Positions 1-64,000 of a stretch of DNA of 64,000 nucleotides are shown piece after piece; within the stretch, counting starts at the first letter, position 1; the number at the start of each line of letters is the position of its first letter. The DNA comes from a virus. Lineage: Duplodnaviria; Caudoviricetes. The notes under the pieces are model-generated. The model saw only the letters and a program-made list of their open reading frames with translations. It was not told where the DNA came from and did not search any database. Position numbers and translations under genes: made by a program. The stretch covers positions 13,511 to 77,510 of IMG/VR virus record IMGVR_UViG_3300024046_000025; one strand, written 5' to 3'.

Positions 1-1
1 C

Positions 2-556
2 CTCGGCGGGACCGGCGCAAAAGCTGATGCGTTCGCCATGTGGCCGGCGCAGTTCATCGGGCGGGAAATCCGCACCCGAGACTATTACGAGGCGCAGGGG
101 CAGGCGCTCGCCGCGCATATCAACTGGCTCCATTCGAAGGGTTACACCCCAGATAAGGCCGATATCGTTCTCCCGCACGATGGGGAAACGAATGACCGCG
201 TTGTCGATGTGTCTTTCGAGAGCGCATTTCGCGCAGCCGGCTATTCGGTGACGGTAATTCCAAACCAAGGCAAGGGCGCGGCAAGGATGCGCATCGAGGC
301 CGGCCGCCGCCATTTCGGGGCGATATGGTTCGATGAGGAAAGCACAGTGGCCGGGCGTGAGGCGTTAGGCTGGTATCACGAGAAGAAATCCGACGATGAC
401 CGCAATATCGGTCTTGGACCTGAGCATGACTGGTCCAGTCACGGCGCTGACGCCTTCGGCATGATGTGCGTGGTCTATGAGGAGCCGCGAGCTAAGCGGC
501 CTTCTGATGATGAATTTTACGGCTCCCGTGGCGGCGCCGGAGGTTGGATGGGGTGA
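2..556 (+). CDS. Terminase large subunit, C-terminal nuclease part (5'-truncated by window)
   Basis: Frame is open from base 2 (LGGTGAKADAFAMW...). Contains the HDWSSHGADAF nuclease motif and lies immediately before the portal. Confidence 0.88.
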   Translation, partial: LGGTGAKADAFAMWPAQFIGREIRTRDYYEAQGQALAAHINWLHSKGYTPDKADIVLPHDGETNDRVVDVSFESAFRAAGYSVTVIPNQGKGAARMRIEAGRRHFGAIWFDEESTVAGREALGWYHEKKSDDDRNIGLGPEHDWSSHGADAFGMMCVVYEEPRAKRPSDDEFYGSRGGAGGWMG

Positions 557-558
557 AT

Positions 559-2595
559 ATGGCAGACGACGAAAAGCCCCGCGACAAGGACGCGCTTTTG
601 GCCGAAGCCAAGAAGCTATTCACCCGATGCGAGGAAAACGAAAGCGAGAACAGGCAGGCCTATAAGGACGACATGCTGTTTGTCCGCGCCCGCGAGCAGT
701 GGCCCGAAGCGATCCGCAAGCAGCGGGAATCGGAAAATCGCCCATGCCTAACCATCGATCGCCTTGGCCCCGTTGTGCGCCAGGTCGTCAACGACGCCCG
801 GCAGAACAAGCCCTCGATCAAGGTTCACCCCGTCGAGGACGGCGACAAGGATACCGCGCTCATCATCAACGGGCTGATCCGCAATATAGAATACACGTCC
901 AACGCGGACGTGGCTTACGATACGGCGGTGGAGACGGCGACGGCCGGCAATGTCGGCTATATCCGCGTCGGGCTGGACTATGCCTATGACGACAGTTTCG
1001 ATCTCGACATTCAGATCAACCGCGTCGCCAACCCGCTGAGCATCTACGGCGACCCCAATTCAACGGCGGCGGATAGCTCGGACTGGAATGTTGCCTTTGT
1101 TGTGGATCGGGTGCCGCGCGAAACTTTCAAGGCCAACTATCCCAAGGCCACCATTACCGATTGGGACAGCGATGCTTGGAAAGATGCGGGCGAGTGGCTG
1201 AACAGCGACGGTGTCCTTGTTGCTGAATGGTGGATGCGGGAGCAGATCGAGAAGACCATCGTCAAAACGACTGATGGCCGGATCTTTGACGAGGCCCAAC
1301 TCTCCGAGGATGAAGACCTGGCACTTGCGGTTGAGGCGGGGCTGATCCAGATCGCTACCGACACACAGGGTCAGCCAATCCGCCGCGTAACCAAGGGCTA
1401 TCGGGTTATTCAGCGCATCATGACCGGCGCCGAAATCCTTTCCGAGCGAGAATGGCCCGGAAAATATATCCCGGTCATCCCGGTTTACGGGGATGAATTC
1501 TGGATCGACGGCAAGCGCTATCTCCGATCCCTTATCAATGGGGCCAAGGATGCGCAGATGATGCTCAACTTCTGGCGCACGTCTGGAACCGAGCTTGTCG
1601 CCCTTGCCCCGCGCGTCCCATTCATCGGGCCCAAAGGTGCATTTGACAGCGACCAGGAGCGTTGGCAAACGGCTAACACACAGAGCCATGCTTACATCGA
1701 GTATGATGGCAGAGAAGCGCCCCAACGCCAGCCACTCGACAGCGGTATCGCTGCCGGATCGATGCAGGAAGCGTTGAACGCCTCGGACGACATCAAGGCC
1801 ATCACCGGGCTCTATGATGCGTCGATGGGGGCGCGGTCGAACGAAACCAGCGGTCGGGCGATCCTTGCCAGGCAACGTGAGGGGGATGTGTCCACCTTCC
1901 ATTTCATCGATAACCTGTCCCGTGCCATCCGGCACACGGGTCGGGTCATCATCGACCTGATCCCGCATGTTTACACCGCGCCCCGCATAATCAGGGTGAT
2001 CGGTGAGGATGGATCGCAGACGCCCCAGGCTATCAACCAGCCCGCCCCGGTGATCGACAAGGACACTGGCCAGCCCAAGGTTGATGAGCAAGGCCAGGTC
2101 ATCACGGCGATCCATGATTTGACCAGCGGAAAGTATGATCTGACTGTGACATCCGGGCCCAGCTACACCACGCTCCGGCAGGAGCAGGCTGACCAGATGA
2201 TGCAGCTTTTGCAGGCCTATCCCGCTGCTGCGCCGCTCATCGGCGATATTCTGGTCAAATCTCTGGATTGGCAGGGCTCTGACGAGATCGCCGAGCGCAT
2301 CCGCAAGATGCTGCCGCCGCAGGTGCAGGGCCAGCCGCAGATTCCGCCCGAGGTTCAGAAGGCGGTTCAGGAGGGCATGCAGCGCATCCAGCAGCTTGAG
2401 CAGGAGAATGAGGCGCTCAAGGCTGACAAGTCTGCCGATTTTGCGAAAATCCAGAGTGACGAGCAAATCGAGCTGGAAAAAATCGCCAGCAACGAACGCG
2501 TTGAGGCGGCCAAGATCGCCTCCCAGGAAAGCATTGCCCGCCAGCGCGTATTGCGTGAGGCGACCATGCGAAACACGCCGCAAACAGCGGCCTGA
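559..2595 (+). CDS. P22-like portal protein
   Basis: ~680 aa after terminase, with RPCLTIDRLGPVVRQVVND, SGRAILARQREG and a C-terminal coiled coil. ATG at 559 preferred over TTG at 544. Confidence 0.9.
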   Translation: MADDEKPRDKDALLAEAKKLFTRCEENESENRQAYKDDMLFVRAREQWPEAIRKQRESENRPCLTIDRLGPVVRQVVNDARQNKPSIKVHPVEDGDKDTALIINGLIRNIEYTSNADVAYDTAVETATAGNVGYIRVGLDYAYDDSFDLDIQINRVANPLSIYGDPNSTAADSSDWNVAFVVDRVPRETFKANYPKATITDWDSDAWKDAGEWLNSDGVLVAEWWMREQIEKTIVKTTDGRIFDEAQLSEDEDLALAVEAGLIQIATDTQGQPIRRVTKGYRVIQRIMTGAEILSEREWPGKYIPVIPVYGDEFWIDGKRYLRSLINGAKDAQMMLNFWRTSGTELVALAPRVPFIGPKGAFDSDQERWQTANTQSHAYIEYDGREAPQRQPLDSGIAAGSMQEALNASDDIKAITGLYDASMGARSNETSGRAILARQREGDVSTFHFIDNLSRAIRHTGRVIIDLIPHVYTAPRIIRVIGEDGSQTPQAINQPAPVIDKDTGQPKVDEQGQVITAIHDLTSGKYDLTVTSGPSYTTLRQEQADQMMQLLQAYPAAAPLIGDILVKSLDWQGSDEIAERIRKMLPPQVQGQPQIPPEVQKAVQEGMQRIQQLEQENEALKADKSADFAKIQSDEQIELEKIASNERVEAAKIASQESIARQRVLREATMRNTPQTAA

Positions 2596-2631
2596 TCTCA
2601 CCAGCACCAACCGATAGGAGTGCATCGTCCC

Positions 2632-3552
2632 ATGGCCGACGAACAGGAACTTTCTGCGCCCAGCGAACTGCCCGAGCAGGCAGCAATCGCCCCGGAAGCA
2701 GGAGAAACCGAAGCCCCTGAAACCATCCTCGATCCGGGCGACCAGATCGGACAGGAGGGGCAGGGCGAAGGTGATGAGGGTGAGCCGCCGACGCTCGAAT
2801 ATGTTCAGATCGAGCGGAACGGCAAGCAGTATCAGGTACCGAAAGAGCTTGAGGGCGAATTCCTCATGCAGTCGGATTACACCAAGAAAACCCAGACCGT
2901 GGCAGAGCGGGCCAAGGCACTTGACGAGCGGGAAGCCGCAATCGGCAAGCAGGCCGAAGCCACCGAGGCGGAGCTGGACGCGCGGGCAACCCTGCGCACC
3001 ATCGAGACGACACTGGCCGAATACGCCAAGCTGTCGCCACAAGACTGGCAGGCTCATATGCAGACCGATCCGCTGGGCACCCAGCAGCATCGGATGCAGT
3101 ATGAAGACCTGAAGGCCCAGAAGGCTGAACTGGAAGGTAAAATCAGCCAGGCGCAGGCCGAGCGGACTGAGAAGGCGCAGCAAGACCTTGCCAAGCGCGT
3201 TCAGGAAACCCTCGACGCTGCAATGACCATCATTCCCGGCATTACGGCCGAAACCCGTGGTCCTGCCATCGACAAGCTGGTTGCTTTCGCAAACTCGGAG
3301 GGTATTCCCGAGCAGGTGCTGAAAGACAACTGGAGCCCGACGCTCCTTGGCTTGTTGCACAAGGCCCATATCGGCGCGCTTGCCATCGCAAAGCAATCCG
3401 CTCCCAAGCCGGCACCGACGCCCCCGGCGGCCCCTCTCCAGACCGTCCGCACCGCAACAAGTCCTCAGGCGACCCGCTCGCTGGGTGACATTGCCAAGTC
3501 CGACGACATGGAGGCCTACGCCGCTGCACGGGCAGCAGGGCGGAAGCGGTAA
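2632..3552 (+). CDS. Scaffolding protein
   Basis: Acidic N-terminus, DYTKKTQ motif, coiled coil, basic C-terminal helix; lies between portal and coat. AGGAG RBS at 2616-2620. Confidence 0.8.
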   Translation: MADEQELSAPSELPEQAAIAPEAGETEAPETILDPGDQIGQEGQGEGDEGEPPTLEYVQIERNGKQYQVPKELEGEFLMQSDYTKKTQTVAERAKALDEREAAIGKQAEATEAELDARATLRTIETTLAEYAKLSPQDWQAHMQTDPLGTQQHRMQYEDLKAQKAELEGKISQAQAERTEKAQQDLAKRVQETLDAAMTIIPGITAETRGPAIDKLVAFANSEGIPEQVLKDNWSPTLLGLLHKAHIGALAIAKQSAPKPAPTPPAAPLQTVRTATSPQATRSLGDIAKSDDMEAYAAARAAGRKR

Positions 3553-3591
3553 TTCCTCACACGCCCTAGGGCGAAATTCAAAGGCAGTAAA

Positions 3592-4836
3592 ATGGCCAAC
3601 CGTACTCTGACGGCGGATATCATCGCCGCCGAGGCCATTACCATTCTCGACAATGAGCTGGTGATGGCCAAGCGCGTCTTTCGTGGATACGAGGACGATT
3701 TCTCCAAGAAGGTGAACGGCTACAAGGTGGGTGAAACCATCTCGATCCGCAAGCCGACCGACTTCACTGTCCGCGACGGCGCGGTCATGAACGTGCAGGA
3801 CGTGACCGAAGGCAAGACCACGATCACCGTGGACAAGCGCAAGGGCATCGACTTCAAGTTCACCTCGCAAGACCTGACCTTGAATATTGCCGATCTGTCC
3901 GAGCGGGTCATCAAGCCCGCCATGGTGCAGCTCGCCAACCAGGTCGATACCGATGTGATGGGGCTCTACCAGCAGGTGCCGAACTGGGTCGGCACGCCTG
4001 GCCAGGTGGTCAACTCCTATGCGGACTTCGCCAAGGCGCCTGAGCGGCTGGATGAATATGCCATCCCCTCCGAACGCTCGGCGGTCCTGTCGCCTCAGGA
4101 TCATTGGGGCCTGCTTGGCTCCCAGACCGCGCTCTATATCCAGGACGCGGCCAAGGGCGCCTATCGCAAGGGCTCGCTGGGCGAAATCGGCGGTGTGGAC
4201 ACGTATATGTCCCAGAACGTGCCGACCCACACCACCGGCAGCCGCTCCGGCTCCCCGCTGATCGATCTCTCGATCACGGCCAGCACCATCACCTATGACC
4301 AGGTGAAGGACACCAACCAGCAGACGATTCACATCGACACGCTGGGCGGCGCAACCCAGACCATCGCCGCCGGCGACGTGTTCACCATCGATGGCGTCTA
4401 TGCGGTCAACCCTGTGACCAAGGCCACGCTACCGTTCCTCAAGCAGTTTACCGTGGTCGAGGATGCGACGGCGACGGGTTCGGAAACCGATCTGGTCATC
4501 TCCCCGGCGATGATCTGGACCGGCGCGTTCAAAAACGTGGATGTGCAGGGCGTCACCGATCTGAATAATCAGCCGGTGAACTTCCTTGGCGATGCGTCGA
4601 AGAACTATCGCCAGAACCTTGTGTTCCACCGGAATGCTTTCGCGCTGGTCACGGTCCCGCTGGTGTCGCCTCCGGGCGCCGTCGATGTGGCGCGCAAGTC
4701 CTACAAAGGCCTGAACGTCCGCGTCATCCCTGTCTATGACGGGGTGAACGATGAGAGCGCCTGGCGCCTGGATATCCTCTACGGCACCAAGGCGATCGAC
4801 CCGCGCCTTGCCACCCGCCTCAGCGGCACGGCCTGA
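3592..4836 (+). CDS. Major capsid protein, P22 coat (gp5) family
   Basis: 414 aa, MANRTLTADII start, GETISIRKP, C-terminal RLDILYG; highly biased codons. Confidence 0.9.
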   Translation: MANRTLTADIIAAEAITILDNELVMAKRVFRGYEDDFSKKVNGYKVGETISIRKPTDFTVRDGAVMNVQDVTEGKTTITVDKRKGIDFKFTSQDLTLNIADLSERVIKPAMVQLANQVDTDVMGLYQQVPNWVGTPGQVVNSYADFAKAPERLDEYAIPSERSAVLSPQDHWGLLGSQTALYIQDAAKGAYRKGSLGEIGGVDTYMSQNVPTHTTGSRSGSPLIDLSITASTITYDQVKDTNQQTIHIDTLGGATQTIAAGDVFTIDGVYAVNPVTKATLPFLKQFTVVEDATATGSETDLVISPAMIWTGAFKNVDVQGVTDLNNQPVNFLGDASKNYRQNLVFHRNAFALVTVPLVSPPGAVDVARKSYKGLNVRVIPVYDGVNDESAWRLDILYGTKAIDPRLATRLSGTA

Positions 4837-4843
4837 TGCTGTC

Positions 4844-4863
4844 GGCGGGGCTTCGGTCCCGCC
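4844..4863 (+). terminator. GC-rich cUUCGg hairpin after coat gene (no U-tract; weak terminator or mRNA stabiliser)
   Basis: GGCGGGGC-TTCG-GTCCCGCC. Confidence 0.6.
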
Positions 4864-4904
4864 GCTTCCGCTTCCTCTCCCTCAATTCATGAAAGGATAG
4901 TCTC

Positions 4905-5147
4905 ATGGCTATCAAACAGCTTTCCGATGGCGGCCCGGATGGGGTGGCGCTCGGGCAGACTAACGACAAGATCGGTTTTCTGGGTGCTGCGCCTTCGGCT
5001 AAGGCCACCGGATTCACCGCGCCAGCAGCCACCGCCGCTACGAGCACGACGCCGTTTGGGTTCAGCGAGGCTCAGGCCAATGCCATCGTGGCATGGATTC
5101 GAGCCGCTGACGCTGAACTGAAGGCCAAGGGCCTGATCGGGGCCTAA
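4905..5147 (+). CDS. Small virion protein (possible capsid decoration), 80 aa
   Basis: AGGA RBS, Ala/Thr-rich, directly after coat gene; function inferred from position only. Confidence 0.6.
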   Translation: MAIKQLSDGGPDGVALGQTNDKIGFLGAAPSAKATGFTAPAATAATSTTPFGFSEAQANAIVAWIRAADAELKAKGLIGA

Positions 5148-5152
5148 TGCAA

Positions 5153-5180
5153 TGGCGGGGGCTTCGGTCCCTGCCACTTT
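5153..5180 (+). terminator. Rho-independent terminator-like cUUCGg hairpin
   Basis: TGGCGGGGGC-TTCG-GTCCCTGCCA followed by CTTTT. Confidence 0.7.
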
Positions 5181-5192
5181 TCGAGGCGCGCC

Positions 5193-5831
5193 ATGAATTA
5201 TGCTGAGCTACAGGCCGAAGCCATCGACTGGATGGAGCGGAGCGGCCAGGCGACCAAGGCCCCGCTCTGGATAAAGCTGGCTGAAGCGCGCTTCAATCGT
5301 GAGCTTGGCGTGGTCGAGCTAAGCGCAGGCCTGACGGGGGTTCAGGCATCCCGTAACGTCAGCATTTCAGCGCTCGCCATGGAGCGGCCCATTGCGTTGC
5401 TCATGTCCGAGGCCGGCAGCGACGAAGAAACCCTGACGCCCAAGGCAGAGGGGACGTTTGAGTATCGCGCCAGCACCGGCAGGCCAAAATTCTGGGCAAT
5501 CGACGGAGAGAATATCGCGCTCGACTGCCCTCTGGACAAGGCCTACTCCTTCAGGCTGCGCTATCGCCAGCGCTTTGCGCTTTCCGATACCGTGCCGACC
5601 AATTGGCTTCTCGACAACCATCCTGATCTGTATCTGGCCGGGGTGCTGGTCTGGGGGGCGGGCTACAACCAGGACTGGCCGAATGGCACGATCTGGAAGC
5701 AAATTATCGAAGAAAGCATTCCGCAGGTCAGAAGCCAGATTGCGCAGTCCAAACGTGGCACCGCAACGGTTGATCCGGCGCTTGCCATGGTGTCGCGTGG
5801 CTCGCGTTACGGCATGCAAAGGATCGGCTGA
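5193..5831 (+). CDS. Head-to-tail adaptor-like protein
   Basis: 212 aa in the adaptor position; MNYAELQ start and NWLLDNHPDLYL motif typical of podovirus adaptors. Confidence 0.65.
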   Translation: MNYAELQAEAIDWMERSGQATKAPLWIKLAEARFNRELGVVELSAGLTGVQASRNVSISALAMERPIALLMSEAGSDEETLTPKAEGTFEYRASTGRPKFWAIDGENIALDCPLDKAYSFRLRYRQRFALSDTVPTNWLLDNHPDLYLAGVLVWGAGYNQDWPNGTIWKQIIEESIPQVRSQIAQSKRGTATVDPALAMVSRGSRYGMQRIG

Positions 5832-7303
5832 TGCAGTTCCCCTTCGGCCCGCTTGCGCCCGACAGAACGGCAGGGACGCCCGGTATTTGTCTGGTGGCGA
5901 ACAATGTGCTGCCCAAGGCCATGGGGTACGGACCTCGGGCGCAATTGGTGACGGTGGAAACCGCAGGCGCGCTTCCCGGTGAACCACGAGGCATGATTAC
6001 CTGTCTCAAGCGGAACGGCTCGACGGAGGTTTTCGGCTTCACAGTGGACTCGCTCTATCGGCTTGGAGCCGATTTCACATGGACGCAGATCGAGACGGGG
6101 TTCAACTGCACCAGCGGGGACGATTGGTCTTGCGTCCAGTTTGGCAATTTCTTGCTGTTCACCAATACAAGCGACGGCCTTTGGGCCTATGACATGGAGT
6201 TCGGCGGTTCCCCCACATATATCCCGGAGGCCGGCGACCCCCGCGAAATTGAAGTCATCGCGAACATGGTGTTCGCCTTGGACTGCAAGGACGATCAGGG
6301 CGACCGTAATAACCGGCTGATCCGCAATAGCGACTTCAACAGCCACTTGGAATGGTCCAAGCGGGCGGCGGACCAGCAACCCCTTGAAACGGGCGGCGAG
6401 CTGCGAGGCGCGTTCAATCTGCGAAACGGCGCGGCGGTGATCTTGCAGGCCACAGCCATGCGGCTGTTGCAGTTCGGCAATGCCGGCGGCGGTGCGCTCT
6501 ATTCCTTGCAGGAAATCAGTCTTGAGCGCGGCGTGGTGGGGCGGAAATCCTGCGTTGCCTTTGATGGCGTGCTCTATGGCATTTCCACCAATGGCTATTT
6601 CCGGTTCTCGCTCAGCGCTGGGCTGGAAATGATCGGCGCGCATTTTATCGATGAGCAATTGCTGTCACGCGTTGGCCTGCCGGATTTGCCGAAGGTTCAA
6701 GGCGCAATTGATCCGGCTCGGAAAATCGTGCTTTGGCGCTACCCGGAAAAAGGCGCGGCCGATCCTAACCGCACCTCGTCGCTTTACGGCTATCGCTGGG
6801 ATACCCCAGAAAACCCCTGGTTCACCTGGGATGAGGAAATTACCTATCTCAGCCGCGTGGCAACGGCGGGCTATACGCTGGAAGACCTCGACGCCTTCGG
6901 CACGGTGGACAGCATCACCATTTCCTGGGACGACAGGTTTTGGCAGGGCGGCCAGCAGGTCTTTGCCGCCCTCGGGCCTGATCTAAAATACGCGACCTTC
7001 TCGGGGCCCAATGCTGCGGCGCGCATTGTCACCTCCACGCAAAACAGCCCCATATCGACCCTGATCGGCTGGGCAACGCCCATTGACGACTGCCCCAATT
7101 CGATGCTGGCCCTGGGCGCGGCCGATGCGCTCTCGGACGCGTTGGCTTGGAAGCCGGCGGCGACGAAGGTTTCAGGTGGGCGCGTTCCGATGCGGGGCAG
7201 GGGCCTAAACATCGCCTTTGACTGGTCTGCTCCTGCCGGGGCGATCTGGTCCTACGCCCATGGCGTGGATCACATCAAGGCAGCAGGAGGCGGCCCGAAA
7301 TGA
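5831..7303 (+). CDS. Tail nozzle / stabilisation protein (P22 gp10 / T7 gp12-like position)
   Basis: 490 aa, beta-rich, coupled to adaptor (TGATG overlap). Confidence 0.65.
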   Translation: MQFPFGPLAPDRTAGTPGICLVANNVLPKAMGYGPRAQLVTVETAGALPGEPRGMITCLKRNGSTEVFGFTVDSLYRLGADFTWTQIETGFNCTSGDDWSCVQFGNFLLFTNTSDGLWAYDMEFGGSPTYIPEAGDPREIEVIANMVFALDCKDDQGDRNNRLIRNSDFNSHLEWSKRAADQQPLETGGELRGAFNLRNGAAVILQATAMRLLQFGNAGGGALYSLQEISLERGVVGRKSCVAFDGVLYGISTNGYFRFSLSAGLEMIGAHFIDEQLLSRVGLPDLPKVQGAIDPARKIVLWRYPEKGAADPNRTSSLYGYRWDTPENPWFTWDEEITYLSRVATAGYTLEDLDAFGTVDSITISWDDRFWQGGQQVFAALGPDLKYATFSGPNAAARIVTSTQNSPISTLIGWATPIDDCPNSMLALGAADALSDALAWKPAATKVSGGRVPMRGRGLNIAFDWSAPAGAIWSYAHGVDHIKAAGGGPK

Positions 7304-7656
7304 GCTACACCGTCAATGGTGGGGCAATCCTCACCGAATGCGTCAGCCTTGATGGCGATACGCCGGCCGACCTCATGACGGCGGCGGGCAAAACGCTTGT
7401 CGTGGCCCTCTATGTGGCGGAGACGGGTGGAAGTACCCCCAGCGTCACCATTGAGAAATTCGACGGCTCCATGTCCTGCTATCTGCTCAAGGACGCGGCA
7501 TTGCAGGCCGGCGAGCTGATACGCTTGGATATTCTGGTCAACCTCAAGAACGGAGACATTCTCCGGGCAACGGGTTCATCCGGCGGTTCCATGGACGTCT
7601 GGGTATCCTATATGGCGGCCGATAAGACTGCGCTGGGCTCGCCCGGCTGGCGCTGA
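7300..7656 (+). CDS. Hypothetical virion protein, 118 aa
   Basis: Translationally coupled on both sides within the structural operon. Confidence 0.65.
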   Translation: MSYTVNGGAILTECVSLDGDTPADLMTAAGKTLVVALYVAETGGSTPSVTIEKFDGSMSCYLLKDAALQAGELIRLDILVNLKNGDILRATGSSGGSMDVWVSYMAADKTALGSPGWR

Positions 7657-8075
7657 TGCAGGTCACATTGCTGGATACGGCCCAGATCGACCGCAATTGG
7701 GATGCGATAGTCGAGATGCTGGCGCCGGCGCTCAGGCATGATCCCGAATTCGACATGGACGGGCTTTATGGGCGGCTGATGGACCGCTCTTCATTGCTGT
7801 TCCATGGCAGCGATGGCGCTGAGGGGCTTCTGGTTGTTTCAGTCGATGATGAGGGTGGTGACCTGATCGCGTCCACCATTGCGATTGCTGGGCGCTTCAT
7901 CGGCGGACCAAAGGCGAGGTTGGGCCTGATGCGCCAAGGCATCAGGGCGATTGAAGATGTGGCCCGAATTGCTGGATGCAAAGAGCATCGCATCGCCGGG
8001 CGGGATTATTCACGGTTTTTCTCCGATTACGAGCCCCTCCATGGGCCGCGTAACGGGCTGACAAAGAGGCTCTAG
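7656..8075 (+). CDS. GNAT-fold-like tail assembly protein
   Basis: 139 aa with the AGCKEHRIAGR pattern; this position before the ejection genes is typical of podoviruses. Confidence 0.5.
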   Translation: MQVTLLDTAQIDRNWDAIVEMLAPALRHDPEFDMDGLYGRLMDRSSLLFHGSDGAEGLLVVSVDDEGGDLIASTIAIAGRFIGGPKARLGLMRQGIRAIEDVARIAGCKEHRIAGRDYSRFFSDYEPLHGPRNGLTKRL

Positions 8076-8076
8076 C

Positions 8077-8796
8077 ATGGGCGGTCAAACCACCAACACC
8101 ACGACGCAGACCAGCGGACTTTCCAACCCTGGAATGAACGCTGCGGCCACCACCATCGGCAACCAGCTCAACTCGGCGCTGGCAGGCGGGGTGAAGCCTT
8201 ATACGCAAAGCCTTGTCCCTGACCTTTCGAGCCAGACGCAGGCGGGTATCTCCGGGCTGACGGGTAACCCCAACAATTCGATTTTCTCGCAGGGCATTTC
8301 CGACACCCTTCGCGGCCAGGCCGATATTGCCGCGGGGAATGTCCAGAACGATGCATTGCGCCAGCGGGCGCTGGATGATGCACTGACGGCCAGCAATTCG
8401 GTGTTTACGTCCTCGGGCCGGTTCGGCTCCGGCTCCCATGCGGAAAACATGGCAGAGGGGGCAACAAACGCGCTGGCCTCTCTCGACTATGGGAGACAGC
8501 AGCAGGCCATCCAGAACCTTCCGGGGCTCTATCAGGCGTCCATGATGCCGGCGTCGGCGCAATTGCAGGCGGGCCAGCTTATGGACACCTACAATACCGC
8601 ACGGGCGCAGGATGCAGAGCGCATTTGGGATGCCACGAACAACGCGAACTGGAACACGTTGCAGCGCGGCGGATCGATCTTTGCGGGCACGGCGCCAGTT
8701 TCGGGGACCAAAACGAGCGGAACGCAGACCACGGATCACCCGTGGTGGATGGGGCCGGCTGTAATCGGCGGAACCATCGCCAGCGCCATTTTCTAG
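8077..8796 (+). CDS. DNA ejection (pilot) protein 1
   Basis: MGG start, T/Q/S/G-rich, C-terminal hydrophobic glycine-rich tail. Confidence 0.65.
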   Translation: MGGQTTNTTTQTSGLSNPGMNAAATTIGNQLNSALAGGVKPYTQSLVPDLSSQTQAGISGLTGNPNNSIFSQGISDTLRGQADIAAGNVQNDALRQRALDDALTASNSVFTSSGRFGSGSHAENMAEGATNALASLDYGRQQQAIQNLPGLYQASMMPASAQLQAGQLMDTYNTARAQDAERIWDATNNANWNTLQRGGSIFAGTAPVSGTKTSGTQTTDHPWWMGPAVIGGTIASAIF

Positions 8797-8806
8797 GAGG
8801 CCTTTC

Positions 8807-9709
8807 ATGGCTGATTTCAAGTTTCAGCGCATCGGCCAGATGCTCGGTTGGGGCGACAACCCGATCTATAAGAGCTTTGACGCCAATCGCAGCGCCCTGA
8901 TGCAGGGCTTTGCGGGGCTCGGCATGGACCCGATGAACCCCGCCGCTGGTTTCGCGCAGGGATTTGCGCGGGGGACCGAGATTGACCGCGACCTTGCCAA
9001 AGAGCAGCAGGAGCAGGCGCGCCAAGACGAGATGCGCCAGCGGTACGCCCAAACCCTTTCAGGGTGGGGCGGTGAATACGGCGATTTGGCCGAAGCTGTT
9101 CTGGCGGGCGGTATCGAGCCAGCCGACGCGTATATGACCGCATGGCAGCGGCGGTATGCGCCTCAGTCTGCGCCCGACCCGACCACGGCGATACAGGAAT
9201 ACCAATACGCTCAGGGGCAGGGGTACGGCGGCACCTTCGAGCAGTGGAAAACTGATGTTGCCAAGGCTGGCGCCACGAACATTGATTTCAATCAGAGCCA
9301 GGGCGTTGCTGCTGGATATGCCGACCGCATGGCAGCGGCCAACGCTATCCTTGAAGATCCCAAACTGACCCAAGCCCAGACTGATGTTGGCCAGCAGTGG
9401 TTGGGCGGTATTCCAGTCGTCGGGAACTTCCTGACCTCGGAAGAAAAGAAGAAGGCCGATCAGGCGCAGCGTGATTTCGTGAACGCTATCCTCCGTCGAG
9501 AGTCTGGGGCCGTGATTTCAGAGTCTGAGTTTGCCAGCGCAGCGCAGCAGTATTTCCCGCAGCCCGGCGACACCCCCGCCGTCATCGAGCAAAAGCGCAA
9601 GAACCGTGAAATGGCGATTCAGGGCGTGGCGCGTTCGGCGGGGCCGAATTATCAATCCCCGACGCTGACGCCAGCGGGGGTTGTCCCATACACTGAGTTT
9701 TTTAGGTAG
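8807..9709 (+). CDS. DNA ejection protein 2
   Basis: 300 aa, Q/A-rich; C-terminal QAQRDFVNAILRRESGAVI...QYFPQPGD motif seen in podovirus ejection proteins. Confidence 0.65.
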   Translation: MADFKFQRIGQMLGWGDNPIYKSFDANRSALMQGFAGLGMDPMNPAAGFAQGFARGTEIDRDLAKEQQEQARQDEMRQRYAQTLSGWGGEYGDLAEAVLAGGIEPADAYMTAWQRRYAPQSAPDPTTAIQEYQYAQGQGYGGTFEQWKTDVAKAGATNIDFNQSQGVAAGYADRMAAANAILEDPKLTQAQTDVGQQWLGGIPVVGNFLTSEEKKKADQAQRDFVNAILRRESGAVISESEFASAAQQYFPQPGDTPAVIEQKRKNREMAIQGVARSAGPNYQSPTLTPAGVVPYTEFFR

Positions 9710-9713
9710 CCCC

Positions 9714-11378
9714 ATGCCCATCGTCACGATGCCGGACGGCACCAATGTGCAGTTTCCCGATGATATGCCGCGCGAGCAAATCAGGGGCTTGATCGCATCC
9801 AAATTCCCGGACCTTGCAGCGCAACAGCCTCAGCCTGTTGATGGCATCGCGCAGCCCCCGGCCGGCCTTCGCCCCGGAACGCCTGAATATGCACAATGGG
9901 CCGCGCAGCAGGCTCAGGCCGGCAATGCGCTGCCCCAGGTCGGGCAGCACCAGACCACGGAAAGCTCCATCCTCGACCCGTTCGTTCAGGGCGCGACTTT
10001 CGGCTGGGGCGACGAGCTGCGCGGTGCGGTGCAGGGCGGACTTGCTGCGATGCAGGGCGGCGATTTCGGCTCGGTCTATAATCAGGTCGTGGATGAGAGC
10101 CGGAATGCGCTGGATCGGGAGCGACGGGTTAATCCGGTGGGGTCTATTGCCGCCGAAATAGCAGGGGCCATCCCCACGGGCATGATGGCGGGCGGGCAAT
10201 TGGCGGGGAGGGGGGCGACACTGTTGGGGCGAATGGCCACCACAGGGGGCATTGGGTTCGGGCAGGGGGCGGTCTATGGCGCCGGCAGCTCTGATGGGAG
10301 CATCTCGGATCGGGCGCGCGCAGGCGCAATATCCAGCGCAGTCGGTGCAGGTGTCGGCGCGGCCATCCCTCTCGCCGGCAATGCGATTTCCAACCTGATC
10401 CAGAAAAGCCAGCAGGGACGTATTCTTGATGCTGCGGCGAAGGTGGCTCCGACCGCCGATGACCTGCGATCCGCAGCATCGAATTTGTTCGAGCAGGCGA
10501 CGGGCGGCACTCCGCTTGCCATCAACGATAATGCTTATATGCGGCTCTTGGGCGATGTGCAGCAATTCGGCCAGAAGCTCCGCATCAACCCGAACCTTGA
10601 CCAGAAATCCATCGGCCTGTGGGAAATGATGCGCTCGATTGCTGATGATGTTGCCCAAGGCGGCGTCGTGATCGACATGAAGGATATGCACCTTTTGAGG
10701 CAAGCCGCGCAGCGCGTGGCCATGTCCTCGGAAGGCCGCGATGCTGCGTTCGCAAACACGGTCATCAACAAGCTGGATGATTTCGTCCAGACATTGAAGC
10801 CCGCCGACATTCTCGGCGGCACTGATCCGTCACGGGCCACAAAGGCACTATACAGTGGCATCTCAACATGGTCCCGCGCCAATAAGGTTGGAATGATTGA
10901 GGAGGCCATTCGCATTGGACAGGCGGCTGCATCCGGTCCTGAAAAAGGTATTCGGAATGCCCTCCGCACCATGATCTTCAAGAAGCCCGATATATGGCGC
11001 CGGTTTAATGCCGCTGAACAGCAGGCCATCAAGGATGTAATCGACGGCACCCCCGGCTCTAACCTGATGAAGCTCGTCGGTACATTCGGCTTCGGCGGCA
11101 ACACAGCAACGAATGGCATCGGTGGCGCTGCTGGAATGGCCCTCGGTCAAATGGCCGCCGGGCCGGTTGGCATGGTGGCGGGGCCGGTGCTGGGCTCCAT
11201 CGGGCGCAACGCCTCGGAGCGTATGACGGAAGGGCTTGCTCAGCGGGCGATGGGCGCCGCTGCAACGGAAGGCTTGAAGGTGCTGCCCAGTATCAACCCC
11301 AACCAGGCAACGCCGATTGAGGTTCTGCTTCGACGGACACTCGGGCCGAATGCCGGCGGATCAGTCGCGCCGCGATAG
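9714..11378 (+). CDS. DNA ejection protein 3
   Basis: ~554 aa, G/A-rich with glycine-zipper hydrophobic stretches; ATG at 9714 follows the upstream stop. Confidence 0.65.
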   Translation: MPIVTMPDGTNVQFPDDMPREQIRGLIASKFPDLAAQQPQPVDGIAQPPAGLRPGTPEYAQWAAQQAQAGNALPQVGQHQTTESSILDPFVQGATFGWGDELRGAVQGGLAAMQGGDFGSVYNQVVDESRNALDRERRVNPVGSIAAEIAGAIPTGMMAGGQLAGRGATLLGRMATTGGIGFGQGAVYGAGSSDGSISDRARAGAISSAVGAGVGAAIPLAGNAISNLIQKSQQGRILDAAAKVAPTADDLRSAASNLFEQATGGTPLAINDNAYMRLLGDVQQFGQKLRINPNLDQKSIGLWEMMRSIADDVAQGGVVIDMKDMHLLRQAAQRVAMSSEGRDAAFANTVINKLDDFVQTLKPADILGGTDPSRATKALYSGISTWSRANKVGMIEEAIRIGQAAASGPEKGIRNALRTMIFKKPDIWRRFNAAEQQAIKDVIDGTPGSNLMKLVGTFGFGGNTATNGIGGAAGMALGQMAAGPVGMVAGPVLGSIGRNASERMTEGLAQRAMGAAATEGLKVLPSINPNQATPIEVLLRRTLGPNAGGSVAPR

Positions 11379-11582
11379 AAAGTAGTGCGGAAATACGAGT
11401 ATCAACACGGCCATGGAGAGGGCGCCAAAGCCCATTAGCGCCCAACTGAGCGGCTCGGTAAAGCCATTGGCAAAAGCTCCAAGAAAAACCGCGCCGGCCG
11501 GGACTGCCAGCCACCACCGGCTCATAGGCTTGAGCTCGTAGAGGTGGGAGTGCTTTCGGGGGTCTTGGTCAATTTGTTTCAC
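11361..11582 (-). CDS. Small two-TM membrane protein A (~73 aa)
   Basis: Two hydrophobic helices; GTG at 11582 with GAGG RBS chosen over upstream starts. Confidence 0.55.
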   Translation of the reverse strand: MKQIDQDPRKHSHLYELKPMSRWWLAVPAGAVFLGAFANGFTEPLSWALMGFGALSMAVLILVFPHYFLSRRD

Positions 11583-11904
11583 TGTCCGCCCTCGGGTTGA
11601 GAATGTCGGGGCGGGACCGGCCATATCGAAAACGGGCAACCTGGTGATGATAGTCAGGTTCAAGGCGGTCCAGCGCTTCTTCGATCGCATCGAGGTCCAT
11701 TTCGATGTTTTCGAACTTCACTGTGAAATGCGCATAGACCAGCGCAGTCATAATCATTGCAAAAGCCGGCGTCCAAGAGTGCCAGGTTTCAGGGCCAACA
11801 ACTGAGCTGACCCACCATACCCCACCAACAAAAAGTGCCGGGAATATAAACTTTCGTAGGCCCGTAGGGTGCTTTTTCATCTCAGGCATTGGAGGCTTTT
11901 CCAA
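11569..11904 (-). CDS. Small two-TM membrane protein B (~106-111 aa)
   Basis: Two hydrophobic helices plus an acidic coiled-coil tail. Confidence 0.6.
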   Translation of the reverse strand: MEKPPMPEMKKHPTGLRKFIFPALFVGGVWWVSSVVGPETWHSWTPAFAMIMTALVYAHFTVKFENIEMDLDAIEEALDRLEPDYHHQVARFRYGRSRPDILNPRADSETN

Positions 11905-11932
11905 TCGTAGAAGTCATAGCTTCTACCGGATT

Positions 11933-12127
11933 TCATCGCGCAACCTCGTCATCAAAAACACGAATGCCTCTCTCGTCTAGCAGTCTATTCACGCGCACTT
12001 CCAACGCATGAATTTGCCATGAGACTGCCAAGACAAACAACGCTAGGACCGCTGCCCACCACGGGGCTTGGCCTAAGAATGCGTAGATGACTATCAGGGC
12101 GGCCAAGATTAAGTATCGGGTTTTCAT
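11933..12127 (-). CDS. Small two-TM membrane protein C, 64 aa
   Basis: MKTRYLILAALIVIYAFLGQAPWWAAVLALFVLAV..., strongly hydrophobic. Confidence 0.65.
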   Translation of the reverse strand: MKTRYLILAALIVIYAFLGQAPWWAAVLALFVLAVSWQIHALEVRVNRLLDERGIRVFDDEVAR

Positions 12128-12142
12128 GGGCTTGTCACAATT

Positions 12143-12427
12143 TCATGCGGCGCGATCATTCTCTGCCTTCTCAAGCACCGACCACCAGTAATCAATGCCA
12201 ACAAAGAGTAGGGCAGGAAGGCCGTACATAGCCGCCGTAGTTAGGCTAAAGCCCGTCCCGTTGGCAAAGCCAAATCCTGCCAGAACGAAAGCCACAACAA
12301 ACGCAGTAGCGTGCGACCAAAATAGGAAATGGCCTGGGACTAAGCGCCTAAAGACGAAATTAGTCAGCCGCGAAAGAAGTCCATACCCGATCAGCATACC
12401 GCCCAGCAGGGCCATTTCATAAGTCAT
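12143..12427 (-). CDS. Small multi-TM membrane protein D, 94 aa
   Basis: About three hydrophobic segments; purine-rich RBS. Confidence 0.65.
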   Translation of the reverse strand: MTYEMALLGGMLIGYGLLSRLTNFVFRRLVPGHFLFWSHATAFVVAFVLAGFGFANGTGFSLTTAAMYGLPALLFVGIDYWWSVLEKAENDRAA

Positions 12428-12501
12428 TCGCTCACCCCCTTTAGTTCCCTACTAAATCGTTACCGGGAGATTTCGGGGTTGTCGATAGAATTGGAACGCG
12501 C

Positions 12502-14256
12502 ATGGCCAGTGACGATCTAATCAACACCATCATTGCCGAGGCTGGCGGCGAAGGCGAAGCCGGTATTATCGCCGCAACGTGGGCAATAGCACAGCGCGCC
12601 GCTGCGCGCGGCCAGTCCATGGACCAGGTGATTAAGTCCGGGTTCGACGGCTATTCCAATCCCGGCTCAGGCGCCATTCGCGCGCAGCAGAACCAAGGCC
12701 TGCGCCGGCAGGTCGAGCAGATCATCAGCGGAGTGCAGCAAGGGCGGATTGCCAATCCCGTTCCGGGCGCCGATCATTTTCTCTCAGGCTCCGTCATGCC
12801 TTCGTGGGCAAGAGGCATGGATCATGTGGCCACCATTGGCGGGCATCGGTTCTATGCCTCGGGCAATGTGCCCAGAAGCGCGCAGGGCGTCTCACTGCCG
12901 CCCGGTGAATTGCCCACTGTCGCCACGGCTCTGGACGTTACCCCTCGCCAAGCCCCGGCGCCGGCCAGCATGTCGCCCTTTACCGCAGCGGTGCGCAATC
13001 TCCAGCCCACTTCGACGGACACGGCCTCGCTCTATTCGGGGATATTCTCCACGCCCCAGCAGGATCGTGGCCCGATCACCGATAGCGACCTGTTCACTGG
13101 CCCCGGCATTTCCGAAACCATCCAGCGCACGCAGGCCCAGCAGGATCCCGCTCTTGCATCGGCGCTGCAAGCCTATGTGACGCGCCAGCAGGCCCCGCAG
13201 TTGTCTTCTGGGCCCATCTCCTACGCAGGGCAGGAACGCAGCCCCAGCCCCGCCCCAGCCGCCCGCGCAACCACGTCCATGCCCATAGGGGTGGCGCAGA
13301 GCTATGCAGGGCAGGAGAGGGGCCCCACGTCCTTGCCTCCCGTCCCCATGCCTCTCCCTCGCCCTGTGACGGCCAGCGATATTGCTCGAGCGGAAGGCAC
13401 TACGGTTGCGAGTATCCCCTCCACCTACGCCAATCCGGCCGCCGCCCCGGTGCGACTGCCGGAATTGCCTGCCGCCGGCCAACGCGGGATCGGTCAGCCG
13501 CCCGCGACAAGGGCGGTTCAGTCTGTCCCTGTCCCCGCCCAGCCTTCTACGGCAACAGACACGGCCAGGCGCGCCACGGCAGCGGAAATCCGCGCGGACA
13601 ATGGGCAGGCCATTCCAAGAGCAAGTGCGTCTCAGTCGGTTGCGGCCCCTGCGGGGAGCTTCAACCCGCCCCTATCATCGCGGAACACCGGCATATCCAC
13701 TTCGGATCGTGTTCGCGCGGCGCAGGCACCAGCAACGGAACAGCGCCTTGCTGCGGGATTGGCTCAACCGGCTCCGATTGAAGGAGTTATCGGGCCTCAG
13801 CAGGTCGCGCAGATTGGTGTGGGTCTGGATGGCACCAGAGGCCTGCCGTCGCTCACCCCTCCGGTGCCGCTCCCTCCATATAGGGCCGTCGCTACCGCGC
13901 TATCAGTCACACCGCCGCTGCCGCGCGCCAGGCCAGCTCAGGCCGTGCCGATGCCCCCGCTTCCGATTGCCCGGCCAATGCAGGCGGCCGCCATGCCTTC
14001 GCTGCGCCTCCAGTCTCCGCTCAGAGTTTTGGTGAACGGAGCCAACGGGGTCATGCAATCCATGTCCCAGCCTCGGCAGCAAACTTCGGCGGTTCAGGCT
14101 TTCCGCAACCAAGGGATGAGCGCTGCACAGGCCTATGACGCCGCAAATGCCGCTGCCGCTCAGCGCGCGCGGGACAACGCGGGATCGGCTGGCGGATCAC
14201 AGGTCTATTCATCCGGCGGCCAACGATACGACCGAACGACCGGCAATTGGGTCTAA
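12502..14256 (+). CDS. Virion-associated cell-wall hydrolase (SleB/Hydrolase_2-like N-terminus) with long Pro/Ala/Gln-rich extension
   Basis: TIIAEAGGEG (catalytic Glu position), GADHF, PSWA, IGGHRFY in the first ~120 aa; the remainder is low complexity. Confidence 0.75.
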   Translation: MASDDLINTIIAEAGGEGEAGIIAATWAIAQRAAARGQSMDQVIKSGFDGYSNPGSGAIRAQQNQGLRRQVEQIISGVQQGRIANPVPGADHFLSGSVMPSWARGMDHVATIGGHRFYASGNVPRSAQGVSLPPGELPTVATALDVTPRQAPAPASMSPFTAAVRNLQPTSTDTASLYSGIFSTPQQDRGPITDSDLFTGPGISETIQRTQAQQDPALASALQAYVTRQQAPQLSSGPISYAGQERSPSPAPAARATTSMPIGVAQSYAGQERGPTSLPPVPMPLPRPVTASDIARAEGTTVASIPSTYANPAAAPVRLPELPAAGQRGIGQPPATRAVQSVPVPAQPSTATDTARRATAAEIRADNGQAIPRASASQSVAAPAGSFNPPLSSRNTGISTSDRVRAAQAPATEQRLAAGLAQPAPIEGVIGPQQVAQIGVGLDGTRGLPSLTPPVPLPPYRAVATALSVTPPLPRARPAQAVPMPPLPIARPMQAAAMPSLRLQSPLRVLVNGANGVMQSMSQPRQQTSAVQAFRNQGMSAAQAYDAANAAAAQRARDNAGSAGGSQVYSSGGQRYDRTTGNWV

Positions 14257-14268
14257 AGGAGCCAAGCC

Positions 14269-15525
14269 ATGGCAAAAAACTCAGTCCCTGAATGGGATGA
14301 AACCCAGACTAATAACACCGACATTGGCGGGACGAATATTGATGAGGGCTGCGCGTCTTCTGGCATGAATGATGCCGTGCGCAAAATCATGGCGCAGCTC
14401 AAGGCGTTCTTCAAATCCAGTGTTTTTCGGCTATGGGACGGAACGGATAACACCAAGCGCCTGGCCTTCGACCTCTCCAGCCTGACCACCGGCACCACGC
14501 GCACCCTGAAAGTCCAGGATCGCAGCGGTACTATCGCCATGTCTGATAGCACCGACACCCGCCGCAACCGCCTCGTCAACCACGACAAGTTGGTCAGCCA
14601 GGAAAACGGCCAGACGGCAGGCACTACGAATGGCAGATACCCGTCCGATCAGAATGCCATGTATTTCGTCTCGTCGGCGGGCACCTTCACCGGCGTCAAT
14701 GTCGCTGGCAGGACCAGCCCAAAGGGCGGCAATCGAGACCGCATCACGATCACGACTGCCGACACATCCTTGGCGGCTGGCGAATTCCTCACCTACACGC
14801 AGAACATCGAGGGCTCCAACGTCGCCGATCTGAAATGGGGTACGGCGGATGCGGTTCCTGTGGTGCTGCGCCGGGGCTTCAATTTTCCTGAAGGTACGTG
14901 GACTGTCGCCTTCCACAACTCTGCCGCGAACCGATCCTATGTGACCACCTTCACCGTATCATCGGCAGAGGCGAATACCGACATTGTGCGCGAATTCGCC
15001 ATTCCCGGCGATACCATTGGCACATGGCTCACGGCGGACGGCGTGATCGGCATCACCATGGACGTGGTGATTGGCGCGGGCTCCACCTTCCAAGGCGTTG
15101 CTGGCTGGCAGGCAGGCAATATCCTGACCGTCGCGGGCGCATCGAACGGCATGGCGATGTCTGGCGCCGTGTTCGAATTCTTCGATGAGGGGCTACGGGC
15201 TGACCCTGACGCTACCGGCGTCTATGGGCAGTATGAGGTGGGGGAGGTTGATCCGGTTTATCGAAGCGAGCGGTACTGGGAGGTACAGAGCGCCATAACG
15301 CTCTTTACTTATTCTGACGCGCCGATAGTTCAAGTGGGCTCCGTGCAATTCAAAGTACGAAAATGCAAACCGCCCATCGTTAGCAAGGTGGCGGGTATTA
15401 TTTCCAATGGCGGGTATTCCGTTGGGAGCGCGACTATCGACGGCTTTCGTCTTTCTAGCGACTCCGTTTCTGGCGGCGTCCGTGAAATCGATTTGATTGC
15501 TTCCTCTAACGCGAGGCTGTCATGA
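14269..15525 (+). CDS. Tail fibre / receptor-binding protein
   Basis: N-terminal EGCASSGMNDAVRKIMAQLK attachment region, RTLKVQDRSGTIA linker, beta-rich body; followed by a chaperone gene. Confidence 0.75.
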   Translation: MAKNSVPEWDETQTNNTDIGGTNIDEGCASSGMNDAVRKIMAQLKAFFKSSVFRLWDGTDNTKRLAFDLSSLTTGTTRTLKVQDRSGTIAMSDSTDTRRNRLVNHDKLVSQENGQTAGTTNGRYPSDQNAMYFVSSAGTFTGVNVAGRTSPKGGNRDRITITTADTSLAAGEFLTYTQNIEGSNVADLKWGTADAVPVVLRRGFNFPEGTWTVAFHNSAANRSYVTTFTVSSAEANTDIVREFAIPGDTIGTWLTADGVIGITMDVVIGAGSTFQGVAGWQAGNILTVAGASNGMAMSGAVFEFFDEGLRADPDATGVYGQYEVGEVDPVYRSERYWEVQSAITLFTYSDAPIVQVGSVQFKVRKCKPPIVSKVAGIISNGGYSVGSATIDGFRLSSDSVSGGVREIDLIASSNARLS

Positions 15526-16055
15526 TCTACGTCACCGCAATCTACGCCAATTCCGATCAGACCCTCGTCACCGGCACCGACGCGGGCGGCAACACCGAGA
15601 CCGTCCCAGCTGATTTCACTCTGTTCCGCCAGCCCGATGATGGTCCTCAAGGCTTCCTCGCCAATGGCGGAGTGATCCAGCCTTATGAGGCATTCCCGAC
15701 GCTCGAAGAGGCCATAGCCGCCAAGCTGGTCGAGCTTGACGACTTCCGGTGGCGGATGGAGGTTGGCGGTGCTGCCTTTCGCGGCTCCATCATCCGCACC
15801 GATGCCAACAGCCAAGCCAAGATCACCGCTGTTTATGCGATGGCGCGGCTCGATCCAGAATATGAAGTGCCGGTCTGGGAAGTCGTGCCGGGGGTATTCA
15901 TCCCCCTCGATAACTCGACCATCATCGCCATGGGCGAAGCGGTACGGGATCATGTGCAGGCAACGTTCAATCGCAAGGCCCAGCTTCACATGGCGATTGC
16001 AGGGCTCGCCACCATCGAGGCCGTCCAGAGCTTCGACATCGCGGCAGAGTGGTAG
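15522..16055 (+). CDS. Tail fibre assembly chaperone (DUF4376-like C-terminus)
   Basis: ATGA overlap with the fibre gene; AMGEAVRDHVQATFNRKAQL...AIAGLATIEAV pattern. Confidence 0.65.
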   Translation: MIYVTAIYANSDQTLVTGTDAGGNTETVPADFTLFRQPDDGPQGFLANGGVIQPYEAFPTLEEAIAAKLVELDDFRWRMEVGGAAFRGSIIRTDANSQAKITAVYAMARLDPEYEVPVWEVVPGVFIPLDNSTIIAMGEAVRDHVQATFNRKAQLHMAIAGLATIEAVQSFDIAAEW

Positions 16056-16085
16056 CCGCTTAATCCCACATCACAGGAGGCCGAA

Positions 16086-16718
16086 ATGGCCAAACTCAAC
16101 GCGGAGCAGGTGTTCCGCGCGAAGACGCCTGCCATCATGGCGCAGCTTATGCGTGATTTTCCCATCACGCCGGTAGATGCAGCCGCGATCCTCGGCAACC
16201 TCGGGCACGAAAGTGCCGGACTGACCACCCTTCAGGAGATCAAGCCCGCAGTTCCGGGATCCAAGGGTGGCTATGGATGGGTGCAGTGGACCGGCCCACG
16301 ACGCCGCGCCTATGAGACATATTGCAAGCGCACCGGCAAAGACCCGGCCAGCGATGAAGCCAATTATGCATATCTGTTCCTGGAACTGAAAGGCATAGAG
16401 GGCAGCGAAGGAGGGGCTATTGGCAAACTGGTTGCGGCCGAGGGGTTGGATGCTAAGGTTGAAGCGTTCGAGCGCGCGTTTCTGCGTGCGGGCGTGAAGC
16501 ACTACCCCAGCCGCAAGCAGTGGGCCGCCATCGCGCTCGATGCGTGGCGGGTCAAGTCCAACACCGGCATTCCGATCCCCAATCCCACGCCAGAGCCACA
16601 GCGCCCGCAGGGGGCTGAAAAGCTCGAACGAGGCAAAGCACCCATCATCCTCATCATCTTCGCCCTGGCCGCCCTCGCAGCGGCCCTTTTCTTGCTCCCC
16701 ATTTTCCCGAAAGGCTGA
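16086..16718 (+). CDS. Endolysin, phage lysozyme 2 family, with C-terminal transmembrane helix
   Basis: AAAILGNLGHESAG and GGYGWVQWTGPRR motifs; Pro linker then IILIIFALAALAAALFLLPIF. Confidence 0.8.
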   Translation: MAKLNAEQVFRAKTPAIMAQLMRDFPITPVDAAAILGNLGHESAGLTTLQEIKPAVPGSKGGYGWVQWTGPRRRAYETYCKRTGKDPASDEANYAYLFLELKGIEGSEGGAIGKLVAAEGLDAKVEAFERAFLRAGVKHYPSRKQWAAIALDAWRVKSNTGIPIPNPTPEPQRPQGAEKLERGKAPIILIIFALAALAAALFLLPIFPKG

Positions 16719-16723
16719 ACATC

Positions 16724-17038
16724 ATGGGCATTCTCGAAAACGTCGCCATCCAGTGGCTTATCCGGCGCATCCCCGAGGTCGGCGGGCTGCTGCTCACCAT
16801 CGTGACCTTCTTTGCCGCCATCCCGCCCGAACAGCAGGCGGTCATCATCGCTATTCTCACTGGCAATGGTGGGGGCCTCACGGTCGGGGCGGTCATTGGC
16901 CTTGCCATGTGGATCTATGCCCAGGTCATGAGTTTCCGCCAGACCACCAAGCCCAAGGTCGTGGAGCAGGTCGCCGGCCGGCCCATGGAGATCAGCAGCG
17001 GCAGGAAATCCCTGCTCGATATCCTGCTGGGCAGGTGA
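16724..17038 (+). CDS. Holin-like membrane protein
   Basis: 104 aa with 2-3 hydrophobic helices and a charged C-terminus, directly after the endolysin. Confidence 0.6.
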   Translation: MGILENVAIQWLIRRIPEVGGLLLTIVTFFAAIPPEQQAVIIAILTGNGGGLTVGAVIGLAMWIYAQVMSFRQTTKPKVVEQVAGRPMEISSGRKSLLDILLGR

Positions 17039-17042
17039 CTAT

Positions 17043-17070
17043 GGGGCGGCTCCGGCCGCCTCCCTTTATT
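17043..17070 (+). terminator. Terminator-like hairpin after holin
   Basis: GGGGCGGC-TCCG-GCCGCCTC followed by CCTTTATT. Confidence 0.5.
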
Positions 17071-17086
17071 TCGAATGAGGCCGCCC

Positions 17087-17320
17087 ATGTCTGGACCAAA
17101 AATCGACTTCACCATCAACCTCGGCCATATCATCACCTTCACCGGGTTGATCGTCACCATGGCCTTGGGCTGGTCAACCTTTGACGGCCGACTACGAGCC
17201 GTCGAAAAGACGCTGGAGACCACCACAGCAACGCTGGTGGAACAGGTGCGCCAGGGGAGTGCCATTCAGGCGCTTGACCAGCGCATGCAGCGCGTCGAGC
17301 GTATCGTGGATGCTCGGTAG
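17087..17320 (+). CDS. Lysis-associated membrane-anchored coiled-coil protein (77 aa)
   Basis: One N-terminal TM plus coiled coil; GAGG RBS; last + strand gene of the late operon. Confidence 0.6.
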   Translation: MSGPKIDFTINLGHIITFTGLIVTMALGWSTFDGRLRAVEKTLETTTATLVEQVRQGSAIQALDQRMQRVERIVDAR

Positions 17321-17355
17321 TCATCCGGGCACAAATATTATTGCGCCCGGATGAC
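17320..17355. terminator. Hairpin between convergent lysis and radC genes (probable bidirectional terminator)
   Basis: Perfect 11-bp inverted repeat GTCATCCGGGC / GCCCGGATGAC around an AT-rich loop. Confidence 0.65.
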
Positions 17356-17361
17356 GGAGGA

Positions 17362-18015
17362 TCAGCCGTTCAGAAGCTTCATTGCCCGCATGGAAACATG
17401 CCCGCACCTGCCGATGATGATATGGTCATGAACCAGAATTCCCATCGGTTTGGCCACGGTAATGATCTCATGAGTCATCCGAAGATCGGCGGATGACGGC
17501 GCAGGATCGCCAGAGGGATGGTTGTGGACCAATATGAGCGAGATGGCCGACAATTCTAGCGTCCGCCGGATCACCTCGCGCGGATAGATAGGCGTATAGT
17601 CCACCGTACCGACCTGCTGCACCTCATCAGCGATAAGGCGGTTCTTCTTGTCGAGGAAAAGAACCCGGAACTGCTCGATGCTCTCGAAGGCCATTGCTGT
17701 GTGACAGTAATCCAGGAGCTGTGGCCAAGAGGTTAGAATTGGCCCTGCATCGCAAATTCGTTCCTTGGCGATTTGCTGTGTTGCCTCCATCACTGTCGAT
17801 AGAAGCCGAGCCGTGGCAGGGCCTACTCCTGCCACCTCCTGCATCCGATAGGATGGCGCCGCGATTGCCGCAGGCAGAGAGCCGAAACGTCGCAGTAATC
17901 CGGCTGAGATTTCCCTGGATCTCCTGATCCCCACGGCCGAGGAAAGTAGCCGAGTCAGAAGCTGTTCCTGGTCCTCGGCAGTCCATCTGGCAACGTACCT
18001 TTTGGTGTGCTGCAT
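17362..18015 (-). CDS. radC: RadC-family JAB/MPN domain protein
   Basis: VAGVG HhH-like motif, EQFRVLFLDKKNRLI, GTVDYTPIYPREV, LVHNHPSGDPAPSSAD, VHDHIIIG. Start taken as ATG 18015 (MQHTK). Confidence 0.92.
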   Translation of the reverse strand: MQHTKRYVARWTAEDQEQLLTRLLSSAVGIRRSREISAGLLRRFGSLPAAIAAPSYRMQEVAGVGPATARLLSTVMEATQQIAKERICDAGPILTSWPQLLDYCHTAMAFESIEQFRVLFLDKKNRLIADEVQQVGTVDYTPIYPREVIRRTLELSAISLILVHNHPSGDPAPSSADLRMTHEIITVAKPMGILVHDHIIIGRCGHVSMRAMKLLNG

Positions 18016-18016
18016 T

Positions 18017-18637
18017 TCATGCCACCTTCTCCTTCTGGTAGTCAGAAAGAATAGGTCCTGCCAGCCGGCCAAAGCGCCGCGCTCCGGCCAATGCTGCTTC
18101 CGTCACATCGAAATAAGCCGGAAGCCAGGCCTCTCCGCCAATATCAATGGCGTCGCCGTGAATATGGACCTGCCATCCCATGCGCCTCCAGATCGCCAGC
18201 CATTTCGCGTCCTGAATGCCACCGACCTGGCGGTATCCATTGGCTAAGCAGTATTCCATCACGGCGGCGCAGCACTGGGCCTTGAGAACGAGCCCCCCGC
18301 CTTCGCGGCGGTGAGCCACGACGAAACCGCGCGTCCATTCGACTATGCGGGGATCGCGCGGCATAGGCAGAAGGTTGCACGTATCCGGGAAAACCTCGCT
18401 CAGCATGTGGGGCAGGTGGGTTGGCACCAGTCGGGATCCGGCCACAAGCTCACTGCCATCAATGACCAACAGATAAGCTGCATGGGCAGTATCGAATTGG
18501 TCGACCTCCAAATTGTCAGGGGATGGAGGCACCCATCCTAGCTCCTCCGCATAAACTTTGTGGCGAGCCCGGTAGAAATGCTCGAGCTCCAGTTGAAAGA
18601 GATGTTCGTTCGTACGCGTAACGAAGTTAAATTGCAT
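18017..18637 (-). CDS. luxI: Acyl-homoserine-lactone synthase (LuxI family)
   Basis: Conserved RARHKVY..E.GW, EVDQFD, SRLVPT, EWTR residues; GGAGG RBS before ATG 18637. Confidence 0.92.
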   Translation of the reverse strand: MQFNFVTRTNEHLFQLELEHFYRARHKVYAEELGWVPPSPDNLEVDQFDTAHAAYLLVIDGSELVAGSRLVPTHLPHMLSEVFPDTCNLLPMPRDPRIVEWTRGFVVAHRREGGGLVLKAQCCAAVMEYCLANGYRQVGGIQDAKWLAIWRRMGWQVHIHGDAIDIGGEAWLPAYFDVTEAALAGARRFGRLAGPILSDYQKEKVA

Positions 18638-18692
18638 CTCACCCTCCAAGCGTTAACGGAGGGAAGGTGCAATTGCGTCTAGATCCTTTCCT

Positions 18693-18710
18693 ATTGTCCT
18701 TCGGGACGGT
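18693..18710. promoter_or_regulatory. lux-box-like imperfect palindrome upstream of luxI
   Basis: ATTGTCCTTCGGGACGGT (GTCC-N4-GGAC core), ~65 bp upstream of the luxI start. Confidence 0.6.
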
Positions 18711-18767
18711 TGTCAGGCCGAATCATCGGAGAAATATAAGAGAGTGCAGCTAGTTAGGGTGCGATGC

Positions 18768-19493
18768 TCATAGGATAATTTGGCGTGATCTGATTGCTTT
18801 GGCGACGGCGTGCGTTGTGGTTGTGGCGTTCAGTTTCACCCTGGCATGGGCGAGGTGTTCCTTCACCGTTCGTTCGGAGAGCATCAGGATATCTCCCACA
18901 TCAAGGTGGGATTTCCCGTTGGCTACCCACCGCAGGACCTCCCGTTCTCGCTCAGTCAATCGTGCAATAGCGGTTACATTGTCATCGTGGATTTCCACAG
19001 CGCGCATTTCCGCATGCAGGCAGATCAGATGTAACATTTCGCGCCCAAGCGTATCGAGCTCCACCGGCCTGTCAGTCGCTAAGGAAACAACTGCCTGCAC
19101 GCTTGAGGGGTCGCCCATCGGAAAGCCGATGCCATCAGCCAAGCCTAGGCCAGAAGCTTCGCTGGCGATCTGCGAGGCAACCCGTGTTCTTCGGCTTCCT
19201 TTCCGTGCCTCTTTCCAAGAGAAGGGGCGCGTCCGCGTCAGAGAGAAAAGGCTGACGGGGTCATGCCAAAAATATTGGCCTTGGCGGTATCGGGTTAGCC
19301 AAGCCTCTGGCCAGGTATGCGCAATAATATACGGCTCTGCATCTTCTCCCAAGGAAGGGAGCCGTGTCATCATGAAGTAGTCAAAACCAATGTTTTTTAA
19401 TGTGGTCGAGAAATCAACAATTAGCTCATGGAAAATTTTATGTTGATCGCAGCGGTCAATAAATGCCATTGCCTGGCAGACGATCTCCTGCAT
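18768..19493 (-). CDS. luxR: LuxR-family quorum-sensing regulator (autoinducer-binding domain + HTH)
   Basis: W(PEAW)..Y, DP, W, G signature residues of the AHL pocket; C-terminal LTEREREVLRWVANGKS...SERTVKEHL; GGAGGAGG RBS. Confidence 0.93.
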   Translation of the reverse strand: MQEIVCQAMAFIDRCDQHKIFHELIVDFSTTLKNIGFDYFMMTRLPSLGEDAEPYIIAHTWPEAWLTRYRQGQYFWHDPVSLFSLTRTRPFSWKEARKGSRRTRVASQIASEASGLGLADGIGFPMGDPSSVQAVVSLATDRPVELDTLGREMLHLICLHAEMRAVEIHDDNVTAIARLTEREREVLRWVANGKSHLDVGDILMLSERTVKEHLAHARVKLNATTTTHAVAKAIRSRQIIL

Positions 19494-19668
19494 TCCCTCC
19501 TCCGCAATCTTGCCTGCGAATTAATACTAATTACTTATAAAGAATGTCAGTAGGAAAATTACGAATTGTCCATAAGTGGGGTTGCTGTTAGCCACCTTGC
19601 CAACTAAATGGCGATTTGTTTCCGTATTGGAAACCGCATTCTGAGCAATGGGAGGCTGCTCCCGTTAG

Positions 19669-19980
19669 ATGGTATTAGGAAGGGTGACGCCCGATAATCT
19701 CATGATCGCAGATTTGAGCTACAAAAAAACTCCGGCGTCAGATGATGTTGTTGTTGAGCTATTTTGGCAGCGCGGCACTAGGATGGGGCAGGTAAAATTG
19801 CCTCCTTGCTTGGAGCAAAGTGTAGCTGAGAATGGTTTGCCTAATCTCACGCCGCTGCCTGTTATTTCAGCCGTGGCCTACGCAATGGTGCTAGCAGCTC
19901 AGACACGTCGCAGCCTGACGCTTTCTGGTGATGACCAAGTGTGGCCACTGGAGTGGGGTAGCCTGGTCCGCGTCCACTAG
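19669..19980 (+). CDS. Hypothetical protein divergent from luxR, 103 aa
   Basis: Only sizeable ORF in the interval; AT-richer codon usage like the lux genes; start uncertain. Confidence 0.5.
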   Translation: MVLGRVTPDNLMIADLSYKKTPASDDVVVELFWQRGTRMGQVKLPPCLEQSVAENGLPNLTPLPVISAVAYAMVLAAQTRRSLTLSGDDQVWPLEWGSLVRVH

Positions 19981-20005
19981 TGGGAAGGCAGCGCCAAATC
20001 GTGAA

Positions 20006-20027
20006 TTGACGTGTTCCATTTTTGTTC
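20006..20027 (+). promoter_or_regulatory. TTGACG -35 element with adjacent alphaproteobacterial LexA (SOS) box
   Basis: GTTC-CATTTTT-GTTC at 20013-20027, an exact GTTC-N7-GTTC, 30 bp before ORF 20057. Confidence 0.75.
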
Positions 20028-20056
20028 TCATTTCTACTCGCCTGTGGAGGTGAGAA

Positions 20057-20263
20057 ATGTCAGAGCAAAAATCCGGCGGCATCGATGGTGCCCATAACTA
20101 TCCCATGGATGCGGCAGACGGGATGCGGAAAATGCTGGAATACAAGGCGGAGATGCGACGGCAGCATGACGAACGGATTGCCGAGCGCAAGGCCCAACGT
20201 GAGGCCGCGAGAAAAGCCGCCAAGCAGGTTCCGCCAGTCGAGTATCCTTGGATGAAGGAATAG
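20057..20263 (+). CDS. Small charged helical protein, 68 aa (SOS-inducible candidate)
   Basis: GGAGG RBS; E/R/K/A-rich helix; directly downstream of the LexA box. Confidence 0.7.
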   Translation: MSEQKSGGIDGAHNYPMDAADGMRKMLEYKAEMRRQHDERIAERKAQREAARKAAKQVPPVEYPWMKE

Positions 20264-20264
20264 G

Positions 20265-20510
20265 GTGCGCCCGACACCAGCCGATTCTCCCTATGAAGAT
20301 CGTTCCATGACTACCGAACTCGTTCCTTCCGGTCCCGACATCACCCGCGACGGCAAGTCTGTCACGCCTTTGGCTTCCCTGTATCGCTGTGAGGGTTGCG
20401 GCTATGTCGGGGCGCCCTTCGGCTACAAGCGCGGCGATGAAGTGGTGAGTTATTGTGGCTGGGACGGCCATAAGCCGATCTGCGTGGGGAAGGGTAAGGC
20501 GGAGCGGTAA
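20265..20510 (+). CDS. Small Cys-rich (CxxC) phage-like protein, 67-81 aa
   Basis: RCEGCGYVGAPFG and two further Cys; starts 1 nt after the previous stop (GTG 20265; alternative ATG 20307). Confidence 0.55.
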   Translation: MRPTPADSPYEDRSMTTELVPSGPDITRDGKSVTPLASLYRCEGCGYVGAPFGYKRGDEVVSYCGWDGHKPICVGKGKAER

Positions 20511-20580
20511 GGGTGAGAACCAGGCGCCGCGGAACATGCTAGCAACATGCTGTACCGACTTTGTACGCACCTCCCTGCCA

Positions 20581-20606
20581 GTTCTGATTCTGTTCTTGCA
20601 TCGTTC
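20581..20606. promoter_or_regulatory. Triple GTTC array forming two overlapping LexA-box matches
   Basis: GTTC-TGATTCT-GTTC-TTGCATC-GTTC. Confidence 0.55.
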
Positions 20607-20665
20607 TGCAAGGTTTGGTGAGGATGATAGGGGTGGGGAAATCTCCCCCGGCGGCGACAAAGCCC

Positions 20666-20695
20666 TTGCCTTATGGCCTCATTGCCCTGTATCAG
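20666..20695 (+). promoter_or_regulatory. Putative sigma70 promoter of the tRNA gene
   Basis: TTGCCT-N18-TATCAG, 9 bp before the tRNA 5' end. Confidence 0.45.
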
Positions 20696-20704
20696 ACCCA
20701 CGCC

Positions 20705-20797
20705 GGAGAGGTGGCCGAGTGGTCGAAGGCACGCCCCTGCTAAGGGCGCAGATGGTGATGAACTGTCTCGAGGGTTCGAATCCCTTCCTCTCCGCCA
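20705..20797 (+). tRNA. tRNA-Ser(GCT): tRNA-Ser, anticodon GCT
   Basis: Acceptor GGAGAGG/CCTCTCC + GCCA; anticodon arm CGCCC-CTGCTAA-GGGCG; long variable arm; T arm GAGGG-TTCGAAT-CCCTT. Confidence 0.97.
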
Positions 20798-20819
20798 CTT
20801 TCAAGTTGCGAACCTGCCA

Positions 20820-20850
20820 AGAGGCCCCAGTGCGGGGCTTTTTTCTTTTT
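20820..20850 (+). terminator. Rho-independent terminator after tRNA
   Basis: AGGCCCC-AGTGC-GGGGCTT followed by a long T tract. Confidence 0.85.
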
Positions 20851-21178
20851 ATCTCAAAGGAGTTTGGCGGCTGGGTCCGCCCTGCGGAGACTGCTGTCAC
20901 GGCCGATATTGGTCTCTGAACGGCCCACGTCTCTCTTCGAGCGCCCTGCCGGGAAATCAGGGCGGCATCGAAATTCGTCGGGTTTTCAGTCAATTGAGCA
21001 AGCACTCATGCTGGCAAGTTGTCGCGTATATGAGCGCCAGGCTGACGCACGGAGACACTCGGGGGCGGCGAAGCTCTGCGGCTCGATGCGCGGACGTGCG
21101 TGCTCATAAGGGCTGGCTGTTGGCGGTGCATCGGAAGTCTCTGATGACAAAAGGACTTCTCCCCTCTAGCCTGGCGCG

Positions 21179-22015
21179 ATGTCGAACGGGCCCTGGACGG
21201 ATGAAGAGAACGACCTGATCGTCGCGGATTACTTCGCGATGCTCGCCGACGACATTGCCGAGCGCCGATACAGCAAGACGGAGCATCGCCGAGCACTCCT
21301 GCCACTGCTGAATGACCGGTCCGAGGGTTCGGTCGAGTTCAAGCACCAGAACATCAGCGCGGTGCTGAAGGGGCTCGGCGAGGACTGGATTCCTGGCTAC
21401 AAGCCGGCGTTCAATTTCCAGATGACGCTGGTCGATGCGGTGGCGCGCTGGCTCGCGCTCCATCCCGACTGGCTCGGCCGGATGCCGGGCATGCGTCCGG
21501 TCACCGGCTTACAGGAGGCCACGCGGCTCTGGATCGGCCCACCCCCTACGTTGTCCAACCAGCCACCGCCGCAGGAGCTGGAGCAGATGCTGCATATCGC
21601 CCGCAAATTCGATGTCGCGGGCCGGGACGAGCGAAACCGCGCGCTCGGTCGCGCGGGCGAGGAATGTGTGCTGGCGCATGAGCAGGCTTCGCTTCAGGCC
21701 GTGGGGCGCGAGGATCTGGCGCGGAAGGTCCGCTGGGTATCGGAAGAGGATGGCGACGGCGCAGGTTATGATATCAAGAGCTTCGCACCGGATGGGCGGT
21801 CCCGCCTGATCGAGGTGAAGACGACGAACGGATGGGAGCGCACGCCGTTCCTGATCACTCGCAACGAACTGGCCGTGGCCGAGGAACGCCGGTCGGAATG
21901 GCGCCTGTTCCGGCTATGGAACTTCTCGCGCGAGCCGAAGGCCTTCGAGCTTCACCCGCCGCTCGATGCCCATGTTGCTCTCACCGCGACGACGTTTCAG
22001 GCGAGCTTTCACTGA
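21179..22015 (+). CDS. DUF3883-domain PD-(D/E)XK nuclease-like protein
   Basis: C-terminal GAGYDIKSF...RLIEVKTT...FLITRNE; N-terminal WTDEENDLIVADYFAML helical domain. Confidence 0.8.
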   Translation: MSNGPWTDEENDLIVADYFAMLADDIAERRYSKTEHRRALLPLLNDRSEGSVEFKHQNISAVLKGLGEDWIPGYKPAFNFQMTLVDAVARWLALHPDWLGRMPGMRPVTGLQEATRLWIGPPPTLSNQPPPQELEQMLHIARKFDVAGRDERNRALGRAGEECVLAHEQASLQAVGREDLARKVRWVSEEDGDGAGYDIKSFAPDGRSRLIEVKTTNGWERTPFLITRNELAVAEERRSEWRLFRLWNFSREPKAFELHPPLDAHVALTATTFQASFH

Positions 22016-22018
22016 CGA

Positions 22019-22402
22019 TCAGCCGAACACCTTATTGGCTTGCTCCGGCCACGGCGCGGCCGTTGCTTCGACGAGGGACATGAGGCTGACCGCCGGAGAC
22101 TCCCGGCCGCAGGTCAGGCGTTTGAGGACGGTGGGCGACAGATAGGCCAATCGCAACTGGCGACTGACATGCCGCTCTGCCAGACCGACAGCCTTGGCGA
22201 GATCATGGACCGTGGCGAACTCTCCGGCTTCCATGCGGCGGCGCCAACTCCACGCCCGGCCGATGGCGCGCAGGACGTGAGGATCGGGAGTACGGTCCTC
22301 GCTCGGGCGATAATCCACCGGCGGCAGGAGCTTCGGCCGCCCGTTCTTCTTTCGCACTTTCAACGGGATCAGCACCCTGATCGTGTCATTGGCTTGCGTC
22401 AT
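22019..22402 (-). CDS. Recombinase-associated hypothetical protein with HTH-like segment, 127 aa
   Basis: Coupled to the recombinase (TAATG); TVHDLAKAVGLAERHVSRQLRLAYLSP. Confidence 0.7.
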   Translation of the reverse strand: MTQANDTIRVLIPLKVRKKNGRPKLLPPVDYRPSEDRTPDPHVLRAIGRAWSWRRRMEAGEFATVHDLAKAVGLAERHVSRQLRLAYLSPTVLKRLTCGRESPAVSLMSLVEATAAPWPEQANKVFG

Positions 22403-23718
22403 TACTCCGCAGCCTCCATGCGAGCGGGTGCGATCATCTCGCGGATGACCCCACCGATGCCGTCGGCCCGGACATCGACCGCGAGCCCGTCAGCGGTCAC
22501 GGTGACGCGCCGGACGAGCAACTGAATGATCCGCGCTTGTTCCGCAGGAAAGAGCTGGTTCCAGAGCGCACCGAAATCGTTCAACGCAGCGATGACCTCG
22601 GCTTCTCGAACCTGCGGGCCATCCTGCTGCAAGGCGGCGAGAACCTTCGTCACCACCTCGGGCGTCTGCACGATACGACGGACTTCCGTCACCACCGCGT
22701 CCTCGACCATGCCCGCCGGAAGCCGCGACGGCACTTCGGATTCGCCACCCTCGCGGTTCCGGATCACATCCATCGAGACATAGTAGCGGTAGAGCTTGGT
22801 TCCCTTGCGCGTGGCCGTCGGCGTCATGGCTGCGCCGGTTTCGCTGAAGATCAGGCCCTTGAGCAGTGCAGGCGTCTGCATCCGGCTGTTGTTCGCACGC
22901 TTGCGCGGGCTCTCCTGCAAAATGGCGTGGACGTGGTTCCAGAGCTCGGCGTCGATGATGGCTGCATGCTCGCCGGGATATGCCTTCCCTTTGTGGACGG
23001 CTTCACCTCGATACACGCGGTTATTCAGCAAACGGTAGAGGTAGCCCTTGTCGACCAGCGTCCCTTGCTTGTTTCGGAACCCCTGCGCACGCAGTTCGCG
23101 GGCCAGCGTCGTCGCCGAACCGAGTTCGATGAAGCGTTCGAAGATGCGGCGCACAGCGGCAGCCTCGGCCGCGTTGGCCACCAGCTTGCGATCCTGAACA
23201 TCGTAGCCGAAAGGCACATAGCCGCCCATCCAGATCCCGCGCTTCCGGGATGCCGCCACCTTGTCGCGGATCCGCTCGCCTATCACCTCGCGCTCGAACT
23301 GGGCGAAGCTGAGCAGGATGTTCAGCGTGAGCCGTCCCATGGACGTGGTGGTGTTGAATGATTGCGTGACGCTCACAAACGTCACTTCGTTCCGGTCGAA
23401 CACCTCGACCAACTTCGAGAAATCCATCAGCGAGCGCGAGAGCCGGTCGATCTTGTAGACGACCACGACGTCGATAAGTCCGTCCTCGATGTCGGCGAGC
23501 AGCCGCTTCAGCCCCGGGCGGTCGAGTGTGCCGCCGGAGAAGCCGCCGTCATCATATCGCTCCCGGATCGTGGCCCAGCCTTCCGACCTCTGGCTGGCGA
23601 CATAGGCCTCGCAGGATTCGCGCTGGGCATCGAGGCTGTTGAATTCCATGTCGAGTCCTTCCTCGCTCGACTTCCGGGCATAGATGGCGCAACGAAGGCG
23701 GCGTTTCGGGTTGACCAT
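22402..23718 (-). CDS. Large serine recombinase (integrase candidate)
   Basis: CAIYARKSS catalytic motif, VVYKIDRLSRS, SMGRLTLNILLSFAQFEREVI, followed by a recombinase domain. Confidence 0.93.
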   Translation of the reverse strand: MVNPKRRLRCAIYARKSSEEGLDMEFNSLDAQRESCEAYVASQRSEGWATIRERYDDGGFSGGTLDRPGLKRLLADIEDGLIDVVVVYKIDRLSRSLMDFSKLVEVFDRNEVTFVSVTQSFNTTTSMGRLTLNILLSFAQFEREVIGERIRDKVAASRKRGIWMGGYVPFGYDVQDRKLVANAAEAAAVRRIFERFIELGSATTLARELRAQGFRNKQGTLVDKGYLYRLLNNRVYRGEAVHKGKAYPGEHAAIIDAELWNHVHAILQESPRKRANNSRMQTPALLKGLIFSETGAAMTPTATRKGTKLYRYYVSMDVIRNREGGESEVPSRLPAGMVEDAVVTEVRRIVQTPEVVTKVLAALQQDGPQVREAEVIAALNDFGALWNQLFPAEQARIIQLLVRRVTVTADGLAVDVRADGIGGVIREMIAPARMEAAE

Positions 23719-23726
23719 GCCCTCCA

Positions 23727-24221
23727 TCAGGCACCCTCCCGCTCACGCAGGCCGAAGAAGCGGTAACCATTCCAGCGGGTGCCGGTGATCTCCCGAGCCA
23801 CGGCAGAAAGAGAGCGGAACCTGCGGCCCTGCCATTCGAAGCCGTCGTTCATGACCGTCACGGTGTGCTCGATCCCGTTCCATTCACGAACGAGTCGGGT
23901 TCCCGCGACAGGATTGCGCGGATCGGCGATCTGGTTCTTGCCGCGTCCGATACCTTCCACCTCGTCCGCCAGCAGGTCGAGCATTCGCCTGGTGTCACGG
24001 TCGGGGCCGCCGTAGGCCAGCTCCTGGATGCGATGACCGATGCGCAGTTCGAGAAAGGCACGGCTGTTGTTCGGAGACGTCCCGCCGAACAGAGCCTGCC
24101 AATCGATCTTCAGTTCCTTCACCGATTTGGACTTCAGCGCCGTCAGCCGGGCGAGCACCGTTCGGTCGACCTCGGCGCTCATGCCGGGGGTCTGCGCCAC
24201 CATCCTCTTGTCATGCTTCAT
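23727..24221 (-). CDS. DUF2924 family protein
   Basis: GTRLVREWNG...F.WQG...SLSAVAREITGTRWNG.RFFGL; GGAGG RBS before ATG 24221. Confidence 0.85.
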   Translation of the reverse strand: MKHDKRMVAQTPGMSAEVDRTVLARLTALKSKSVKELKIDWQALFGGTSPNNSRAFLELRIGHRIQELAYGGPDRDTRRMLDLLADEVEGIGRGKNQIADPRNPVAGTRLVREWNGIEHTVTVMNDGFEWQGRRFRSLSAVAREITGTRWNGYRFFGLREREGA

Positions 24222-24453
24222 GAATTCCTCCGATGCGGATGCGTTTTCCGCGACGAGCACCGCTCTTTCGGGGGCGGAAGTCCACAAAACAGTCTCCGGG
24301 TTCGGCAGATAAAGAACTTGCCTTCCCTGCTTCGAGCCGAACCACGCCGGCGGCCAGAATCCGACCGATCTCGGCGAGTCGGTCCCCCGGTGACATGCGC
24401 TCCGGACTCAAGGGATTTGTGCCCGCGAGTGGGCTGTCGAAATGGCTGGACAT
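24211..24453 (-). CDS. Small hypothetical protein of the recombinase module, 80 aa
   Basis: NPLSPERMSPGDRLAEIGRILAAG; overlaps the DUF2924 start. Confidence 0.65.
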   Translation of the reverse strand: MSSHFDSPLAGTNPLSPERMSPGDRLAEIGRILAAGVVRLEAGKASSLSAEPGDCFVDFRPRKSGARRGKRIRIGGIHEA

Positions 24454-24627
24454 GGTGATGGTTCGCGATCTGGGTGCTGCCCAAACCGTATCGCGAAATC
24501 AGAAAAATACAAGAATTTCAATGGATTGTGGACATTCGACGCTGCTTCGCACGCCCGCGAAAATCTGCGCGACGTGGATCTTGCGAGAACCATCCCAACG
24601 AGCAGGGCAATCAGGGATCCCGGCGAA

Positions 24628-25545
24628 TCAGTCTGCGCGCCCGCCCATGAACCTGTCGTAGGTGTCGAGTGTCGCCTCTTCATCGAGATCGGCCATTTCC
24701 CATCTCGATGGTGCGTGGTCGGGATAGAGCAGCAGAGAGATCGCCATCTCGTTGCTCGGAGAAAAGACCGTCATCTCCCGGACCGGCTCGGTGCCGAGCC
24801 ATACGCCTGGCGCGTGCAGGATACCGTGCCGCCCGGTATCCGCATCGACTTCCCGCGCTGCAAGCGACCCGGCCGGCAATGCGATCACGGTCTGGCGGGC
24901 AGCGTAGTAGATCCGAGACCGGATGAGCGGACCGCTGGACCACGCCCAGTCGATGAAGCCGTCCTTGCTGACCACGATCATGGCCCGCTTGTCGGTTATG
25001 GTGAGCCATTTGAGGATCGCGGCGGTGAGCGATACCGCATAGCGATCGGCAAGCTCGGTCATGGTGTCGATGTCGACGTCCCGCCCTCTGATCTGTGCGC
25101 GGAAATCGTCGAGCGGCATCAGAAGGTAGGACGCGAAGGTGTTGGCCTCCGCCTCGATGGTGCCGCGCTCGGCGCTCCAGTCGCCCATGTTGCGGCTTGT
25201 GCACTGAAGTCCGCGAGGATGAGCGTGGCGGTGCAGCAGATAGTGACCGAGCTCATGGGCCAGCGTGAAATTCCGCCGACCGGGCGACCTGATCGTGTCG
25301 TTGTAGACGATTCCCCATTCGCCCGAGCCGTTCGGATGTGGCAGCAACATGCCCTCGACGCCCTTCGACAGCGCGGTTCCTTCCACCATGGTGATCGGCG
25401 CGTCCGGGAAAACCTGCCGCGAAAAGTCCTTGGCGACCGCTGCCACGTCGATCGGGAAGCGCGGCAGTCCATGGGCCTGCTGGACGACCGAGATCAATTG
25501 CGTGAGGCGGATCGCCCAGCCTTGTGGGGTCGTCGGGAAACTCAA
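24628..25545 (-). CDS. ImmA/IrrE-family zinc metallopeptidase
   Basis: RRNFTLAHELGHYLLH (HExxH) and EAEANTFASYLLMP; TTGA overlap with the XRE gene. Confidence 0.9.
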   Translation of the reverse strand: MSFPTTPQGWAIRLTQLISVVQQAHGLPRFPIDVAAVAKDFSRQVFPDAPITMVEGTALSKGVEGMLLPHPNGSGEWGIVYNDTIRSPGRRNFTLAHELGHYLLHRHAHPRGLQCTSRNMGDWSAERGTIEAEANTFASYLLMPLDDFRAQIRGRDVDIDTMTELADRYAVSLTAAILKWLTITDKRAMIVVSKDGFIDWAWSSGPLIRSRIYYAARQTVIALPAGSLAAREVDADTGRHGILHAPGVWLGTEPVREMTVFSPSNEMAISLLLYPDHAPSRWEMADLDEEATLDTYDRFMGGRAD

Positions 25546-25862
25546 TCCTTCTTCCCCCAGAGATCGATCATCTGGCTGATCTTCTCCTGATCCTCGGTGG
25601 TCAGCTTGCTGAATCTGCGGAAGAAGGCTTCCTTCAGCACTTCGTCACCCGGTTCGGCGCTGTCATCGAGGAGATAGTCGGTGGTGACGGACAGGGCCTG
25701 CGCAATGCGGGTCAGCTTTTCGGCCGATGGTTTTCGTGTGTCGCGGTTTTCGAGCTCCCAGATGTAGCTCTTGCTGGAGTCCGTCAGCTCGGCGAGCTTG
25801 TCGAGGGAGTAACCCTTTTCCTGCCGATGGCGCTTGATCTTTGCGCCGAGGGACGTGGTCAT
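25542..25862 (-). CDS. XRE-family HTH repressor, 106 aa
   Basis: LGAKIKRHRQEKGYSLDKLAELTDSSKSYIWELENR. Confidence 0.9.
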   Translation of the reverse strand: MTTSLGAKIKRHRQEKGYSLDKLAELTDSSKSYIWELENRDTRKPSAEKLTRIAQALSVTTDYLLDDSAEPGDEVLKEAFFRRFSKLTTEDQEKISQMIDLWGKKD

Positions 25863-25899
25863 CTGATCTTCCTTGCCTGCCTGCGCGGATGGAATCGCG

Positions 25900-25967
25900 T
25901 GTTCGATATGCCGAACAAAAAAGGTTCGCGCAAGTAGACAGCCCGTGATGTTCGATATATATCGAAC
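25900..25967. promoter_or_regulatory. Palindromic operators between XRE and the divergent operon
   Basis: TGTTCG-ATATGC-CGAACA (25900-25917) and the perfect 18-bp palindrome GTTCGATATATATCGAAC (25950-25967). Confidence 0.7.
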
Positions 25968-26025
25968 GATAGCGTATCGCTGCGCACCGATTCTCTCTCC
26001 TCCTCCGGCCAGGAAAGGGCCCTCC

Positions 26026-27258
26026 ATGACGTCGATCGCCGCCTTCTTCCGCAAGACCCCGGTAACCCGCCTGCAGGACTACTTCACCGCATGCGCATTC
26101 ACCTCGCTGCCGCACGTCGATTGGACGAAGCCCGAGGCGGAGGTCGTCGAGCCGTTGATCAAGGCGGTGGACGCCATGAACGAGGATGAGCGCCAGCGCG
26201 TCATTCTCGATGCGGGCCGCGTCGCGGCATTGGCCGATGAGCCCGGTCAGACCGCGCTCCAGAACGTGGTGGTCGACCGGGCGACGTTCGACACGCTCGA
26301 GGGAGCAAACAACCGTTCGCTCTGGGTGTTCCTGAATGAGAATGATCGGTTCCGTCTTGCCGAGGAGGTTCGCTACAACGATGAGCGCCGCCGGGGGCGC
26401 TCGTGGAACGGCTTCGAAGTCGAAAAGGACCGCTCAGTCCGGAAGGATCCCATCTCGGTGGCGGCTTTCACCGCGGCGATCCGGGAACGGTTCGAGACTC
26501 CCAATGTCCATGTGGACATCTTCGACCGGCACCGTGTCATCCTTGATGACCAGGAGTGCGAACTCGTTCAGGTGGCGATCTATCGGGAGGGCCGCCCCGA
26601 GGACATGCTGGGCTTCGACACCAACAGCAAGCTCGCCCGGCGCATCGTGCGGCCGGTCTTCGAAGCGGCGCTGACCTACGAAGCGGCCACGGGCGTGATC
26701 GAGGTCGTTGCCAACACGCGCGAGGATCGGGTGGACCTGACCCGGTTCATGGCGCGGGACCTGCTCGGTATCGAGTTCGCCGAGAAGCACATCCCCCTTC
26801 GCGAGTACGACCTGAACGTCCTGCTGAAGCCGTTCGATTTCCCGACCGACGTGGCGGACGGGATCGAGGGTGTCACGGTGAAGGAGCTGCGCTTCATGGA
26901 TCTCGGCGATCCCAAGGAGCGTGTCACGCTGGAATCGATGTCGGGCGCCGAACGCACGATCTGGGAGATGGCCAACCACCGGATCGGGCTGGATCTCGGT
27001 GGCGGGTCCGGGAGCTTGCACGCACCGGGACTCCTCGGCGAGGCTCCGGAGTGGCTGATCACCCGTGCACGTTTCACCATCAAGTTTCGGCCCGGACCCG
27101 ACGGTGGGCGCGGCAAATCCCTGACGCTCACCGTCACCATGCCGCATGGCTGCAACCTCAAGGACATGACGCCGCAGGAGCGCCTGATCGGCGAGAAGTA
27201 CCTGCGGCGGTGGGGTATCCTGAAGGATGACAGCGATGTCGGCGACTTCGTTGAATAA
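26026..27258 (+). CDS. Uncharacterised protein, 410 aa
   Basis: Long ORF with host-like codon bias; AGGA/AAGGG RBS; no family recognised. Confidence 0.8.
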   Translation: MTSIAAFFRKTPVTRLQDYFTACAFTSLPHVDWTKPEAEVVEPLIKAVDAMNEDERQRVILDAGRVAALADEPGQTALQNVVVDRATFDTLEGANNRSLWVFLNENDRFRLAEEVRYNDERRRGRSWNGFEVEKDRSVRKDPISVAAFTAAIRERFETPNVHVDIFDRHRVILDDQECELVQVAIYREGRPEDMLGFDTNSKLARRIVRPVFEAALTYEAATGVIEVVANTREDRVDLTRFMARDLLGIEFAEKHIPLREYDLNVLLKPFDFPTDVADGIEGVTVKELRFMDLGDPKERVTLESMSGAERTIWEMANHRIGLDLGGGSGSLHAPGLLGEAPEWLITRARFTIKFRPGPDGGRGKSLTLTVTMPHGCNLKDMTPQERLIGEKYLRRWGILKDDSDVGDFVE

Positions 27259-28180
27259 GGCCTCCATCGACCTGCTGTTCAAAGTACTGGAAGCTCGCGG
27301 CACACAGATCGCGGGCACCACGCTCACCGAATATTTTCCACGGGCGGCGGAAACACTGCTCGCTTCCGGTCTGCTGGCGGCACGCGGACAGGTCCCCGTT
27401 GTCGCGGCGATGGATGCCCACGAGGATGAACCGATCCCTGCAGTCTGGTCGTCCGAGCGCAAGGCGTTCGGATATCTCAACAGCGTCGGGCGCTGGATCG
27501 AAATCGCGGAAGGTGCGATCTCTGCCTATCAGGTCGATCACGCCCGCATGTTCGCGGCAATGCTCATGCCGTTCGAGCGGCAAGGAACCGCGAAGATCAC
27601 CCCGCTGATTCCCGAGCATCTCTGGGACATCGGTTCGATCAGGGTGGCCGGGGCCAGGACGCCGGTCCCCGTCTGGTTCGGCCGCCGCCTTGGCGATCCT
27701 CACGTCTGGTCTCAGGTCGGCGTCCTTGTGGGTCGTCGACCGGCAACCGAAAAGCGCATCATTCTCACCTCGACCCGCGGTGACCGTCTGCCTGCGGCGC
27801 CGGATCGTCGGCATGCCCTGGTGGCGGTCGAGGACGTGTTGGAGAGCCCGGATCGGTTGGCGATATCTCCGAGGGTTCTTGCCGCGCGGGTCTATCCAGA
27901 ACAGGCGCAACGGCGATACCCGATCGACCATTCCGACGACTTCGGTATTGTCTGGCTCAAGGACGAGACGTTCGAATTTCGCGGCGACAAGCATCGAAAG
28001 CTCCTCGAGCAGCTGTTCGACGCCTATTGGGCGGGGAAACCAGTGCTGCGTGTCATCGTGGCACTCGCGGAGGCCGGGTTCTCGGACAAGACGAACAGCC
28101 TGTCGAAAGCGTTCAGCGGGCGAGACGACTGGCAGAAGTTCATCCGACAATCTGAAGGGAATTGCTGGATCGAGGTCTGA
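27236..28180 (+). CDS. Uncharacterised protein (~314 aa) with possible C-terminal winged-helix domain
   Basis: Overlaps the previous gene; the C-terminal strand-helix-helix-hairpin pattern resembles OmpR-like wHTH (by eye). Alternative start 27227. Confidence 0.7.
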   Translation: MSATSLNKASIDLLFKVLEARGTQIAGTTLTEYFPRAAETLLASGLLAARGQVPVVAAMDAHEDEPIPAVWSSERKAFGYLNSVGRWIEIAEGAISAYQVDHARMFAAMLMPFERQGTAKITPLIPEHLWDIGSIRVAGARTPVPVWFGRRLGDPHVWSQVGVLVGRRPATEKRIILTSTRGDRLPAAPDRRHALVAVEDVLESPDRLAISPRVLAARVYPEQAQRRYPIDHSDDFGIVWLKDETFEFRGDKHRKLLEQLFDAYWAGKPVLRVIVALAEAGFSDKTNSLSKAFSGRDDWQKFIRQSEGNCWIEV

Positions 28181-28204
28181 TCCAAACCATTGGATTTTAT
28201 GAAT

Positions 28205-28230
28205 AAGGCCGTCCGGAAGGGCGGCCTTTT
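28205..28230 (+). terminator. Rho-independent terminator
   Basis: AAGGCCGTCC-GGAA-GGGCGGCCTTTT. Confidence 0.8.
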
Positions 28231-28245
28231 CGCATTTCCGGGGCA

Positions 28246-28286
28246 CCTACCGTTTCCCCTACCGCTGCCCTTCCGAAGCCCTACCA
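28246..28286 (+). repeat. Four helically phased CCTACC(G) direct repeats
   Basis: CCTACCG 28246, CCTACCG 28258, CCTTCCG 28269, CCTACCA 28280 (spacing 12, 11, 11). Confidence 0.7.
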
Positions 28287-28342
28287 GCCCCTCTGCGATC
28301 TTCACTCCCGCAGGTTTTCGCACAAACCCGAAGGAGGTTCAG

Positions 28343-28552
28343 ATGGCGCTCAGGCACCTGTCGCAGATCGAGCTGGCAGCTCGCTGGAACATTTCCCACC
28401 GCACGCTGGAGCGTTGGCGGTGGACGGGCGAAGGCCCGAAATTCATCAAACTCGGTGGTCGAGTCATCTACCGCCTCGAGGACGTCGAGGCCTTCGAGGC
28501 CGAACAGGTCCGCGGGTCGGAAACCGAGCCCCAGCGCCCGATGTCGGCGTGA
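28343..28552 (+). CDS. Excisionase/AlpA-like HTH protein, 69 aa
   Basis: LSQIELAARWNISHRTLERWRWTGEGPKFIKLGGRVIYRLEDV; AAGGAGG RBS. Confidence 0.85.
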   Translation: MALRHLSQIELAARWNISHRTLERWRWTGEGPKFIKLGGRVIYRLEDVEAFEAEQVRGSETEPQRPMSA

Positions 28553-28566
28553 GGGAGGTGGAGACG

Positions 28567-29052
28567 ATGATCCCCAACCGCCTCACGCTCGACGACCTGC
28601 GCACCCTGCAGATCCGCGAAATCGCGGCGTTGTCGGCCGAACAGCTCGCGTCGTTGCATGACGAAGCCGCCACGCAACTGCGTGCCGCGAAAACCCTCTG
28701 CGACTGGCTCGATGGGGCCATCGCTCTGAAATACGGCGACCGGGCGACGGAAGCGCGCCGGGCCGAGGGCAAGGATACCGGCACGATCCGCTTCGAGGAC
28801 GGCACGGTGACCGTCATCGCCGACCTGCCCAAGCGCGTCGATTGGGACCAGACGAAGCTCGCGGCGCTCGTCGAGCGCATCAAGGCCGATGGCGGGGATC
28901 CCGCCGAATACGTCGACATCTCCTTCGATGTTGCCGAGCGCAAGTATTCCGCCTGGCCCGCGCATATCCGCACGGCCTTCGAGGGCGCGCGCACGGTTCG
29001 GACCGGCAAGCCGCGCTTCCGCTTCTCCCTGAACGACGAGGTGACGAAATGA
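28567..29052 (+). CDS. Phage early protein (recombination-module coiled-coil protein), 161 aa
   Basis: LPKRVDWDQTKL...DPAEYVDISFDVAERKY pattern; position before the AAA ATPase; GGAGG RBS. Confidence 0.65.
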   Translation: MIPNRLTLDDLRTLQIREIAALSAEQLASLHDEAATQLRAAKTLCDWLDGAIALKYGDRATEARRAEGKDTGTIRFEDGTVTVIADLPKRVDWDQTKLAALVERIKADGGDPAEYVDISFDVAERKYSAWPAHIRTAFEGARTVRTGKPRFRFSLNDEVTK

Positions 29053-29345
29053 CCGCCCCGCACAAGCTGGGCCAGCTGTGTGAGCGCCACTACGGCCTCG
29101 ACAAGCTGCCCGAAACCGTCCGGATCCCCGCCCTTGGCAACCGTCGCAATGAAACCGCCAAGCCGGTCGAGACCGCGACGGTCGACGATCTGGCCTTCGC
29201 TCTCCTCGGCCTGAACGAGCGGGCATCCGCACTCTATCGCGAGATCGACGCGCTGCGCACCGTTCACGACGAGGCGCGCAAGGCCGGTGCGCTCGGCTCG
29301 GACATCGCGATCGACGCGCTGATCGCCGAAACGGGAGGGAAGTGA
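29049..29345 (+). CDS. Hypothetical phage protein, 98 aa
   Basis: Coupled on both sides (ATGA and TGATG). Confidence 0.6.
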   Translation: MTAPHKLGQLCERHYGLDKLPETVRIPALGNRRNETAKPVETATVDDLAFALLGLNERASALYREIDALRTVHDEARKAGALGSDIAIDALIAETGGK

Positions 29346-30235
29346 TGGCCCTTCCCATCATCGGCGCCGATGAGCGCCTCGCGCAGCGCAAGGGGATCAA
29401 GGGTGTCATCTTCGGGCGGTCCGGCATCGGCAAGACGTCGCTGCTCTGGACGCTGAACGCCTCGACCACGCTCTTCCTCGACCTCGAGGCCGGCGATCTC
29501 GCGGTCGAGGGGCTGGAGATCGACACGCTGCGACCCCGCACCTGGAAGGAATGCCGCGATTTCGCGGTGTTCATCGGCGGTCCGAACCCGGCGCTGCGCG
29601 AGGACCAGCCCTATAGCCAGGCGCATTTCGACGAGGTCTGCGGCCGCTACGGCGATCCGGCGGTGATCGGGAAGTACGAGACCGTCTTCATCGACTCGAT
29701 CACAGTGGCGGGGCGGCTCTGCTTCCAGTGGTGCCGCGGCCAGCCCGAGGCCACGTCGGAGAAGACCGGCAAGCCCGACATCCGCAGCGCCTATGGGCTG
29801 CACGGCCGCGAGATGATCGGCTGGCTGACCCACCTGCAGCACACGCGCGGCAAGCATGTCTGGTTCGTCGGCATCCTCGACGAGAAGCTCGACGACTTCA
29901 ACCGCAAGGTCTTCCAGCCGCAGATCGACGGATCGAAGACCGGACTCGAGCTGCCAGGGATCGTCGACCAGGTCATCACCATGGCCGACATCCCCGACCC
30001 GGGCGGCCAGCCGCAGCACGCCTTCGTCTGCCAGACGCTGAACCCCTGGCTCTATCCGGCCAAGGATCGCTCGGGTCGCCTCGACATGATCGAGGCACCG
30101 CATCTCGGCCGCCTCATGGAGAAGATCCAGCGCCCCGCGCGCCCGGCGTCCGAGCGCCTGTCCTGGCCGCCGTTGATCCCAGCCGATCCCGCGGCCGAGG
30201 CGCCATCCCACGCTCAATCCACCCTCCAGAACTGA
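29345..30235 (+). CDS. AAA-family ATPase (Sak4-like recombinase)
   Basis: Walker A GRSGIGKT, Walker B VFIDS, C-terminal AKDRSGRL. Confidence 0.85.
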   Translation: MALPIIGADERLAQRKGIKGVIFGRSGIGKTSLLWTLNASTTLFLDLEAGDLAVEGLEIDTLRPRTWKECRDFAVFIGGPNPALREDQPYSQAHFDEVCGRYGDPAVIGKYETVFIDSITVAGRLCFQWCRGQPEATSEKTGKPDIRSAYGLHGREMIGWLTHLQHTRGKHVWFVGILDEKLDDFNRKVFQPQIDGSKTGLELPGIVDQVITMADIPDPGGQPQHAFVCQTLNPWLYPAKDRSGRLDMIEAPHLGRLMEKIQRPARPASERLSWPPLIPADPAAEAPSHAQSTLQN

Positions 30236-30248
30236 AAGGAGCCGCGCA

Positions 30249-30872
30249 ATGTCCGGACCCTGGAACGACTTCAACTCCGCGCAATCGAATACCAACGTCA
30301 TCCCGAAAGGCACGCTCGCCAAGGTGCGCTTGACGCTGCGTCCCGGCGGCTTCGACGATCCCTCGCAGGGCTGGACCGGTGGCTGGGCGCGCCGGGCGGC
30401 TACCGGCGCCGTCTACCTCGACGCCGATTACACGGTGCTCGAAGGGCCCTATGCCCGGCGCAAGATCTGGTCGCTGATCGGCCTCTATAGCCCGAAGGGT
30501 CCGGACTGGGCGAACATGGGTCGCGGGCTGATCCGCGGGATCCTCAACTCGGCGCGCGGCGTGTCCGACAAGGACAACTCGCCCGAGGCGCAGGCCCGCC
30601 GCCGCATCAACGGGTTCGGCGATCTCGACGGGATCGAGTTCGTCGCCCGCATCGACATCGGCACCGACACCAACGGCGAGGACAAGAACGAGATCCGCGC
30701 CGCGGTCACCCCCGACCATCGCGACTACGCCGCGCTGATGGGCGCGGTCGCGCCGCAGCTCGCAGCCGCCCCCGCGCAGGGCCTCGCCCCGCAGCAGCCC
30801 GCGACGTCCTCCCAGCCCGGCCAGCCCGCTTCCGCCCCCGGCGTCGCCGGTCGGCCGAGCTGGGCGCAGTAA
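30249..30872 (+). CDS. Single-stranded DNA-binding-like protein
   Basis: Follows the Sak4-like gene; OB-like body with a disordered P/A/Q-rich tail ending in WAQ. Confidence 0.6.
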   Translation: MSGPWNDFNSAQSNTNVIPKGTLAKVRLTLRPGGFDDPSQGWTGGWARRAATGAVYLDADYTVLEGPYARRKIWSLIGLYSPKGPDWANMGRGLIRGILNSARGVSDKDNSPEAQARRRINGFGDLDGIEFVARIDIGTDTNGEDKNEIRAAVTPDHRDYAALMGAVAPQLAAAPAQGLAPQQPATSSQPGQPASAPGVAGRPSWAQ

Positions 30873-30886
30873 GGAGGAGACCGGCC

Positions 30887-32575
30887 ATGCGCCTGCGCCC
30901 CCGCCAGAAGACCTTCGTCGAGCGCAGCGTGGCTGCGCTCGCCTCCCACGGCAACACGCTGGGTGTGGCGCCCACCGGCGCCGGCAAGACCATCATGCTC
31001 TCGGCGGTCACCGGCGAGATGATCGGCAACGGGGCCAAGGCCTGCGTGCTGGCGCATCGCGATGAGCTGACGGCGCAGAACCGCGCCAAGTTCCAGCGCG
31101 TGGTGCCGGGCGTCGCCACCTCGGTGATCGATGCGACGGAAAAGTCCTGGGGCGGCCAGGTCGCCTTCGCCATGGTGCCGACGCTGGCGCGGGCCTCGAA
31201 CCTCGCCGACATGCCGCGCCTCGACCTGCTGGTCGTGGATGAGGCGCACCATGCCGTCGCCGACAGCTACCGGCGCATTATCGACCGGGTGCGCGAGGCC
31301 AATCCCGATGCCCGGATCTTCGGGGTTACGGCGACACCGAGCCGGGGCGACAGGAAGGGGCTGCGAGAAGTCTTCGACAATGTCGCCGACCAGGTGCGTT
31401 TGGGCGAACTGATCGCCTCGGGCCATCTGGTGCCGCCGCGCACCTTCGTCATCGACGTGGGCGTGCAGGACGAGCTGCGCTCCGTCCGCAAGACGATGTC
31501 GGATTTCGACATGGCCGAGGTGGCGGGCATCATGGACCGCGCCCCCGTCACCGATGAGGTGATCCGGCACTGGAAGGAGAAGGCGGGCGACCGGCAGACC
31601 GTGGTGTTCTGCTCCACCATCGCCCATGCCGGGCACGTCACCGAGGCGTTCAGGGCGGCAGGCATTTCCGCCGCGCTGATCCATGGCGATCTGGCGGCCG
31701 AGACCCGCAAGGCGCTCCTCACCAGCTATGCGGCGGGCGACATTCGCGTCGTCGTCAACGTGGCTGTGCTGACCGAGGGCTGGGATCACCCGCCCACCTC
31801 CTGCGTCGTGCTGCTGCGCCCCAGCTCCTACAAGTCCACCATGATCCAGATGGTCGGGCGCGGCCTGCGCACCGTCGATCCCGAGGAACACCCCGGTATC
31901 GTCAAGACGGACTGCATCGTCCTCGACTTAGGCACTTCGAGCCTGATCCACGGCACGCTGGAACAGGATGTCGATCTCGACGGCAAGATCGCATCGGGCG
32001 AAGCACCGACGAAGACCTGTCCTGCCTGTGAGGCGGAGATTCCGCTGGCCGTCACCGAATGCCCGCTCTGCGGCGAGGCGTTCCCGCGCGAAGATCCTGG
32101 CGCGGGCGAAGGTGGTGGCACCGCGCCGCTCTCCGGCTTCATGATGACCGAGATCGATCTCCTGAAGCGGTCCAGCTTCGCATGGGTCGATCTCTTCGGC
32201 ACGGACGATGCGCTGATGGCCACCGGCTTCACGGCCTGGGGCGGCATCTTCTGGTTGGACGGGGTCTGGTACGCGATCGGCGGGGCGAAGGGGGAACGCC
32301 CGCGACTGCTGGGCGTGGGCGAGCGCACGGTCTGCCTCGCGCAGGCGGACGACTGGCTCAACACCCACGAAAGCGACGAGAGCGCCTTCAAGACCCGCTC
32401 CTGGCTGCGGCAGCCGCCGACGGAAAAGCAGCTGCAATACCTGCCGCCCGAGTGCCGACACGACTTCGGCGTGACGCGCTATCGCGCCTCGGCGCTGATG
32501 ACCTTCGGCTTCAACAAACGGGCCGTCCGTCAGCTGATCGGTGCGGCGGCCGCTCCCGAACGGAGGGCGGCATGA
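30887..32575 (+). CDS. Superfamily 2 DEAH helicase with Zn ribbon
   Basis: APTGAGKT, DEAH, TAT, QMVGRGLR; CPAC...CPLC. Confidence 0.92.
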   Translation: MRLRPRQKTFVERSVAALASHGNTLGVAPTGAGKTIMLSAVTGEMIGNGAKACVLAHRDELTAQNRAKFQRVVPGVATSVIDATEKSWGGQVAFAMVPTLARASNLADMPRLDLLVVDEAHHAVADSYRRIIDRVREANPDARIFGVTATPSRGDRKGLREVFDNVADQVRLGELIASGHLVPPRTFVIDVGVQDELRSVRKTMSDFDMAEVAGIMDRAPVTDEVIRHWKEKAGDRQTVVFCSTIAHAGHVTEAFRAAGISAALIHGDLAAETRKALLTSYAAGDIRVVVNVAVLTEGWDHPPTSCVVLLRPSSYKSTMIQMVGRGLRTVDPEEHPGIVKTDCIVLDLGTSSLIHGTLEQDVDLDGKIASGEAPTKTCPACEAEIPLAVTECPLCGEAFPREDPGAGEGGGTAPLSGFMMTEIDLLKRSSFAWVDLFGTDDALMATGFTAWGGIFWLDGVWYAIGGAKGERPRLLGVGERTVCLAQADDWLNTHESDESAFKTRSWLRQPPTEKQLQYLPPECRHDFGVTRYRASALMTFGFNKRAVRQLIGAAAAPERRAA

Positions 32576-32578
32576 TCC

Positions 32579-32989
32579 ATGACCACCTCCACCCTGATCA
32601 CTGCCGAGGAGCGGCGGCGACTCTGGCATCCGCGTGGAACGCTCTGTGCTGTCTGCCGGCAACCCACCCATGGTTTTGGCTGGTCCGATCCGTTCCGGTC
32701 GAACCAGCCCCGGCCCTCGGTCTGGTTCTGCTCGATGTCCTGCCAGGGTTTCTGGACCCGCTTGGCGCGGCGGCGTGTCGCCATGGTTGACCTGACCGAG
32801 GAGGAACGTGCCGCCATCACCGCCACGATGAATCGTGTGGCGCTGCTGATGGACGAGATCGGCTGGGCGACCCCGCTCGCCGATCTGACCGAGGCGCAGG
32901 TGCGCGCGCTGATCGAGGAGGCCGTCGAGGGCTTTCGCGAGGCCATGTCCGATATCGCCCGGGCGCAGACGCCGGAGGTGCCGTTCTGA
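32579..32989 (+). CDS. Hypothetical phage protein with Zn-finger-like N-terminus (DUF6511-like)
   Basis: CAVC...CSMSC; C-terminal EVPF. Confidence 0.6.
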   Translation: MTTSTLITAEERRRLWHPRGTLCAVCRQPTHGFGWSDPFRSNQPRPSVWFCSMSCQGFWTRLARRRVAMVDLTEEERAAITATMNRVALLMDEIGWATPLADLTEAQVRALIEEAVEGFREAMSDIARAQTPEVPF

Positions 32990-33756
32990 TGCTGGATTTC
33001 AACCACCGCCCCAGCTTCGCAGACCGGGTCAATGTCGCTGTAGATCAGGCGCTGACCGCCGATCAGGCGATGCGCCCGTCGCGCGACTATCTCGGGGGCT
33101 CGCGCCTCGGCCATGCCTGCGAGCGCGCCCTGCAGTTCGAGTTCACCGCGACGCCGAAGGACGATGGCCAGGAGTTCACCGGCCAGGCGCTGCGCATCTT
33201 CGCCATCGGCCATGCGCTGGAGGATGTGGCGGTGGTCTGGCTGCGCGGCGCGGGCTTCGATCTCTATACGCGCAAGGGCCACCGTCCCGATGGCGGTCAG
33301 TTCGGCTTCTCGGTCGCGGGCGGGCGCATCCGCGGCCATGTCGATGGCATCATCGCCGCCGGACCCGAGGGCTTCGGTCTCGTCGTTCCCGCGCTCTGGG
33401 AATGCAAGACCATGAACGCGAAGAACTGGCGTGCCTGCGTCAAGGACGGCGTGACGAAGTCGAAGCCGGTCTACGCCGCCCAGATCGCGCTCTACCAGGC
33501 CTACATGGAAGGGACCGTCCCCGGCATCTCGGCCGCGCCCGCAGTGTTCACCGCAATCAACAAGGACACCGCCGAGCTTCATCACGAACTGGTCCCGTTC
33601 GATGCCGATCTCGCACAGCGCATGTCGGATCGAGGCGTGCGGATCCTGCAGGCGACCGACGCAGGCGAGTTTCTGCCGCGCATCGCCGCCAATCGCGACT
33701 TCTTCGAATGCCGCTTCTGCCCGTGGGCCGAACGCTGCTGGGGGCTCCCGGCATGA
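32989..33756 (+). CDS. Cas4-like / PD-(D/E)XK exonuclease
   Basis: GHVDGII, WECKT, QIALY, C-terminal CRFCPWAERC plus an N-terminal Cys (Fe-S staple). Confidence 0.8.
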   Translation: MLDFNHRPSFADRVNVAVDQALTADQAMRPSRDYLGGSRLGHACERALQFEFTATPKDDGQEFTGQALRIFAIGHALEDVAVVWLRGAGFDLYTRKGHRPDGGQFGFSVAGGRIRGHVDGIIAAGPEGFGLVVPALWECKTMNAKNWRACVKDGVTKSKPVYAAQIALYQAYMEGTVPGISAAPAVFTAINKDTAELHHELVPFDADLAQRMSDRGVRILQATDAGEFLPRIAANRDFFECRFCPWAERCWGLPA

Positions 33757-36068
33757 GCGACGACAACATCCTCCACTTCAACCCCTGGCGGGATTTCAAC
33801 GACGCGCCGCCGCTGCCCGATCCCTTCGCGGTCGAACCGGATGCGAGCCAGATCGCCCGCTTCGTCTACGTGGTCTTCGGCTACTCCGAGGGTCTGATCC
33901 CGGTTCGCGGCTTCGTCGACAAGGGTCAAGGCAAGGACGGCCGCCCGCACAACATCTGGATCGAGGCAGATGCCACGGCGCCCGAGAAGCTCGCGACCTT
34001 CGCGGGCTGGGCTGCGCGAGAAGGCGCCGCAGTCTATGTCATCCCCGGCACGGTCGTGGAGACCGGTCAGGCTCGCGCCGCCGACGTGATGCAGATGCAG
34101 AGCCTCGTGGTCGATCTCGACTCGGGCGACATCCCCGCCAAGCTCGATCACCTCGTCCATCATCTCGGCCGTCCGACGCTGATCGTCGAGAGCGGTGGGC
34201 GCACGCTCAAGGGCGCGACCAAGCTCCATGTCTGGTGGCAACTGACCGAGCCGGCGGAAGGCGCGGACCTCGCCATGCTCTGCCAGCTTCGCGGCGAGAT
34301 CGCACTGAAAGTCGGCGGCGACACGCATTTCCGCTCGGCCCACCAGCCTATCCGCGTCCCCGGCACCGTCTATCACAAGGGCGGGTTGACCCGGCTCGTG
34401 CAGATCCGCGAGGCGACCGGGATGGAGGTCGATCTCGCCGAGATGGCCGAGCGCGTCGCCGACATGCCGCCCATGCCCGGCATCGGCATGGCCACGGCCG
34501 AGCCGCGCCAGAAACCCGCCATCGACGACGTGCTGGTGACGCCGGTCCACGAAGGTGGCGCGGACGACTGGTCCCGTTTCGAGGGCGCCTCAGCCGCCAT
34601 CGGCTATTTCCTGCGCCTCGTCCATGAGGGCCGGATGTCGATGGACGAGGGCTGGACGGCGATCTGCGGCTACAACGCCGCGATACTGCGTCCGTCCTGG
34701 CCGCTCGACCGGCTGAAGCGCGAGACGAACCGCCTGTGGGAGTTGCACATCAAGCGGCACGGACCGCCGCTCCTTCGCCTTGACAGCGCGATGACGGTAC
34801 CGGCCGATCTTCCGACCTTCAGTCTCGGCGCGCTGCTCGATGACACGAGCCCGATGCCCGAGGACATCATCGGCCCGCGTGTCCTGACCCCGGGCGGGCT
34901 TCTGGTGCTGGGCGGCGCTCCGAAGGTCGGCAAGAGCGACTTCCTGATCTCCTGGCTCGTGCACATGGCGGCGGGCGTGCCGTTCCTCGGCTTTACGCCG
35001 CCCCGGCCGCTGCGCGTGTTCTACCTGCAGGCCGAAATCCAGTATCACTATCTGCGCGAGCGCATGCAGCAGATCGCACTGCCCGCCACCGTGATCGCCG
35101 CCGCGCGCGACACCTTCATCGCCACGCCGAAACTCAGGCTGCTCCTCGACGCCAAGGGCGTCGCCCGCGTGGCCGAGGCAATCCGGGCGGCATTTCCGGA
35201 CGCGCCGCCCGACATCATCGTCATCGACCCGATCCGCAACCTCTTCGACGGTGGCCCCGACGGCGGCGGCGAGAACGACAACGCCGCCATGATGTTCTTC
35301 CTGAAGGATCGGGTGGAGTCCCTGCGCGAGGCGATCAATCCGGAGGCGGGCGTCATCCTCGCCCACCACACGCGCAAGGCCACCAGGCAACAGGTCAAGG
35401 ACGATCCCTTCCTCGCTCTTTCCGGCGCCAGCGCGCTGCGCGGTTTCTACACCACCGGCCTGTTGATGCACCTTCCCGACGAGGACAGCTCCGTCCGCAG
35501 GCTCGAGATCGAGCTGCGCAACGGACCTGCGCTGCCGGGAAAGCTGATCGACAAGGTGAAGGGCGAATGGGTCGAGCTAAACCCGATGAACGAGCGCCTT
35601 GTGCGCAAGGAGGTCGGTGCCAGGTTCGATGCCGAACGTCTGCGCAAGCATGACGTCATTCTCGGCATGTTGCTGGACGAGGCGGCCAGCGAACGCCTCT
35701 ACACCGCGATGCAGTTCGCGGAAAAGTTCGAGAACCGAAGCGGTCTGGGCAGCAAGCACACCATCCGCGAGCGCCTCAGCGTGCTGGCGACCAAGGGCTT
35801 CGTGAAGTTCCTGCGCGATCCCTCCGGCTTCGGTTTCCCCATCACCCGGTCGCGCTTCGGCTATCTCTGCGTCGAGGGCATGCAGTTCGGCGCGCCCGTC
35901 GAACATGTCGATCCAACCAATGGCGAAGTCACCACACAGGTCCGCCAGGTTCTTCCCAGTCACTTCAAATGCCCCCAATCCGGGCTTTGCCTTCAGGTCG
36001 AGAACCCTGCCGTCTGGGTCTACCCGGACGGGCTCGAAGACGACCTTACTCATATGAGTGAGGCCTGA
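33753..36068 (+). CDS. Primase-helicase (RepB/AEP-like primase + AAA_25 helicase)
   Basis: VVDLD, LHVWW, QPIRVPGT; Walker A GAPKVGKS; Walker B IVIDP. Start ATG 33753 (ATGA overlap). Confidence 0.85.
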   Translation: MSDDNILHFNPWRDFNDAPPLPDPFAVEPDASQIARFVYVVFGYSEGLIPVRGFVDKGQGKDGRPHNIWIEADATAPEKLATFAGWAAREGAAVYVIPGTVVETGQARAADVMQMQSLVVDLDSGDIPAKLDHLVHHLGRPTLIVESGGRTLKGATKLHVWWQLTEPAEGADLAMLCQLRGEIALKVGGDTHFRSAHQPIRVPGTVYHKGGLTRLVQIREATGMEVDLAEMAERVADMPPMPGIGMATAEPRQKPAIDDVLVTPVHEGGADDWSRFEGASAAIGYFLRLVHEGRMSMDEGWTAICGYNAAILRPSWPLDRLKRETNRLWELHIKRHGPPLLRLDSAMTVPADLPTFSLGALLDDTSPMPEDIIGPRVLTPGGLLVLGGAPKVGKSDFLISWLVHMAAGVPFLGFTPPRPLRVFYLQAEIQYHYLRERMQQIALPATVIAAARDTFIATPKLRLLLDAKGVARVAEAIRAAFPDAPPDIIVIDPIRNLFDGGPDGGGENDNAAMMFFLKDRVESLREAINPEAGVILAHHTRKATRQQVKDDPFLALSGASALRGFYTTGLLMHLPDEDSSVRRLEIELRNGPALPGKLIDKVKGEWVELNPMNERLVRKEVGARFDAERLRKHDVILGMLLDEAASERLYTAMQFAEKFENRSGLGSKHTIRERLSVLATKGFVKFLRDPSGFGFPITRSRFGYLCVEGMQFGAPVEHVDPTNGEVTTQVRQVLPSHFKCPQSGLCLQVENPAVWVYPDGLEDDLTHMSEA

Positions 36069-36099
36069 CTCATATGTCTTCACCAACTTTGCATTCAAC

Positions 36100-36193
36100 G
36101 AAATCAACGGGTTGCGGGAAAACAAGACTTTGGCCCCGAACTCATGCCCGAAGACTTCATGAAGTCTTGTTCCGCAATGAAATCAACCTGTTG
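36100..36193. other. Candidate replication origin: two IHF consensus sites flanking inverted repeats
   Basis: AATCAACGGGTTG (36102-36114) and AATCAACCTGTTG (36181-36193); AACAAGACTT/AAGTCTTGTT inverted repeat; 18-bp palindrome AAGACTTCATGAAGTCTT (36151-36168). Confidence 0.6.
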
Positions 36194-36402
36194 GCTGTCG
36201 CGGAACAGTCAGGTGCAAAACCCCCATACTACGTATGGGGCGGCCACCCGTCAGGGTTGGCCTCGCCCCATACGTCGCGGGGCCTCGCGCGCCTCCGCCC
36301 ATGCCTTCTCCCACCCGATCCGACGACGGCGGCCCCGTACCGCCAAGCACCAGACCGCCGTCGTCTTCCACCACCACAAGCCACCGGCAAAGGAGGCCCA
36401 TC

Positions 36403-36942
36403 ATGGCTCAGCCGACTCTGATCCCGAATTCCGACGGCGCAAGGTTTGAATCGCTGCCGCTCGCCACGCCCCGAAACCGCTGCATCCTTGCGCTCGACCT
36501 CGGCACCTCGACCGGCTGGGCGCTGCGCGGCCAAGACGGTCTGATCACCAGCGGCACCGTCTCGCTTCGTCCCGGCCGCTTCGATGGCGGCGGCATGCGT
36601 TATCTGCGCTTCACCAACTGGCTGACCGAGATCGATCGGCTGTCCGGCCCCGTCGCAGCGATCTGGTTCGAGGAGGTCCGCCGCCACGCCGGCACCGACG
36701 CGAGCCACATCTACGGCGGGCTCATGGCGACGCTGACCGCATGGGCCGAACTGCGCGGTGTGCCCTACGAGGGCGTGCCGGTCGGCACGATCAAGCATCA
36801 CGCAACGGCCAGGGGCAATGCCGACAAGGCCGCAATGATCGCCGCCGTCCGCGCCCGCGGCTTCAGCCCTGTCGACGACAACGAGGCGGACGCCATCGCG
36901 ATCCTGCTCTGGGCGATCGAGACGAACGGGGGTGTCGCATGA
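36403..36942 (+). CDS. RuvC-like Holliday junction resolvase-fold protein
   Basis: ILALDLGTSTGWA, IWFEEV, DDNEADAIAIL; AGGAGG RBS. Confidence 0.75.
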   Translation: MAQPTLIPNSDGARFESLPLATPRNRCILALDLGTSTGWALRGQDGLITSGTVSLRPGRFDGGGMRYLRFTNWLTEIDRLSGPVAAIWFEEVRRHAGTDASHIYGGLMATLTAWAELRGVPYEGVPVGTIKHHATARGNADKAAMIAAVRARGFSPVDDNEADAIAILLWAIETNGGVA

Positions 36943-37139
36943 GGTGGTATCCCAAAGGCTACGGCGGCGAACGCCGGGATCCCGAGCAGGTCAAACGCGA
37001 GGGCTGGCAGGAAGAGGGCCTCCTTGCGGTCTCCGCCGATGATGACCGTCTCACCTGGCCCGAGCGTGAGCTGGTCCGGCAGTTGGGCGAGAAGCTCTAC
37101 GGCCCGCGCCCCTCGGAAAGGGAGGCACGCCATGGCTGA
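36939..37139 (+). CDS. Hypothetical protein, 66 aa
   Basis: ATGA-coupled; MRWYPKGYGGERR start. Confidence 0.6.
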   Translation: MRWYPKGYGGERRDPEQVKREGWQEEGLLAVSADDDRLTWPERELVRQLGEKLYGPRPSEREARHG

Positions 37140-37512
37140 CCGCATCTGGACCGCCGACGATGTCGCCGACCATTTCGAGGAGGCGTTCCGCACCCTGCGC
37201 AAGCTGCCGCCGGTGAAGGTGCAGGGCTATTTCAACACCTGGCCGGAGATCGTGCGAACGAGTCGCGAGATCGCCTTCATGGAACCCGAGCCGATGCGCG
37301 TCTGGCCCTCGGCCGCCGCGATCACCCGGCTCGAGCAGACCTTCGACTGGGTGCTCTGGATCGAGGAGGCGGAGCGCAAGCTGGTCTGGTCTCGCGCCGC
37401 CCGCGTGCCGTGGAAGCAGATCAGCGGCGAGCTCGGCTGCGACCGCACCACCGCATGGCGGCGCTGGCAGCTCGCGCTCACAAAGATCGCGGCACGGCTG
37501 AATGCGCAGTGA
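37132..37512 (+). CDS. DUF6362-like protein with sigma-region-4-like HTH (late regulator candidate)
   Basis: VPWKQISGELGCDRTTAWRRW; last early gene before the cos region. Confidence 0.65.
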   Translation: MADRIWTADDVADHFEEAFRTLRKLPPVKVQGYFNTWPEIVRTSREIAFMEPEPMRVWPSAAAITRLEQTFDWVLWIEEAERKLVWSRAARVPWKQISGELGCDRTTAWRRWQLALTKIAARLNAQ

Positions 37513-37661
37513 CTCCAATGTGTTGCAACACTTTTCCCTTCGACATCTGCAACATGATCGTGCTATCCGAAGGACAAGATGGGGAGAGTGCGCCGAAGGG
37601 CTCGCTCTCCCCTTTGCATTGATGCGCCTCGCGCCGAAGCCGGCACGTCGGGCGAGTTCGC

Positions 37662-37830
37662 GGGTCCTTCCTCGCGAAAACCGTATGCTGGCGGGCGAAG
37701 CGCGGCGCATCGCCAGCGACAGGGCCGGATTTTTGGGAAGCCACCCGGAAGCCGGAGTCGCCTGAACCCGCCTGAAACACTGCAAATTCAAACCCTTGAT
37801 GCTGGACTCCGGGGGCCGGAAGCCAAGGGT
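37662..37830 (+). other. Candidate lambda-like cos site (cosQ-cosN-cosB)
   Basis: GGGTCCT at 37662-37668; TATGC-TGGCGGGCGAAG-CGCGG at 37684-37705; downstream repeats and a near-consensus IHF site at 37786-37798. Confidence 0.6.
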
Positions 37831-37857
37831 ATCCACCCGACCGAGGAACCACGCCAC

Positions 37858-39240
37858 ATGACGCTGAGCTTCTCCCCGGACGCGATCGAGATGTGGCCGC
37901 TGTCGCGCCTGCAGCCCTACGCGAAGAACGCGAAAGCACATGGCGCGGACCAGGTCGTGAAGATCGCCGCCAGCATGGCCGAGTTCGGCTGGACCGTGCC
38001 GTGCCTGGTGGCAGAGGACGGGGAGCTGATCGCTGGCCATGGACGGGTGCTGGCCGCGACGCAGCTGGGGCTGACGGAAGCGCCAGTGATTGTGCTGGGT
38101 CACCTGACCGAGGCGCAGCGCCGGGCCTATCGCATCGCGGACAACAAGCTGACGGAACTGGGCAACTGGGACGAGGCGCTGCTGTCGGCGGAACTGAACG
38201 AGTTGCTGGCCGAGGATTTCGACCTGTCGCTGGTCGGCTTCTCGGATGGCGAGTTGGACAAACTCTTGGCATTCGTGCCGGAGGGGGACAGTGAAGACAG
38301 TGGCGCCGGAGGCTCCGTGCCGCCGGTGACCATCCCCGAGCCGCCGCGCAACCCGGCGTCGCGCACCGGCGATCTCTGGATCCTTGGTGAGCATCGTCTG
38401 TTCTGCGGTGACGCGACCTCCAATGCCGATGTCCGCCGTCTGATGAACGGCGAGCGCGCGGTGCTGTTCGCCACCGATCCGCCGTACCTCGTCGATTACG
38501 ACGGCTCCAACCATCCGACGCGCAACAAGGACTGGTCGGCGTCCTACGGCACGACCTGGGACGACAGTTCTCAGGGCGCGGAGCTCTACGACGGCTTCAT
38601 CGCTGCGGCGGTGGCCGAGGCGATCACCGAGGATGCGGCGTGGTATTGCTGGCACGCTTCCCGCCGCCAGGCGATGCTTGAGGCCTGCTGGGAGAAGGCG
38701 GGCGCCTTCGTGCACCAGCAGATCATCTGGGTGAAGGATCGCGGAGTTCTGACCCGGTCGCATTACCTCTGGAAGCACGAGCCCTGCTTCATGGGCTGGC
38801 GCAGACCGAACCGCCCGCCAAAGGTGGCCGAGGAAACGCTGCCATCGACATGGGCGCTGCCGAACTTTGCCAAGGACGACCGGCCCGACCACCCGACGCC
38901 AAAGCCGCTGGACGCCTTCGGGATCCCGATGCGCCAGCATGTGGCGCGGGGCGGGCTCTGCTACGAGCCGTTCTCGGGCTCCGGGTCGCAGATCATGGCG
39001 GGCGAGGCGAACGGCCGCCGCGTCTTCGCGATGGAGATCAGCCCGGCCTATGTCGACGTGGCCGTCGAGCGCTGGCAGGCTGAGACCGACAAGGACGCAA
39101 TCCTCGACGGTGACGGGCGGACCTTCGCGCAGGTGAAAGCCGAGCGGCTGGGCGACGACGCTGAAGCCCCGGCCGATGCCGCAGCCCCGGACGCCGACAC
39201 CGCCCCAGAACCCGCCCGCAAACGCAAATCCGCAGCCTGA
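37858..39240 (+). CDS. ParB-like domain + DNA amino-methyltransferase (N6A/N4C, beta class)
   Basis: N-terminal LIAGHGR...RIADNKL; DPPY precedes YEPFSGSGS; HPTPKP. Confidence 0.9.
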   Translation: MTLSFSPDAIEMWPLSRLQPYAKNAKAHGADQVVKIAASMAEFGWTVPCLVAEDGELIAGHGRVLAATQLGLTEAPVIVLGHLTEAQRRAYRIADNKLTELGNWDEALLSAELNELLAEDFDLSLVGFSDGELDKLLAFVPEGDSEDSGAGGSVPPVTIPEPPRNPASRTGDLWILGEHRLFCGDATSNADVRRLMNGERAVLFATDPPYLVDYDGSNHPTRNKDWSASYGTTWDDSSQGAELYDGFIAAAVAEAITEDAAWYCWHASRRQAMLEACWEKAGAFVHQQIIWVKDRGVLTRSHYLWKHEPCFMGWRRPNRPPKVAEETLPSTWALPNFAKDDRPDHPTPKPLDAFGIPMRQHVARGGLCYEPFSGSGSQIMAGEANGRRVFAMEISPAYVDVAVERWQAETDKDAILDGDGRTFAQVKAERLGDDAEAPADAAAPDADTAPEPARKRKSAA

Positions 39241-39244
39241 GGCC

Positions 39245-40426
39245 ATGCATGACCTGGCTCTACCTTCCTCCGGACGCGCTTCCGGAGCCGGAGACGCATG
39301 CCTGTTCGGCCTCTCCCTCTGCTCCGGCGCGGGCGGGCTCGACCTCGGACTCGCCATCGCCATCCCCAGATATCGTGCTGTGGGCCATGTCGAACGGGAA
39401 ACCTACGCCGCAGCCATCCTCGTGGCGCGGATGGAAGACGCGTCCCTGGATCCGGCACCTGTCTGGGACGACGTTGGAACCTTCGACGGCCGCCCGTGGC
39501 GCGGCACGGTGGACATCATCACTGCGGGCTATCCGTGCCAGCCGTTCTCCGTCGCGGGCAAACGCCGGGGCGCCGGCGATCCGCGCCATATCTGGCCACA
39601 TGTCGCCCGGATCATCGGCGAGGTCGAGCCGCCCTTCGTCTTCCTCGAGAACGTCGCCCATCATCTCCGCCTCGGCTTTCCTGAAGTCGCCAGCGGACTG
39701 GTCGGCATGGGCTACCACCTTGCGGCAGGCCTCTTCACGGCGGCGGAAGTCGGCGCGCCCCACAGGCGTGAGCGGCTCTTCATCCTCGCGATCCGCGAGG
39801 GAGATGAACTGGCCAACCCCGCGCGCCTGCTCTGGAACCCGGTCGAGTGGCGGCAACCGGACCGAATTGCTGCAGCTCTGGCCGACGCCCCGGGCCAGCG
39901 CGAACGAGAACCGGCAGACGAAGCCGACGCCCTCGCAGGAAGTGGGTCAGCACGGGATGAACCTCGCGACGACGGCGGCGTTATGGCCGACGCCGCAGAC
40001 CGACAGTTTTCGCAGCCGGGGTGGCGACCGAAAGGACGAGAAGGGCCTGGACCGCATGGCGCGGGACTGGCCGACGCCGATGGCGAACGACGGGTGCAAG
40101 CCGAGCGCCGGCAACCGCCGGACGGCCGACCTGACCCATGCGGCGGGGATATGGATGACGCCGACGGCGCGCGACCACAAGGATGGGGCGACGACGTTGG
40201 TGAATACGCCGGTGAACGGCCTGCTTGGCCGCCAGGTCCTGGTGACGCCCATGGCTGGGAACGATATCTCCGAAGCGCGCCGGACCTTGAACCCGCTGTT
40301 CGTCGAGGCGCTGATGGGCTGGCCCACCGGGTGGACCGGCTTCGGCTCTGTGGCAACGGAGTGGTCCCGCTGGTTGCGGCGCATGCGCTCAGAACTCTTG
40401 CAGCTGAATTGCTGGCCGATGGGTGA
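39245..40426 (+). CDS. DNA cytosine-5 methyltransferase, alpha frame (motifs I-VIII and X)
   Basis: SLCSGAGG (I), GYPCQPFS (IV), ENV (VI), HRRERLF (VIII), RLRLCGNGVV (X). Confidence 0.88.
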   Translation: MHDLALPSSGRASGAGDACLFGLSLCSGAGGLDLGLAIAIPRYRAVGHVERETYAAAILVARMEDASLDPAPVWDDVGTFDGRPWRGTVDIITAGYPCQPFSVAGKRRGAGDPRHIWPHVARIIGEVEPPFVFLENVAHHLRLGFPEVASGLVGMGYHLAAGLFTAAEVGAPHRRERLFILAIREGDELANPARLLWNPVEWRQPDRIAAALADAPGQREREPADEADALAGSGSARDEPRDDGGVMADAADRQFSQPGWRPKGREGPGPHGAGLADADGERRVQAERRQPPDGRPDPCGGDMDDADGARPQGWGDDVGEYAGERPAWPPGPGDAHGWERYLRSAPDLEPAVRRGADGLAHRVDRLRLCGNGVVPLVAAHALRTLAAELLADG

Positions 40427-40442
40427 AGGTGCGCCGGCATGA
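39249..40442 (+). CDS. Overlapping second frame of the C5 methyltransferase (beta-subunit candidate)
   Basis: 397 codons with no stop; repeated WPTP motifs and LNPLFVEALMGWPTGW (motif IX-like); alternative internal ATG at 39804. Confidence 0.65.
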   Translation: MTWLYLPPDALPEPETHACSASPSAPARAGSTSDSPSPSPDIVLWAMSNGKPTPQPSSWRGWKTRPWIRHLSGTTLEPSTAARGAARWTSSLRAIRASRSPSRANAGAPAIRAISGHMSPGSSARSSRPSSSSRTSPIISASAFLKSPADWSAWATTLRQASSRRRKSARPTGVSGSSSSRSAREMNWPTPRACSGTRSSGGNRTELLQLWPTPRASANENRQTKPTPSQEVGQHGMNLATTAALWPTPQTDSFRSRGGDRKDEKGLDRMARDWPTPMANDGCKPSAGNRRTADLTHAAGIWMTPTARDHKDGATTLVNTPVNGLLGRQVLVTPMAGNDISEARRTLNPLFVEALMGWPTGWTGFGSVATEWSRWLRRMRSELLQLNCWPMGEGAPA

Positions 40443-40657
40443 AGCAGTCGCGCCTCATGTCGCTGATCGAAGCCATCGCCAACGTGGCCGTCGGTTATGG
40501 CGTCGCCGTGGTCGCGCAGATCCTGATCTTTCCTATCTTCGGGCTGCATACGACGCTGGTGCAGAACCTGAAGATGGGCGCGGTGTTCACCATCGTGTCG
40601 ATCGCCCGTTCGTTTGCCTTGCGGCGGCTGTTCGAGGCGATGCGGGGGAATAAATAA
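40439..40657 (+). CDS. Small two-TM phage protein, 72 aa
   Basis: ATGA-coupled to the beta frame stop; hydrophobic. Confidence 0.7.
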   Translation: MKQSRLMSLIEAIANVAVGYGVAVVAQILIFPIFGLHTTLVQNLKMGAVFTIVSIARSFALRRLFEAMRGNK

Positions 40658-40714
40658 CGCGGAAAGAACAACGGTCTTTGCTTTGAGACATCTGGCCCAT
40701 AGCCTGTCCCCCAA

Positions 40715-41122
40715 ATGAGCGGGGATCCGAAAATGCCTCAACTGGATGTCAAAGGGCTGGATCGCAGTGAATGGGGGGGCTCGATTGTCCGCCTGCACCA
40801 CTCTCACAGAAGTGGGATTGGGCGGTACGGCGTTGCTCGAATAATCAATACTGCTGATCGATCACGATCGTTCGACGCGGTGCTGCTGGGCCACGACGAT
40901 GAAACCGCAATCTACATGGCCTTCGATGCAAGGCAGTCCCTTGGTATCGATAAGGGCCAGCGTTTGAGTTTTGACCTGAAAGAACTCGGATGGTTCGGCA
41001 AGCTTCGCTGGTATCTCAAGACTCCGGACCCCCGGATATACATTCCTGCTTGGCTTGCAGCGTGGTCGGTGGTTCTCGGTCTTTTGGGATTCCTGCTTGG
41101 CGTCGTATCGCTCCTGAAATAG
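40715..41122 (+). CDS. Accessory protein with C-terminal membrane anchor, 135 aa
   Basis: AT-richer codons; ends WLAAWSVVLGLLGFLLGVVSLLK. Confidence 0.65.
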   Translation: MSGDPKMPQLDVKGLDRSEWGGSIVRLHHSHRSGIGRYGVARIINTADRSRSFDAVLLGHDDETAIYMAFDARQSLGIDKGQRLSFDLKELGWFGKLRWYLKTPDPRIYIPAWLAAWSVVLGLLGFLLGVVSLLK

Positions 41123-41196
41123 TTGACGGCAAATGTTCCGACACTTGTGCCGCCGCCCCAGCGGGACGGCGGTTCATGTTGTTGGGGTTGGCTGCG

Positions 41197-41784
41197 TCAG
41201 GTAGCAGAAAGCTTGTAGACCCGTCCGCGTCCCTCGATCTTTTCCGAGGTGACCTCGAGCCCGAGCTTCTTCTTCAGCGCCCCGGCCATCGCGCCGCGCA
41301 CCGTGTGCGACTGCCAGCCGGTCACGGCCATGATCTCCTCGATGGTCGCGCCTTCCGGTGCGCGCAGCATGGCGATCAGGCTTGCCTGTTTGGTGCCCTC
41401 GCGCGGCGTGCGCGCCTTGGGCGCGGGATCGCTCTCACGCGGGGTGTCCTCCGAGTCCTCCGCGCTCGGCGTTTCGTTGGCGCCCGTGAGCGCGGTGTCG
41501 GGCCCCTCCGGCTCGATGCCGATGGCGGCGAGACCGGCGTTGGTGATGTGCAGGAGGATGGCGCGACCGTCCGCGTCGTTGCGCCAGATGCGGTTGAGCG
41601 CGGCGTCGGCCTTCGTCTGGCTGTCGGTCACCGTTTCCGCGACCAGTCCGCGGGAGAGAAGCGCGCCCACCACCTTGACAGCGGCGCCTCCGCGCAGGGA
41701 ACCGGGTAGCGGCAGGACGTTGCCGTCGTCGCGCTGTGCGGCGGCGCTGAGGATCACGGCTTGAGTATCGGAAAGTTGGGTCAT
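41197..41784 (-). CDS. DUF3489-domain protein
   Basis: MTQLSDTQAVILSAAAQR; C-terminal KQASLIAMLRAPEGATIEEIMAVTGWQSHTVRG. Confidence 0.8.
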   Translation of the reverse strand: MTQLSDTQAVILSAAAQRDDGNVLPLPGSLRGGAAVKVVGALLSRGLVAETVTDSQTKADAALNRIWRNDADGRAILLHITNAGLAAIGIEPEGPDTALTGANETPSAEDSEDTPRESDPAPKARTPREGTKQASLIAMLRAPEGATIEEIMAVTGWQSHTVRGAMAGALKKKLGLEVTSEKIEGRGRVYKLSAT

Positions 41785-41877
41785 CGGGGTCGTCTCCATG
41801 GTCGGGGCCGCGCCCATCGCAGCCCTTCTACGACCCCGAGCCCGCCTCGCGGCGGGCAGGCTTCGGAGCGGCTGGCA

Positions 41878-42102
41878 CTATTCTGCGTGTTCGCCTTCGC
41901 GGAATGCCATGTCGGTGATCTCGCGCAGCCTGGCGCGGTAGTGGTTCAGGGTGCCGACATGGCCCCAGTGGATCTCGTCTGGGTGGGTCTCGAAGTGGTC
42001 CGCGCTGAGGGCGGCGAGGCGTTCCAGCATCGCGTCGATCTCGAACTTGGCGGTGAGGAAGGCGTCGAGGGCTTTCGTGTTGTCCTGTGCGCGGCGGGTC
42101 AT
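41878..42102 (-). CDS. Hypothetical protein, 74 aa
   Basis: GGAG RBS; PDEIHWGHVGTL motif; upstream sequence nearly identical to that of the DUF3489 gene. Confidence 0.7.
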   Translation of the reverse strand: MTRRAQDNTKALDAFLTAKFEIDAMLERLAALSADHFETHPDEIHWGHVGTLNHYRARLREITDMAFREGEHAE

Positions 42103-42163
42103 CGGGGTGGCTCCGTGGTCGAGTTGCATCGCGTCGTTGGAGTGACGTTCGCTCCGGTCACGG

Positions 42164-42184
42164 TGCTTATCAACTCAATAAGCA
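42164..42184. promoter_or_regulatory. Inverted repeat in divergent promoter region before terminase
   Basis: TGCTTAT-N7-ATAAGCA; GATAAT -10-like hexamer at 42198-42203. Confidence 0.5.
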
Positions 42185-42214
42185 TCTGAATCTGAATGAT
42201 AATCGGAGCTGTCG

Positions 42215-42775
42215 ATGCAGGGCATGAGCGAGCGCCAGTACGCCGCGCATGTCGGTCTGTCGCGCGGCGCGATCCAGAAGGCGAAGACGGCCGATCGGCT
42301 GGTCCTCTACCCCGACGGCAGCATCAACGCTGCGGCGAGCGATGCACGGCGCACTGAGACAACGGACCCGTCCAAGACCCGCAAACCGCCTACGCCGAAG
42401 CTGAAGCCCGTCCCCGAGGCGGCGGTGGCCGCCGTCGGCGACACCCTGCGGGAGCAGGGTCTGGCAGTCCCCGCCGTCGGCGGGGGCACGACCTTCCTGC
42501 AGGCGAAGACCGCGAACGAGGTGCTGAAGGCGCAGGAGCGGCGCATCCGGCTCCAGAAGCTGAAGGGGGAACTGATCGACCGGGCCCGGGCGCTGGCGCT
42601 GGTGTTCCGGCTGGCGCGGGAGGCACGGGACGCATGGGTGAACTGGCCTGCGCGCGCGGCGGCGCTGATGGCGGCCGATCTCGGCGTGGAGCCTGCCGCG
42701 ATGCAGAAGGCTCTGGAGAAACATGTACGCGCCCACCTCGACGAACTCGCCGAGGCCCGGCCCGACTTCCGATGA
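42215..42775 (+). CDS. Terminase small subunit
   Basis: N-terminal HTH (SERQYAAHVGLSRGAIQKA), C-terminal KLKGELIDR; precedes GpA. Confidence 0.8.
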   Translation: MQGMSERQYAAHVGLSRGAIQKAKTADRLVLYPDGSINAAASDARRTETTDPSKTRKPPTPKLKPVPEAAVAAVGDTLREQGLAVPAVGGGTTFLQAKTANEVLKAQERRIRLQKLKGELIDRARALALVFRLAREARDAWVNWPARAAALMAADLGVEPAAMQKALEKHVRAHLDELAEARPDFR

Positions 42776-44738
42776 TGGCGAGCATGGTGACGATAGCCTG
42801 ACCGGGTTCGACGGCGCGGCGGAGATCCTGCGTGCCTGGGGCAACGGGCAGCGGCCCGACCCGGACCTGACCGTGTCGGAATGGGCGGACCGGCACCGGA
42901 TGCTCTCGGGCCGCGCCTCGGCCGAACCCGGGCGGTATCGTACGACCCGCACGCCCTACATGCGCGAGATCATGGACCGCCTGTCGCCGGGCGATCCCGC
43001 GCAGCGGATCGTGTTCATGAAGGCCGCGCAGGTCGGCGCGACCGAGGCAGGCAACAACTGGATCGGCTTCGTCATCCACCAGGCGCCGGGGCCGATGCTG
43101 GCCGTCCAGCCGACGGTGGAACTGGCCAAGCGGAATTCGCGCCAGCGGATCGACCCGCTGATCGAGGAAAGCCCCGAGCTGCGGGAGCGGGTGAAGCCCG
43201 CACGGTCGCGCGATGCGGGCAACACGATGCTGTCCAAGGAATTCGCGAGCGGCATCCTGATCATGACGGGCGCGAACTCGGCGGTCGGGCTGCGGTCCAC
43301 CCCGGCGCGTTACATCTTCCTCGACGAAGTCGATGCCTATCCGGCCTCGGCCGACGAGGAAGGCGATCCGGTCACGCTGGCCGAGGCCCGGTCGCTGACC
43401 TTCGCGCACCGGCGCAAGGTGCTGCTGGTCTCGACGCCCACGATCCGGGGGCTGTCGCGGATCGAGCGCGAGTTCGAGGCGTCGGATCAGCGACGTTATT
43501 TCGTGCCGTGCCCGCATTGCGGCGTGATGCAATGGCTGAAGTTCGAGCGGCTGCGCTGGCAGAAGGGGCGGCCAGAGACGGCAGAATACCTCTGCGAGGG
43601 CTGCGAGAGGCCCGTCGCCGAACATCACAAGACCGCGATGCTGGAGGGTGGCGAATGGCGGGCGACCGCCGTGGCCGCCGATCCGACCACGGTCGGCTAC
43701 CACCTCTCGGCCCTCTATTCGCCGGTGGGGTGGCTCAGCTGGCCGCGGATCGCACGCGGCTGGGAGGCGGCCCAAGGGTCGGACGAGGCGATCAAGGCCT
43801 TCCGCAACACCATCCTCGGCGAGACATGGGTCGAGACCGGCGAAGCGCCCGACTGGCAGCGGCTCTATGACCGCCGCGAGGCATGGCGGCCCGGAACGGT
43901 GCCTGCGGGCGGGTTGTTCCTGACCGCCGGGGCCGATGTCCAGAAGGACCGGATCGAGATCGATATCTGGGCCTGGGGTCGCGGGCTCGAAAGCTGGCTC
44001 GTCGATCATGTTGTCATCGAGGGCGGTCCGGATCGGCATGACGCATGGTCGGAGCTGACCGCGCTGCTGGACAGGTCCTGGCCGCATGAGCGCGGCGCGC
44101 ATCTCAGGATCGCGCGGCTCGCCATCGACACCGGGTACGAGGCCCCGGCGGTCTATGCCTGGTCGCGGGCGCAGGGCTTCGCGCAGGTCGCGCCGGTGAA
44201 GGGCGTCGAGGGCTTCAATCGCTCCAGCCCGGTCTCGGGCCCAACCTTCGTCGACGCGACCGAGGGCGGGAAACGCCTGCGCCGCGGCGCCCGGCTCTGG
44301 ACCGTGGCGGTGTCGACCTTCAAGGCCGAGACCTATCGTTTCCTGCGGCTTGACCGACCGACGGCAGAGGAACGCGCTGAGGGCGCGGCCTTTCCGCCCG
44401 GCACGATCCACCTGCCGACATGGGTGGAAAGCGAATGGCTAAAGCAAGTCGTAGCCGAGCAACTGGTGACGGTTCGCACGAAGCGCGGCTTTGCCCGGCT
44501 CGAATGGCAGAAACTGCGCGAGCGCAACGAGGCGCTGGATTGCCGGGTCTATGCCCGCGCCGCCGCCTGGATCGCGGGAGCGGATCGCTGGTCGGACGAG
44601 AAATGGCGCGACCTCGAGGATCAGCTCGGGGCTACCCCCACTGACAACGATCCCGCCGGGCAGATCAACCGGTTTGGACAGACCCCGCAGGGCAAGCGCC
44701 GCTCCGATTGGCTCGGGCGGCGCGAAGGATGGTTTTGA
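42723..44738 (+). CDS. Terminase large subunit, lambda GpA family
   Basis: MKAAQVGAT, FLDEVDAY, STPTI, CPHC...CEGC, TAGADVQKDRIE, RNEALDC. Start uncertain. Confidence 0.93.
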   Translation: MYAPTSTNSPRPGPTSDDGEHGDDSLTGFDGAAEILRAWGNGQRPDPDLTVSEWADRHRMLSGRASAEPGRYRTTRTPYMREIMDRLSPGDPAQRIVFMKAAQVGATEAGNNWIGFVIHQAPGPMLAVQPTVELAKRNSRQRIDPLIEESPELRERVKPARSRDAGNTMLSKEFASGILIMTGANSAVGLRSTPARYIFLDEVDAYPASADEEGDPVTLAEARSLTFAHRRKVLLVSTPTIRGLSRIEREFEASDQRRYFVPCPHCGVMQWLKFERLRWQKGRPETAEYLCEGCERPVAEHHKTAMLEGGEWRATAVAADPTTVGYHLSALYSPVGWLSWPRIARGWEAAQGSDEAIKAFRNTILGETWVETGEAPDWQRLYDRREAWRPGTVPAGGLFLTAGADVQKDRIEIDIWAWGRGLESWLVDHVVIEGGPDRHDAWSELTALLDRSWPHERGAHLRIARLAIDTGYEAPAVYAWSRAQGFAQVAPVKGVEGFNRSSPVSGPTFVDATEGGKRLRRGARLWTVAVSTFKAETYRFLRLDRPTAEERAEGAAFPPGTIHLPTWVESEWLKQVVAEQLVTVRTKRGFARLEWQKLRERNEALDCRVYARAAAWIAGADRWSDEKWRDLEDQLGATPTDNDPAGQINRFGQTPQGKRRSDWLGRREGWF

Positions 44739-44740
44739 AC

Positions 44741-44950
44741 ATGACCGACTGGACGGAAACCGAGCTTTCGGCGCTGCGCCGGGCCTATGCCAGCGGCACG
44801 ACTCGCGTCAGCTACGACGGCAAGTCGGTGGACTATGGTTCGGCCGAGGATCTGCTCGCCCGCATCCGAACCATCGAACGCGCCCTTGCGGGTATCGGCC
44901 GGCCGCTGCCGGTGGCCGGTCTCGCGGGCTTCTCGCGCGGGGATCGCTGA
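44741..44950 (+). CDS. gpW-like head completion protein
   Basis: 69 aa, RVSYDGKSVDY, between terminase and portal. Confidence 0.75.
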   Translation: MTDWTETELSALRRAYASGTTRVSYDGKSVDYGSAEDLLARIRTIERALAGIGRPLPVAGLAGFSRGDR

Positions 44951-46446
44951 TGGCCGTGAACTGGTTCGACCGCGCCATTGCGTCGGTCGCCCCGCGGACC
45001 GCTGCTCGTCGGGTGCTGGCGCGGCAAGCCTTCGAGACGCTCGCGCGGGGCTATGACGGCGCCGCGCGAGGGCGTCGCACCGATGGCTGGCGCGCGCCCG
45101 GATCCTCGGCCGATACCGAGATCGGCATGGCCGGGGCGCTGCTGCGCGACCGGATGCGCGATCTCGTGCGCAACAACCCGCATGCGGCCAAGGCCGTGGC
45201 GGTGCTGGTGAACAATATCGTCGGCGCGGGGATCATGCCGCGCGCCGCCAGTGGCGACGAAGCGCTGGACCGGCGCGTCGACGATCTCTTCGAACGCTGG
45301 GCCGAGGCCTGCGATGCCGACGGCCAGCTCGATTTCTACGGGCTGCAGACGCTGATCTGCCGCGAGATGGTCGAGGCGGGCGAAGTGCTGGTGCGCCGCA
45401 GGTTGCGGCGATCCTCGGACGGTCTGCCGGTGCCGTTGCAGCTTCAGGTGCTGGAGGCTGATTTCCTCGATGCCACGAAATCCGGCACCATCGGCGCTGG
45501 CCGTCTCGTGCAGGGGATCGAGTTCGACCCGGTCGGCAAGCGCCGGGCGTATTGGCTGCATGCCGAGCATCCGGGCGACGCCTACGGTGCCTTGCAGAAC
45601 GGTCTGCAGAGCCGCCCGGTCCCCGCGACCGAGATCGCCCATGTCTACGAGAAGCAGCGCACGCAGGCGCGCGGCGTTCCATGGGGCGCCCCGGTGATCC
45701 GGGCACTGCGTGATCTCGACGATTACGAGGTCGCCGAAATCGTCCGCAAGAAGACGGAGGCCTGCGTCACCGCCATCGTCTTCGGCGATGACGAGGCGCA
45801 GCAAGGCATTGCGCCCGCCGTGGTCGATGCCGATGGCAACCGGGTGGAGCAGTTCGAGCCGGGGCTGATCGCCTATGCCCGCGGCGGCAAGGACATCCGC
45901 TTCAACCAACCTGCGGCGACCGGCGGCTACGGCGAATACAAGCGGGTGAGCCTGCACACGATCTCGGCCGGGTTCCGGGTGCCCTACGAGTTGCTGACCG
46001 GGGATCTGAGCCAGGTGAACTATTCCTCGATCCGGGCGGGGCTCGTGGAGTTCCGCCGCCAGATCGACGCCGTGCAGTGGCAGCTGTTCATCCCGATGTT
46101 CTGCGCCCCGGTCTGGCGCTGGTTCACCGAGGCCGCATGGGCGGCGGGGCTGATCCCGACACCAGATGTGCCGGTCGAATGGTCGCCGCCGAAATTCGAG
46201 GCGGTCGATCCGCAGAAGGATGCGATGGCGAACCTGCTGGCGATCCGCTCGGGCACCATGACTCTGGCCGAGGTGATCGCGCAGCAGGGCCGCAATCCCG
46301 ACGCGGTGCTGGCCGAGATCGCCGCGACCAACGCCAAGCTCGACGCGCTCGGGCTGGTGCTCGACAGCGATCCGCGTCGGGTGACCAAGACCGGCAGCGC
46401 ACAGACAAATGATCTGGCGAGCGCCGCCGATACCGACACGGCATAG
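44950..46446 (+). CDS. Portal protein, lambda family
   Basis: RMRDLVRNNPHA, QLQVLEAD, RGVPW, DLSQVNYSSIRAG, VDPQKD. Confidence 0.93.
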   Translation: MAVNWFDRAIASVAPRTAARRVLARQAFETLARGYDGAARGRRTDGWRAPGSSADTEIGMAGALLRDRMRDLVRNNPHAAKAVAVLVNNIVGAGIMPRAASGDEALDRRVDDLFERWAEACDADGQLDFYGLQTLICREMVEAGEVLVRRRLRRSSDGLPVPLQLQVLEADFLDATKSGTIGAGRLVQGIEFDPVGKRRAYWLHAEHPGDAYGALQNGLQSRPVPATEIAHVYEKQRTQARGVPWGAPVIRALRDLDDYEVAEIVRKKTEACVTAIVFGDDEAQQGIAPAVVDADGNRVEQFEPGLIAYARGGKDIRFNQPAATGGYGEYKRVSLHTISAGFRVPYELLTGDLSQVNYSSIRAGLVEFRRQIDAVQWQLFIPMFCAPVWRWFTEAAWAAGLIPTPDVPVEWSPPKFEAVDPQKDAMANLLAIRSGTMTLAEVIAQQGRNPDAVLAEIAATNAKLDALGLVLDSDPRRVTKTGSAQTNDLASAADTDTA

Positions 46447-46468
46447 GCCGACCAACAGGACTGACCTC

Positions 46469-48523
46469 ATGGACACGATGATCGAACTGCCGGCCATGCG
46501 CCGGATGGCCGAGCTTGCGCCGAACAGCGTCGATACCGACGCCCGCACCGTCGAGGTGATCTGGTCGGCGGGCGCCCGCGTCCGCCGCGCCAGCTTCTTC
46601 GGCGAGCCCTATGACGAAGAACTGAGCCTCGACCCCGCCCATGTGCGGCTCGAACGCCTGAACGCGGGCGCACCGTTCCTGAAGGTGCATGAGATCGACA
46701 CGCTCGACGCCGTCATCGGTTCGGTGGTGCCGGGATCGGCGCGCATCGAGAACGGCCGCGGCATCGCGCGGGTGCAGATCAGTGAGCGGGCCGATGTCGA
46801 GGCGATCTGGCGCGACATCCAGGCCGGGCACATCCGCGCGGTGTCGATCGGCTATCAGGTCCATCGCTTCGACATCTCGAAACCAGATGGCGGGCGCGAG
46901 CTCTGGCGGGCGGTCGACTGGACGCCCTTCGAGATCTCGGCCGTGCCGGTCGGCGCCGATCCCGCCGCTGGCTTCCGCGCCAAGGGCGAACATCACGATT
47001 GCGTCCTCCACCGCCGGGACGTCCCCACGAATGAAGGAGCATCCCCGATGACCGACAAGACCCCGGCCGCTCCGGCCGACCAGACCAACGAGACGGCAGT
47101 GACCGAGGAGACCACCATGACCGACGACAAGACCGGCGCGGCCGAGGCGCAGGCACATGCCACCGACATGCGCAGCCTGCCCGGGCCCTCGAACCAAAGG
47201 ACCGCATCAGCGAAACCGGAAGCGCCCGACGCCGAGGCCATCGCGACCCGCGCCCGCGAGGCCGAGCGTGACCGAGTCTCGACCATCTACGATCTGGCGG
47301 GCCGCCTCGACCTCGAGCGCAGCTTCGCCGAGGATCTGGTCAAGCGCGGTGTCAGTATCGACGAGGCCCGCCGTCTGATCCTCGATCAGGTCGCCGCGAA
47401 GTCGGACGAAACCCGGACCTTCGGCCAGGTGTCGGTCCCGCTCGGCGGCCGCGACGAGCGTATCACCCGCCGCGACGCGGTGGCGAACGCGCTGTTGCAC
47501 CGCTACAGCCCTACGCTGTTCCCGCTCGAGGATGCCGCGCGCCAGTATCGCGGCATGACGCTCCTGGAACTCGCCCGCGAAAGCCTCGGCAATGCCGGGG
47601 TGAACACGCGGGGCCTGTCGCGCGACGAGGTGGCGACGCGGGCGCTGCATTCGACGTCCGACTTCCCCGAGATCCTCGCCGCCGTCACCAACAAGACGCT
47701 GCGCCAGGCCTACGAGGCCTATCCCCGCACCTTCATGCTGTTCTGCCGCCAAGTGCTCGCAACCGACTTCAAGGCGATGCACCGGGTTCAGCTCGGCGAA
47801 GCGCCGCAGCTGCTCGAGGTCGGCGAGAGCGGCGAGTTCAAGCGCGGCACGCTCGGCGAGTCGAAAGAGAGCTACAAGGTCAAGACCTATGGCCGGGTGG
47901 TTGCGATCACCCGGCAGGTGCTGATCAACGACGACCTCGACGCCTTCACCCGTATCCCTGCGATGTACGGCAACTCCATCGCGCAACTGGAATCCGACGT
48001 GGTCTGGGGGATCGTCACCTCCAACCCGGCGATGGCCGACGGCACGGCGCTGTTCCATGCCAACCACAGGAACCTCGCGGCCACCGGCGCGGCGCTCGAC
48101 GTCACCGGCGTCGGTGCGGCCCGGGCGGCGATGGCGAAACAGACCGGTCTCGACAAGAAGACGGTGCTGAACATCCGCCCCGCCTTCCTGATCGTACCTG
48201 CCGCATTGGAACTGAAGGCCGAGCAGCTGGTCGCCCAGAACCTCGTGCCCGCCCAGAGCGGGAATGTCGTGCCCCAGTCGATCCGCACGCTGGCGCCGAT
48301 CAGCGAGCCCCGGCTCGACGCCGCCAGCGAAACCGCCTGGTATCTGGCGGCGAGCCCGAACCAGATCGACACCATCGAATACGCCTATCTCGAGGGCCAA
48401 CAGGGCGCCTACATCGAGACCCGCAACGGCTTCGATGTCGACGGCGTCGAGATCAAGTGCCGCCTCGACTTCGGCGCCAAGGCTATCGACTGGCGCGGCC
48501 TCTACAAGAACCCGGGTGCGTGA
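46469..48523 (+). CDS. Prohead protease - major capsid protein fusion
   Basis: Protease H (FLKVH), S (VSIGY), EISAVPVGAD; disordered linker; capsid domain STSDFP...GEFK.GT...TYGR...DWRGL. Confidence 0.9.
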   Translation: MDTMIELPAMRRMAELAPNSVDTDARTVEVIWSAGARVRRASFFGEPYDEELSLDPAHVRLERLNAGAPFLKVHEIDTLDAVIGSVVPGSARIENGRGIARVQISERADVEAIWRDIQAGHIRAVSIGYQVHRFDISKPDGGRELWRAVDWTPFEISAVPVGADPAAGFRAKGEHHDCVLHRRDVPTNEGASPMTDKTPAAPADQTNETAVTEETTMTDDKTGAAEAQAHATDMRSLPGPSNQRTASAKPEAPDAEAIATRAREAERDRVSTIYDLAGRLDLERSFAEDLVKRGVSIDEARRLILDQVAAKSDETRTFGQVSVPLGGRDERITRRDAVANALLHRYSPTLFPLEDAARQYRGMTLLELARESLGNAGVNTRGLSRDEVATRALHSTSDFPEILAAVTNKTLRQAYEAYPRTFMLFCRQVLATDFKAMHRVQLGEAPQLLEVGESGEFKRGTLGESKESYKVKTYGRVVAITRQVLINDDLDAFTRIPAMYGNSIAQLESDVVWGIVTSNPAMADGTALFHANHRNLAATGAALDVTGVGAARAAMAKQTGLDKKTVLNIRPAFLIVPAALELKAEQLVAQNLVPAQSGNVVPQSIRTLAPISEPRLDAASETAWYLAASPNQIDTIEYAYLEGQQGAYIETRNGFDVDGVEIKCRLDFGAKAIDWRGLYKNPGA

Positions 48524-48600
48524 CACGCGCCTCATCCCGAACCCTGACATCCGGGCGGTCCTGACGGGCCGCCCTTCGCTTTTCCGAAAGGACTCTCGCG

Positions 48601-48936
48601 ATGAAAAACTACGTCCAGCCCGGCAATACCATCACCCTGACCGCGCCCTATGCCGTCGTATCTGGCGACGGCCTGCTCGTCGGCTCCATCTTCGGCGTGG
48701 CCGCAGGTACCGCCGCCAGTGGCGAACCCGTCGAGACCGCGCTCGTCGGCGTCTTCGACCTAGCCAAGATCGGCAGCCAGGCCTGGACCGTCGGTGCGAA
48801 GGTCTATTGGGACGATACGAACAAGCGCACCACGACCGTCTCGACCGACAACACGCTCATCGGTGTGGCCGTCGAGGCCGTGGCGAGCGGCGCGGGCGAC
48901 ATCATCGGTCGAGTGCGCCTGAACGCGAGCTTCTGA
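48601..48936 (+). CDS. DUF2190-family capsid cement-like protein
   Basis: MKNYVQPGNTIT...GVFDLAK...VYWD. Confidence 0.8.
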   Translation: MKNYVQPGNTITLTAPYAVVSGDGLLVGSIFGVAAGTAASGEPVETALVGVFDLAKIGSQAWTVGAKVYWDDTNKRTTTVSTDNTLIGVAVEAVASGAGDIIGRVRLNASF

Positions 48937-49247
48937 TGAGTGCTTTCGCCGCCGCCGTCGACGCGCTCTTCGCCGATCCGAACATCGGGCGGGACGCAGT
49001 CTACATCGCCGATGGCGGTGCGCCCGTTCCGATGCTCGTCGTCGCTCGACGGGCCGATGCGATCACCGACTTCGGCGATGCGCGGCTCTGGTCGGAAACG
49101 ACGCGGATCGACCTGCGCGTGACCGAGGTTCCGAGCCCGCGCCCCGGCGATCGCATCGAGATCGGCGGCGACGCCTTCCTCATTCAGGGTGAGCCCGTCC
49201 GCGACCGCGAACGGCTGGTCTGGACCGTGGACCTGAGGCCCGCATGA
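48936..49247 (+). CDS. Head-tail joining protein
   Basis: MSAFAAAVDALFADPN...PRPGDRIEI; TGATG-coupled. Confidence 0.7.
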   Translation: MSAFAAAVDALFADPNIGRDAVYIADGGAPVPMLVVARRADAITDFGDARLWSETTRIDLRVTEVPSPRPGDRIEIGGDAFLIQGEPVRDRERLVWTVDLRPA

Positions 49248-49253
49248 ACCACG

Positions 49254-49880
49254 ATGAAACTGAAGCTCGACATTGTCGGCGATATCGCCCGGATCATGGA
49301 AGCAGAGACTCGGGCGGGCGAGCAGGCCGTGACCACGGCCATGCGCGAGGCCGGAACCGGGCTCAAGGGCTCGTGGCGCGCACAGATCACCGGCGCCGGA
49401 CTGGGTGCGCGGCTCGCCCGCACCATTCGCTCCGAGCAATTCCCCAAGGGCAGGCCAAGCCTGAATGCGGCGGCACTGGTCTGGTCGAAGGCGCCGGTGA
49501 TCGTCGGCGCGCACGATACCGGCCCGCTGATCCGCTCGAAGAACGGATTCTGGCTGGCGATCCCGACGCCTGCGGCGGGCAAGTCCCTGCGCGGCGGGCG
49601 GATCACACCCGGCGAATGGGAACGCCGCACCGGCCTGCGCCTGCGCTTCGTCTATCGCCGCACGGGTCCGAGCTTGCTGGTTGCCGAGGGGCGACTGAAC
49701 AAGAAGGGCCGAGCCGTGGCATCGCGGTCGAAGACTGGCCGGGGGCTGACCACCGTGCCGATCTTCCTCCTTGTTCCGCAGGTCAGGTTGCCGAAAAGGC
49801 TGGACCTCGCGCGGGATGCTGAGCGGGTGCGCGATGCGGTGCCGGGTCTGATCGTGGCGAACTGGGTGGAGAAGGAATGA
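49254..49880 (+). CDS. DUF6441-like neck/tail completion protein
   Basis: Basic 208-aa protein in the tail-completion position. Confidence 0.6.
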   Translation: MKLKLDIVGDIARIMEAETRAGEQAVTTAMREAGTGLKGSWRAQITGAGLGARLARTIRSEQFPKGRPSLNAAALVWSKAPVIVGAHDTGPLIRSKNGFWLAIPTPAAGKSLRGGRITPGEWERRTGLRLRFVYRRTGPSLLVAEGRLNKKGRAVASRSKTGRGLTTVPIFLLVPQVRLPKRLDLARDAERVRDAVPGLIVANWVEKE

Positions 49881-49886
49881 GAGTAG

Positions 49887-51233
49887 CTATCCGACGTGAA
49901 CCGTGACGTCAAAGCCCAGCGACTTCAGGGATTTTGACGTTCGTCCATTCCGAGGTGGAAAGCGATCTGGCAACGCCCAGCCCACGAGTTCCCCCAAGGC
50001 GCTGACGCCCAAGCCGTCGATCTTCCACTTGGGATCGTGAACGGCCAGCCACAGCCGTTCTGGCAGCTCGGATTCTGGTCCGCCATAGAGGATGTATTTC
50101 AAGAGTTGCACCACGCTGTGTCCACCGGCGGACTTGCCGTCCCATATTCGCGTCGAGAGTGCATCTACTTTTTCGGGGATGGTGTATTTCGTCCCATCCT
50201 CTCGCAGCGCCACCGCCTTATTAGCCACACGCCGCGCATAGTCCTTGATGGCATGAACACCCATGCAAATCTCGCGGAAGCCCTCATAATCCATCTCGTC
50301 GATGGTGTCCTCGGCAAGCGCCGCACGTAGCATCGGTGCTGTGTTGTTCAGCATCGTGTCTTCCTCTGACGGCGCCTTGGATAGGCTGCGCCACCAGTTG
50401 ATCGCTTCGCGGAGGGCGGTGTCGGGGTCATGCTTGTTGCGCTCAAAGAAATCTGCGTAAAGCGCTCTGCGCCCGTCGAAGGTGCGTTGGTAATAGTGCG
50501 CGTGCAGGAACTGATCCGCTTGTGCGCCGACTGGGGCATCGGTGTCGATCCAGGAAGGCCGGTTCTCGGGCTGACTGACCATGTGTCCGATGTCGCGCAG
50601 CTGTTGCAGCGTCGCATGCCACTCTTCGAGGAACGTTTGTCGCTGGCGGTCGACCGCTTTTTTCTTCGCGGTTTGAACAAGGCCTGACCACTTGGTGAAG
50701 CTCGGGCTGTCCCAGAACTCGTCCGACGGCGGTTCCGACGCTGATAGCTGTTTGGCGCGCTTCTGCATTACAGCTAGTAGCTCGTCTGTCAGGGGGGTGG
50801 AGTTCCGATCCAACACGGCAAAGAGGTCGAGGATATCTGCTGCCATGTCATCGGAAATCTCGGCTTCCGGAAAGAAGCAGCCAGCCTCCACATTTTTGTA
50901 CCAGGCGCTTTGCGTTAAGTTTGCGGATCCGATGTACAGCCCGTACTCCCGCCACCAGATGACCTTTGCATGGTGATGCTGAACCAGTCGGCATTGAAAA
51001 CGAGCTGATTTACGATTGAGGAACGTCGAGAGAATTGAGGTGCTGACTGCAACGCCGTCATCAAGGCGTCCGTAGAATCTGAGCGGAATAGAGTTGCCCC
51101 AGCACCAATCGAACAGCAAGGATATATCTGTCGCATAGGCTACCGCCGCCAGGACTTCCTGAGTGTCACTAGCCGCATTCTCGGTGATGTTCCGCAGGTA
51201 GTTCCCGTTGATGCCGCCCATCATCAATTGCAT
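49887..51233 (-). CDS. Phospholipase D-superfamily (single HKD-like) putative nuclease, 448 aa
   Basis: HAKVIWWREYGLYIGSANLT...NVEAG; antisense and AT-richer than flanking genes. Confidence 0.8.
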   Translation of the reverse strand: MQLMMGGINGNYLRNITENAASDTQEVLAAVAYATDISLLFDWCWGNSIPLRFYGRLDDGVAVSTSILSTFLNRKSARFQCRLVQHHHAKVIWWREYGLYIGSANLTQSAWYKNVEAGCFFPEAEISDDMAADILDLFAVLDRNSTPLTDELLAVMQKRAKQLSASEPPSDEFWDSPSFTKWSGLVQTAKKKAVDRQRQTFLEEWHATLQQLRDIGHMVSQPENRPSWIDTDAPVGAQADQFLHAHYYQRTFDGRRALYADFFERNKHDPDTALREAINWWRSLSKAPSEEDTMLNNTAPMLRAALAEDTIDEMDYEGFREICMGVHAIKDYARRVANKAVALREDGTKYTIPEKVDALSTRIWDGKSAGGHSVVQLLKYILYGGPESELPERLWLAVHDPKWKIDGLGVSALGELVGWALPDRFPPRNGRTSKSLKSLGFDVTVHVG

Positions 51234-51286
51234 CGTGATCTCATGAACGTCGGAAGGTTTTTCTTACCTTAGCTGAAACAGAGACT

Positions 51287-51706
51287 ATGCCCACCCCCCG
51301 AGAAACAATCCTCACCGCGCTGCACACGCGGCTTTCGGCGCTGCCCGCCACCGCGCTGCGCGGTGAGGTCCTGCCCGAGCGTGTGCCAGCAGACGGGCTG
51401 CTGATCCTGCGCGACGGCGAGCCGGGCGAGCCCGAGGTGACGCTGTCGCCTTTGCGATACCACTACCAGCACCGCGCCGAGATCGAAGCCGTGGTGCAGG
51501 GCGCGAGCCGGGACACGGGTTTCGACACGCTCTGCGCCAGCATCGGCGCGGCGCTCGCCGCCGACCGCACGCTCGGCGGTCTCTGCGACTGGGTCGAGGC
51601 AGAAGCCCCGCAGCCCGTCGATCTGCCGGTGGACGGCGCGGCCAGCCTGAAGGCGGCTGTCATTCCGGTGCTGCTGCATTACTCCACGGCCGACCCGCTC
51701 GGCTGA
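51287..51706 (+). CDS. Tail terminator-like protein
   Basis: 139 aa immediately before the tail tube; position-based call. Confidence 0.6.
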   Translation: MPTPRETILTALHTRLSALPATALRGEVLPERVPADGLLILRDGEPGEPEVTLSPLRYHYQHRAEIEAVVQGASRDTGFDTLCASIGAALAADRTLGGLCDWVEAEAPQPVDLPVDGAASLKAAVIPVLLHYSTADPLG

Positions 51707-51726
51707 ACCCCTATAAGGAGACCGAC

Positions 51727-52671
51727 ATGGCACGCGCCCAAGGGGCGCGGGCGCGGATGGCGCTCGCGTTCGAGACGACCTATGGCACACCCCCCGGCAG
51801 CGGCTACACGAGGATGCCCTTTGCCAGCGCCACGCTAGGGGCAGAACAGCCGCTCCTGAACTCGGAGCTTCTGGGCTACGGTCGCGATCCTCTCGCGCCC
51901 ATCAAGGACGCGGTGACCGCCGATGGCGATGTGGTGGTGCCGCTCGACGCCGAGGCCTTCGGCTTCTGGTTGAAGGCGGCCTTCGGCGCGCCGACCACCA
52001 CCGGAAGCTCGCCCGGTCCATATACCCATACGTTCCAGTCCGGCAGCTGGACGCTGCCCAGCCTGGCGATCGAGACCGCCATGCCCGAGGTGCCGCGCTA
52101 CGCCATGTATTCCGGCGTGGTGCTGGACCAGCTCAGCTGGCAGATGCAGCGTTCGGGCCTGCTCACCACCACCGCGCGGCTGGTGGCGCAGGGCGAGACG
52201 GTCGCCACGACCAGCGGTGCGGGAACGCCGGCGGAGCTCGACCTCCTCCGTTTCGGGCATTTCAACGGCGCGATCAAACGCAACGGCACGGCGCTCGGCA
52301 ACGTGATCTCGACCGAGATCACCTATGCCAACAACCTCGACCGGATCGAGACCATCCGTGCCGACGGCATGATCGACGGCGCCGATCCCTCCATTGCTGC
52401 GCTGACCGGCAGGACCGAGGTGCGCTTCGCCGACAGCACGCTCGTCAGCCAGGCGATCAGCGGTGCCCCCTGCGAACTGGAATTCGCCTACAGCCTGCTC
52501 TCGGGCCAGAGCTTCACCTTCACCGTCCACGCCGTCTATCTGCCGCGCCCGCGGATCGAGATTTCCGGACCGCAGGGCGTGCAGGCCAGTTTCGACTGGC
52601 AGGCCGCGCGCGACGCCGCGCTCGGGCGGATGTGCACCGCCGTTCTCGTCAACGACATCGAAAGCTACTGA
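51727..52671 (+). CDS. Tail tube protein
   Basis: 314 aa, MARAQGARA..ALAFETTYG; AAGGAG RBS; precedes chaperones and tape measure. Confidence 0.85.
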   Translation: MARAQGARARMALAFETTYGTPPGSGYTRMPFASATLGAEQPLLNSELLGYGRDPLAPIKDAVTADGDVVVPLDAEAFGFWLKAAFGAPTTTGSSPGPYTHTFQSGSWTLPSLAIETAMPEVPRYAMYSGVVLDQLSWQMQRSGLLTTTARLVAQGETVATTSGAGTPAELDLLRFGHFNGAIKRNGTALGNVISTEITYANNLDRIETIRADGMIDGADPSIAALTGRTEVRFADSTLVSQAISGAPCELEFAYSLLSGQSFTFTVHAVYLPRPRIEISGPQGVQASFDWQAARDAALGRMCTAVLVNDIESY

Positions 52672-52673
52672 TC

Positions 52674-53111
52674 ATGATCCGTCTCGACCTTTCCAGCGAG
52701 CCGAAATGGCTCGATCTGGGCCACGGCCTGCGCCTGCATGTCCTGCCCGTCACCACCGCGATCATGGTCGCCGCACGCAATGATCCAGCGGTCGAGGCGC
52801 TGCCCGAGGCGGCAAGCAAGGAGGAACAGGCGCTGGTCATGGCCAAGACGGTCGCCCGCCGCGTGGTCACCGGTTGGGAAGGTGTCGGCGATGCCGATGG
52901 CAATCCCGTTCCCGTCACACCGGAAGGGATCGACGCGCTTCTCGACATCTGGCCGGTGTTCGAGGCCTTCCAGATCCGCTGCCTCGCGCCGCATCTGATG
53001 CTGGACGCGGAAAAAAACGCCTCCGCGCCCTCGCAGACTGGCACTTCGGCGGGGGCGACCGCTACTGCGCGGCCTGCGAAGGCTCGTGCCCGGACTGCCC
53101 GGCGCGGCTGA
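52674..53111 (+). CDS. Tail assembly chaperone G
   Basis: Between tube and tape measure; contains the slippery site. Confidence 0.8.
   Translation: MIRLDLSSEPKWLDLGHGLRLHVLPVTTAIMVAARNDPAVEALPEAASKEEQALVMAKTVARRVVTGWEGVGDADGNPVPVTPEGIDALLDIWPVFEAFQIRCLAPHLMLDAEKNASAPSQTGTSAGATATARPAKARARTARRG
53012..53018 (+). other. Programmed -1 frameshift site A AAA AAC
   Basis: In-frame GAA AAA AAC; the -1 frame stays open to 53371. Confidence 0.8.
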
Positions 53112-53371
53112 ACCGGCCTCTGACACTCGAAGGCTGGCAGGTCTGGGATCTGGCGCAGCACCTGACCGGGCAGCTTCGCATCGCGACCGGCATGGGTGGG
53201 ACCATGGTGCTCGGCTGGGACATGACGGCGGCGCTCGCCATGGCGCGGGCGCTCGGGCTCGATCCGCTGATCGCCGCCGAATGCCTGCCCGAGATCGAGG
53301 CGGTGATGGTGTGCAAGCTCAACGAACAGATGGCGTCCGGTGACCGGCGGCCGCCGGGGCTGGAGCAATGA
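53018..53371 (+). CDS. Tail assembly chaperone T segment (GT product by -1 frameshift)
   Basis: RLRALADWHFGGGDRYCAAC...GWDMTAALAMARALG...LPEIE. Confidence 0.75.
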   Translation, partial: RLRALADWHFGGGDRYCAACEGSCPDCPARLNRPLTLEGWQVWDLAQHLTGQLRIATGMGGTMVLGWDMTAALAMARALGLDPLIAAECLPEIEAVMVCKLNEQMASGDRRPPGLEQ

Positions 53372-53415
53372 ATCCGGTCCGCAAGCGTCGTCCCGACCGT
53401 CAGGAACAATGACCC

Positions 53416-56244
53416 ATGGCCCAGAAACGAGTCTCCGTCCGCCTCGTCGCCGAAGGCGGCCGACAGGTGAAGGCCGAGTTTGCAGGCATCGGCGACGCGG
53501 GCGAGAACAATTTCAAGCGGATCGAGCGGCAGGCCGACATCACAGGAGCGGTGGTGCGCCGGGTCATGGGCGTCCTCGGCGCGGCGATCAGCACGCGCCA
53601 GCTCGTCGCCTATGCCGACCAGTGGACCGACCTGCGATCGCGCGTCGATCTCGCCACCGGCTCGCAGGAAGCGGGCGCTGCCGTCATGGACCGGCTCGCC
53701 GCCATGGCGCGCCGGACCTATTCGAGCCTCGGGCAGACTACGGAGTCCTGGCTCGCCAATGCCACGGCCCTGCGCGAACTGGGGCTGACGACGGCGGAAT
53801 CGCTGGATTTCACCGAGGCGCTGAACAACGCCATGGTCGTCTCTGGCGCGCGGGCCGAGCGCGCAGCCTCGGTGCAGAACGCGCTGTCGAAGGCCATGGC
53901 CCTCGGCAGGCTCAGCGGAGACAACCTCAATACCGTGATCCAGAGCGGCGGGCGGCTCGCGGAACTGCTGGCCTCCGAGCTCGGCACCACCGTTTCGGGC
54001 CTGCGCACCCTCGGTCAGCAGGGGGCGATCACCGGTGATGTCATCCGCACGGCGCTGATCGGCAATCTCGAGCTGCTGCGCGAGGAAGCCGAAAGCATGC
54101 CGGCGACCATCGGCGATGCCTTCACGCTGATCGGCAACGCCGCCCTGCAACTGGTCGGGACCTGGGATCAGATGGCGGGCGCCTCCTCGACGGTGTCCGA
54201 GGCACTGATCCTGCTGGCCGACAATCTGGAGAGGCTCGCCGCCATCGGCATCGCCTTCGCGGCCATCATGGCCGGCCGCTGGGTCGCGGCGTTCGTTGCC
54301 GCCCGTGTCGCGACCTTCAGCCTGTCGGGCGCGCTGACGCTGCTTCGTGGCGCCATCATCCGCACCGGGATCGGCGCGCTGATCGTCGGCGCAGGCGAGC
54401 TGATCTACTGGTTCGGCCAGCTCGTGAAGGGCGCGGGCGGCTTCGGTTCGGCACTCGAGCTGATGGGCAATGTGGCGCGTGCCGTCTGGGACGGGATCAA
54501 GGCCACCCTCGGCTCCTTCCTGGACGACTTCCGCGCCCTGCGCGCCGATATCGAAGCGATCTGGCTGCGGCTGATGGCCTTCCTTTCGAACAAATGGGCC
54601 GATTTCCTCGGCACCATCGGACCGACCTTCAACGCTGTCGCCGAGACGATCGGTGCGGATGCGCGGATCGACTGGTTCGGGGCACAATCCTACGCCTCGA
54701 TGCTCGATCACGCCGCCAGCAATGCCGGCGCGATGGCCGACCGCTACCGCCAGCGCGCGGCCGAGACCCGCGCCGGAGCCTTCGATGGCGTGGGCGCGGC
54801 GATGCAGGCGCTGCGCGATGCGCTGAGTGGTGGGGACGCCGGGAACCCGCTGGACGAGGCCGCTGCATCGGCGGATCGAGTGACGGCGGCTCTCAACGAC
54901 ACCACGTCCGCTGCCGGTCGGGCCGGGGCCGCCGGGCGCAGTGCCGGCGAGCAGACAAAGGCCGGGGCCGAGGCCGCCGCGACCGGATGGGCGGCGGTGA
55001 GCCAGACCCTGGCCGACTATGCCACCAAGGCGCGAGAGATCGGCGGCGACATCGGCAATGCGCTGGTGGGAGCGTTCCGCAGCGCCGAGAACGCGATCGG
55101 CGAGTTCGTGAAGACCGGCAAACTAAAGTTCGGCGATCTGGTCACCTCGCTGATCGCCGATCTGGCGAAGCTCGCAGCCCGGCGTTTCATCCTCGGCCCG
55201 CTCGCAGGTGTGCTTTCCGGCGTGCTGGGCAATCTCGGCGGCGTTCGCGGGGGAAACGCCCCACTGGGGCCTTTCCTTTCCCCGCTCACCCTCGCCAACA
55301 TCCTGCACGCAGGCGGCATGGTCGGCGCACCGGGACCGGGCCGCATGGTGCCTGCGCTCGCCTTTGCGGGAGCACCCCGCATGCATTCAGGGGGCTGGGC
55401 GGGCCTGAGGCCCGACGAGGTGCCTGCGATCCTGCAACGTGGTGAGCGCGTGCTCTCGCGCCGCGAGGCAGCGGGCTACGGCACCGCCGCCACCCAGACC
55501 GTCAACGTCACGATCAATGCCCGCGATGCCGAGAGCTTCCGGCAGTCCCGCACGCAGATCGCGGCCGATATCGCCCGTGCGGTCTCGCTCGGCCGAAGGG
55601 GCATGTGGGGACTCGTCATGGCTTTCCACGATGTCCGGTTCCCGGACGACATCAGCAGTGGTGCGCGCGGCGGACCGGAGCGGCGCACCCAGATCGTGGA
55701 GCTGGCGTCGGGCGACGAGGAACGCAACGCCAGCTGGGCGAACTCGCGCCGCCGCTATGACGTGGCCTATGGCATCCGTCGTGCCGACGATCTCGCGGCA
55801 GTGGTCGCCTTCTTCGAGGCGAGAAACGGCCGTCTTCACGGCTTCCGTTTCAAGGACTGGGCCGACTTCAAGTCCTGCCTGCCGTCGCAGGTGCCGGGCG
55901 CAACCGACCAGCAGATCGGCACCGGCGACGGCACGAGGACGCAGTTCCAGCTCGTGAAGCGCTACACCTCCGGCGCGCAATCCTGGACACGCGCCATCGC
56001 CAAGCCGGTCGCGGGCAGCGTGCGCGTTGCACTCGCGGGCGTCGAACAGATGTCGGGCTGGTCAGTCGATACCACGACCGGCCTCGTCACCTTCGCTCAA
56101 GCACCCGGCGCGGGCATCGCCGTCACGGCGGGCTTCGCGTTCGACGTCCCCGTCCGCTTCGACACCGACACGCTCGACATCACCCTCGACCTCGAACGCC
56201 TCGGTTCGATCACCTCCATCCCGCTGCTGGAGATTCGCAGATGA
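53416..56244 (+). CDS. Tape measure protein read through in frame into DUF2460
   Basis: Tape-measure domain (YADQWTDLRSRV...); GTA-like C-terminal HSGG...DEVPAILQRGERVL; TGG at 55606 where a stop is expected. Confidence 0.85.
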   Translation: MAQKRVSVRLVAEGGRQVKAEFAGIGDAGENNFKRIERQADITGAVVRRVMGVLGAAISTRQLVAYADQWTDLRSRVDLATGSQEAGAAVMDRLAAMARRTYSSLGQTTESWLANATALRELGLTTAESLDFTEALNNAMVVSGARAERAASVQNALSKAMALGRLSGDNLNTVIQSGGRLAELLASELGTTVSGLRTLGQQGAITGDVIRTALIGNLELLREEAESMPATIGDAFTLIGNAALQLVGTWDQMAGASSTVSEALILLADNLERLAAIGIAFAAIMAGRWVAAFVAARVATFSLSGALTLLRGAIIRTGIGALIVGAGELIYWFGQLVKGAGGFGSALELMGNVARAVWDGIKATLGSFLDDFRALRADIEAIWLRLMAFLSNKWADFLGTIGPTFNAVAETIGADARIDWFGAQSYASMLDHAASNAGAMADRYRQRAAETRAGAFDGVGAAMQALRDALSGGDAGNPLDEAAASADRVTAALNDTTSAAGRAGAAGRSAGEQTKAGAEAAATGWAAVSQTLADYATKAREIGGDIGNALVGAFRSAENAIGEFVKTGKLKFGDLVTSLIADLAKLAARRFILGPLAGVLSGVLGNLGGVRGGNAPLGPFLSPLTLANILHAGGMVGAPGPGRMVPALAFAGAPRMHSGGWAGLRPDEVPAILQRGERVLSRREAAGYGTAATQTVNVTINARDAESFRQSRTQIAADIARAVSLGRRGMWGLVMAFHDVRFPDDISSGARGGPERRTQIVELASGDEERNASWANSRRRYDVAYGIRRADDLAAVVAFFEARNGRLHGFRFKDWADFKSCLPSQVPGATDQQIGTGDGTRTQFQLVKRYTSGAQSWTRAIAKPVAGSVRVALAGVEQMSGWSVDTTTGLVTFAQAPGAGIAVTAGFAFDVPVRFDTDTLDITLDLERLGSITSIPLLEIRR
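55618..56244 (+). CDS. DUF2460 distal tail protein (GTA-like), own ATG
   Basis: MAFHDVRFP...FFEARNGRLHGFRFKDWAD...FDVPVRFDTD; GGGGA RBS. Confidence 0.85.
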   Translation: MAFHDVRFPDDISSGARGGPERRTQIVELASGDEERNASWANSRRRYDVAYGIRRADDLAAVVAFFEARNGRLHGFRFKDWADFKSCLPSQVPGATDQQIGTGDGTRTQFQLVKRYTSGAQSWTRAIAKPVAGSVRVALAGVEQMSGWSVDTTTGLVTFAQAPGAGIAVTAGFAFDVPVRFDTDTLDITLDLERLGSITSIPLLEIRR

Positions 56245-56591
56245 ACGACGAGACCGGGTTCCTCGCCGCGGTGTTGAAGGAGCTCGCAACATCGACGGCG
56301 GTGATCCTCGCCGCCTGGGGCGCGCTCGGCGGGGCGACCAACGCACTGACGACGAGGATGCGCCTGCGCGATGCGCTGCGGCACATCCTGCTCGGCGGGT
56401 TGATCGCGGCCGGGATGGGCAGCCTCTCCATGGCGCTCGTCACCAAGTGGCTGGGCCTGCCGCCAGAAGCGATACCGGCCGGGGGCGCTGCAGGCTCCGC
56501 GGCTTATCTCGTTGGCGTCTTCGGTCCCGCCTTCATCGAGCTCGTCCTCGCCCGGCTGCACGGGGCGAAGAAAGGCGCTGGCGATGCATGA
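56241..56591 (+). CDS. Holin-like membrane protein, 116 aa
   Basis: Three hydrophobic segments, upstream of the lysozyme. Confidence 0.55.
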   Translation: MNDETGFLAAVLKELATSTAVILAAWGALGGATNALTTRMRLRDALRHILLGGLIAAGMGSLSMALVTKWLGLPPEAIPAGGAAGSAAYLVGVFGPAFIELVLARLHGAKKGAGDA

Positions 56592-56715
56592 GCTTCTCCG
56601 CCTCGCGCGCTTCATCCGCTGCGACCCCATCGCCCCGCGTCAGACTTTCACCCACCGCCTGCGCATCGGCCTCGCCGTCGCGGCTCTCATCCTGATCCTC
56701 ACGCTTCTCGGATAA
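56584..56715 (+). CDS. Small membrane peptide, 43 aa
   Basis: C-terminal TM; overlaps the previous stop. Confidence 0.5.
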   Translation: MHELLRLARFIRCDPIAPRQTFTHRLRIGLAVAALILILTLLG

Positions 56716-56720
56716 TTCCC

Positions 56721-57395
56721 ATGCACACGACCGATCGGGGCCTGCTGGCCCTCGTCCGGCACGAAGGACTCGTGCCCGGACCCTATCTCGATGTGAAACA
56801 GGTCTGGACCTTCGGCATCGGCCACACGGCCTTGGCCGGGTCGCCCGATCCGGCCAGGATGCCCCGCGGCATGCCCGCCGACCTCGATGCCGGGATCCGT
56901 GAGGCGTTCAGGGTCTTCAGAACCGATCTGGCCGCCTACGAGTCGGCGGTGCGACGCGCGGTGACCGTGCCGCTCGAGCCGCACGAATTCGATGGGCTGG
57001 TCAGTTTCCACTACAACACCGGTGGCATCGCGAGAGCTGCGCTGACGCGGCACCTGAACGCGGGCAACCGCGTGGCGGCGGCCGAAGCCTTCATGGGTTG
57101 GCTCAAACCCTCCGCGATCCGCCCCCGGCGCGAGGCCGAGCGCGATCTGTTCCGCCATGGCCGTTACCCCACCGGGACCATCCCGGTCTGGGCGGTCGAC
57201 CGCAATGGCCGGGTCGATTTCTCGCGCCCCATACGGCGGTTGACCGATGACGAGGCACTGGCGCTGCTGCGCCCGGAGGCGGCGCCGGTTCCGACGGCCG
57301 TTGCCCCCACGCCGGTCCCGGCCGTGCCAGCTGCGCCCACGCTGCTGTCTCGCCTCATCGCATTCCTCACCACCCTGATCGGAGGACGTCCATGA
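56721..57395 (+). CDS. Lysozyme (GH24) endolysin
   Basis: HEGLVPGPYLDVKQVWTFGIGHT (E-x8-D-x5-T), FDGLVSFHYNTG; Pro linker and amphipathic C-terminal helix. Confidence 0.88.
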   Translation: MHTTDRGLLALVRHEGLVPGPYLDVKQVWTFGIGHTALAGSPDPARMPRGMPADLDAGIREAFRVFRTDLAAYESAVRRAVTVPLEPHEFDGLVSFHYNTGGIARAALTRHLNAGNRVAAAEAFMGWLKPSAIRPRREAERDLFRHGRYPTGTIPVWAVDRNGRVDFSRPIRRLTDDEALALLRPEAAPVPTAVAPTPVPAVPAAPTLLSRLIAFLTTLIGGRP

Positions 57396-57601
57396 ACTGG
57401 AACCTTGCCCGCGGCCTCGTCTACCTGGCCTGTCTTGCCGCATCCGGCCTCGCCATGGCCGGGCTGGCGGATTTCGACCTCGCCACCGGCACCCTCGATA
57501 TCCGGCCCTTCAATCTCTATGCCCTGACCGGTGCGACTGGTGGCGTGGTGTCTTCGCTTCTTGCATCCGTGGCGCTCCTGCGCGGCTGGGGGCGGAAGTG
57601 A
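57392..57601 (+). CDS. Small two-TM lysis-associated protein, 69 aa
   Basis: Hydrophobic, coupled to the lysozyme gene. Confidence 0.6.
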   Translation: MNWNLARGLVYLACLAASGLAMAGLADFDLATGTLDIRPFNLYALTGATGGVVSSLLASVALLRGWGRK

Positions 57602-58482
57602 AGTCCCTCTCGCCCGCATTTCAGGCCCATCTCGACGAAGGCACGACGACGCTCGCCTGGTGCTGGCGGATCGTGCGCGCAGATGGCGTGAGCTTCGGCT
57701 TCACCGATCATGACCGGACGCTGAACTTTGACGGCACCGACTTCGAGCCCGAAAGCGGGTTGACGGCATCGGAGGTCCGCTCGGGATCCGATCTCTCCGT
57801 CGATGCGCAGGACGCCGAAGGCGTGCTGACCTCCGACCGGATCACCGAGACTGACATCCTCGACGGTCGCTGGGACAATGCCGAGGTCGATGTCTGGCGG
57901 GTGAACTGGAGCGATCCGGCGCAGCGCGTGCTGATGCGCCGCGGGGCGATCGGCCAGATCCGGCGGGGACGGCTCGCCTTCGTGGCAGAAGTCCGATCGC
58001 TCGCGCATGTCCTTGGACAGACGGTCGGGCGGACCTTCCAGGCCACTTGCGACGCGGCGCTCGGTGACGGGCGTTGCGGCGTCGATCTGGACACCTCGGC
58101 CTTCAGGGGAACGGGCGCCATCATCGACCTCCTGCGTGATCGGGCCTTCACGGCTTCCGGCCTCGGCGCGTTTGCCGCGGGCTGGTTCACCTTCGGCACG
58201 GTCGAATGGACCAGCGGCGCCAATGCCGGGCGGCGGGCAGAGATCATCGCGCATGACCTGACCGACGGCATCGCCGTGCTGACGCTGCTCGAAGCGCCGG
58301 TGCGGTCCATCGCCGATAGCGATGCCTTCACAATCCGCGCGGGCTGCGACAAGCGCATGGAGACCTGTGGCGCGAAGTTCGCCAATGTCGCCAACTTCCG
58401 GGGCTTCCCGCACATCCCCGGCCAGGATGCCGTTCTCCGCTACGCGACGAAGGACGGCGGGCACGACGGGAGCGTGCTGTGA
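57598..58482 (+). CDS. DUF2163 / GTA-like baseplate hub protein
   Basis: TTLAWCW...GFTDHD, CDAALGDGRC, GCDKRMETC.AKFAN..NFRGFPHIPG. Confidence 0.88.
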   Translation: MKSLSPAFQAHLDEGTTTLAWCWRIVRADGVSFGFTDHDRTLNFDGTDFEPESGLTASEVRSGSDLSVDAQDAEGVLTSDRITETDILDGRWDNAEVDVWRVNWSDPAQRVLMRRGAIGQIRRGRLAFVAEVRSLAHVLGQTVGRTFQATCDAALGDGRCGVDLDTSAFRGTGAIIDLLRDRAFTASGLGAFAAGWFTFGTVEWTSGANAGRRAEIIAHDLTDGIAVLTLLEAPVRSIADSDAFTIRAGCDKRMETCGAKFANVANFRGFPHIPGQDAVLRYATKDGGHDGSVL

Positions 58483-58940
58483 CGAGCCTGCCGGAAGAAC
58501 GCGCTCCGCGCGGGGCCGAGCCGAACAGGGTGATCGCGGCGGCGCGATCCTGGCTCGGCACGCCCTACCACGATCAGGCCAGCCTGCGCGGCGTGGGCTG
58601 CGACTGCCTCGGTCTCGCCCGCGGGGTCTGGCGCGAGGTCGTCGGCCCCGAGCCGTTCCCGATCCCGCCCTACAGCCGCGACTGGGGCGAGACCGGCCCG
58701 CGCGAGGTGCTGGCCGAGGGCGTGCGCCGCATGATGATCGAAGTGGAGCCTGCGGCGGCCGAACCCGGCGCGCTGGTCCTCTTCCGGATGAAGCCCCGCG
58801 CCATCGCCAAGCATGTCGGGATCCTCACCGCGCCCGCCATCTTCCTCCACGCCTACGAGCGGCTCGGCGTGATCGAGGAGCCGCTCACCTCTGTCTGGCG
58901 GCGGCGCATCGCCTTCGCCTTCCTGTTCCCGCAACGCTGA
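58479..58940 (+). CDS. NlpC/P60 tail-associated peptidase
   Basis: WLGTPYHDQ, GCDCLGL, KHVGI. Confidence 0.88.
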   Translation: MTSLPEERAPRGAEPNRVIAAARSWLGTPYHDQASLRGVGCDCLGLARGVWREVVGPEPFPIPPYSRDWGETGPREVLAEGVRRMMIEVEPAAAEPGALVLFRMKPRAIAKHVGILTAPAIFLHAYERLGVIEEPLTSVWRRRIAFAFLFPQR

Positions 58941-58949
58941 GCATCTGCC

Positions 58950-61900
58950 ATGGCCACCCTCGTTCTCGGCATCGCCGGCGCCGCCATCGGTGGCAGCATC
59001 GGCGGCGCGATCCTCGGTGTCAGCGCCGCGACGATCGGCGGCTTCATCGGCTCCAGCATCGGTTCGGTCGTCGACAGCTGGATCATCTCGTCGCTCGCGC
59101 CCACCCAGCGTATCGAGGGCGCGCGTCTCGACACGCTGCGCATCACCTCCTCGACGGAGGGCGCCGTCATCCCGCGCCTCTATGGCCGCATGCGGATGGG
59201 CGGCAACATCATCTGGGCGACCGATTTCCGTGAGGAGACCAGGACCACCACGCAGGGCGGCGGCAAGGGTGGCGGAGGCGGCAAGGTCAGGACCACGGAA
59301 TATCTCTACTATGCAAGCTTCGCGGTCGCGCTCTGCGAGGGGACGATCACCGGCATCGGCCGCATCTGGGCCGACGGCAAGCCGATGGACCTCTCCGGGG
59401 TCACCTGGCGCTGGTATCCCGGCGACGAGGGCCAGACCGCCGATCCCTTCATGGCGGCGAAGATGGGAGCTTTGAGCACGCCTGCCTATCGCGGCACGGC
59501 CTATGTCGTCTTCGAGGAACTGCCGCTCTCCAGCTACGGCAACCGTCTGCCGCAGCTCTCCTTCGAAGTGTTCCGGCCGCTCGCCGATCCCGACACTGCC
59601 GAAGGGCTGACCCGAGCGGTCACCTTGATCCCGGCATCGGGCGAGTTCACTTATGCCACGCAGGCGATCCGCAAGACGGATGGCGGCGCGACACAGGCAG
59701 AGAACCTGAACGCGCTGCCGGATGCCACCGACATCGTGGTGGCGCTCGATCGGCTGCAGGCCATGGTCCCGGCGGTCGAGAGCGTCAGTCTCGTCGTCGC
59801 CTGGTTCGGCGACGATCTGCGTGCGGGATCCTGCAAGGTGCGGCCGGGCGTCGAGGTGTCTGCCAAGTCGACCACGCCTCTGTCCTGGTCGGTCAACGGC
59901 GTCAGCCGCGCCAATGCCTTCCTCGTCAGCCGCGACGATCAGGACCGGCCGGTCTATGGCGGCACGCCGTCCGACTTCGCCGTCGTGCAGGCGATCCAGG
60001 AGATGAGGGCACGCGGGCTGCGCGTCACCTTCTATCCCTTCATCCTGATGGATGTGCCGCCCGGCAACACGCTGCCGAACCCGTATTCCGACAATGCTGC
60101 TGGGACCGGCCAGCCTGCATTCCCCTGGCGGGGGCGGATCACCTGTTCGCCTGCGGCGGGCTATGCCGGAACCGTGGACAAGACGGCCGCCGCCGCAGCG
60201 CAGGTTTCGGCGCTGTTCGGCGCAGCCACGCCAGCGAATTTCAGCGTCTCGGGCCAGTCGGTCGTCTGGACCGGCCCATCGGGTGACTGGGGCCTGCGCC
60301 GCATGGTGCTGCACTACGCCCATCTTTGCGCGGCCGCGGGCGGGGTGGACGCCTTCCTGATCGGCACCGAGATGCCGGGGCTCACCACCAGCCGTTCGGG
60401 CGCATCCACCTATCCGGCCGTGCAGGCCTATCGGGATCTGGCCTCCGATATCCGATCCATCCTCGGTGCGGGAACAAAAATCGGCTACGCCGCCGACTGG
60501 TCGGAATATTTCGGGCACCAGCCGGGCGATGGCAGCGGCGACGTGTTCTTCCACCTGGATCCGCTCTGGGCAGACCCCGAGATCGATTTCATCGGCATCG
60601 ACAACTACATGCCTCTGTCGGACTGGCGCGACGGGTTCGAGCATGCCGACGCTGCCGCAGGCTGGCCTGCGATCTACGACCGGGCCTATCTGCAGGCGAA
60701 CATCGCGGGTGGCGAGGGCTTCGACTGGTTCTATGCCTCGGCCGCCGATCGGTCGGTGCAGATCCGCACGCCGATCACCGATGGCGCAGCGGGAAAGCCG
60801 TGGGTCTTCCGCTACAAGGATCTGCGCGCCTGGTGGTCGAACCCGCATTTCAACCGCCCGGACGGGGTGGAGAGCGCGACACCGACGGCATGGACGCCGC
60901 AGTCGAAGCCGATCCGGTTCACCGAACTCGGCTGCCCCGCCATCGACCGCGGCACCAACCAGCCGAACGTCTTCTTCGATCCGAAGTCCTCCGAAAGCTT
61001 CACGCCGTATTTCTCGCGGGGCTGGCGCGATGATGCGATCCAGCGCGCCTATCTCGAGGCGAGCTATCTCTGGTGGGGTGAAGCCGCGAACAACCCGGTC
61101 TCCGTCGTCTATGGCGGCCGGATGGTCCATGTCCCGGAATGCGCCGCCTGGACCTGGGACGCACGGCCCTATCCTTTCTTCCCGGAACTGACCGGCGTCT
61201 GGACCGACGGGCCGAACTGGCGGCTGGGACACTGGCTGACCGGGCGGCTCGGGGCGGTATCGCTCGCAGCCTTGGTGCGCCACCTCTGCCTGCGGGCCGG
61301 GCTGCCCGAGTCCCGGATCGACGTCTCCGGGCTCTGGGGCGCGGTCGAGGGCTATGCCATCACCGCGCTCGAAAGCCCGCGCGCCTCGATCACCACGCTG
61401 TCGCGCCACTTCGGCTTCGATGCGGTAGAGACCGAGGGGGTCATTCGTTTCGTCATGCGCGGCCGAGCCGCCGTCGCGACCCTTGCGCCCGACGATCTGG
61501 TGGCCGCCCGCGAGGGCGACGTGCTGGAACTGACGCGCGGCCAGGAGACCGAACTGCCGCAGGCGCTGAAATGGCAGCTGGCCCGCGCCGACGAGGACTA
61601 CGACGCCGCCCTTGTCGAGGCCCGGCGCATCACCGTCGACACCACGCGGATCGCCTCGGAGAGCTTTCCGATGGCGGTGCCGCCAGAGGAGGCCGAGCGC
61701 CGCTGCCGCCGCGCGCTGATGGAGGCGTGGGTGGGGCGCGAGACGGCGGCGTTCCGTCTGCCGCCCTCGCGCCTCGCGCTCGATCCGGCCGACGCGATCC
61801 GGCTCGCACATGACGGGCGGGAGATCGAGTTCCGTCTCGTCTCCGTCGCGGATGCTGAAGCGCGCGGAGTGGAAGCGATCCGCCAGGACCGCGCGACCTA

Positions 61901-62915
61901 CGATCTGCCGCCCGGCGATCCGCGTGCGGCCTCGCTGACGCGCGCCGTCGTGTTTGGAGCCCCTGACGCGATATTGATGGACCTGCCGCAACTGACCGAG
62001 GATCAGCCGGCGCATCGCCCCTTCGCCGCAGCCCATGCCGTTCCATGGCCCGGCGAGATGGCGGTGTTCCGCAGCCCTTCGACCGATGGGTTCGACTTGC
62101 TGACCACGTTCGGCAGTCGCGCCCGGATCGGGGCGCTGGTCTCGGACCTCTATCCGGGCCCCACCTCGCGCTTCGACCTCGGCAATGCGCTTCTCGTCGA
62201 CTTTCTGACCGGCACGCTGGAAAGCGTCACCGACCTGACGCTGTTCGGTGGGGCGAACGCGCTGGCCATCGAGAGCGCGCCGGGCGTCTGGGAGATCGTG
62301 CAGGCGGGCGCGGCGGAGCTGCTGGCGCCCGGCCGGTATCAGTTCACCCGGCTATTGCGTGGCCAGCGGGGTACCGAAGCTGCGATGGGCAATCCGGCGC
62401 CCGCTGGTGCGCGGGTGGTTGTGCTGGACGAGAGCCTTGCCTCGCTGCCGGTCGCCGAGGCCGATCTCGGCATCCCGTGGAACTGGCGCATCGGACCGGC
62501 AAGCCGTCCGGTCAGCGACGAGACCTATATTGCCATGAGCTTCACGCCCGAGGGCGTGGGGCTCCGGCCGTTCTCGGTCGTTCATGTCGAGCAGCCATGG
62601 CGAGAACCCCGGACACCGGGTGATCTCACGATCCGCTGGACCCGCCGTTCACGATCCCTTTCGGCCGACAACTGGGGCACCGGCGAGGTGCCGCTCGCCG
62701 AGGAGGTCGAAGTCTATGAGGTCGAGATCCTCGACGGTCCAGCCGTCAAGCGAACCTTGGCCGCCGCCAGCACCAGCGTGGTCTACACCGCCACCCAACA
62801 GATTACCGACTGGGGCGCACCGCTCGGCCCCGGCGACACGCTGACCGTCCGCATCTTCCAGCTCTCCGCCCTGTTCGGGCGGGGTGCGCCCAAGACCGTC
62901 ACGCTGACATTCTGA
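58950..62915 (+). CDS. GTA-like baseplate multidomain (TIM-barrel + phage tail) protein, 1321 aa
   Basis: YRGTAYVVFE, YAADWSEY, GIDNYMPLSDW, TELGCPAIDRG, LLRGQRGTE. Confidence 0.9.
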   Translation: MATLVLGIAGAAIGGSIGGAILGVSAATIGGFIGSSIGSVVDSWIISSLAPTQRIEGARLDTLRITSSTEGAVIPRLYGRMRMGGNIIWATDFREETRTTTQGGGKGGGGGKVRTTEYLYYASFAVALCEGTITGIGRIWADGKPMDLSGVTWRWYPGDEGQTADPFMAAKMGALSTPAYRGTAYVVFEELPLSSYGNRLPQLSFEVFRPLADPDTAEGLTRAVTLIPASGEFTYATQAIRKTDGGATQAENLNALPDATDIVVALDRLQAMVPAVESVSLVVAWFGDDLRAGSCKVRPGVEVSAKSTTPLSWSVNGVSRANAFLVSRDDQDRPVYGGTPSDFAVVQAIQEMRARGLRVTFYPFILMDVPPGNTLPNPYSDNAAGTGQPAFPWRGRITCSPAAGYAGTVDKTAAAAAQVSALFGAATPANFSVSGQSVVWTGPSGDWGLRRMVLHYAHLCAAAGGVDAFLIGTEMPGLTTSRSGASTYPAVQAYRDLASDIRSILGAGTKIGYAADWSEYFGHQPGDGSGDVFFHLDPLWADPEIDFIGIDNYMPLSDWRDGFEHADAAAGWPAIYDRAYLQANIAGGEGFDWFYASAADRSVQIRTPITDGAAGKPWVFRYKDLRAWWSNPHFNRPDGVESATPTAWTPQSKPIRFTELGCPAIDRGTNQPNVFFDPKSSESFTPYFSRGWRDDAIQRAYLEASYLWWGEAANNPVSVVYGGRMVHVPECAAWTWDARPYPFFPELTGVWTDGPNWRLGHWLTGRLGAVSLAALVRHLCLRAGLPESRIDVSGLWGAVEGYAITALESPRASITTLSRHFGFDAVETEGVIRFVMRGRAAVATLAPDDLVAAREGDVLELTRGQETELPQALKWQLARADEDYDAALVEARRITVDTTRIASESFPMAVPPEEAERRCRRALMEAWVGRETAAFRLPPSRLALDPADAIRLAHDGREIEFRLVSVADAEARGVEAIRQDRATYDLPPGDPRAASLTRAVVFGAPDAILMDLPQLTEDQPAHRPFAAAHAVPWPGEMAVFRSPSTDGFDLLTTFGSRARIGALVSDLYPGPTSRFDLGNALLVDFLTGTLESVTDLTLFGGANALAIESAPGVWEIVQAGAAELLAPGRYQFTRLLRGQRGTEAAMGNPAPAGARVVVLDESLASLPVAEADLGIPWNWRIGPASRPVSDETYIAMSFTPEGVGLRPFSVVHVEQPWREPRTPGDLTIRWTRRSRSLSADNWGTGEVPLAEEVEVYEVEILDGPAVKRTLAAASTSVVYTATQQITDWGAPLGPGDTLTVRIFQLSALFGRGAPKTVTLTF

Positions 62916-62923
62916 GAACGCCC

Positions 62924-64000
62924 ATGTCCGACGCCACGACCCATCTGCTGCTGCCCTACATCCTGGCGGCGCAAGCCCAGAAGCATGTCACCCACAACGA
63001 GGCGCTGCGGCTGCTCGACGGGCTCGTGCAGCTCTCCGTCCTCGACCGGGATCAGACCGCGCCGCCCGGCAGCCCCACCGACGGCGACCGCTACATCGTC
63101 GCCTCCGGCGCCACCGGGGTGTGGGCGGGCTGGGATCTGAACGTCGCGCTCTGGACCGATGGGACCTGGCTTCGCCTTCCGCCGCGGACCGGCTGGCGGG
63201 CATGGGTGGAGGACGAGGGATTACTGCTGGTCTATGACGGTTCCGTCTGGATCGGCACGACGCCCAGCGAGCTGCAGAACATGGTGCTGCTCGGTCTCGG
63301 AACCACCGCCGATGCGGCCAATCCGTTCTCGGCCAAGCTCAATGCCGCGCTCTGGACCGCCAGGACCATCGCCGAAGGGGGCACCGGCGATCTGTTCTAC
63401 ACCATGAACAAGGAGGCCGCCGCTCGCGACCTCGGGCTCACCCTCCAGACCGCCTACGTTACCAAGGCGCTGATGGGCCTGTTTGGTTCGGACAGGTTCC
63501 GGCTCGCGGTCTCCGCCGACGGCAGTAGCTTCTTCGACGGACTGATCGTCGACAACGCCACCGGCATCGTCGACCAGCCCCGGCTGCCGCGCTTCAAGGG
63601 CCATACCAACTACGACAACTATGTCGCCGTCGACACCTGGACGAAGATCGGCATCAACAACACCGACTACAACGATCAGAGCGCCTTCGACGCCGGCAAC
63701 AACCGTTTCGTCGCTCCGGTCGGCGGCACCTACCTCTTCGGCGCCACGCTGCTCTACAAGGTCAATTCCAGCACCACGGCGCGCATGCGCGGACGGCTGG
63801 TACTGAACGGCTCGACCGAAATCCGAGGATCGTTCGGCGAGATATCCGGCGCGCACGCCTCCGAGGCGACGGCGCTCTGGCTGCAGACCATGGTACTCCT
63901 TGCTCCTGGCGACACGGTCGAGCTGCAGGGCACCTTTCGCGTGGCCGACGGGTATTTCGTCGCCGATCATACGTCATTCTGGGGCTGCAAGGTTGGCTGA
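62924..64000 (+). CDS. DUF2793-domain tail fibre protein, 358 aa
   Basis: LPYILAAQAQKHVTHNEALRLLDGLVQL; C1q-like C-terminus; stop codon at 63998-64000. Confidence 0.85.
   Translation: MSDATTHLLLPYILAAQAQKHVTHNEALRLLDGLVQLSVLDRDQTAPPGSPTDGDRYIVASGATGVWAGWDLNVALWTDGTWLRLPPRTGWRAWVEDEGLLLVYDGSVWIGTTPSELQNMVLLGLGTTADAANPFSAKLNAALWTARTIAEGGTGDLFYTMNKEAAARDLGLTLQTAYVTKALMGLFGSDRFRLAVSADGSSFFDGLIVDNATGIVDQPRLPRFKGHTNYDNYVAVDTWTKIGINNTDYNDQSAFDAGNNRFVAPVGGTYLFGATLLYKVNSSTTARMRGRLVLNGSTEIRGSFGEISGAHASEATALWLQTMVLLAPGDTVELQGTFRVADGYFVADHTSFWGCKVG

Follow-up and report, generated by a model that had tools for sequence, protein, structure and literature searches.

A LuxR-LuxI quorum-sensing module with coupled radC as probable moron cargo near the attachment site of a Devosia temperate prophage

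Prophage-borne LuxI/LuxR modules have been shown experimentally in Phaeobacter and were reported to be common in Roseobacter prophages (Bunsick et al., July 2026 preprint, bioRxiv 10.64898/2026.07.02.736140). In that study such prophage quorum-sensing modules were found solely in the Roseobacter clade (bioRxiv 10.64898/2026.07.02.736140), and a predicted phage LuxI-LuxR pair had already been mentioned in a 2021 review (PMC7790227). An initial sequence-only reading of the DNA analysed here, which regarded a phage carrying both receptor and synthase as rarely described, was hence overstated. The Aeromonas phages ARM81ld and Apop (Silpe and Bassler 2019, PMC6456758) likewise carry a LuxR-family receptor for acyl-homoserine lactones (AHLs); they only listen to host AHLs, whereas the Devosia prophage described below adds a cognate synthase.

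The window, i.e. the whole 64,000-nucleotide stretch of viral DNA under analysis, contains at 17362-19980 a four-gene AHL quorum-sensing module, in which orf92 on the plus strand is divergent from luxR, luxI and radC on the minus strand (Table 1). The luxR-luxI-radC operon thereby runs opposite to the surrounding late genes, which lie on the plus strand. The remark of the sequence-only reading that this block is AT-richer than the structural genes agrees with its G+C fraction of 0.52-0.57, against about 0.60 in the phage structural genes, and its placement of the cassette between the lysis genes and further small ORFs, ahead of the tRNA-Ser, was likewise correct.

Table 1. Features of the quorum-sensing module and of the adjoining end of prophage A (positions in the window)
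Feature	Position	Strand	Evidence or remark
Phage lysozyme, lysis-cassette start of prophage A	16086..16718	(+)	Pfam Phage_lysozyme2 4.9e-21
orf104, small lysis-cassette protein, putative holin-like	16724..17038	(+)	homologues after lysozyme in L091, L092, L094, L095
orf77, final late-operon gene before module	17087..17320	(+)	70% identical to L092:11125-11358
radC	17362..18015	(-)	217 aa, HhH + RadC-type JAB domain; Pfam RadC 2e-40, PHROG 10276
luxI, AHL synthase	18017..18637	(-)	206 aa; Pfam Autoind_synth
Degenerate lux-box-like element	18693..18710	(-)	~55-75 nt upstream of luxI ATG; 5/9 pairs
luxR, AHL receptor and transcription factor	18768..19493	(-)	241 aa; Pfam Autoind_bind + GerE
Palindrome GTTTCC-N5-GGAAAC	19618..19634	.	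luxR/orf92 divergent promoter region; candidate regulator site
orf92, small protein	19702..19980 (frame open from 19669)	(+)	homologues adjoin luxR in other Devosia loci
LexA-box promoter	20006..20031	(+)	TTGACG then GTTC-N7-GTTC at 20013-20027
orf68 and orf81, small phage genes behind LexA box	20057..20510	(+)	ORFs between module and attR, within att-bounded element
attR core of prophage A	20634..20745	(+)	112 bp: 71 bp upstream + tRNA-Ser nt 1-41
tRNA-Ser(GCT), rebuilt at attR	20705..20797	(+)	ARAGORN

Profile searches and residue alignments bear out the earlier view that LuxR and LuxI are intact and keep their signature residues. LuxI matches the Autoind_synth domain (PF00765, 6.3e-21) over residues 20-185, covering the whole protein, and an alignment shows that it keeps the catalytic-region residues R25, Y29, W35, E44, D46, D49, R69, F83, E100 and R103. 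The reference LuxI residues are R25, F29, W35, E44, D46, D49, R70, E101 and R104, relative to which Y29 is a conservative change from F. LuxI matches seven solved structures of its family, the closest being 5w8a (BjaI, 9.5e-32), 6wns and 6wn0 (RpaI, 1.4e-29), with far weaker matches to the acyl-ACP enzymes TofI (2e-16) and EsaI and LasI (1e-8). Based on this closeness to BjaI and RpaI, LuxI probably makes its homoserine lactone (HSL) from an acyl-CoA, and not an acyl-ACP, donor. No close relative of this LuxI was found in IMG/VR, and LuxI-like sequences occur in only 5 of the 50,697 records of the phage collection, all at 32% identity or less. LuxR combines an Autoind_bind (PF03472, 1.7e-25) with a GerE domain (PF00196, 3.1e-15) and finds CviR, RhlR, QscR, LasR, SdiA and TraR among its matches in the PDB. 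Nine of its residues (W65, Y69, D78, P79, W93, G121, E183, L187 and G193) are invariant in 7 homologues and are spaced identically to the TraR set, whose counterparts are W57, Y61, D70, P71, W85, G113, E178, L182 and G188.

The radC gene lies directly downstream of luxI, as had been noted, and starts one base past the luxI stop (TGAaATG), so that the two genes are translationally coupled; the luxI-radC order is also kept in five other Devosia genomes. Its product (PF04002, 2e-40) contains an N-terminal HhH-like segment, GVGPATA, and the JAB metal motif HNHPSG-x5-S-x2-D, present as HNHPSGDPAPSSAD. RadC belongs to a kind of JAB protein that is typically found on mobile elements, and presumably acts in nucleic-acid processing. 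Homologues of orf92 adjoin luxR in six other loci (L004, L006, L008, L196, L198 and L202) and are always divergent from this luxR type. The relatives of orf92 form 27 protein clusters, all from Devosia where named and none with a Pfam domain; searches of the Atlas likewise returned only clusters of hypothetical proteins. Its AF2 model (pLDDT 88) is alpha/beta and lacks an HTH; the model has no fold match in the PDB by Foldseek (best E 0.17) or in a wide VIA-align comparison (best Z 3.8).

Prophage A, whose gene set comprises portal, scaffold, major head and ejection proteins, a repressor, DnaB and lysozyme, is apparently a complete temperate P22-like podovirus residing in Devosia, in the 5' half of tRNA-Ser(GCT). 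Its cI-type repressor (phrog_4, L001:1092-1703) faces a divergent early operon and lies about 30 kb from the module. At the opposite, lysis end the lysozyme is 65-76% identical to those of proviruses L091 and L092 and of Devosia sediminis (L095), and a terminator-like hairpin at 17043-17062 lies 3' of orf104. The counterpart of orf77 in provirus L092 is the last gene ahead of a LexA-box promoter, and the 32-bp stretch spanning that promoter is 94% identical between the window and L092:11535-11566. The distance from orf77 to this promoter is 175 bp in L092 versus 2.68 kb here, the extra DNA being the four-gene module. Compared with this related provirus, the module stands out as a discrete insertion. 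As the integrase of L092 is unrelated to that of prophage A (on contig L151), the resemblance of the two phages does not extend beyond the lysis module and the LexA promoter. Behind the LexA box, orf68 and orf81 have no Pfam or PHROG match, and no relative of orf81 was found in IMG/VR.

The absence of a discrete unit with its own orientation and composition from the same junction of a related phage is one mark of a moron. We consider it probable, with some reservation, that the module is a self-contained AHL circuit carried as moron cargo at the att-proximal end of prophage A. Under this proposal, promoters belonging to the module would drive its transcription in the lysogen, as expected of a moron, in the direction antisense to the late operon, and LuxR together with its signal would activate luxI-radC and probably orf92. 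The stretch was not detected in any RNA run. Lysogens would thereby gain a private signalling channel with RadC and orf92 as its direct outputs. Prophage induction would be influenced only secondarily, if at all, with read-through from orf92 into the LexA-boxed orf68-orf81 operon as a possible route.

The complete four-gene module is present in 5 of 109 Devosia species genomes and, as far as seen, is an accessory element limited to Devosia. The same module is encountered in further prophages of Devosia as well as at sites on the chromosome, and so it moves as a unit. In L202 it is found between phage structural genes and an integrase gene (phrog_1, 1.7e-45), which places it inside another prophage, and in L200 (D. 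chinhatensis) it lies near tail-fibre and GH108 lysozyme genes. The modules of L196, L197 and L198 are set among metabolic genes, with phage genes absent within about 10 kb. This distribution bears on an alternative in which the module is part of a lysis-lysogeny circuit: the AHL made by the phage would announce lysogens, and LuxR-AHL would tune induction, for instance by activating or repressing the orf68-orf81 operon as an antirepressor candidate, or would adjust how readily newly infected cells are lysogenised. We regard this as rather unlikely, though it is the strongest competitor of the cargo proposal. It has a precedent in the xre-luxR-luxI modules that control lysogeny in two Phaeobacter prophages, and is consistent with the recurrence of the module at the ends of prophages in three Devosia genomes, each time oriented alike with respect to the late genes, and with the end of orf92 lying 26 bp ahead of the -35 hexamer of the LexA promoter without a terminator-like site between them. 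However, prophage A keeps a separate cI-type repressor and divergent early operon alongside its LexA-boxed operon, the module encodes no xre or hth gene, with orf92 itself lacking an HTH or known fold, and the neighbours of orf92 differ in other prophages. Moreover, LuxI of the window is nearer to the chromosomal, phage-free copies (78-80% identity) than to the other phage-linked ones (63-70%). The more specific idea that the phage counts lysogens by means of its own AHL is possible, but is weakened by the presence of its own cI-like repressor and LexA-boxed operon, by the occurrence of the same module among metabolic genes in three other Devosia genomes, and by the position of the module in the late, att-proximal cargo region and not in the immunity region.

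A broader scenario, which we put forward as speculation and consider unlikely, combines several of these elements. A portable module placed beside a LexA-controlled antirepressor-type operon would let Devosia phages combine lysogen density with the SOS signal in deciding on induction. The phages would communicate through an unusual HSL derived from acyl-CoA, with RadC and orf92 as effectors under quorum control that target nucleic acids or LuxR itself, and AHL signalling by phages would have arisen a second time, with an independent architecture, outside the Roseobacter clade.

The non-coding sequence between luxR and luxI had been read as containing a lux-box-like palindrome, a claim that holds only in part. 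The sole palindrome in this region, an imperfect one of 30 bp at 18640-18669 that includes the inverted repeat CCCTCC-N10-GGAGGG (18642..18663, minus strand), overlaps the ribosome-binding site (RBS) of luxI, and a hairpin that sequesters this site is a better interpretation than a lux box. An equivalent hairpin stem, with compensatory changes, is seen in 7 homologous loci. What stands of the original claim is the degenerate element listed in Table 1, which aligns with perfect 18-bp palindromes in the relatives L004 and L006. Because this element is degenerate here and perfect in those relatives, autoinduction may be weak or use another site. The same degeneracy would be expected if the module were a decaying passenger, with intact reading frames and no working autoinduction in this phage. 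We consider this improbable, since all four genes are intact and retain all family-conserved residues, the identical cassette sequence was recovered in several independent runs and assemblies, and conservation extends to the RBS hairpin and the gene coupling.

Both attachment sites, which the sequence-only reading had proposed to look for, were found: a second copy of the 112-bp attR core, 100% identical, is present at L151:7022-7133, in the terminal part of a 1.45-Mb chromosomal contig, and represents attL. It lies directly beside the gene for a 378-aa tyrosine integrase. This integrase is also found in the ENA sample that contains the cassette contig, and it shares 28% identity (7e-30) with its homologue in Rhizobium phage RHph_TM3_3_3. 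The attachment site is therefore to the right of the cassette, and not left of 17360, placing the cassette inside the prophage. Depth over the 100-bp unitig at 20634-20733 is double that on either side (258 versus 117/129 in run X1 and 50.8 versus 25.7/20.8 in run X2), and the loose assembly end before 20634 is the L151 flank. By depth there are only two copies of the core, and an internal hybrid att site is absent. An empty attB, in which the chromosomal flank runs straight into an intact tRNA-Ser, was seen in ten other Devosia species; in the closest of these (L156) flank, core and intact tRNA are contiguous. Phage-free relatives lack the cassette at this chromosomal position, so that the second of the refuting observations named in the sequence-only reading is likewise absent. 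The attL/integrase contig and the cassette contig are separate, and several assemblies break at both places: the ENA, Logan and IMG/VR contigs all end within about 100 bp of L001:1, on the repressor side, and the integrase-side contigs end about 1.5 kb beyond attL. Their contiguity is deduced from the arrangement of the att copies, the read depth and the unoccupied site in relatives. Another alternative is that the cassette belongs to the host, or to a small island of its own, and merely abuts the prophage, in which case it would not be packaged. This would suit its occurrence at non-phage chromosomal sites in other Devosia, its G+C below that of the phage and the placement of the prophage's left part on a different contig, the whole element not being seen in one piece. 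It is nevertheless very improbable and largely refuted by the att core to the right of the cassette with just two copies by depth, by the direct joining of flank and tRNA-Ser in phage-free relatives, and by the match of orf77 and the LexA-box promoter, on either side of the cassette, to adjoining parts of a related provirus.

Several other candidate boundaries were rejected. The Logan contig breaks at 17033-17062 reflect a 30-bp stretch common to the end of another prophage's holin-like gene, and tRNA-Ser genes from other organisms in the metagenomes account for the many loose ends within 20701-20800. The serine recombinase at 22402-23727 is not the integrase of prophage A, as it ends IMG/VR proviruses of the prophage B type, of about 40-45 kb. 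An exact copy of the att core was not found in IMG/VR, and the phage collection yielded no DNA relatives of 14000-21000 beyond matches to tRNA-Ser. In metagenome run X3 the dominant strain is almost devoid of prophage A (depth about 3 versus 156).

The presence of the same 2.7-kb module in prophages and at plain chromosomal sites offers a natural system for asking whether a quorum-sensing circuit changes its role upon capture by a phage. The phage-borne and chromosomal copies, run X3 with almost no prophage A, and the predicted non-standard HSL signal together provide a natural comparison set.

The individual parts of this system have relatives in several known ones. Rhizobium phage RHph_TM3_3_3 (MN988468) has a homologous tyrosine integrase beside an attP with the 5' half of tRNA-Ser(GCT); it is otherwise an unrelated phage without quorum-sensing genes. 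The BjaI and RpaI systems of Bradyrhizobium and Rhodopseudomonas provide the nearest LuxI structures and share the luxR-then-luxI order, but are at most about 40% identical to the Devosia LuxI, are chromosomal and lack radC and orf92. Classical morons, such as those of the lambda b-region, bor and lom, are likewise autonomous units between late genes and att, on the opposite strand, of lower G+C and missing from related phages at the same junction; unlike their single conversion genes, the Devosia cargo is a whole cell-cell signalling circuit.

The closest parallel is with the hth<>xre-luxR-luxI switches of Phaeobacter inhibens T5 and other Roseobacter prophages, with which the Devosia module shares a complete LuxI/LuxR pair inside an alphaproteobacterial temperate prophage, a four-gene unit with a divergent partner gene, and behaviour as an exchangeable cassette. 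The build is nevertheless different. The Devosia operon has no xre and nothing upstream of luxR, its partner orf92, so far seen only in Devosia, lacks an HTH or Pfam match, and radC is coupled to luxI. Whereas the Roseobacter switches replace the cI/Cro immunity region, the Devosia module occupies a late cargo position next to attP in a phage with its own repressor and, unlike them, is also present at phage-free chromosomal sites. Complete phage AHL circuits were first shown experimentally in 2026 and reported to be confined to Roseobacter; the Devosia case extends them to the Hyphomicrobiales.

The genes that a sequence-only reading had described as luxR, luxI and radC proved intact, with the residues of their families, and they lie head-to-tail on the minus strand, radC directly downstream and starting one base past the luxI stop codon. 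LuxR keeps nine family-conserved residues, spaced as in TraR and all nine invariant across 7 homologues. Alignment to solved structures showed that the Arg, Trp, Glu and Asp residues of the active centre are kept in LuxI, the one deviation being a conservative Phe-to-Tyr change, and RadC carries the metal motif HNHPSG...S-x-x-D. In every examined close relative of the window LuxR a homologue of orf92 occupies the equivalent position adjoining luxR, and the unit therefore comprises four genes, orf92<>luxR-luxI-radC. The orf92 family is small and comprises 27 clusters, those named all being from Devosia; no Pfam domain was found in any of the 27, and structure searches of the confident AlphaFold model (pLDDT 88) against solved structures recovered no fold match. 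A solitary orf92 homologue, accompanied by neither luxR nor luxI, is found in Devosia sediminis (L095) ~1 kb beyond the point where a related prophage has its lysis genes, with an SRAP (SOS-response-associated peptidase) gene a few kb further on. In the related locus L006 a 442-aa protein without a Pfam hit, starting 2 nt past the luxI stop, stands in the place of radC, so the luxI-coupled gene is exchangeable.

Coordinates and settings of the module genes and associated features (window positions unless a locus is named)
Feature	Position	Strand	Description
radC	17362-18015	minus	RadC-type JAB domain (Pfam)
luxI	18017-18637	minus	Autoind_synth (Pfam)
luxR	18768-19493	minus	Autoind_bind and GerE (Pfam)
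orf92	19702-19980	plus	Divergent from luxR
luxI hairpin	18642-18663		RBS paired with anti-RBS
30-bp stretch	17033-17062		Covers the hairpin after orf104
LexA-box promoter and two small ORFs	20006-20510
GTTC words	20581-20606
Prophage B	20798-64000
Large serine recombinase, prophage B	22402-23727		Terminal in many 40-45-kb IMG/VR proviruses
Solitary orf92 homologue	L095:11737-12018
442-aa protein	L006:10626-11954
Promoter and 49-aa ORF	L092:11535-11743
SRAP gene	L196:2420-3187
SRAP gene	L200:11953-12633
Module in L202			Between phage structural/ejection genes and integrase (phrog_1, 1.7e-45)
Module in L200 (D. chinhatensis)			Tail-fibre and GH108 lysozyme genes lie ~5 kb away
Module in L196, L197, L198			Amid metabolic and transport genes

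A lux-box-like palindrome had also been claimed between luxR and luxI. The only palindrome in this interval, an imperfect one of 30 bp, is indeed present; it overlaps the luxI ribosome-binding site, and we read it as a translational hairpin rather than an operator. The ribosome-binding site can pair with an upstream anti-RBS, and the same stem just ahead of luxI is kept in seven loci (L004, L006, L008, L196, L198 and L202 among them) with compensatory changes in 4 of its 11 pairs, which suggests that the synthase is regulated at the level of translation. In relatives, perfect 18-bp palindromes precede the luxI ATG by ~55-75 nt, and at this position the window retains a degenerate version (5/9 pairs).

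The module is very probably located inside prophage A, a P22-like temperate podovirus, on four lines of evidence that we consider independent. First, unitig 20634-20733 (100 bp) stands at double the depth of both flanks in Logan contigs from two metagenomes (258 versus 117 and 129; 50.8 versus 25.7 and 20.8), and it has an alternative left neighbour. Second, an exact-pattern scan located another att-core copy at L151:7022-7133, the extreme end of a metagenome contig of 1.45 Mb. This copy is 100% identical to window 20634-20745 and is preceded by the same alternative neighbour and followed not by the remaining tRNA but by a 378-aa tyrosine integrase; this integrase and the cassette contig are in the same ENA sample. 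The L151 copy is attL, and the window copy, right of the cassette and joined to the tRNA 3' part, is attR. Third, in ten other Devosia species the L151 chromosomal flank (a GST-like gene and its neighbours) directly joins an intact tRNA-Ser(GCT) with no cassette between; in the closest of these genomes flank, core and tRNA are contiguous (86% and 96% identity). Fourth, the integrase is homologous to that of Rhizobium phage RHph_TM3_3_3 (7e-30), in which the same tRNA-Ser 5' half adjoins int, a geometry that explains why prophage A precedes the rebuilt tRNA. The att-bounded element accordingly has its end at 20633 and encloses the module (17362-19980), and the prophage location first proposed from sequence stands, also against phage-free relatives. 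The attL and window contigs are physically unjoined, several assemblies breaking at both places. About 30 bp inside attR are three GTTC words with 7-nt spacing (two overlapping GTTC-N7-GTTC matches), candidates either for a second LexA site or for arm-type repeats of the integrase.

Left of the module, prophage A (G+C ~60%) encodes a repressor, DnaB helicase and methylase, a structural set of portal, scaffold, major head, virion and ejection proteins, and a tail fibre and lysozyme. Rightward follow a LexA-box promoter, two small ORFs, tRNA-Ser(GCT) and prophage B (G+C 0.64-0.70). As the latter begins directly after the tRNA, the 77.5-kb IMG/VR provirus record, of which the window is bases 13511-77510, represents two tandem prophages and not a single virus. 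Prophage B contains a NOV_C gene, the large serine recombinase, DUF2924, an ImmA/HTH pair, a helicase and a lambda-type portal, and many of its relatives have GTTC-N7-GTTC ~750 bp upstream of the recombinase. In run X3, an ant metagenome, a 2.6%-divergent strain (window 10000-27000) has depth ~156 on the prophage B side and ~3 over prophage A and the cassette; the dominant X3 strain is therefore almost without prophage A. A 30-bp stretch over the terminator-like hairpin after the holin-like orf104 recurs at the end of another prophage's holin-like gene in the same metagenomes, and assemblies break there.

By sequence comparison the module is a discrete insertion relative to the related provirus L092, with which prophage A has in common lysozyme, the holin-like gene and orf77 (38-70% amino-acid identity over the three proteins). 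In L092 a 32-bp stretch 94% identical to the window LexA-box promoter lies 175 bp past orf77; in the window this distance is 2.68 kb, the surplus being exactly the four-gene module. The luxR-luxI-radC genes run opposite to the late genes, and the module G+C of 0.52-0.57 bears out the earlier remark that the cassette is AT-richer than the structural genes. The promoter consists of TTGACG followed by GTTC-N7-GTTC, the alphaproteobacterial LexA box, and heads the two small ORFs at the end of prophage A; in the otherwise mosaic L092 it precedes a different ORF (49 aa). The arrangement resembles a slot for small genes under SOS control, perhaps including an antirepressor.

The closest LuxI proteins to that of the window come from Devosia. 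Across 109 Devosia species genomes, this type (53-80% identity) was found in ~10, a different LuxI (33-39%), presumably the common genus system, in ~40, and the complete four-gene module in five. The setting of the L202 module places it inside another prophage. The window LuxI is 78-80% identical to chromosomal copies versus 63-70% to other phage-linked ones, so more than one transfer of the module between chromosome and phages has taken place. An SRAP gene directly adjoins the module in L196 and L200, and umuDC is also beside it in one of these two. In L199, L201 and L203 (genomes G022, G053 and G038) genes for a same-type LuxI (66-74% identical) and for tRNAs (Phe, or a Gly/Tyr pair) are no more than ~100 bp apart, and at E 1e-6 no luxR homologue was found in the vicinity.

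In its cargo region a temperate phage that is apparently complete carries an intact pair of synthase and receptor, together with radC, coupled to the synthase gene, and a partner gene that is conserved. We propose that the lysogen would transcribe the module from its own promoters, that LuxI would make an HSL, and that LuxR with the signal would raise luxI-radC and probably orf92. BjaI and RpaI are the solved structures nearest to LuxI, with TofI, EsaI and LasI further off; since the nearest two enzymes draw on acyl-CoA, the signal may be a non-standard one. JAB proteins of the RadC type are characteristic of mobile elements and thought to be nucleic-acid processors (PMC5512222). We lean towards the module being lysogenic-conversion cargo, an accessory quorum-sensing channel, because prophage A keeps a separate repressor as well as an operon with a LexA box, because the module, unlike known phage switches, has neither xre nor hth, and because the same module presumably works at phage-free chromosomal sites. 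For these same reasons it is unlikely to be the lysis-lysogeny switch of the phage, although two points favour it: the LexA-box promoter follows 26 bp after the end of orf92, no terminator being found between them, and Phaeobacter prophages offer a precedent.

The suggestion of an undescribed system overstates the novelty. Bunsick et al. (bioRxiv 10.64898/2026.07.02.736140) showed hth<>xre-luxR-luxI modules to form the lysogeny switch of two Phaeobacter prophages and reported them, clade-confined, from 53 of 93 Roseobacter prophages, in a study mentioning neither Devosia nor RadC. A LuxI-LuxR pair predicted in an uncharacterised myovirus appears in a 2021 review (PMC7790227), and LuxR solos of phages are known as well (PMC6456758). 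Elsewhere among deposited phage genomes LuxI-like genes are a great rarity: 5 of 50,697 records have one, and all five are distant. The Devosia finding is therefore real, but such phage pairs are not new as a kind: the module, which unlike the Phaeobacter and Roseobacter switches has neither xre nor hth, is a variation on already-known phage LuxI/LuxR systems.

What the first reader, a model, noticed from the sequence alone, without database searches (positions are those of the whole stretch)
39245..40442. C5 methyltransferase written in two fully overlapping frames (ATGCATG double start)
Seen: two ATGs 4 nt apart open frames of 393 and 397 codons over the same 1.2 kb. Frame alpha has motifs I, IV, VI, VIII and X, but its region between VIII and X is low-complexity with no motif IX. 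In exactly that region frame beta becomes protein-like and ends in LNPLFVEALMGWPTGW, resembling motif IX. The downstream gene is ATGA-coupled to the beta stop, implying beta is translated. Established: M.EcoHK31I is a heterodimer whose beta chain, carrying motif IX, is encoded in an alternative frame inside the alpha gene. Inference: a phage-borne two-chain methylase that automated annotation would half-miss.
Basis: partly seen in the sequence, partly recalled or inferred. Interest (0 to 1): 0.72.

Follow-up and report, generated by a model that had tools for sequence, protein, structure and literature searches.

The report
Cytosine methylase gene read in two frames
One 1.2-kb phage gene is kept open by selection in two overlapping reading frames that most likely yield the catalytic body and the DNA-reading half of a single cytosine methyltransferase, a layout proven so far for one E. 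coli enzyme but seen here across thousands of phage gene clusters and half-missed by annotation.

Summary
Alpha (39245-40426, 393 aa) and beta (39249-40442, 397 aa, frame +1) are both open.

- **Not a high-GC artefact.** Both frames stay open in 78 of 80 alpha-found relatives. They are also open in every diverged viral locus inspected, down to 50% GC, where the third frame has 19 stops.
- **Selected frame switches.** Among 79 close relatives the wobble position runs alpha, then beta, then alpha.
- **Alpha** folds as the large domain of M.HhaI (motifs I-VIII plus X), with a 125-residue low-confidence linker.
- **Beta** carries the variable WxTP-repeat region and a motif IX-like LNPLFVEALMGWPTGW.
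- **Start codons** lie 2-4 nt apart in all lineages.
- **Complex model** joins alpha to beta's C-terminal half (ipSAE 0.88, best control 0.00). A split gene of a known fold may pass from memory.

Best reading (0.72): two full-length chains made from adjacent starts. Alpha is the large domain; beta is the small domain (TRD plus IX) behind a weakly constrained leader.

It differs from M.EcoHK31I: beta is co-extensive rather than nested, and it appears to hold the TRD.

Rivals are an internal beta start and a double frameshift.

This scan reached the same reading earlier on other genomes. No translation or activity data exist.

The parts
37579..39240 (+). Upstream gene: ParB-domain / amino (N6/N4-type) DNA methyltransferase. 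Its TGA stop is at 39238-39240, 5 nt before the alpha ATG.
   Evidence: phrog_498 DNA methyltransferase 1e-126 and ParB-like families; sequence
39239..39242 (+). Shine-Dalgarno-like GAGG, 2 nt before the alpha ATG and 6 nt before the beta ATG
   Evidence: read from the sequence; whether it functions is inferred
39245..40426 (+). Alpha ORF, 393 aa. It holds the large (catalytic, AdoMet-binding) domain of a C5 DNA methyltransferase: motifs I-VIII, a linker, then motif X.
   Evidence: Hundreds of homologs of exactly 393 aa at 80-96% identity. AF2 model against M.HhaI 2uyc_A: Z 19.5, rmsd 3.3 A, 195 residues aligned, model 18-393 against chain 10-326.
39249..40442 (+). Beta ORF, 397 aa, frame +1 relative to alpha. 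It has an N-terminal leader, then the WxTP-repeat variable region, motif IX and a C-terminal helix.
   Evidence: Full-length beta-frame ORFs starting MxWLYxP occur in diverged relatives.
39245..39785 (+). Segment where alpha is the selected frame: the most variable codon position is alpha position 3. Holds motif I (39305-39349), IV (39527-39550), VI (39647-39655) and VIII (39761-39787).
   Evidence: nucleotide diversity by codon phase in 79 close homologs
39249..39683 (+). Beta leader (aa 1-145). It is kept open but only weakly constrained as protein.
   Evidence: Identity between diverged pairs 0.337 against 0.261 after synonymous shuffling (z 2.5). The third-frame control gives 0.293 against 0.246 (z 1.6). 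pLDDT is below 50.
39720..39749 (+). Beta LRxxxxxRRK patch (aa 158-167), overlapping alpha motif VII/VIII. This is a candidate dual-coded stretch.
   Evidence: Alpha A166 is GCG in 20/20 and E168 is GAA in 20/20 diverged lineages, which fixes beta R165-K167
39805..40235 (+). Segment where beta is the selected frame: the most variable position is beta position 3. It holds WxTP repeats from 39807 and WMTPTARDHKDG from 40152, and is the presumed target-recognition region.
   Evidence: The repeat region varies in length and content between lineages.
39839..40213 (+). Alpha linker (aa 199-323): low complexity, predicted disordered, kept free of stops
   Evidence: pLDDT 25-35; alpha frame open in 131/131 loci against 2-8 expected stops
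40287..40337 (+). Beta motif IX-like LNPLFVEALMGWPTGWT (aa 347-363). The same bases encode alpha LEPAVRRGADGLAHRVD, so this is a dual-constrained stretch.
   Evidence: All three codon phases are nearly invariant. Beta L347, N348, P349, F351, V352, E353, L355, M356, G357, P359 and T363 are invariant. Beta wobble is biased so that alpha P350, R354 and D357 are kept.
40352..40369 (+). Alpha motif X, GNGVVP (aa 370-375), followed by a helix to aa 392
   Evidence: G370, N371, G372 and V373 are invariant; pLDDT 81-93; aligned to the C-terminus of M.HhaI
40338..40439 (+). Beta C-terminal tail (aa 364-397), with W375, M379, R380, L383 and L386 nearly invariant. It is encoded by the same bases as alpha motif X and its helix.
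   Evidence: alpha L376 wobble is G in 17/18. Beta 372-386 contacts alpha 374-383 in the complex model.
40439..40657 (+). Downstream gene: a 72-aa small membrane protein. Its ATG overlaps the beta stop (ATGA).
   Evidence: phrog_4276 2e-25; the beta stop lies in ATGA in 98 of 113 loci

Best explanation
The locus encodes a two-chain C5 DNA cytosine methyltransferase. Both chains are written over the same 1.2 kb in two frames.

- **Initiation.** Ribosomes arrive from the upstream methylase gene or from the shared GAGG. They start either at ATG 39245 (alpha) or at ATG 39249 (beta).
- **Alpha** supplies the whole large domain. That is motifs I-VIII at the N end and motif X at the C end, joined by about 125 residues of disordered linker. 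The linker's sequence is dictated by beta's coding needs.
- **Beta** begins with about 145 weakly constrained residues, dictated by alpha's coding needs. It then supplies the small domain: a modular WxTP-repeat target-recognition region, motif IX, and a C-terminal helix.
- **Assembly.** The two chains assemble non-covalently into an enzyme with the M.HhaI architecture. It would methylate phage DNA, probably to evade host restriction.

What is shown:
- both frames are open;
- the selected frame switches along the gene;
- the two starts lie next to each other;
- alpha has the fold of the large domain.

What is inferred:
- both chains are translated;
- the chains bind each other and both are required;
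- beta's middle is the TRD;
- the biological role.
For: 1. **Frames open in relatives.** Both frames are open over the full length in 78/80 loci found with alpha alone. They are also open in every diverged viral locus inspected, including GC 0.50-0.58 loci where the third frame has 14-19 stops.
2. **Shuffles.** Synonymous shuffles give median P(no stop) of 0.035 for alpha across the middle. For beta across the N part in diverged lineages the figure is 0.00-0.15. No stops were observed.
3. **Frame switch.** The wobble position switches alpha (nt 1-540), beta (about 560-990), alpha (about 1080-1198). All three phases are frozen around motif IX.
4. **Start codons.** They lie 2-4 nt apart in every lineage: ATGCATG, GTGAATG or TTGAATG, or overlapping (A/G)TGTGG.
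5. **Alpha structure.** Alpha alone models as the M.HhaI large domain only: Z 19.5, rmsd 3.3 A, 195 aligned, spanning chain residues 10-326. The linker at 199-323 has pLDDT below 35.
6. **Same bases, both frames constrained.** Fixed wobble at alpha 348-360, L376 and A381, and fixed beta M379/R380, show both frames constrained over 40287-40420. A single chain could contain only one of the two readings.
7. **Complex model.** Alpha plus beta 183-397 scored ipSAE 0.88 against a best control of 0.00.
   - That mark was reached by 58 of 80 solved complexes and 2 of 110 mismatched pairs; the counts hold only roughly because my own alignments were used.
   - The runs agree in at least 54% of contacts, and the partner's pLDDT is at least 46.
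   - The interface joins alpha 29-39, 57-67, 166-175 and 324-383 to beta 300-310, 327-334 and 343-386.
   - The model supports binding but does not show it. As two parts of a known fold it may pass by likeness to solved methyltransferases.
8. **Precedent.** M.EcoHK31I needs two chains, one encoded in another frame of the other's gene (PMC2836561). Detached fragments of monomeric C5 methyltransferases complement each other in vivo (PMC3404938).
9. **Family size.** The beta C-half family has 12,065 representatives at E<=1e-10. Of 57 top hits with a long N-terminal extension, 56 lack PF00145 and show the beta-type N-terminus (consensus xxWxYxP), so no single-frame form appeared among the close relatives sampled.
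Against: - There is no protein, ribosome-profiling or methylation evidence for either chain.
- Beta alone does not fold with confidence (mean pLDDT 38.8). Its pLDDT in the complex is 46-48, so calling its middle a TRD rests on position, variability and motif resemblance only.
- Beta has no hit in Pfam, NCBIfam or by sequence to the PDB.
- The beta leader shows little protein-level constraint. An enzyme that carries about 145 and 125 residues of passenger sequence is an odd design.
- In many close relatives no Shine-Dalgarno sequence precedes the start pair, so how initiation happens and how it is shared is unknown.
- The diverged viral loci were found with a beta-frame query, which biases that set towards intact beta.
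Confidence: 0.72

Rival explanations
1. Two chains, but beta is made from an internal start just before the repeat region, as a short protein of about 210 aa like the M.EcoHK31I beta chain. On this reading, the open beta frame upstream is not used for translation.
For: - The beta leader is barely constrained as protein.
- In this window an ATG at 39804 follows GAGGGAG.
- In M.EcoHK31I, internal methionines of beta served as starts (PMC2836561).
- Gene callers often report short beta proteins that start internally.
Against: - The ATG at 39804 is not conserved. Relatives read T, S or N there. The commoner internal ATG near beta aa 136 is just an alpha AAT/AAC wobble variant.
- The beta frame is open right back to a start codon lying 2-4 nt from alpha's start in all lineages, with P(no stop) of 0.00-0.05 in many diverged ones.
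- In the GTGAATG lineages a TGA sits directly before the beta ATG, so that ORF begins exactly at the paired start.
Confidence: 0.13
2. One polypeptide made by two programmed ribosomal frameshifts: +1 after motif VIII and -1 after motif IX. This would give a conventional I-VIII, TRD, IX, X enzyme.
For: - The selected frame runs alpha, beta, alpha, in the order of a normal monomeric enzyme.
- In diverged lineages the first WxTP of beta starts exactly where alpha motif VIII ends.
Against: - No XXXYYYZ heptamer, homopolymer run or in-frame stop is conserved at the first switch in 15 diverged lineages.
- Frameshifting would not require beta to be open over the first 180 codons, or alpha over the middle 150, or a second start codon.
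- GW of motif IX is only about 6 codons from GNGV, and alpha residues upstream of motif X overlap motif IX and are themselves conserved.
- Two serial frameshifts would give a low yield.
Confidence: 0.06
3. Only alpha is a real protein, and the beta ORF is a by-product of high GC content and of conservation of alpha.
For: - At 68% GC, long alternative ORFs are common. An antisense 770-codon ORF crosses the upstream gene.
- Databases annotate alpha alone as the methyltransferase.
Against: - Across about 430 nt the wobble position is that of beta, not alpha.
- Alpha there is low complexity with pLDDT below 35.
- Beta's motif IX is invariant over lineages that share only 33-48% beta identity with this window.
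- Both frames stay open at 50% GC.
Confidence: 0.02

Closest known systems
M.EcoHK31I (E. coli HK31, YGGCCR; Lee, Kam and Shaw 1995, as described in PMC2836561 and PMC3404938)
   Same: - It is a C5 methyltransferase of two polypeptides whose genes overlap in different frames of one stretch of DNA.
[quoted passage not shown]
- Both chains are needed for activity.
   Different: - There, beta is short and nested inside alpha, and the TRD is assigned to alpha.
- Here, beta is co-extensive with alpha, starting 4 nt after it and stopping 16 nt after it.
- Here, the variable region evolves in the beta frame, and alpha's middle looks like a passenger linker.
- Sequence kinship with M.EcoHK31I could not be tested, because its sequence was not on hand.
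M.AquI (CYCGRG), a two-subunit C5 methyltransferase (PMC3404938)
   Same: It is a natural heterodimer split within the variable region, and the small subunit carries motif IX.
   Different: - Its subunits are described as consecutive parts of the enzyme (motifs I-VIII plus part of the variable region, then the rest plus IX-X), not as one stretch read in two frames.
- Its small subunit also holds motif X; here motif X returns to the alpha frame.
M.HhaI and other monomeric C5 methyltransferases (PF00145)
   Same: - Alpha's N part matches by sequence (2e-22).
- The alpha model superposes on the large domain, including the C-terminal motif X helix (Z 19.5).
   Different: M.HhaI is a single chain in one frame, with the small domain inserted between motifs VIII and X. 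Here that insert is replaced in alpha by a disordered linker and appears to be supplied by beta.
Tymovirus replicase / p69 overlap (PMC8227390)
   Same: It is a very long same-strand dual-coding region. Own knowledge, not checked here: its two starts lie a few nucleotides apart.
   Different: It belongs to a eukaryotic RNA virus, and its two products are unrelated proteins with separate functions. They are not two parts of one enzyme.

Membership tests
C5 DNA cytosine methyltransferase (PF00145 / TIGR00675) | Motifs I (FxGxG), IV (PCQ), VI (ENV) and VIII (RxR) in the catalytic domain | tested here: met
   All four are in alpha: PF00145 7e-32 over aa 23-194 and M.HhaI 2e-22. C26, G28, G30, G31, P97, C98, Q99, E135, N136, V137, R175, E176 and R177 are invariant.
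C5 DNA cytosine methyltransferase (PF00145 / TIGR00675) | Motif X (GNxV) helix completing the large domain | tested here: met
   Alpha GNGVVP 370-375 is invariant. The model aligns to M.HhaI up to chain residue 326.
C5 DNA cytosine methyltransferase (PF00145 / TIGR00675) | Small domain (TRD plus motif IX) in the same polypeptide | tested here: not met
   - Alpha 199-323 is low complexity with pLDDT below 35.
- Only 195 residues align to the 327 of M.HhaI.
- TIGR00675 scores 89 bits, below its cut-off of 100.65.
C5 DNA cytosine methyltransferase (PF00145 / TIGR00675) | Cytosine-5 methylation of a defined DNA sequence | not testable with these tools
   This needs a methylome or an in vitro assay.
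M.EcoHK31I-type two-chain methyltransferase | Second chain encoded in another frame of the first chain's gene | tested here: met
   Beta is in frame +1 over the same bases and is kept open by selection. It is co-extensive rather than nested.
M.EcoHK31I-type two-chain methyltransferase | Alpha holds I-VIII, TRD and X; beta holds only motif IX | tested here: not met
   The variable region between VIII and IX evolves under beta-frame selection, and alpha there is a linker. Motif IX in beta and X in alpha do agree.
M.EcoHK31I-type two-chain methyltransferase | Both chains made and both required for activity | not testable with these tools
   There is only a model: ipSAE 0.88 against a best control of 0.00, which supports binding but does not show it.
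M.EcoHK31I-type two-chain methyltransferase | Sequence homology to M.EcoHK31I alpha and beta | not tested
Programmed ribosomal frameshift genes (prfB, dnaX, IS type) | Conserved slippery site, or a stop or rare codon, at the frame switch | tested here: not met
   No heptamer, homopolymer or stop was found at the alpha-to-beta switch in 15 diverged lineages.

The most novel reading that the evidence does not exclude
A very large family of phage and prophage C5 methyltransferases is built as an obligate heterodimer.

- **Size of the family.** It has thousands of 50%-identity clusters, spanning 50-70% GC and hosts from Alphaproteobacteria to cyanobacteria.
- **Layout.** The two full-length chains are translated from start codons 2-4 nt apart over one fully dual-coding 1.0-1.4 kb gene.
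- **Interleaving.** Each chain's functional domain lies opposite the other's passenger segment. Over the last 150 nt the same bases encode two helices that pack against each other.
- **Significance.** To my knowledge, not checked in the literature, this would be among the longest conserved same-strand gene overlaps in prokaryotic viruses. It would also be a case where one enzyme, not two unrelated proteins, is split across frames.
Probability: 0.6. Interest if true: 0.85.

Novelty: new variant of a known kind. Interest (0 to 1): 0.77.

Why it matters
**Annotation.** If both chains are made, standard annotation misdescribes thousands of phage methyltransferase genes. It reports a truncated-looking Dcm and, at best, a hypothetical protein.

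**Specificity prediction.** Methylation specificity could not be predicted from the annotated protein, because the recognition part lies in the other frame.

**Overlap evolution.** The family would be a natural experiment in dual coding.
- The recognition region changes by repeat gain and loss, yet never closes the other frame.
- About 100-150 nt carry real constraint in both frames.
- The likely origin, which is inference, is a monomeric gene split by frame changes and rescued by fragment complementation. That gives a testable route to overlapping genes other than de novo overprinting.

**Engineering.** It also offers naturally split methyltransferases for targeted-methylation work.

Tried and rejected
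- **Beta alone** gave no confident fold (mean pLDDT 38.8), so no fold search of the small domain was possible.
- **Beta against databases:** a profile against PDB sequences gave only chance hits. Pfam and NCBIfam gave nothing. The ESM Atlas gave viral PF00145 clusters at 0.85, which is a lead only.
- **Single-frame relatives:** of 57 top beta-family representatives with long N-terminal extensions, only 1 carried PF00145. The PF00145-bearing hits inspected (P0197, P0124, P0125; P0149, with no Pfam entry, is likewise chimeric) change frame at different places, which suggests indels. L163 has the frames permuted before motif IX by an apparent 1-nt indel.
- **Cultured phages and plasmids** hold few copies: 4 and 3 records.
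- **Literature:** searches for the motif strings and for a description of this layout found only the M.EcoHK31I papers. The 1995 paper itself is not held.
- **Not run:** sequencing-run and read-laying tools, because reads cannot tell which frame is translated.
Full report
**Observation**

The stretch 39245-40442 holds two open frames on the + strand.
- Alpha runs from ATG 39245 to 40426 and is 393 aa.
- Beta runs from ATG 39249 to 40442 and is 397 aa, in frame +1 relative to alpha.

Alpha carries C5 methyltransferase motifs I, IV, VI, VIII and X. Pfam PF00145 matches only aa 23-194 (7e-32). Beta has no Pfam or NCBIfam family. It shows WxTP repeats from aa 187, WMTPTARDHKDG at 302-313 and LNPLFVEALMGWPTGW at 347-362. 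Its stop overlaps the ATG of the next gene (ATGA at 40439-40442).

The surroundings are a phage or prophage:
- helicase (30887-32575), primase (33402-36068) and RuvC (36235-36942);
- a ParB-fused amino-methyltransferase (37579-39240);
- then this gene, followed by a small membrane protein;
- large terminase, portal and capsid genes.

The genome tool treats the window as a virus record.

**Is it chance?**

The gene is 68% GC, so long alternative ORFs need a control.
- Among 80 loci fetched with alpha alone (84-93% identity), 78 have both frames open end to end.
- The two exceptions carry one nonsense substitution each. One is in beta (L093) and one in alpha (L114).
- All diverged viral loci inspected also have both frames open. 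At first some seemed to lack alpha, but only because my motif pattern was too narrow.
- The family spans GC 0.50-0.70. At GC 0.50 (L061) both frames are open while the third frame has 19 stops.
- Shuffling synonymous codons within each gene predicts 2-8 alpha-frame stops across the beta-coded middle, with median P(none) 0.035. It predicts 0.7-5 beta-frame stops across the alpha-coded N part. None was observed in 131 loci, apart from the TGA that sits directly before the beta ATG in GTGAATG lineages.
- Many of these lineages share under 50% alpha identity with this window, so the joint probability is negligible.

**Which frame is under selection?**

I measured nucleotide diversity by codon phase in 79 close homologs.

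| Gene nt | Most variable position | Frame under selection |
|---|---|---|
| 1-540 | alpha position 3 | alpha |
| about 560-990 | beta position 3 | beta |
| about 990-1080 | none; all three nearly frozen | both |
| about 1080-1198 | alpha position 3 | alpha |

So the functional pieces are alpha 1-185, beta about 185-365 and alpha about 345-393.

I then looked at 20 lineages below 80% alpha identity.
- Wobble bases of conserved alpha residues vary freely in the N domain. The exceptions fix beta K51, W88 and R165-K167: E52 is GAA in 18/18, V89 is GTG in 19/20, A166 is GCG in 20/20 and E168 is GAA in 20/20.
- The wobble is fixed over alpha 348-360, which is beta motif IX, and at L376 and A381, which give beta W375 and R380.
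- Conversely, beta's wobble in motif IX is biased so that alpha P350, R354 and D357 are kept.

About 40287-40420 is therefore truly dual-coded.

The beta leader as a whole is only weakly constrained. Its identity between diverged pairs is 0.337 against 0.261 after shuffling (z 2.5). A third-frame control gives 0.293 against 0.246 (z 1.6).

**Starts**

The two start codons are always adjacent.
- ATGCATG occurs in 97 loci.
- GTGAATG or TTGAATG occurs in 11 loci.
- In other lineages the starts overlap as (A/G)TGTGG, with beta's NTG first and alpha's GTG 2 nt later.

In this window GAGG (39239-39242) lies 2 nt from the alpha ATG and 6 nt from the beta ATG. The upstream gene stops 5 nt before alpha.

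The internal ATG at 39804 is not conserved. A commoner internal ATG near beta aa 136 is merely the AAT variant of alpha N136.

No slippery heptamer, homopolymer or stop is conserved where selection passes from alpha to beta. In diverged lineages the first WxTP of beta begins exactly where alpha motif VIII ends.

**Structure**

- **Alpha.** It models well at 20-198 and 371-393, while 199-323 has pLDDT below 35. It superposes on M.HhaI with Z 19.5, rmsd 3.3 A and 195 aligned residues, from chain residue 10 to 326. That is the size of the large domain only.
- **Beta.** It gives no confident fold alone (mean pLDDT 38.8) and has no PDB relative by sequence.
- **Complex.** The model of alpha with beta 183-397 gave ipSAE 0.88 against a best control of 0.00.
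  - That mark was reached by 58 of 80 solved complexes and 2 of 110 mismatched pairs. The counts hold only roughly because my own alignments were used.
  - The runs agree in at least 54% of contacts, and the partner's pLDDT is at least 46.
  - The confident interface joins alpha 29-39, 57-67, 166-175 and 324-383 to beta 300-310, 327-334 and 343-386.
  - It includes alpha 374-383 against beta 356-357 and 379-383, which are two helices written by the same bases.
  - This supports binding but does not show it. As parts of a known fold, the pair may pass by likeness to solved methyltransferases.

**Spread and annotation**

- A profile of the beta C-half finds 31,019 representatives at E<=0.001, 12,065 at <=1e-10 and 690 at <=1e-30.
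- Of 57 top hits with at least 115 residues ahead of the match, 56 lack PF00145, and their consensus begins with the beta-type leader xxWxYxP. No single-frame relative appeared among the close relatives sampled.
- Synechococcus phage Yong-M2-251 has the same layout with only alpha annotated.
- Komagataeibacter phage phiKX1 has a related layout.
- In Roseicitreum plasmid pRA03 only a beta C-terminal piece is listed in the gene table, as 'DNA methyltransferase'.

**Mechanism proposed**

Two full-length chains start from adjacent start codons.
- Alpha is the large domain: catalysis and cofactor binding.
- Beta is the small domain: recognition plus motif IX.
- Each chain carries a passenger segment opposite the other's functional part.
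- The chains assemble as in M.HhaI.

There is a precedent: detached fragments of monomeric C5 methyltransferases complement each other in vivo (PMC3404938). The role is most likely protection of phage DNA from host restriction. The gene is an orphan, next to a second methylase; no nearby ORF scanned matched a nuclease other than RuvC, though a restriction endonuclease was not specifically sought. This is inference.

A plausible origin, also inference, is a monomeric gene whose middle was moved to another frame. Dual initiation and fragment complementation would then have rescued it.

**Comparison with known systems**

M.EcoHK31I is the closest known system.
- It has two chains and overlapping frames, with motif IX in beta and motifs I-VIII and X in alpha (PMC2836561, PMC3404938).
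- There, beta is nested and short and the TRD is assigned to alpha.
- Here, beta is co-extensive and holds the variable region.

M.AquI splits differently, with motifs IX and X together in its small subunit. The layout here is a new variant of a known kind.

**Earlier scan notes**

This scan reached the same reading earlier on other genomes (e1-5852967, e1-5939120). I reached mine before reading those notes and tested the claims here independently.

**Limits**

- No translation, binding or activity data exist.
- The diverged viral set was found with a beta-frame query.
- Calling beta's middle a TRD is unproven.
- Kinship with M.EcoHK31I was not tested.

Noticed in passing
window 37579-39240: A ParB-domain / amino-methyltransferase gene lies directly upstream, stopping 5 nt before alpha. 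That makes two orphan methylases in tandem, with no restriction gene recognised among the neighbours that were scanned.
   Followed up: partly
window 37051-39363 (- strand): A 770-codon antisense ORF crosses the whole upstream methylase gene. It is probably a high-GC artefact, and it shows why the two-frame claim needed controls.
   Followed up: no
window 39807-40190 and alignment A2 columns 200-560: The WxTP / TPxARD repeats of beta vary in number and spacing between lineages by whole-unit gains and losses. Alpha lengths range from 302 to 452 aa as a result, and the alpha frame is never closed.
   Followed up: partly
L164 (Roseicitreum antarcticum plasmid pRA03, 1405-2154) and L161 (Synechococcus phage Yong-M2-251, 855-1994): Public annotation is inconsistent. 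The gene table held for the plasmid lists only a 249-aa beta C-terminal piece as 'DNA methyltransferase' (WP_223814412.1). The phage record lists only alpha.
   Followed up: yes
L163:1500-4300: In one viral contig the frames are permuted before motif IX, so that motif IX continues the alpha frame and motif X sits in the third frame. This looks like a 1-nt indel or an assembly error.
   Followed up: partly
L093 and L114: Two of the 80 close relatives carry a single nonsense substitution, one in beta (Q to stop) and one in the alpha linker (W to stop). They may be decaying prophage copies or low-coverage errors. L093 is one of three copies in one genome.
   Followed up: partly
window 1-28000 versus 28000-64000; 18001-20000: GC is 0.59-0.63 in the first 28 kb and 0.65-0.69 afterwards, with a dip to 0.54 at 18-20 kb. 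This may mark a module or insertion boundary.
   Followed up: no
window 40439-40657: A small 72-aa membrane protein (phrog_4276) is ATGA-coupled to the beta stop. The same coupling occurs in 98 of 113 related loci.
   Followed up: partly
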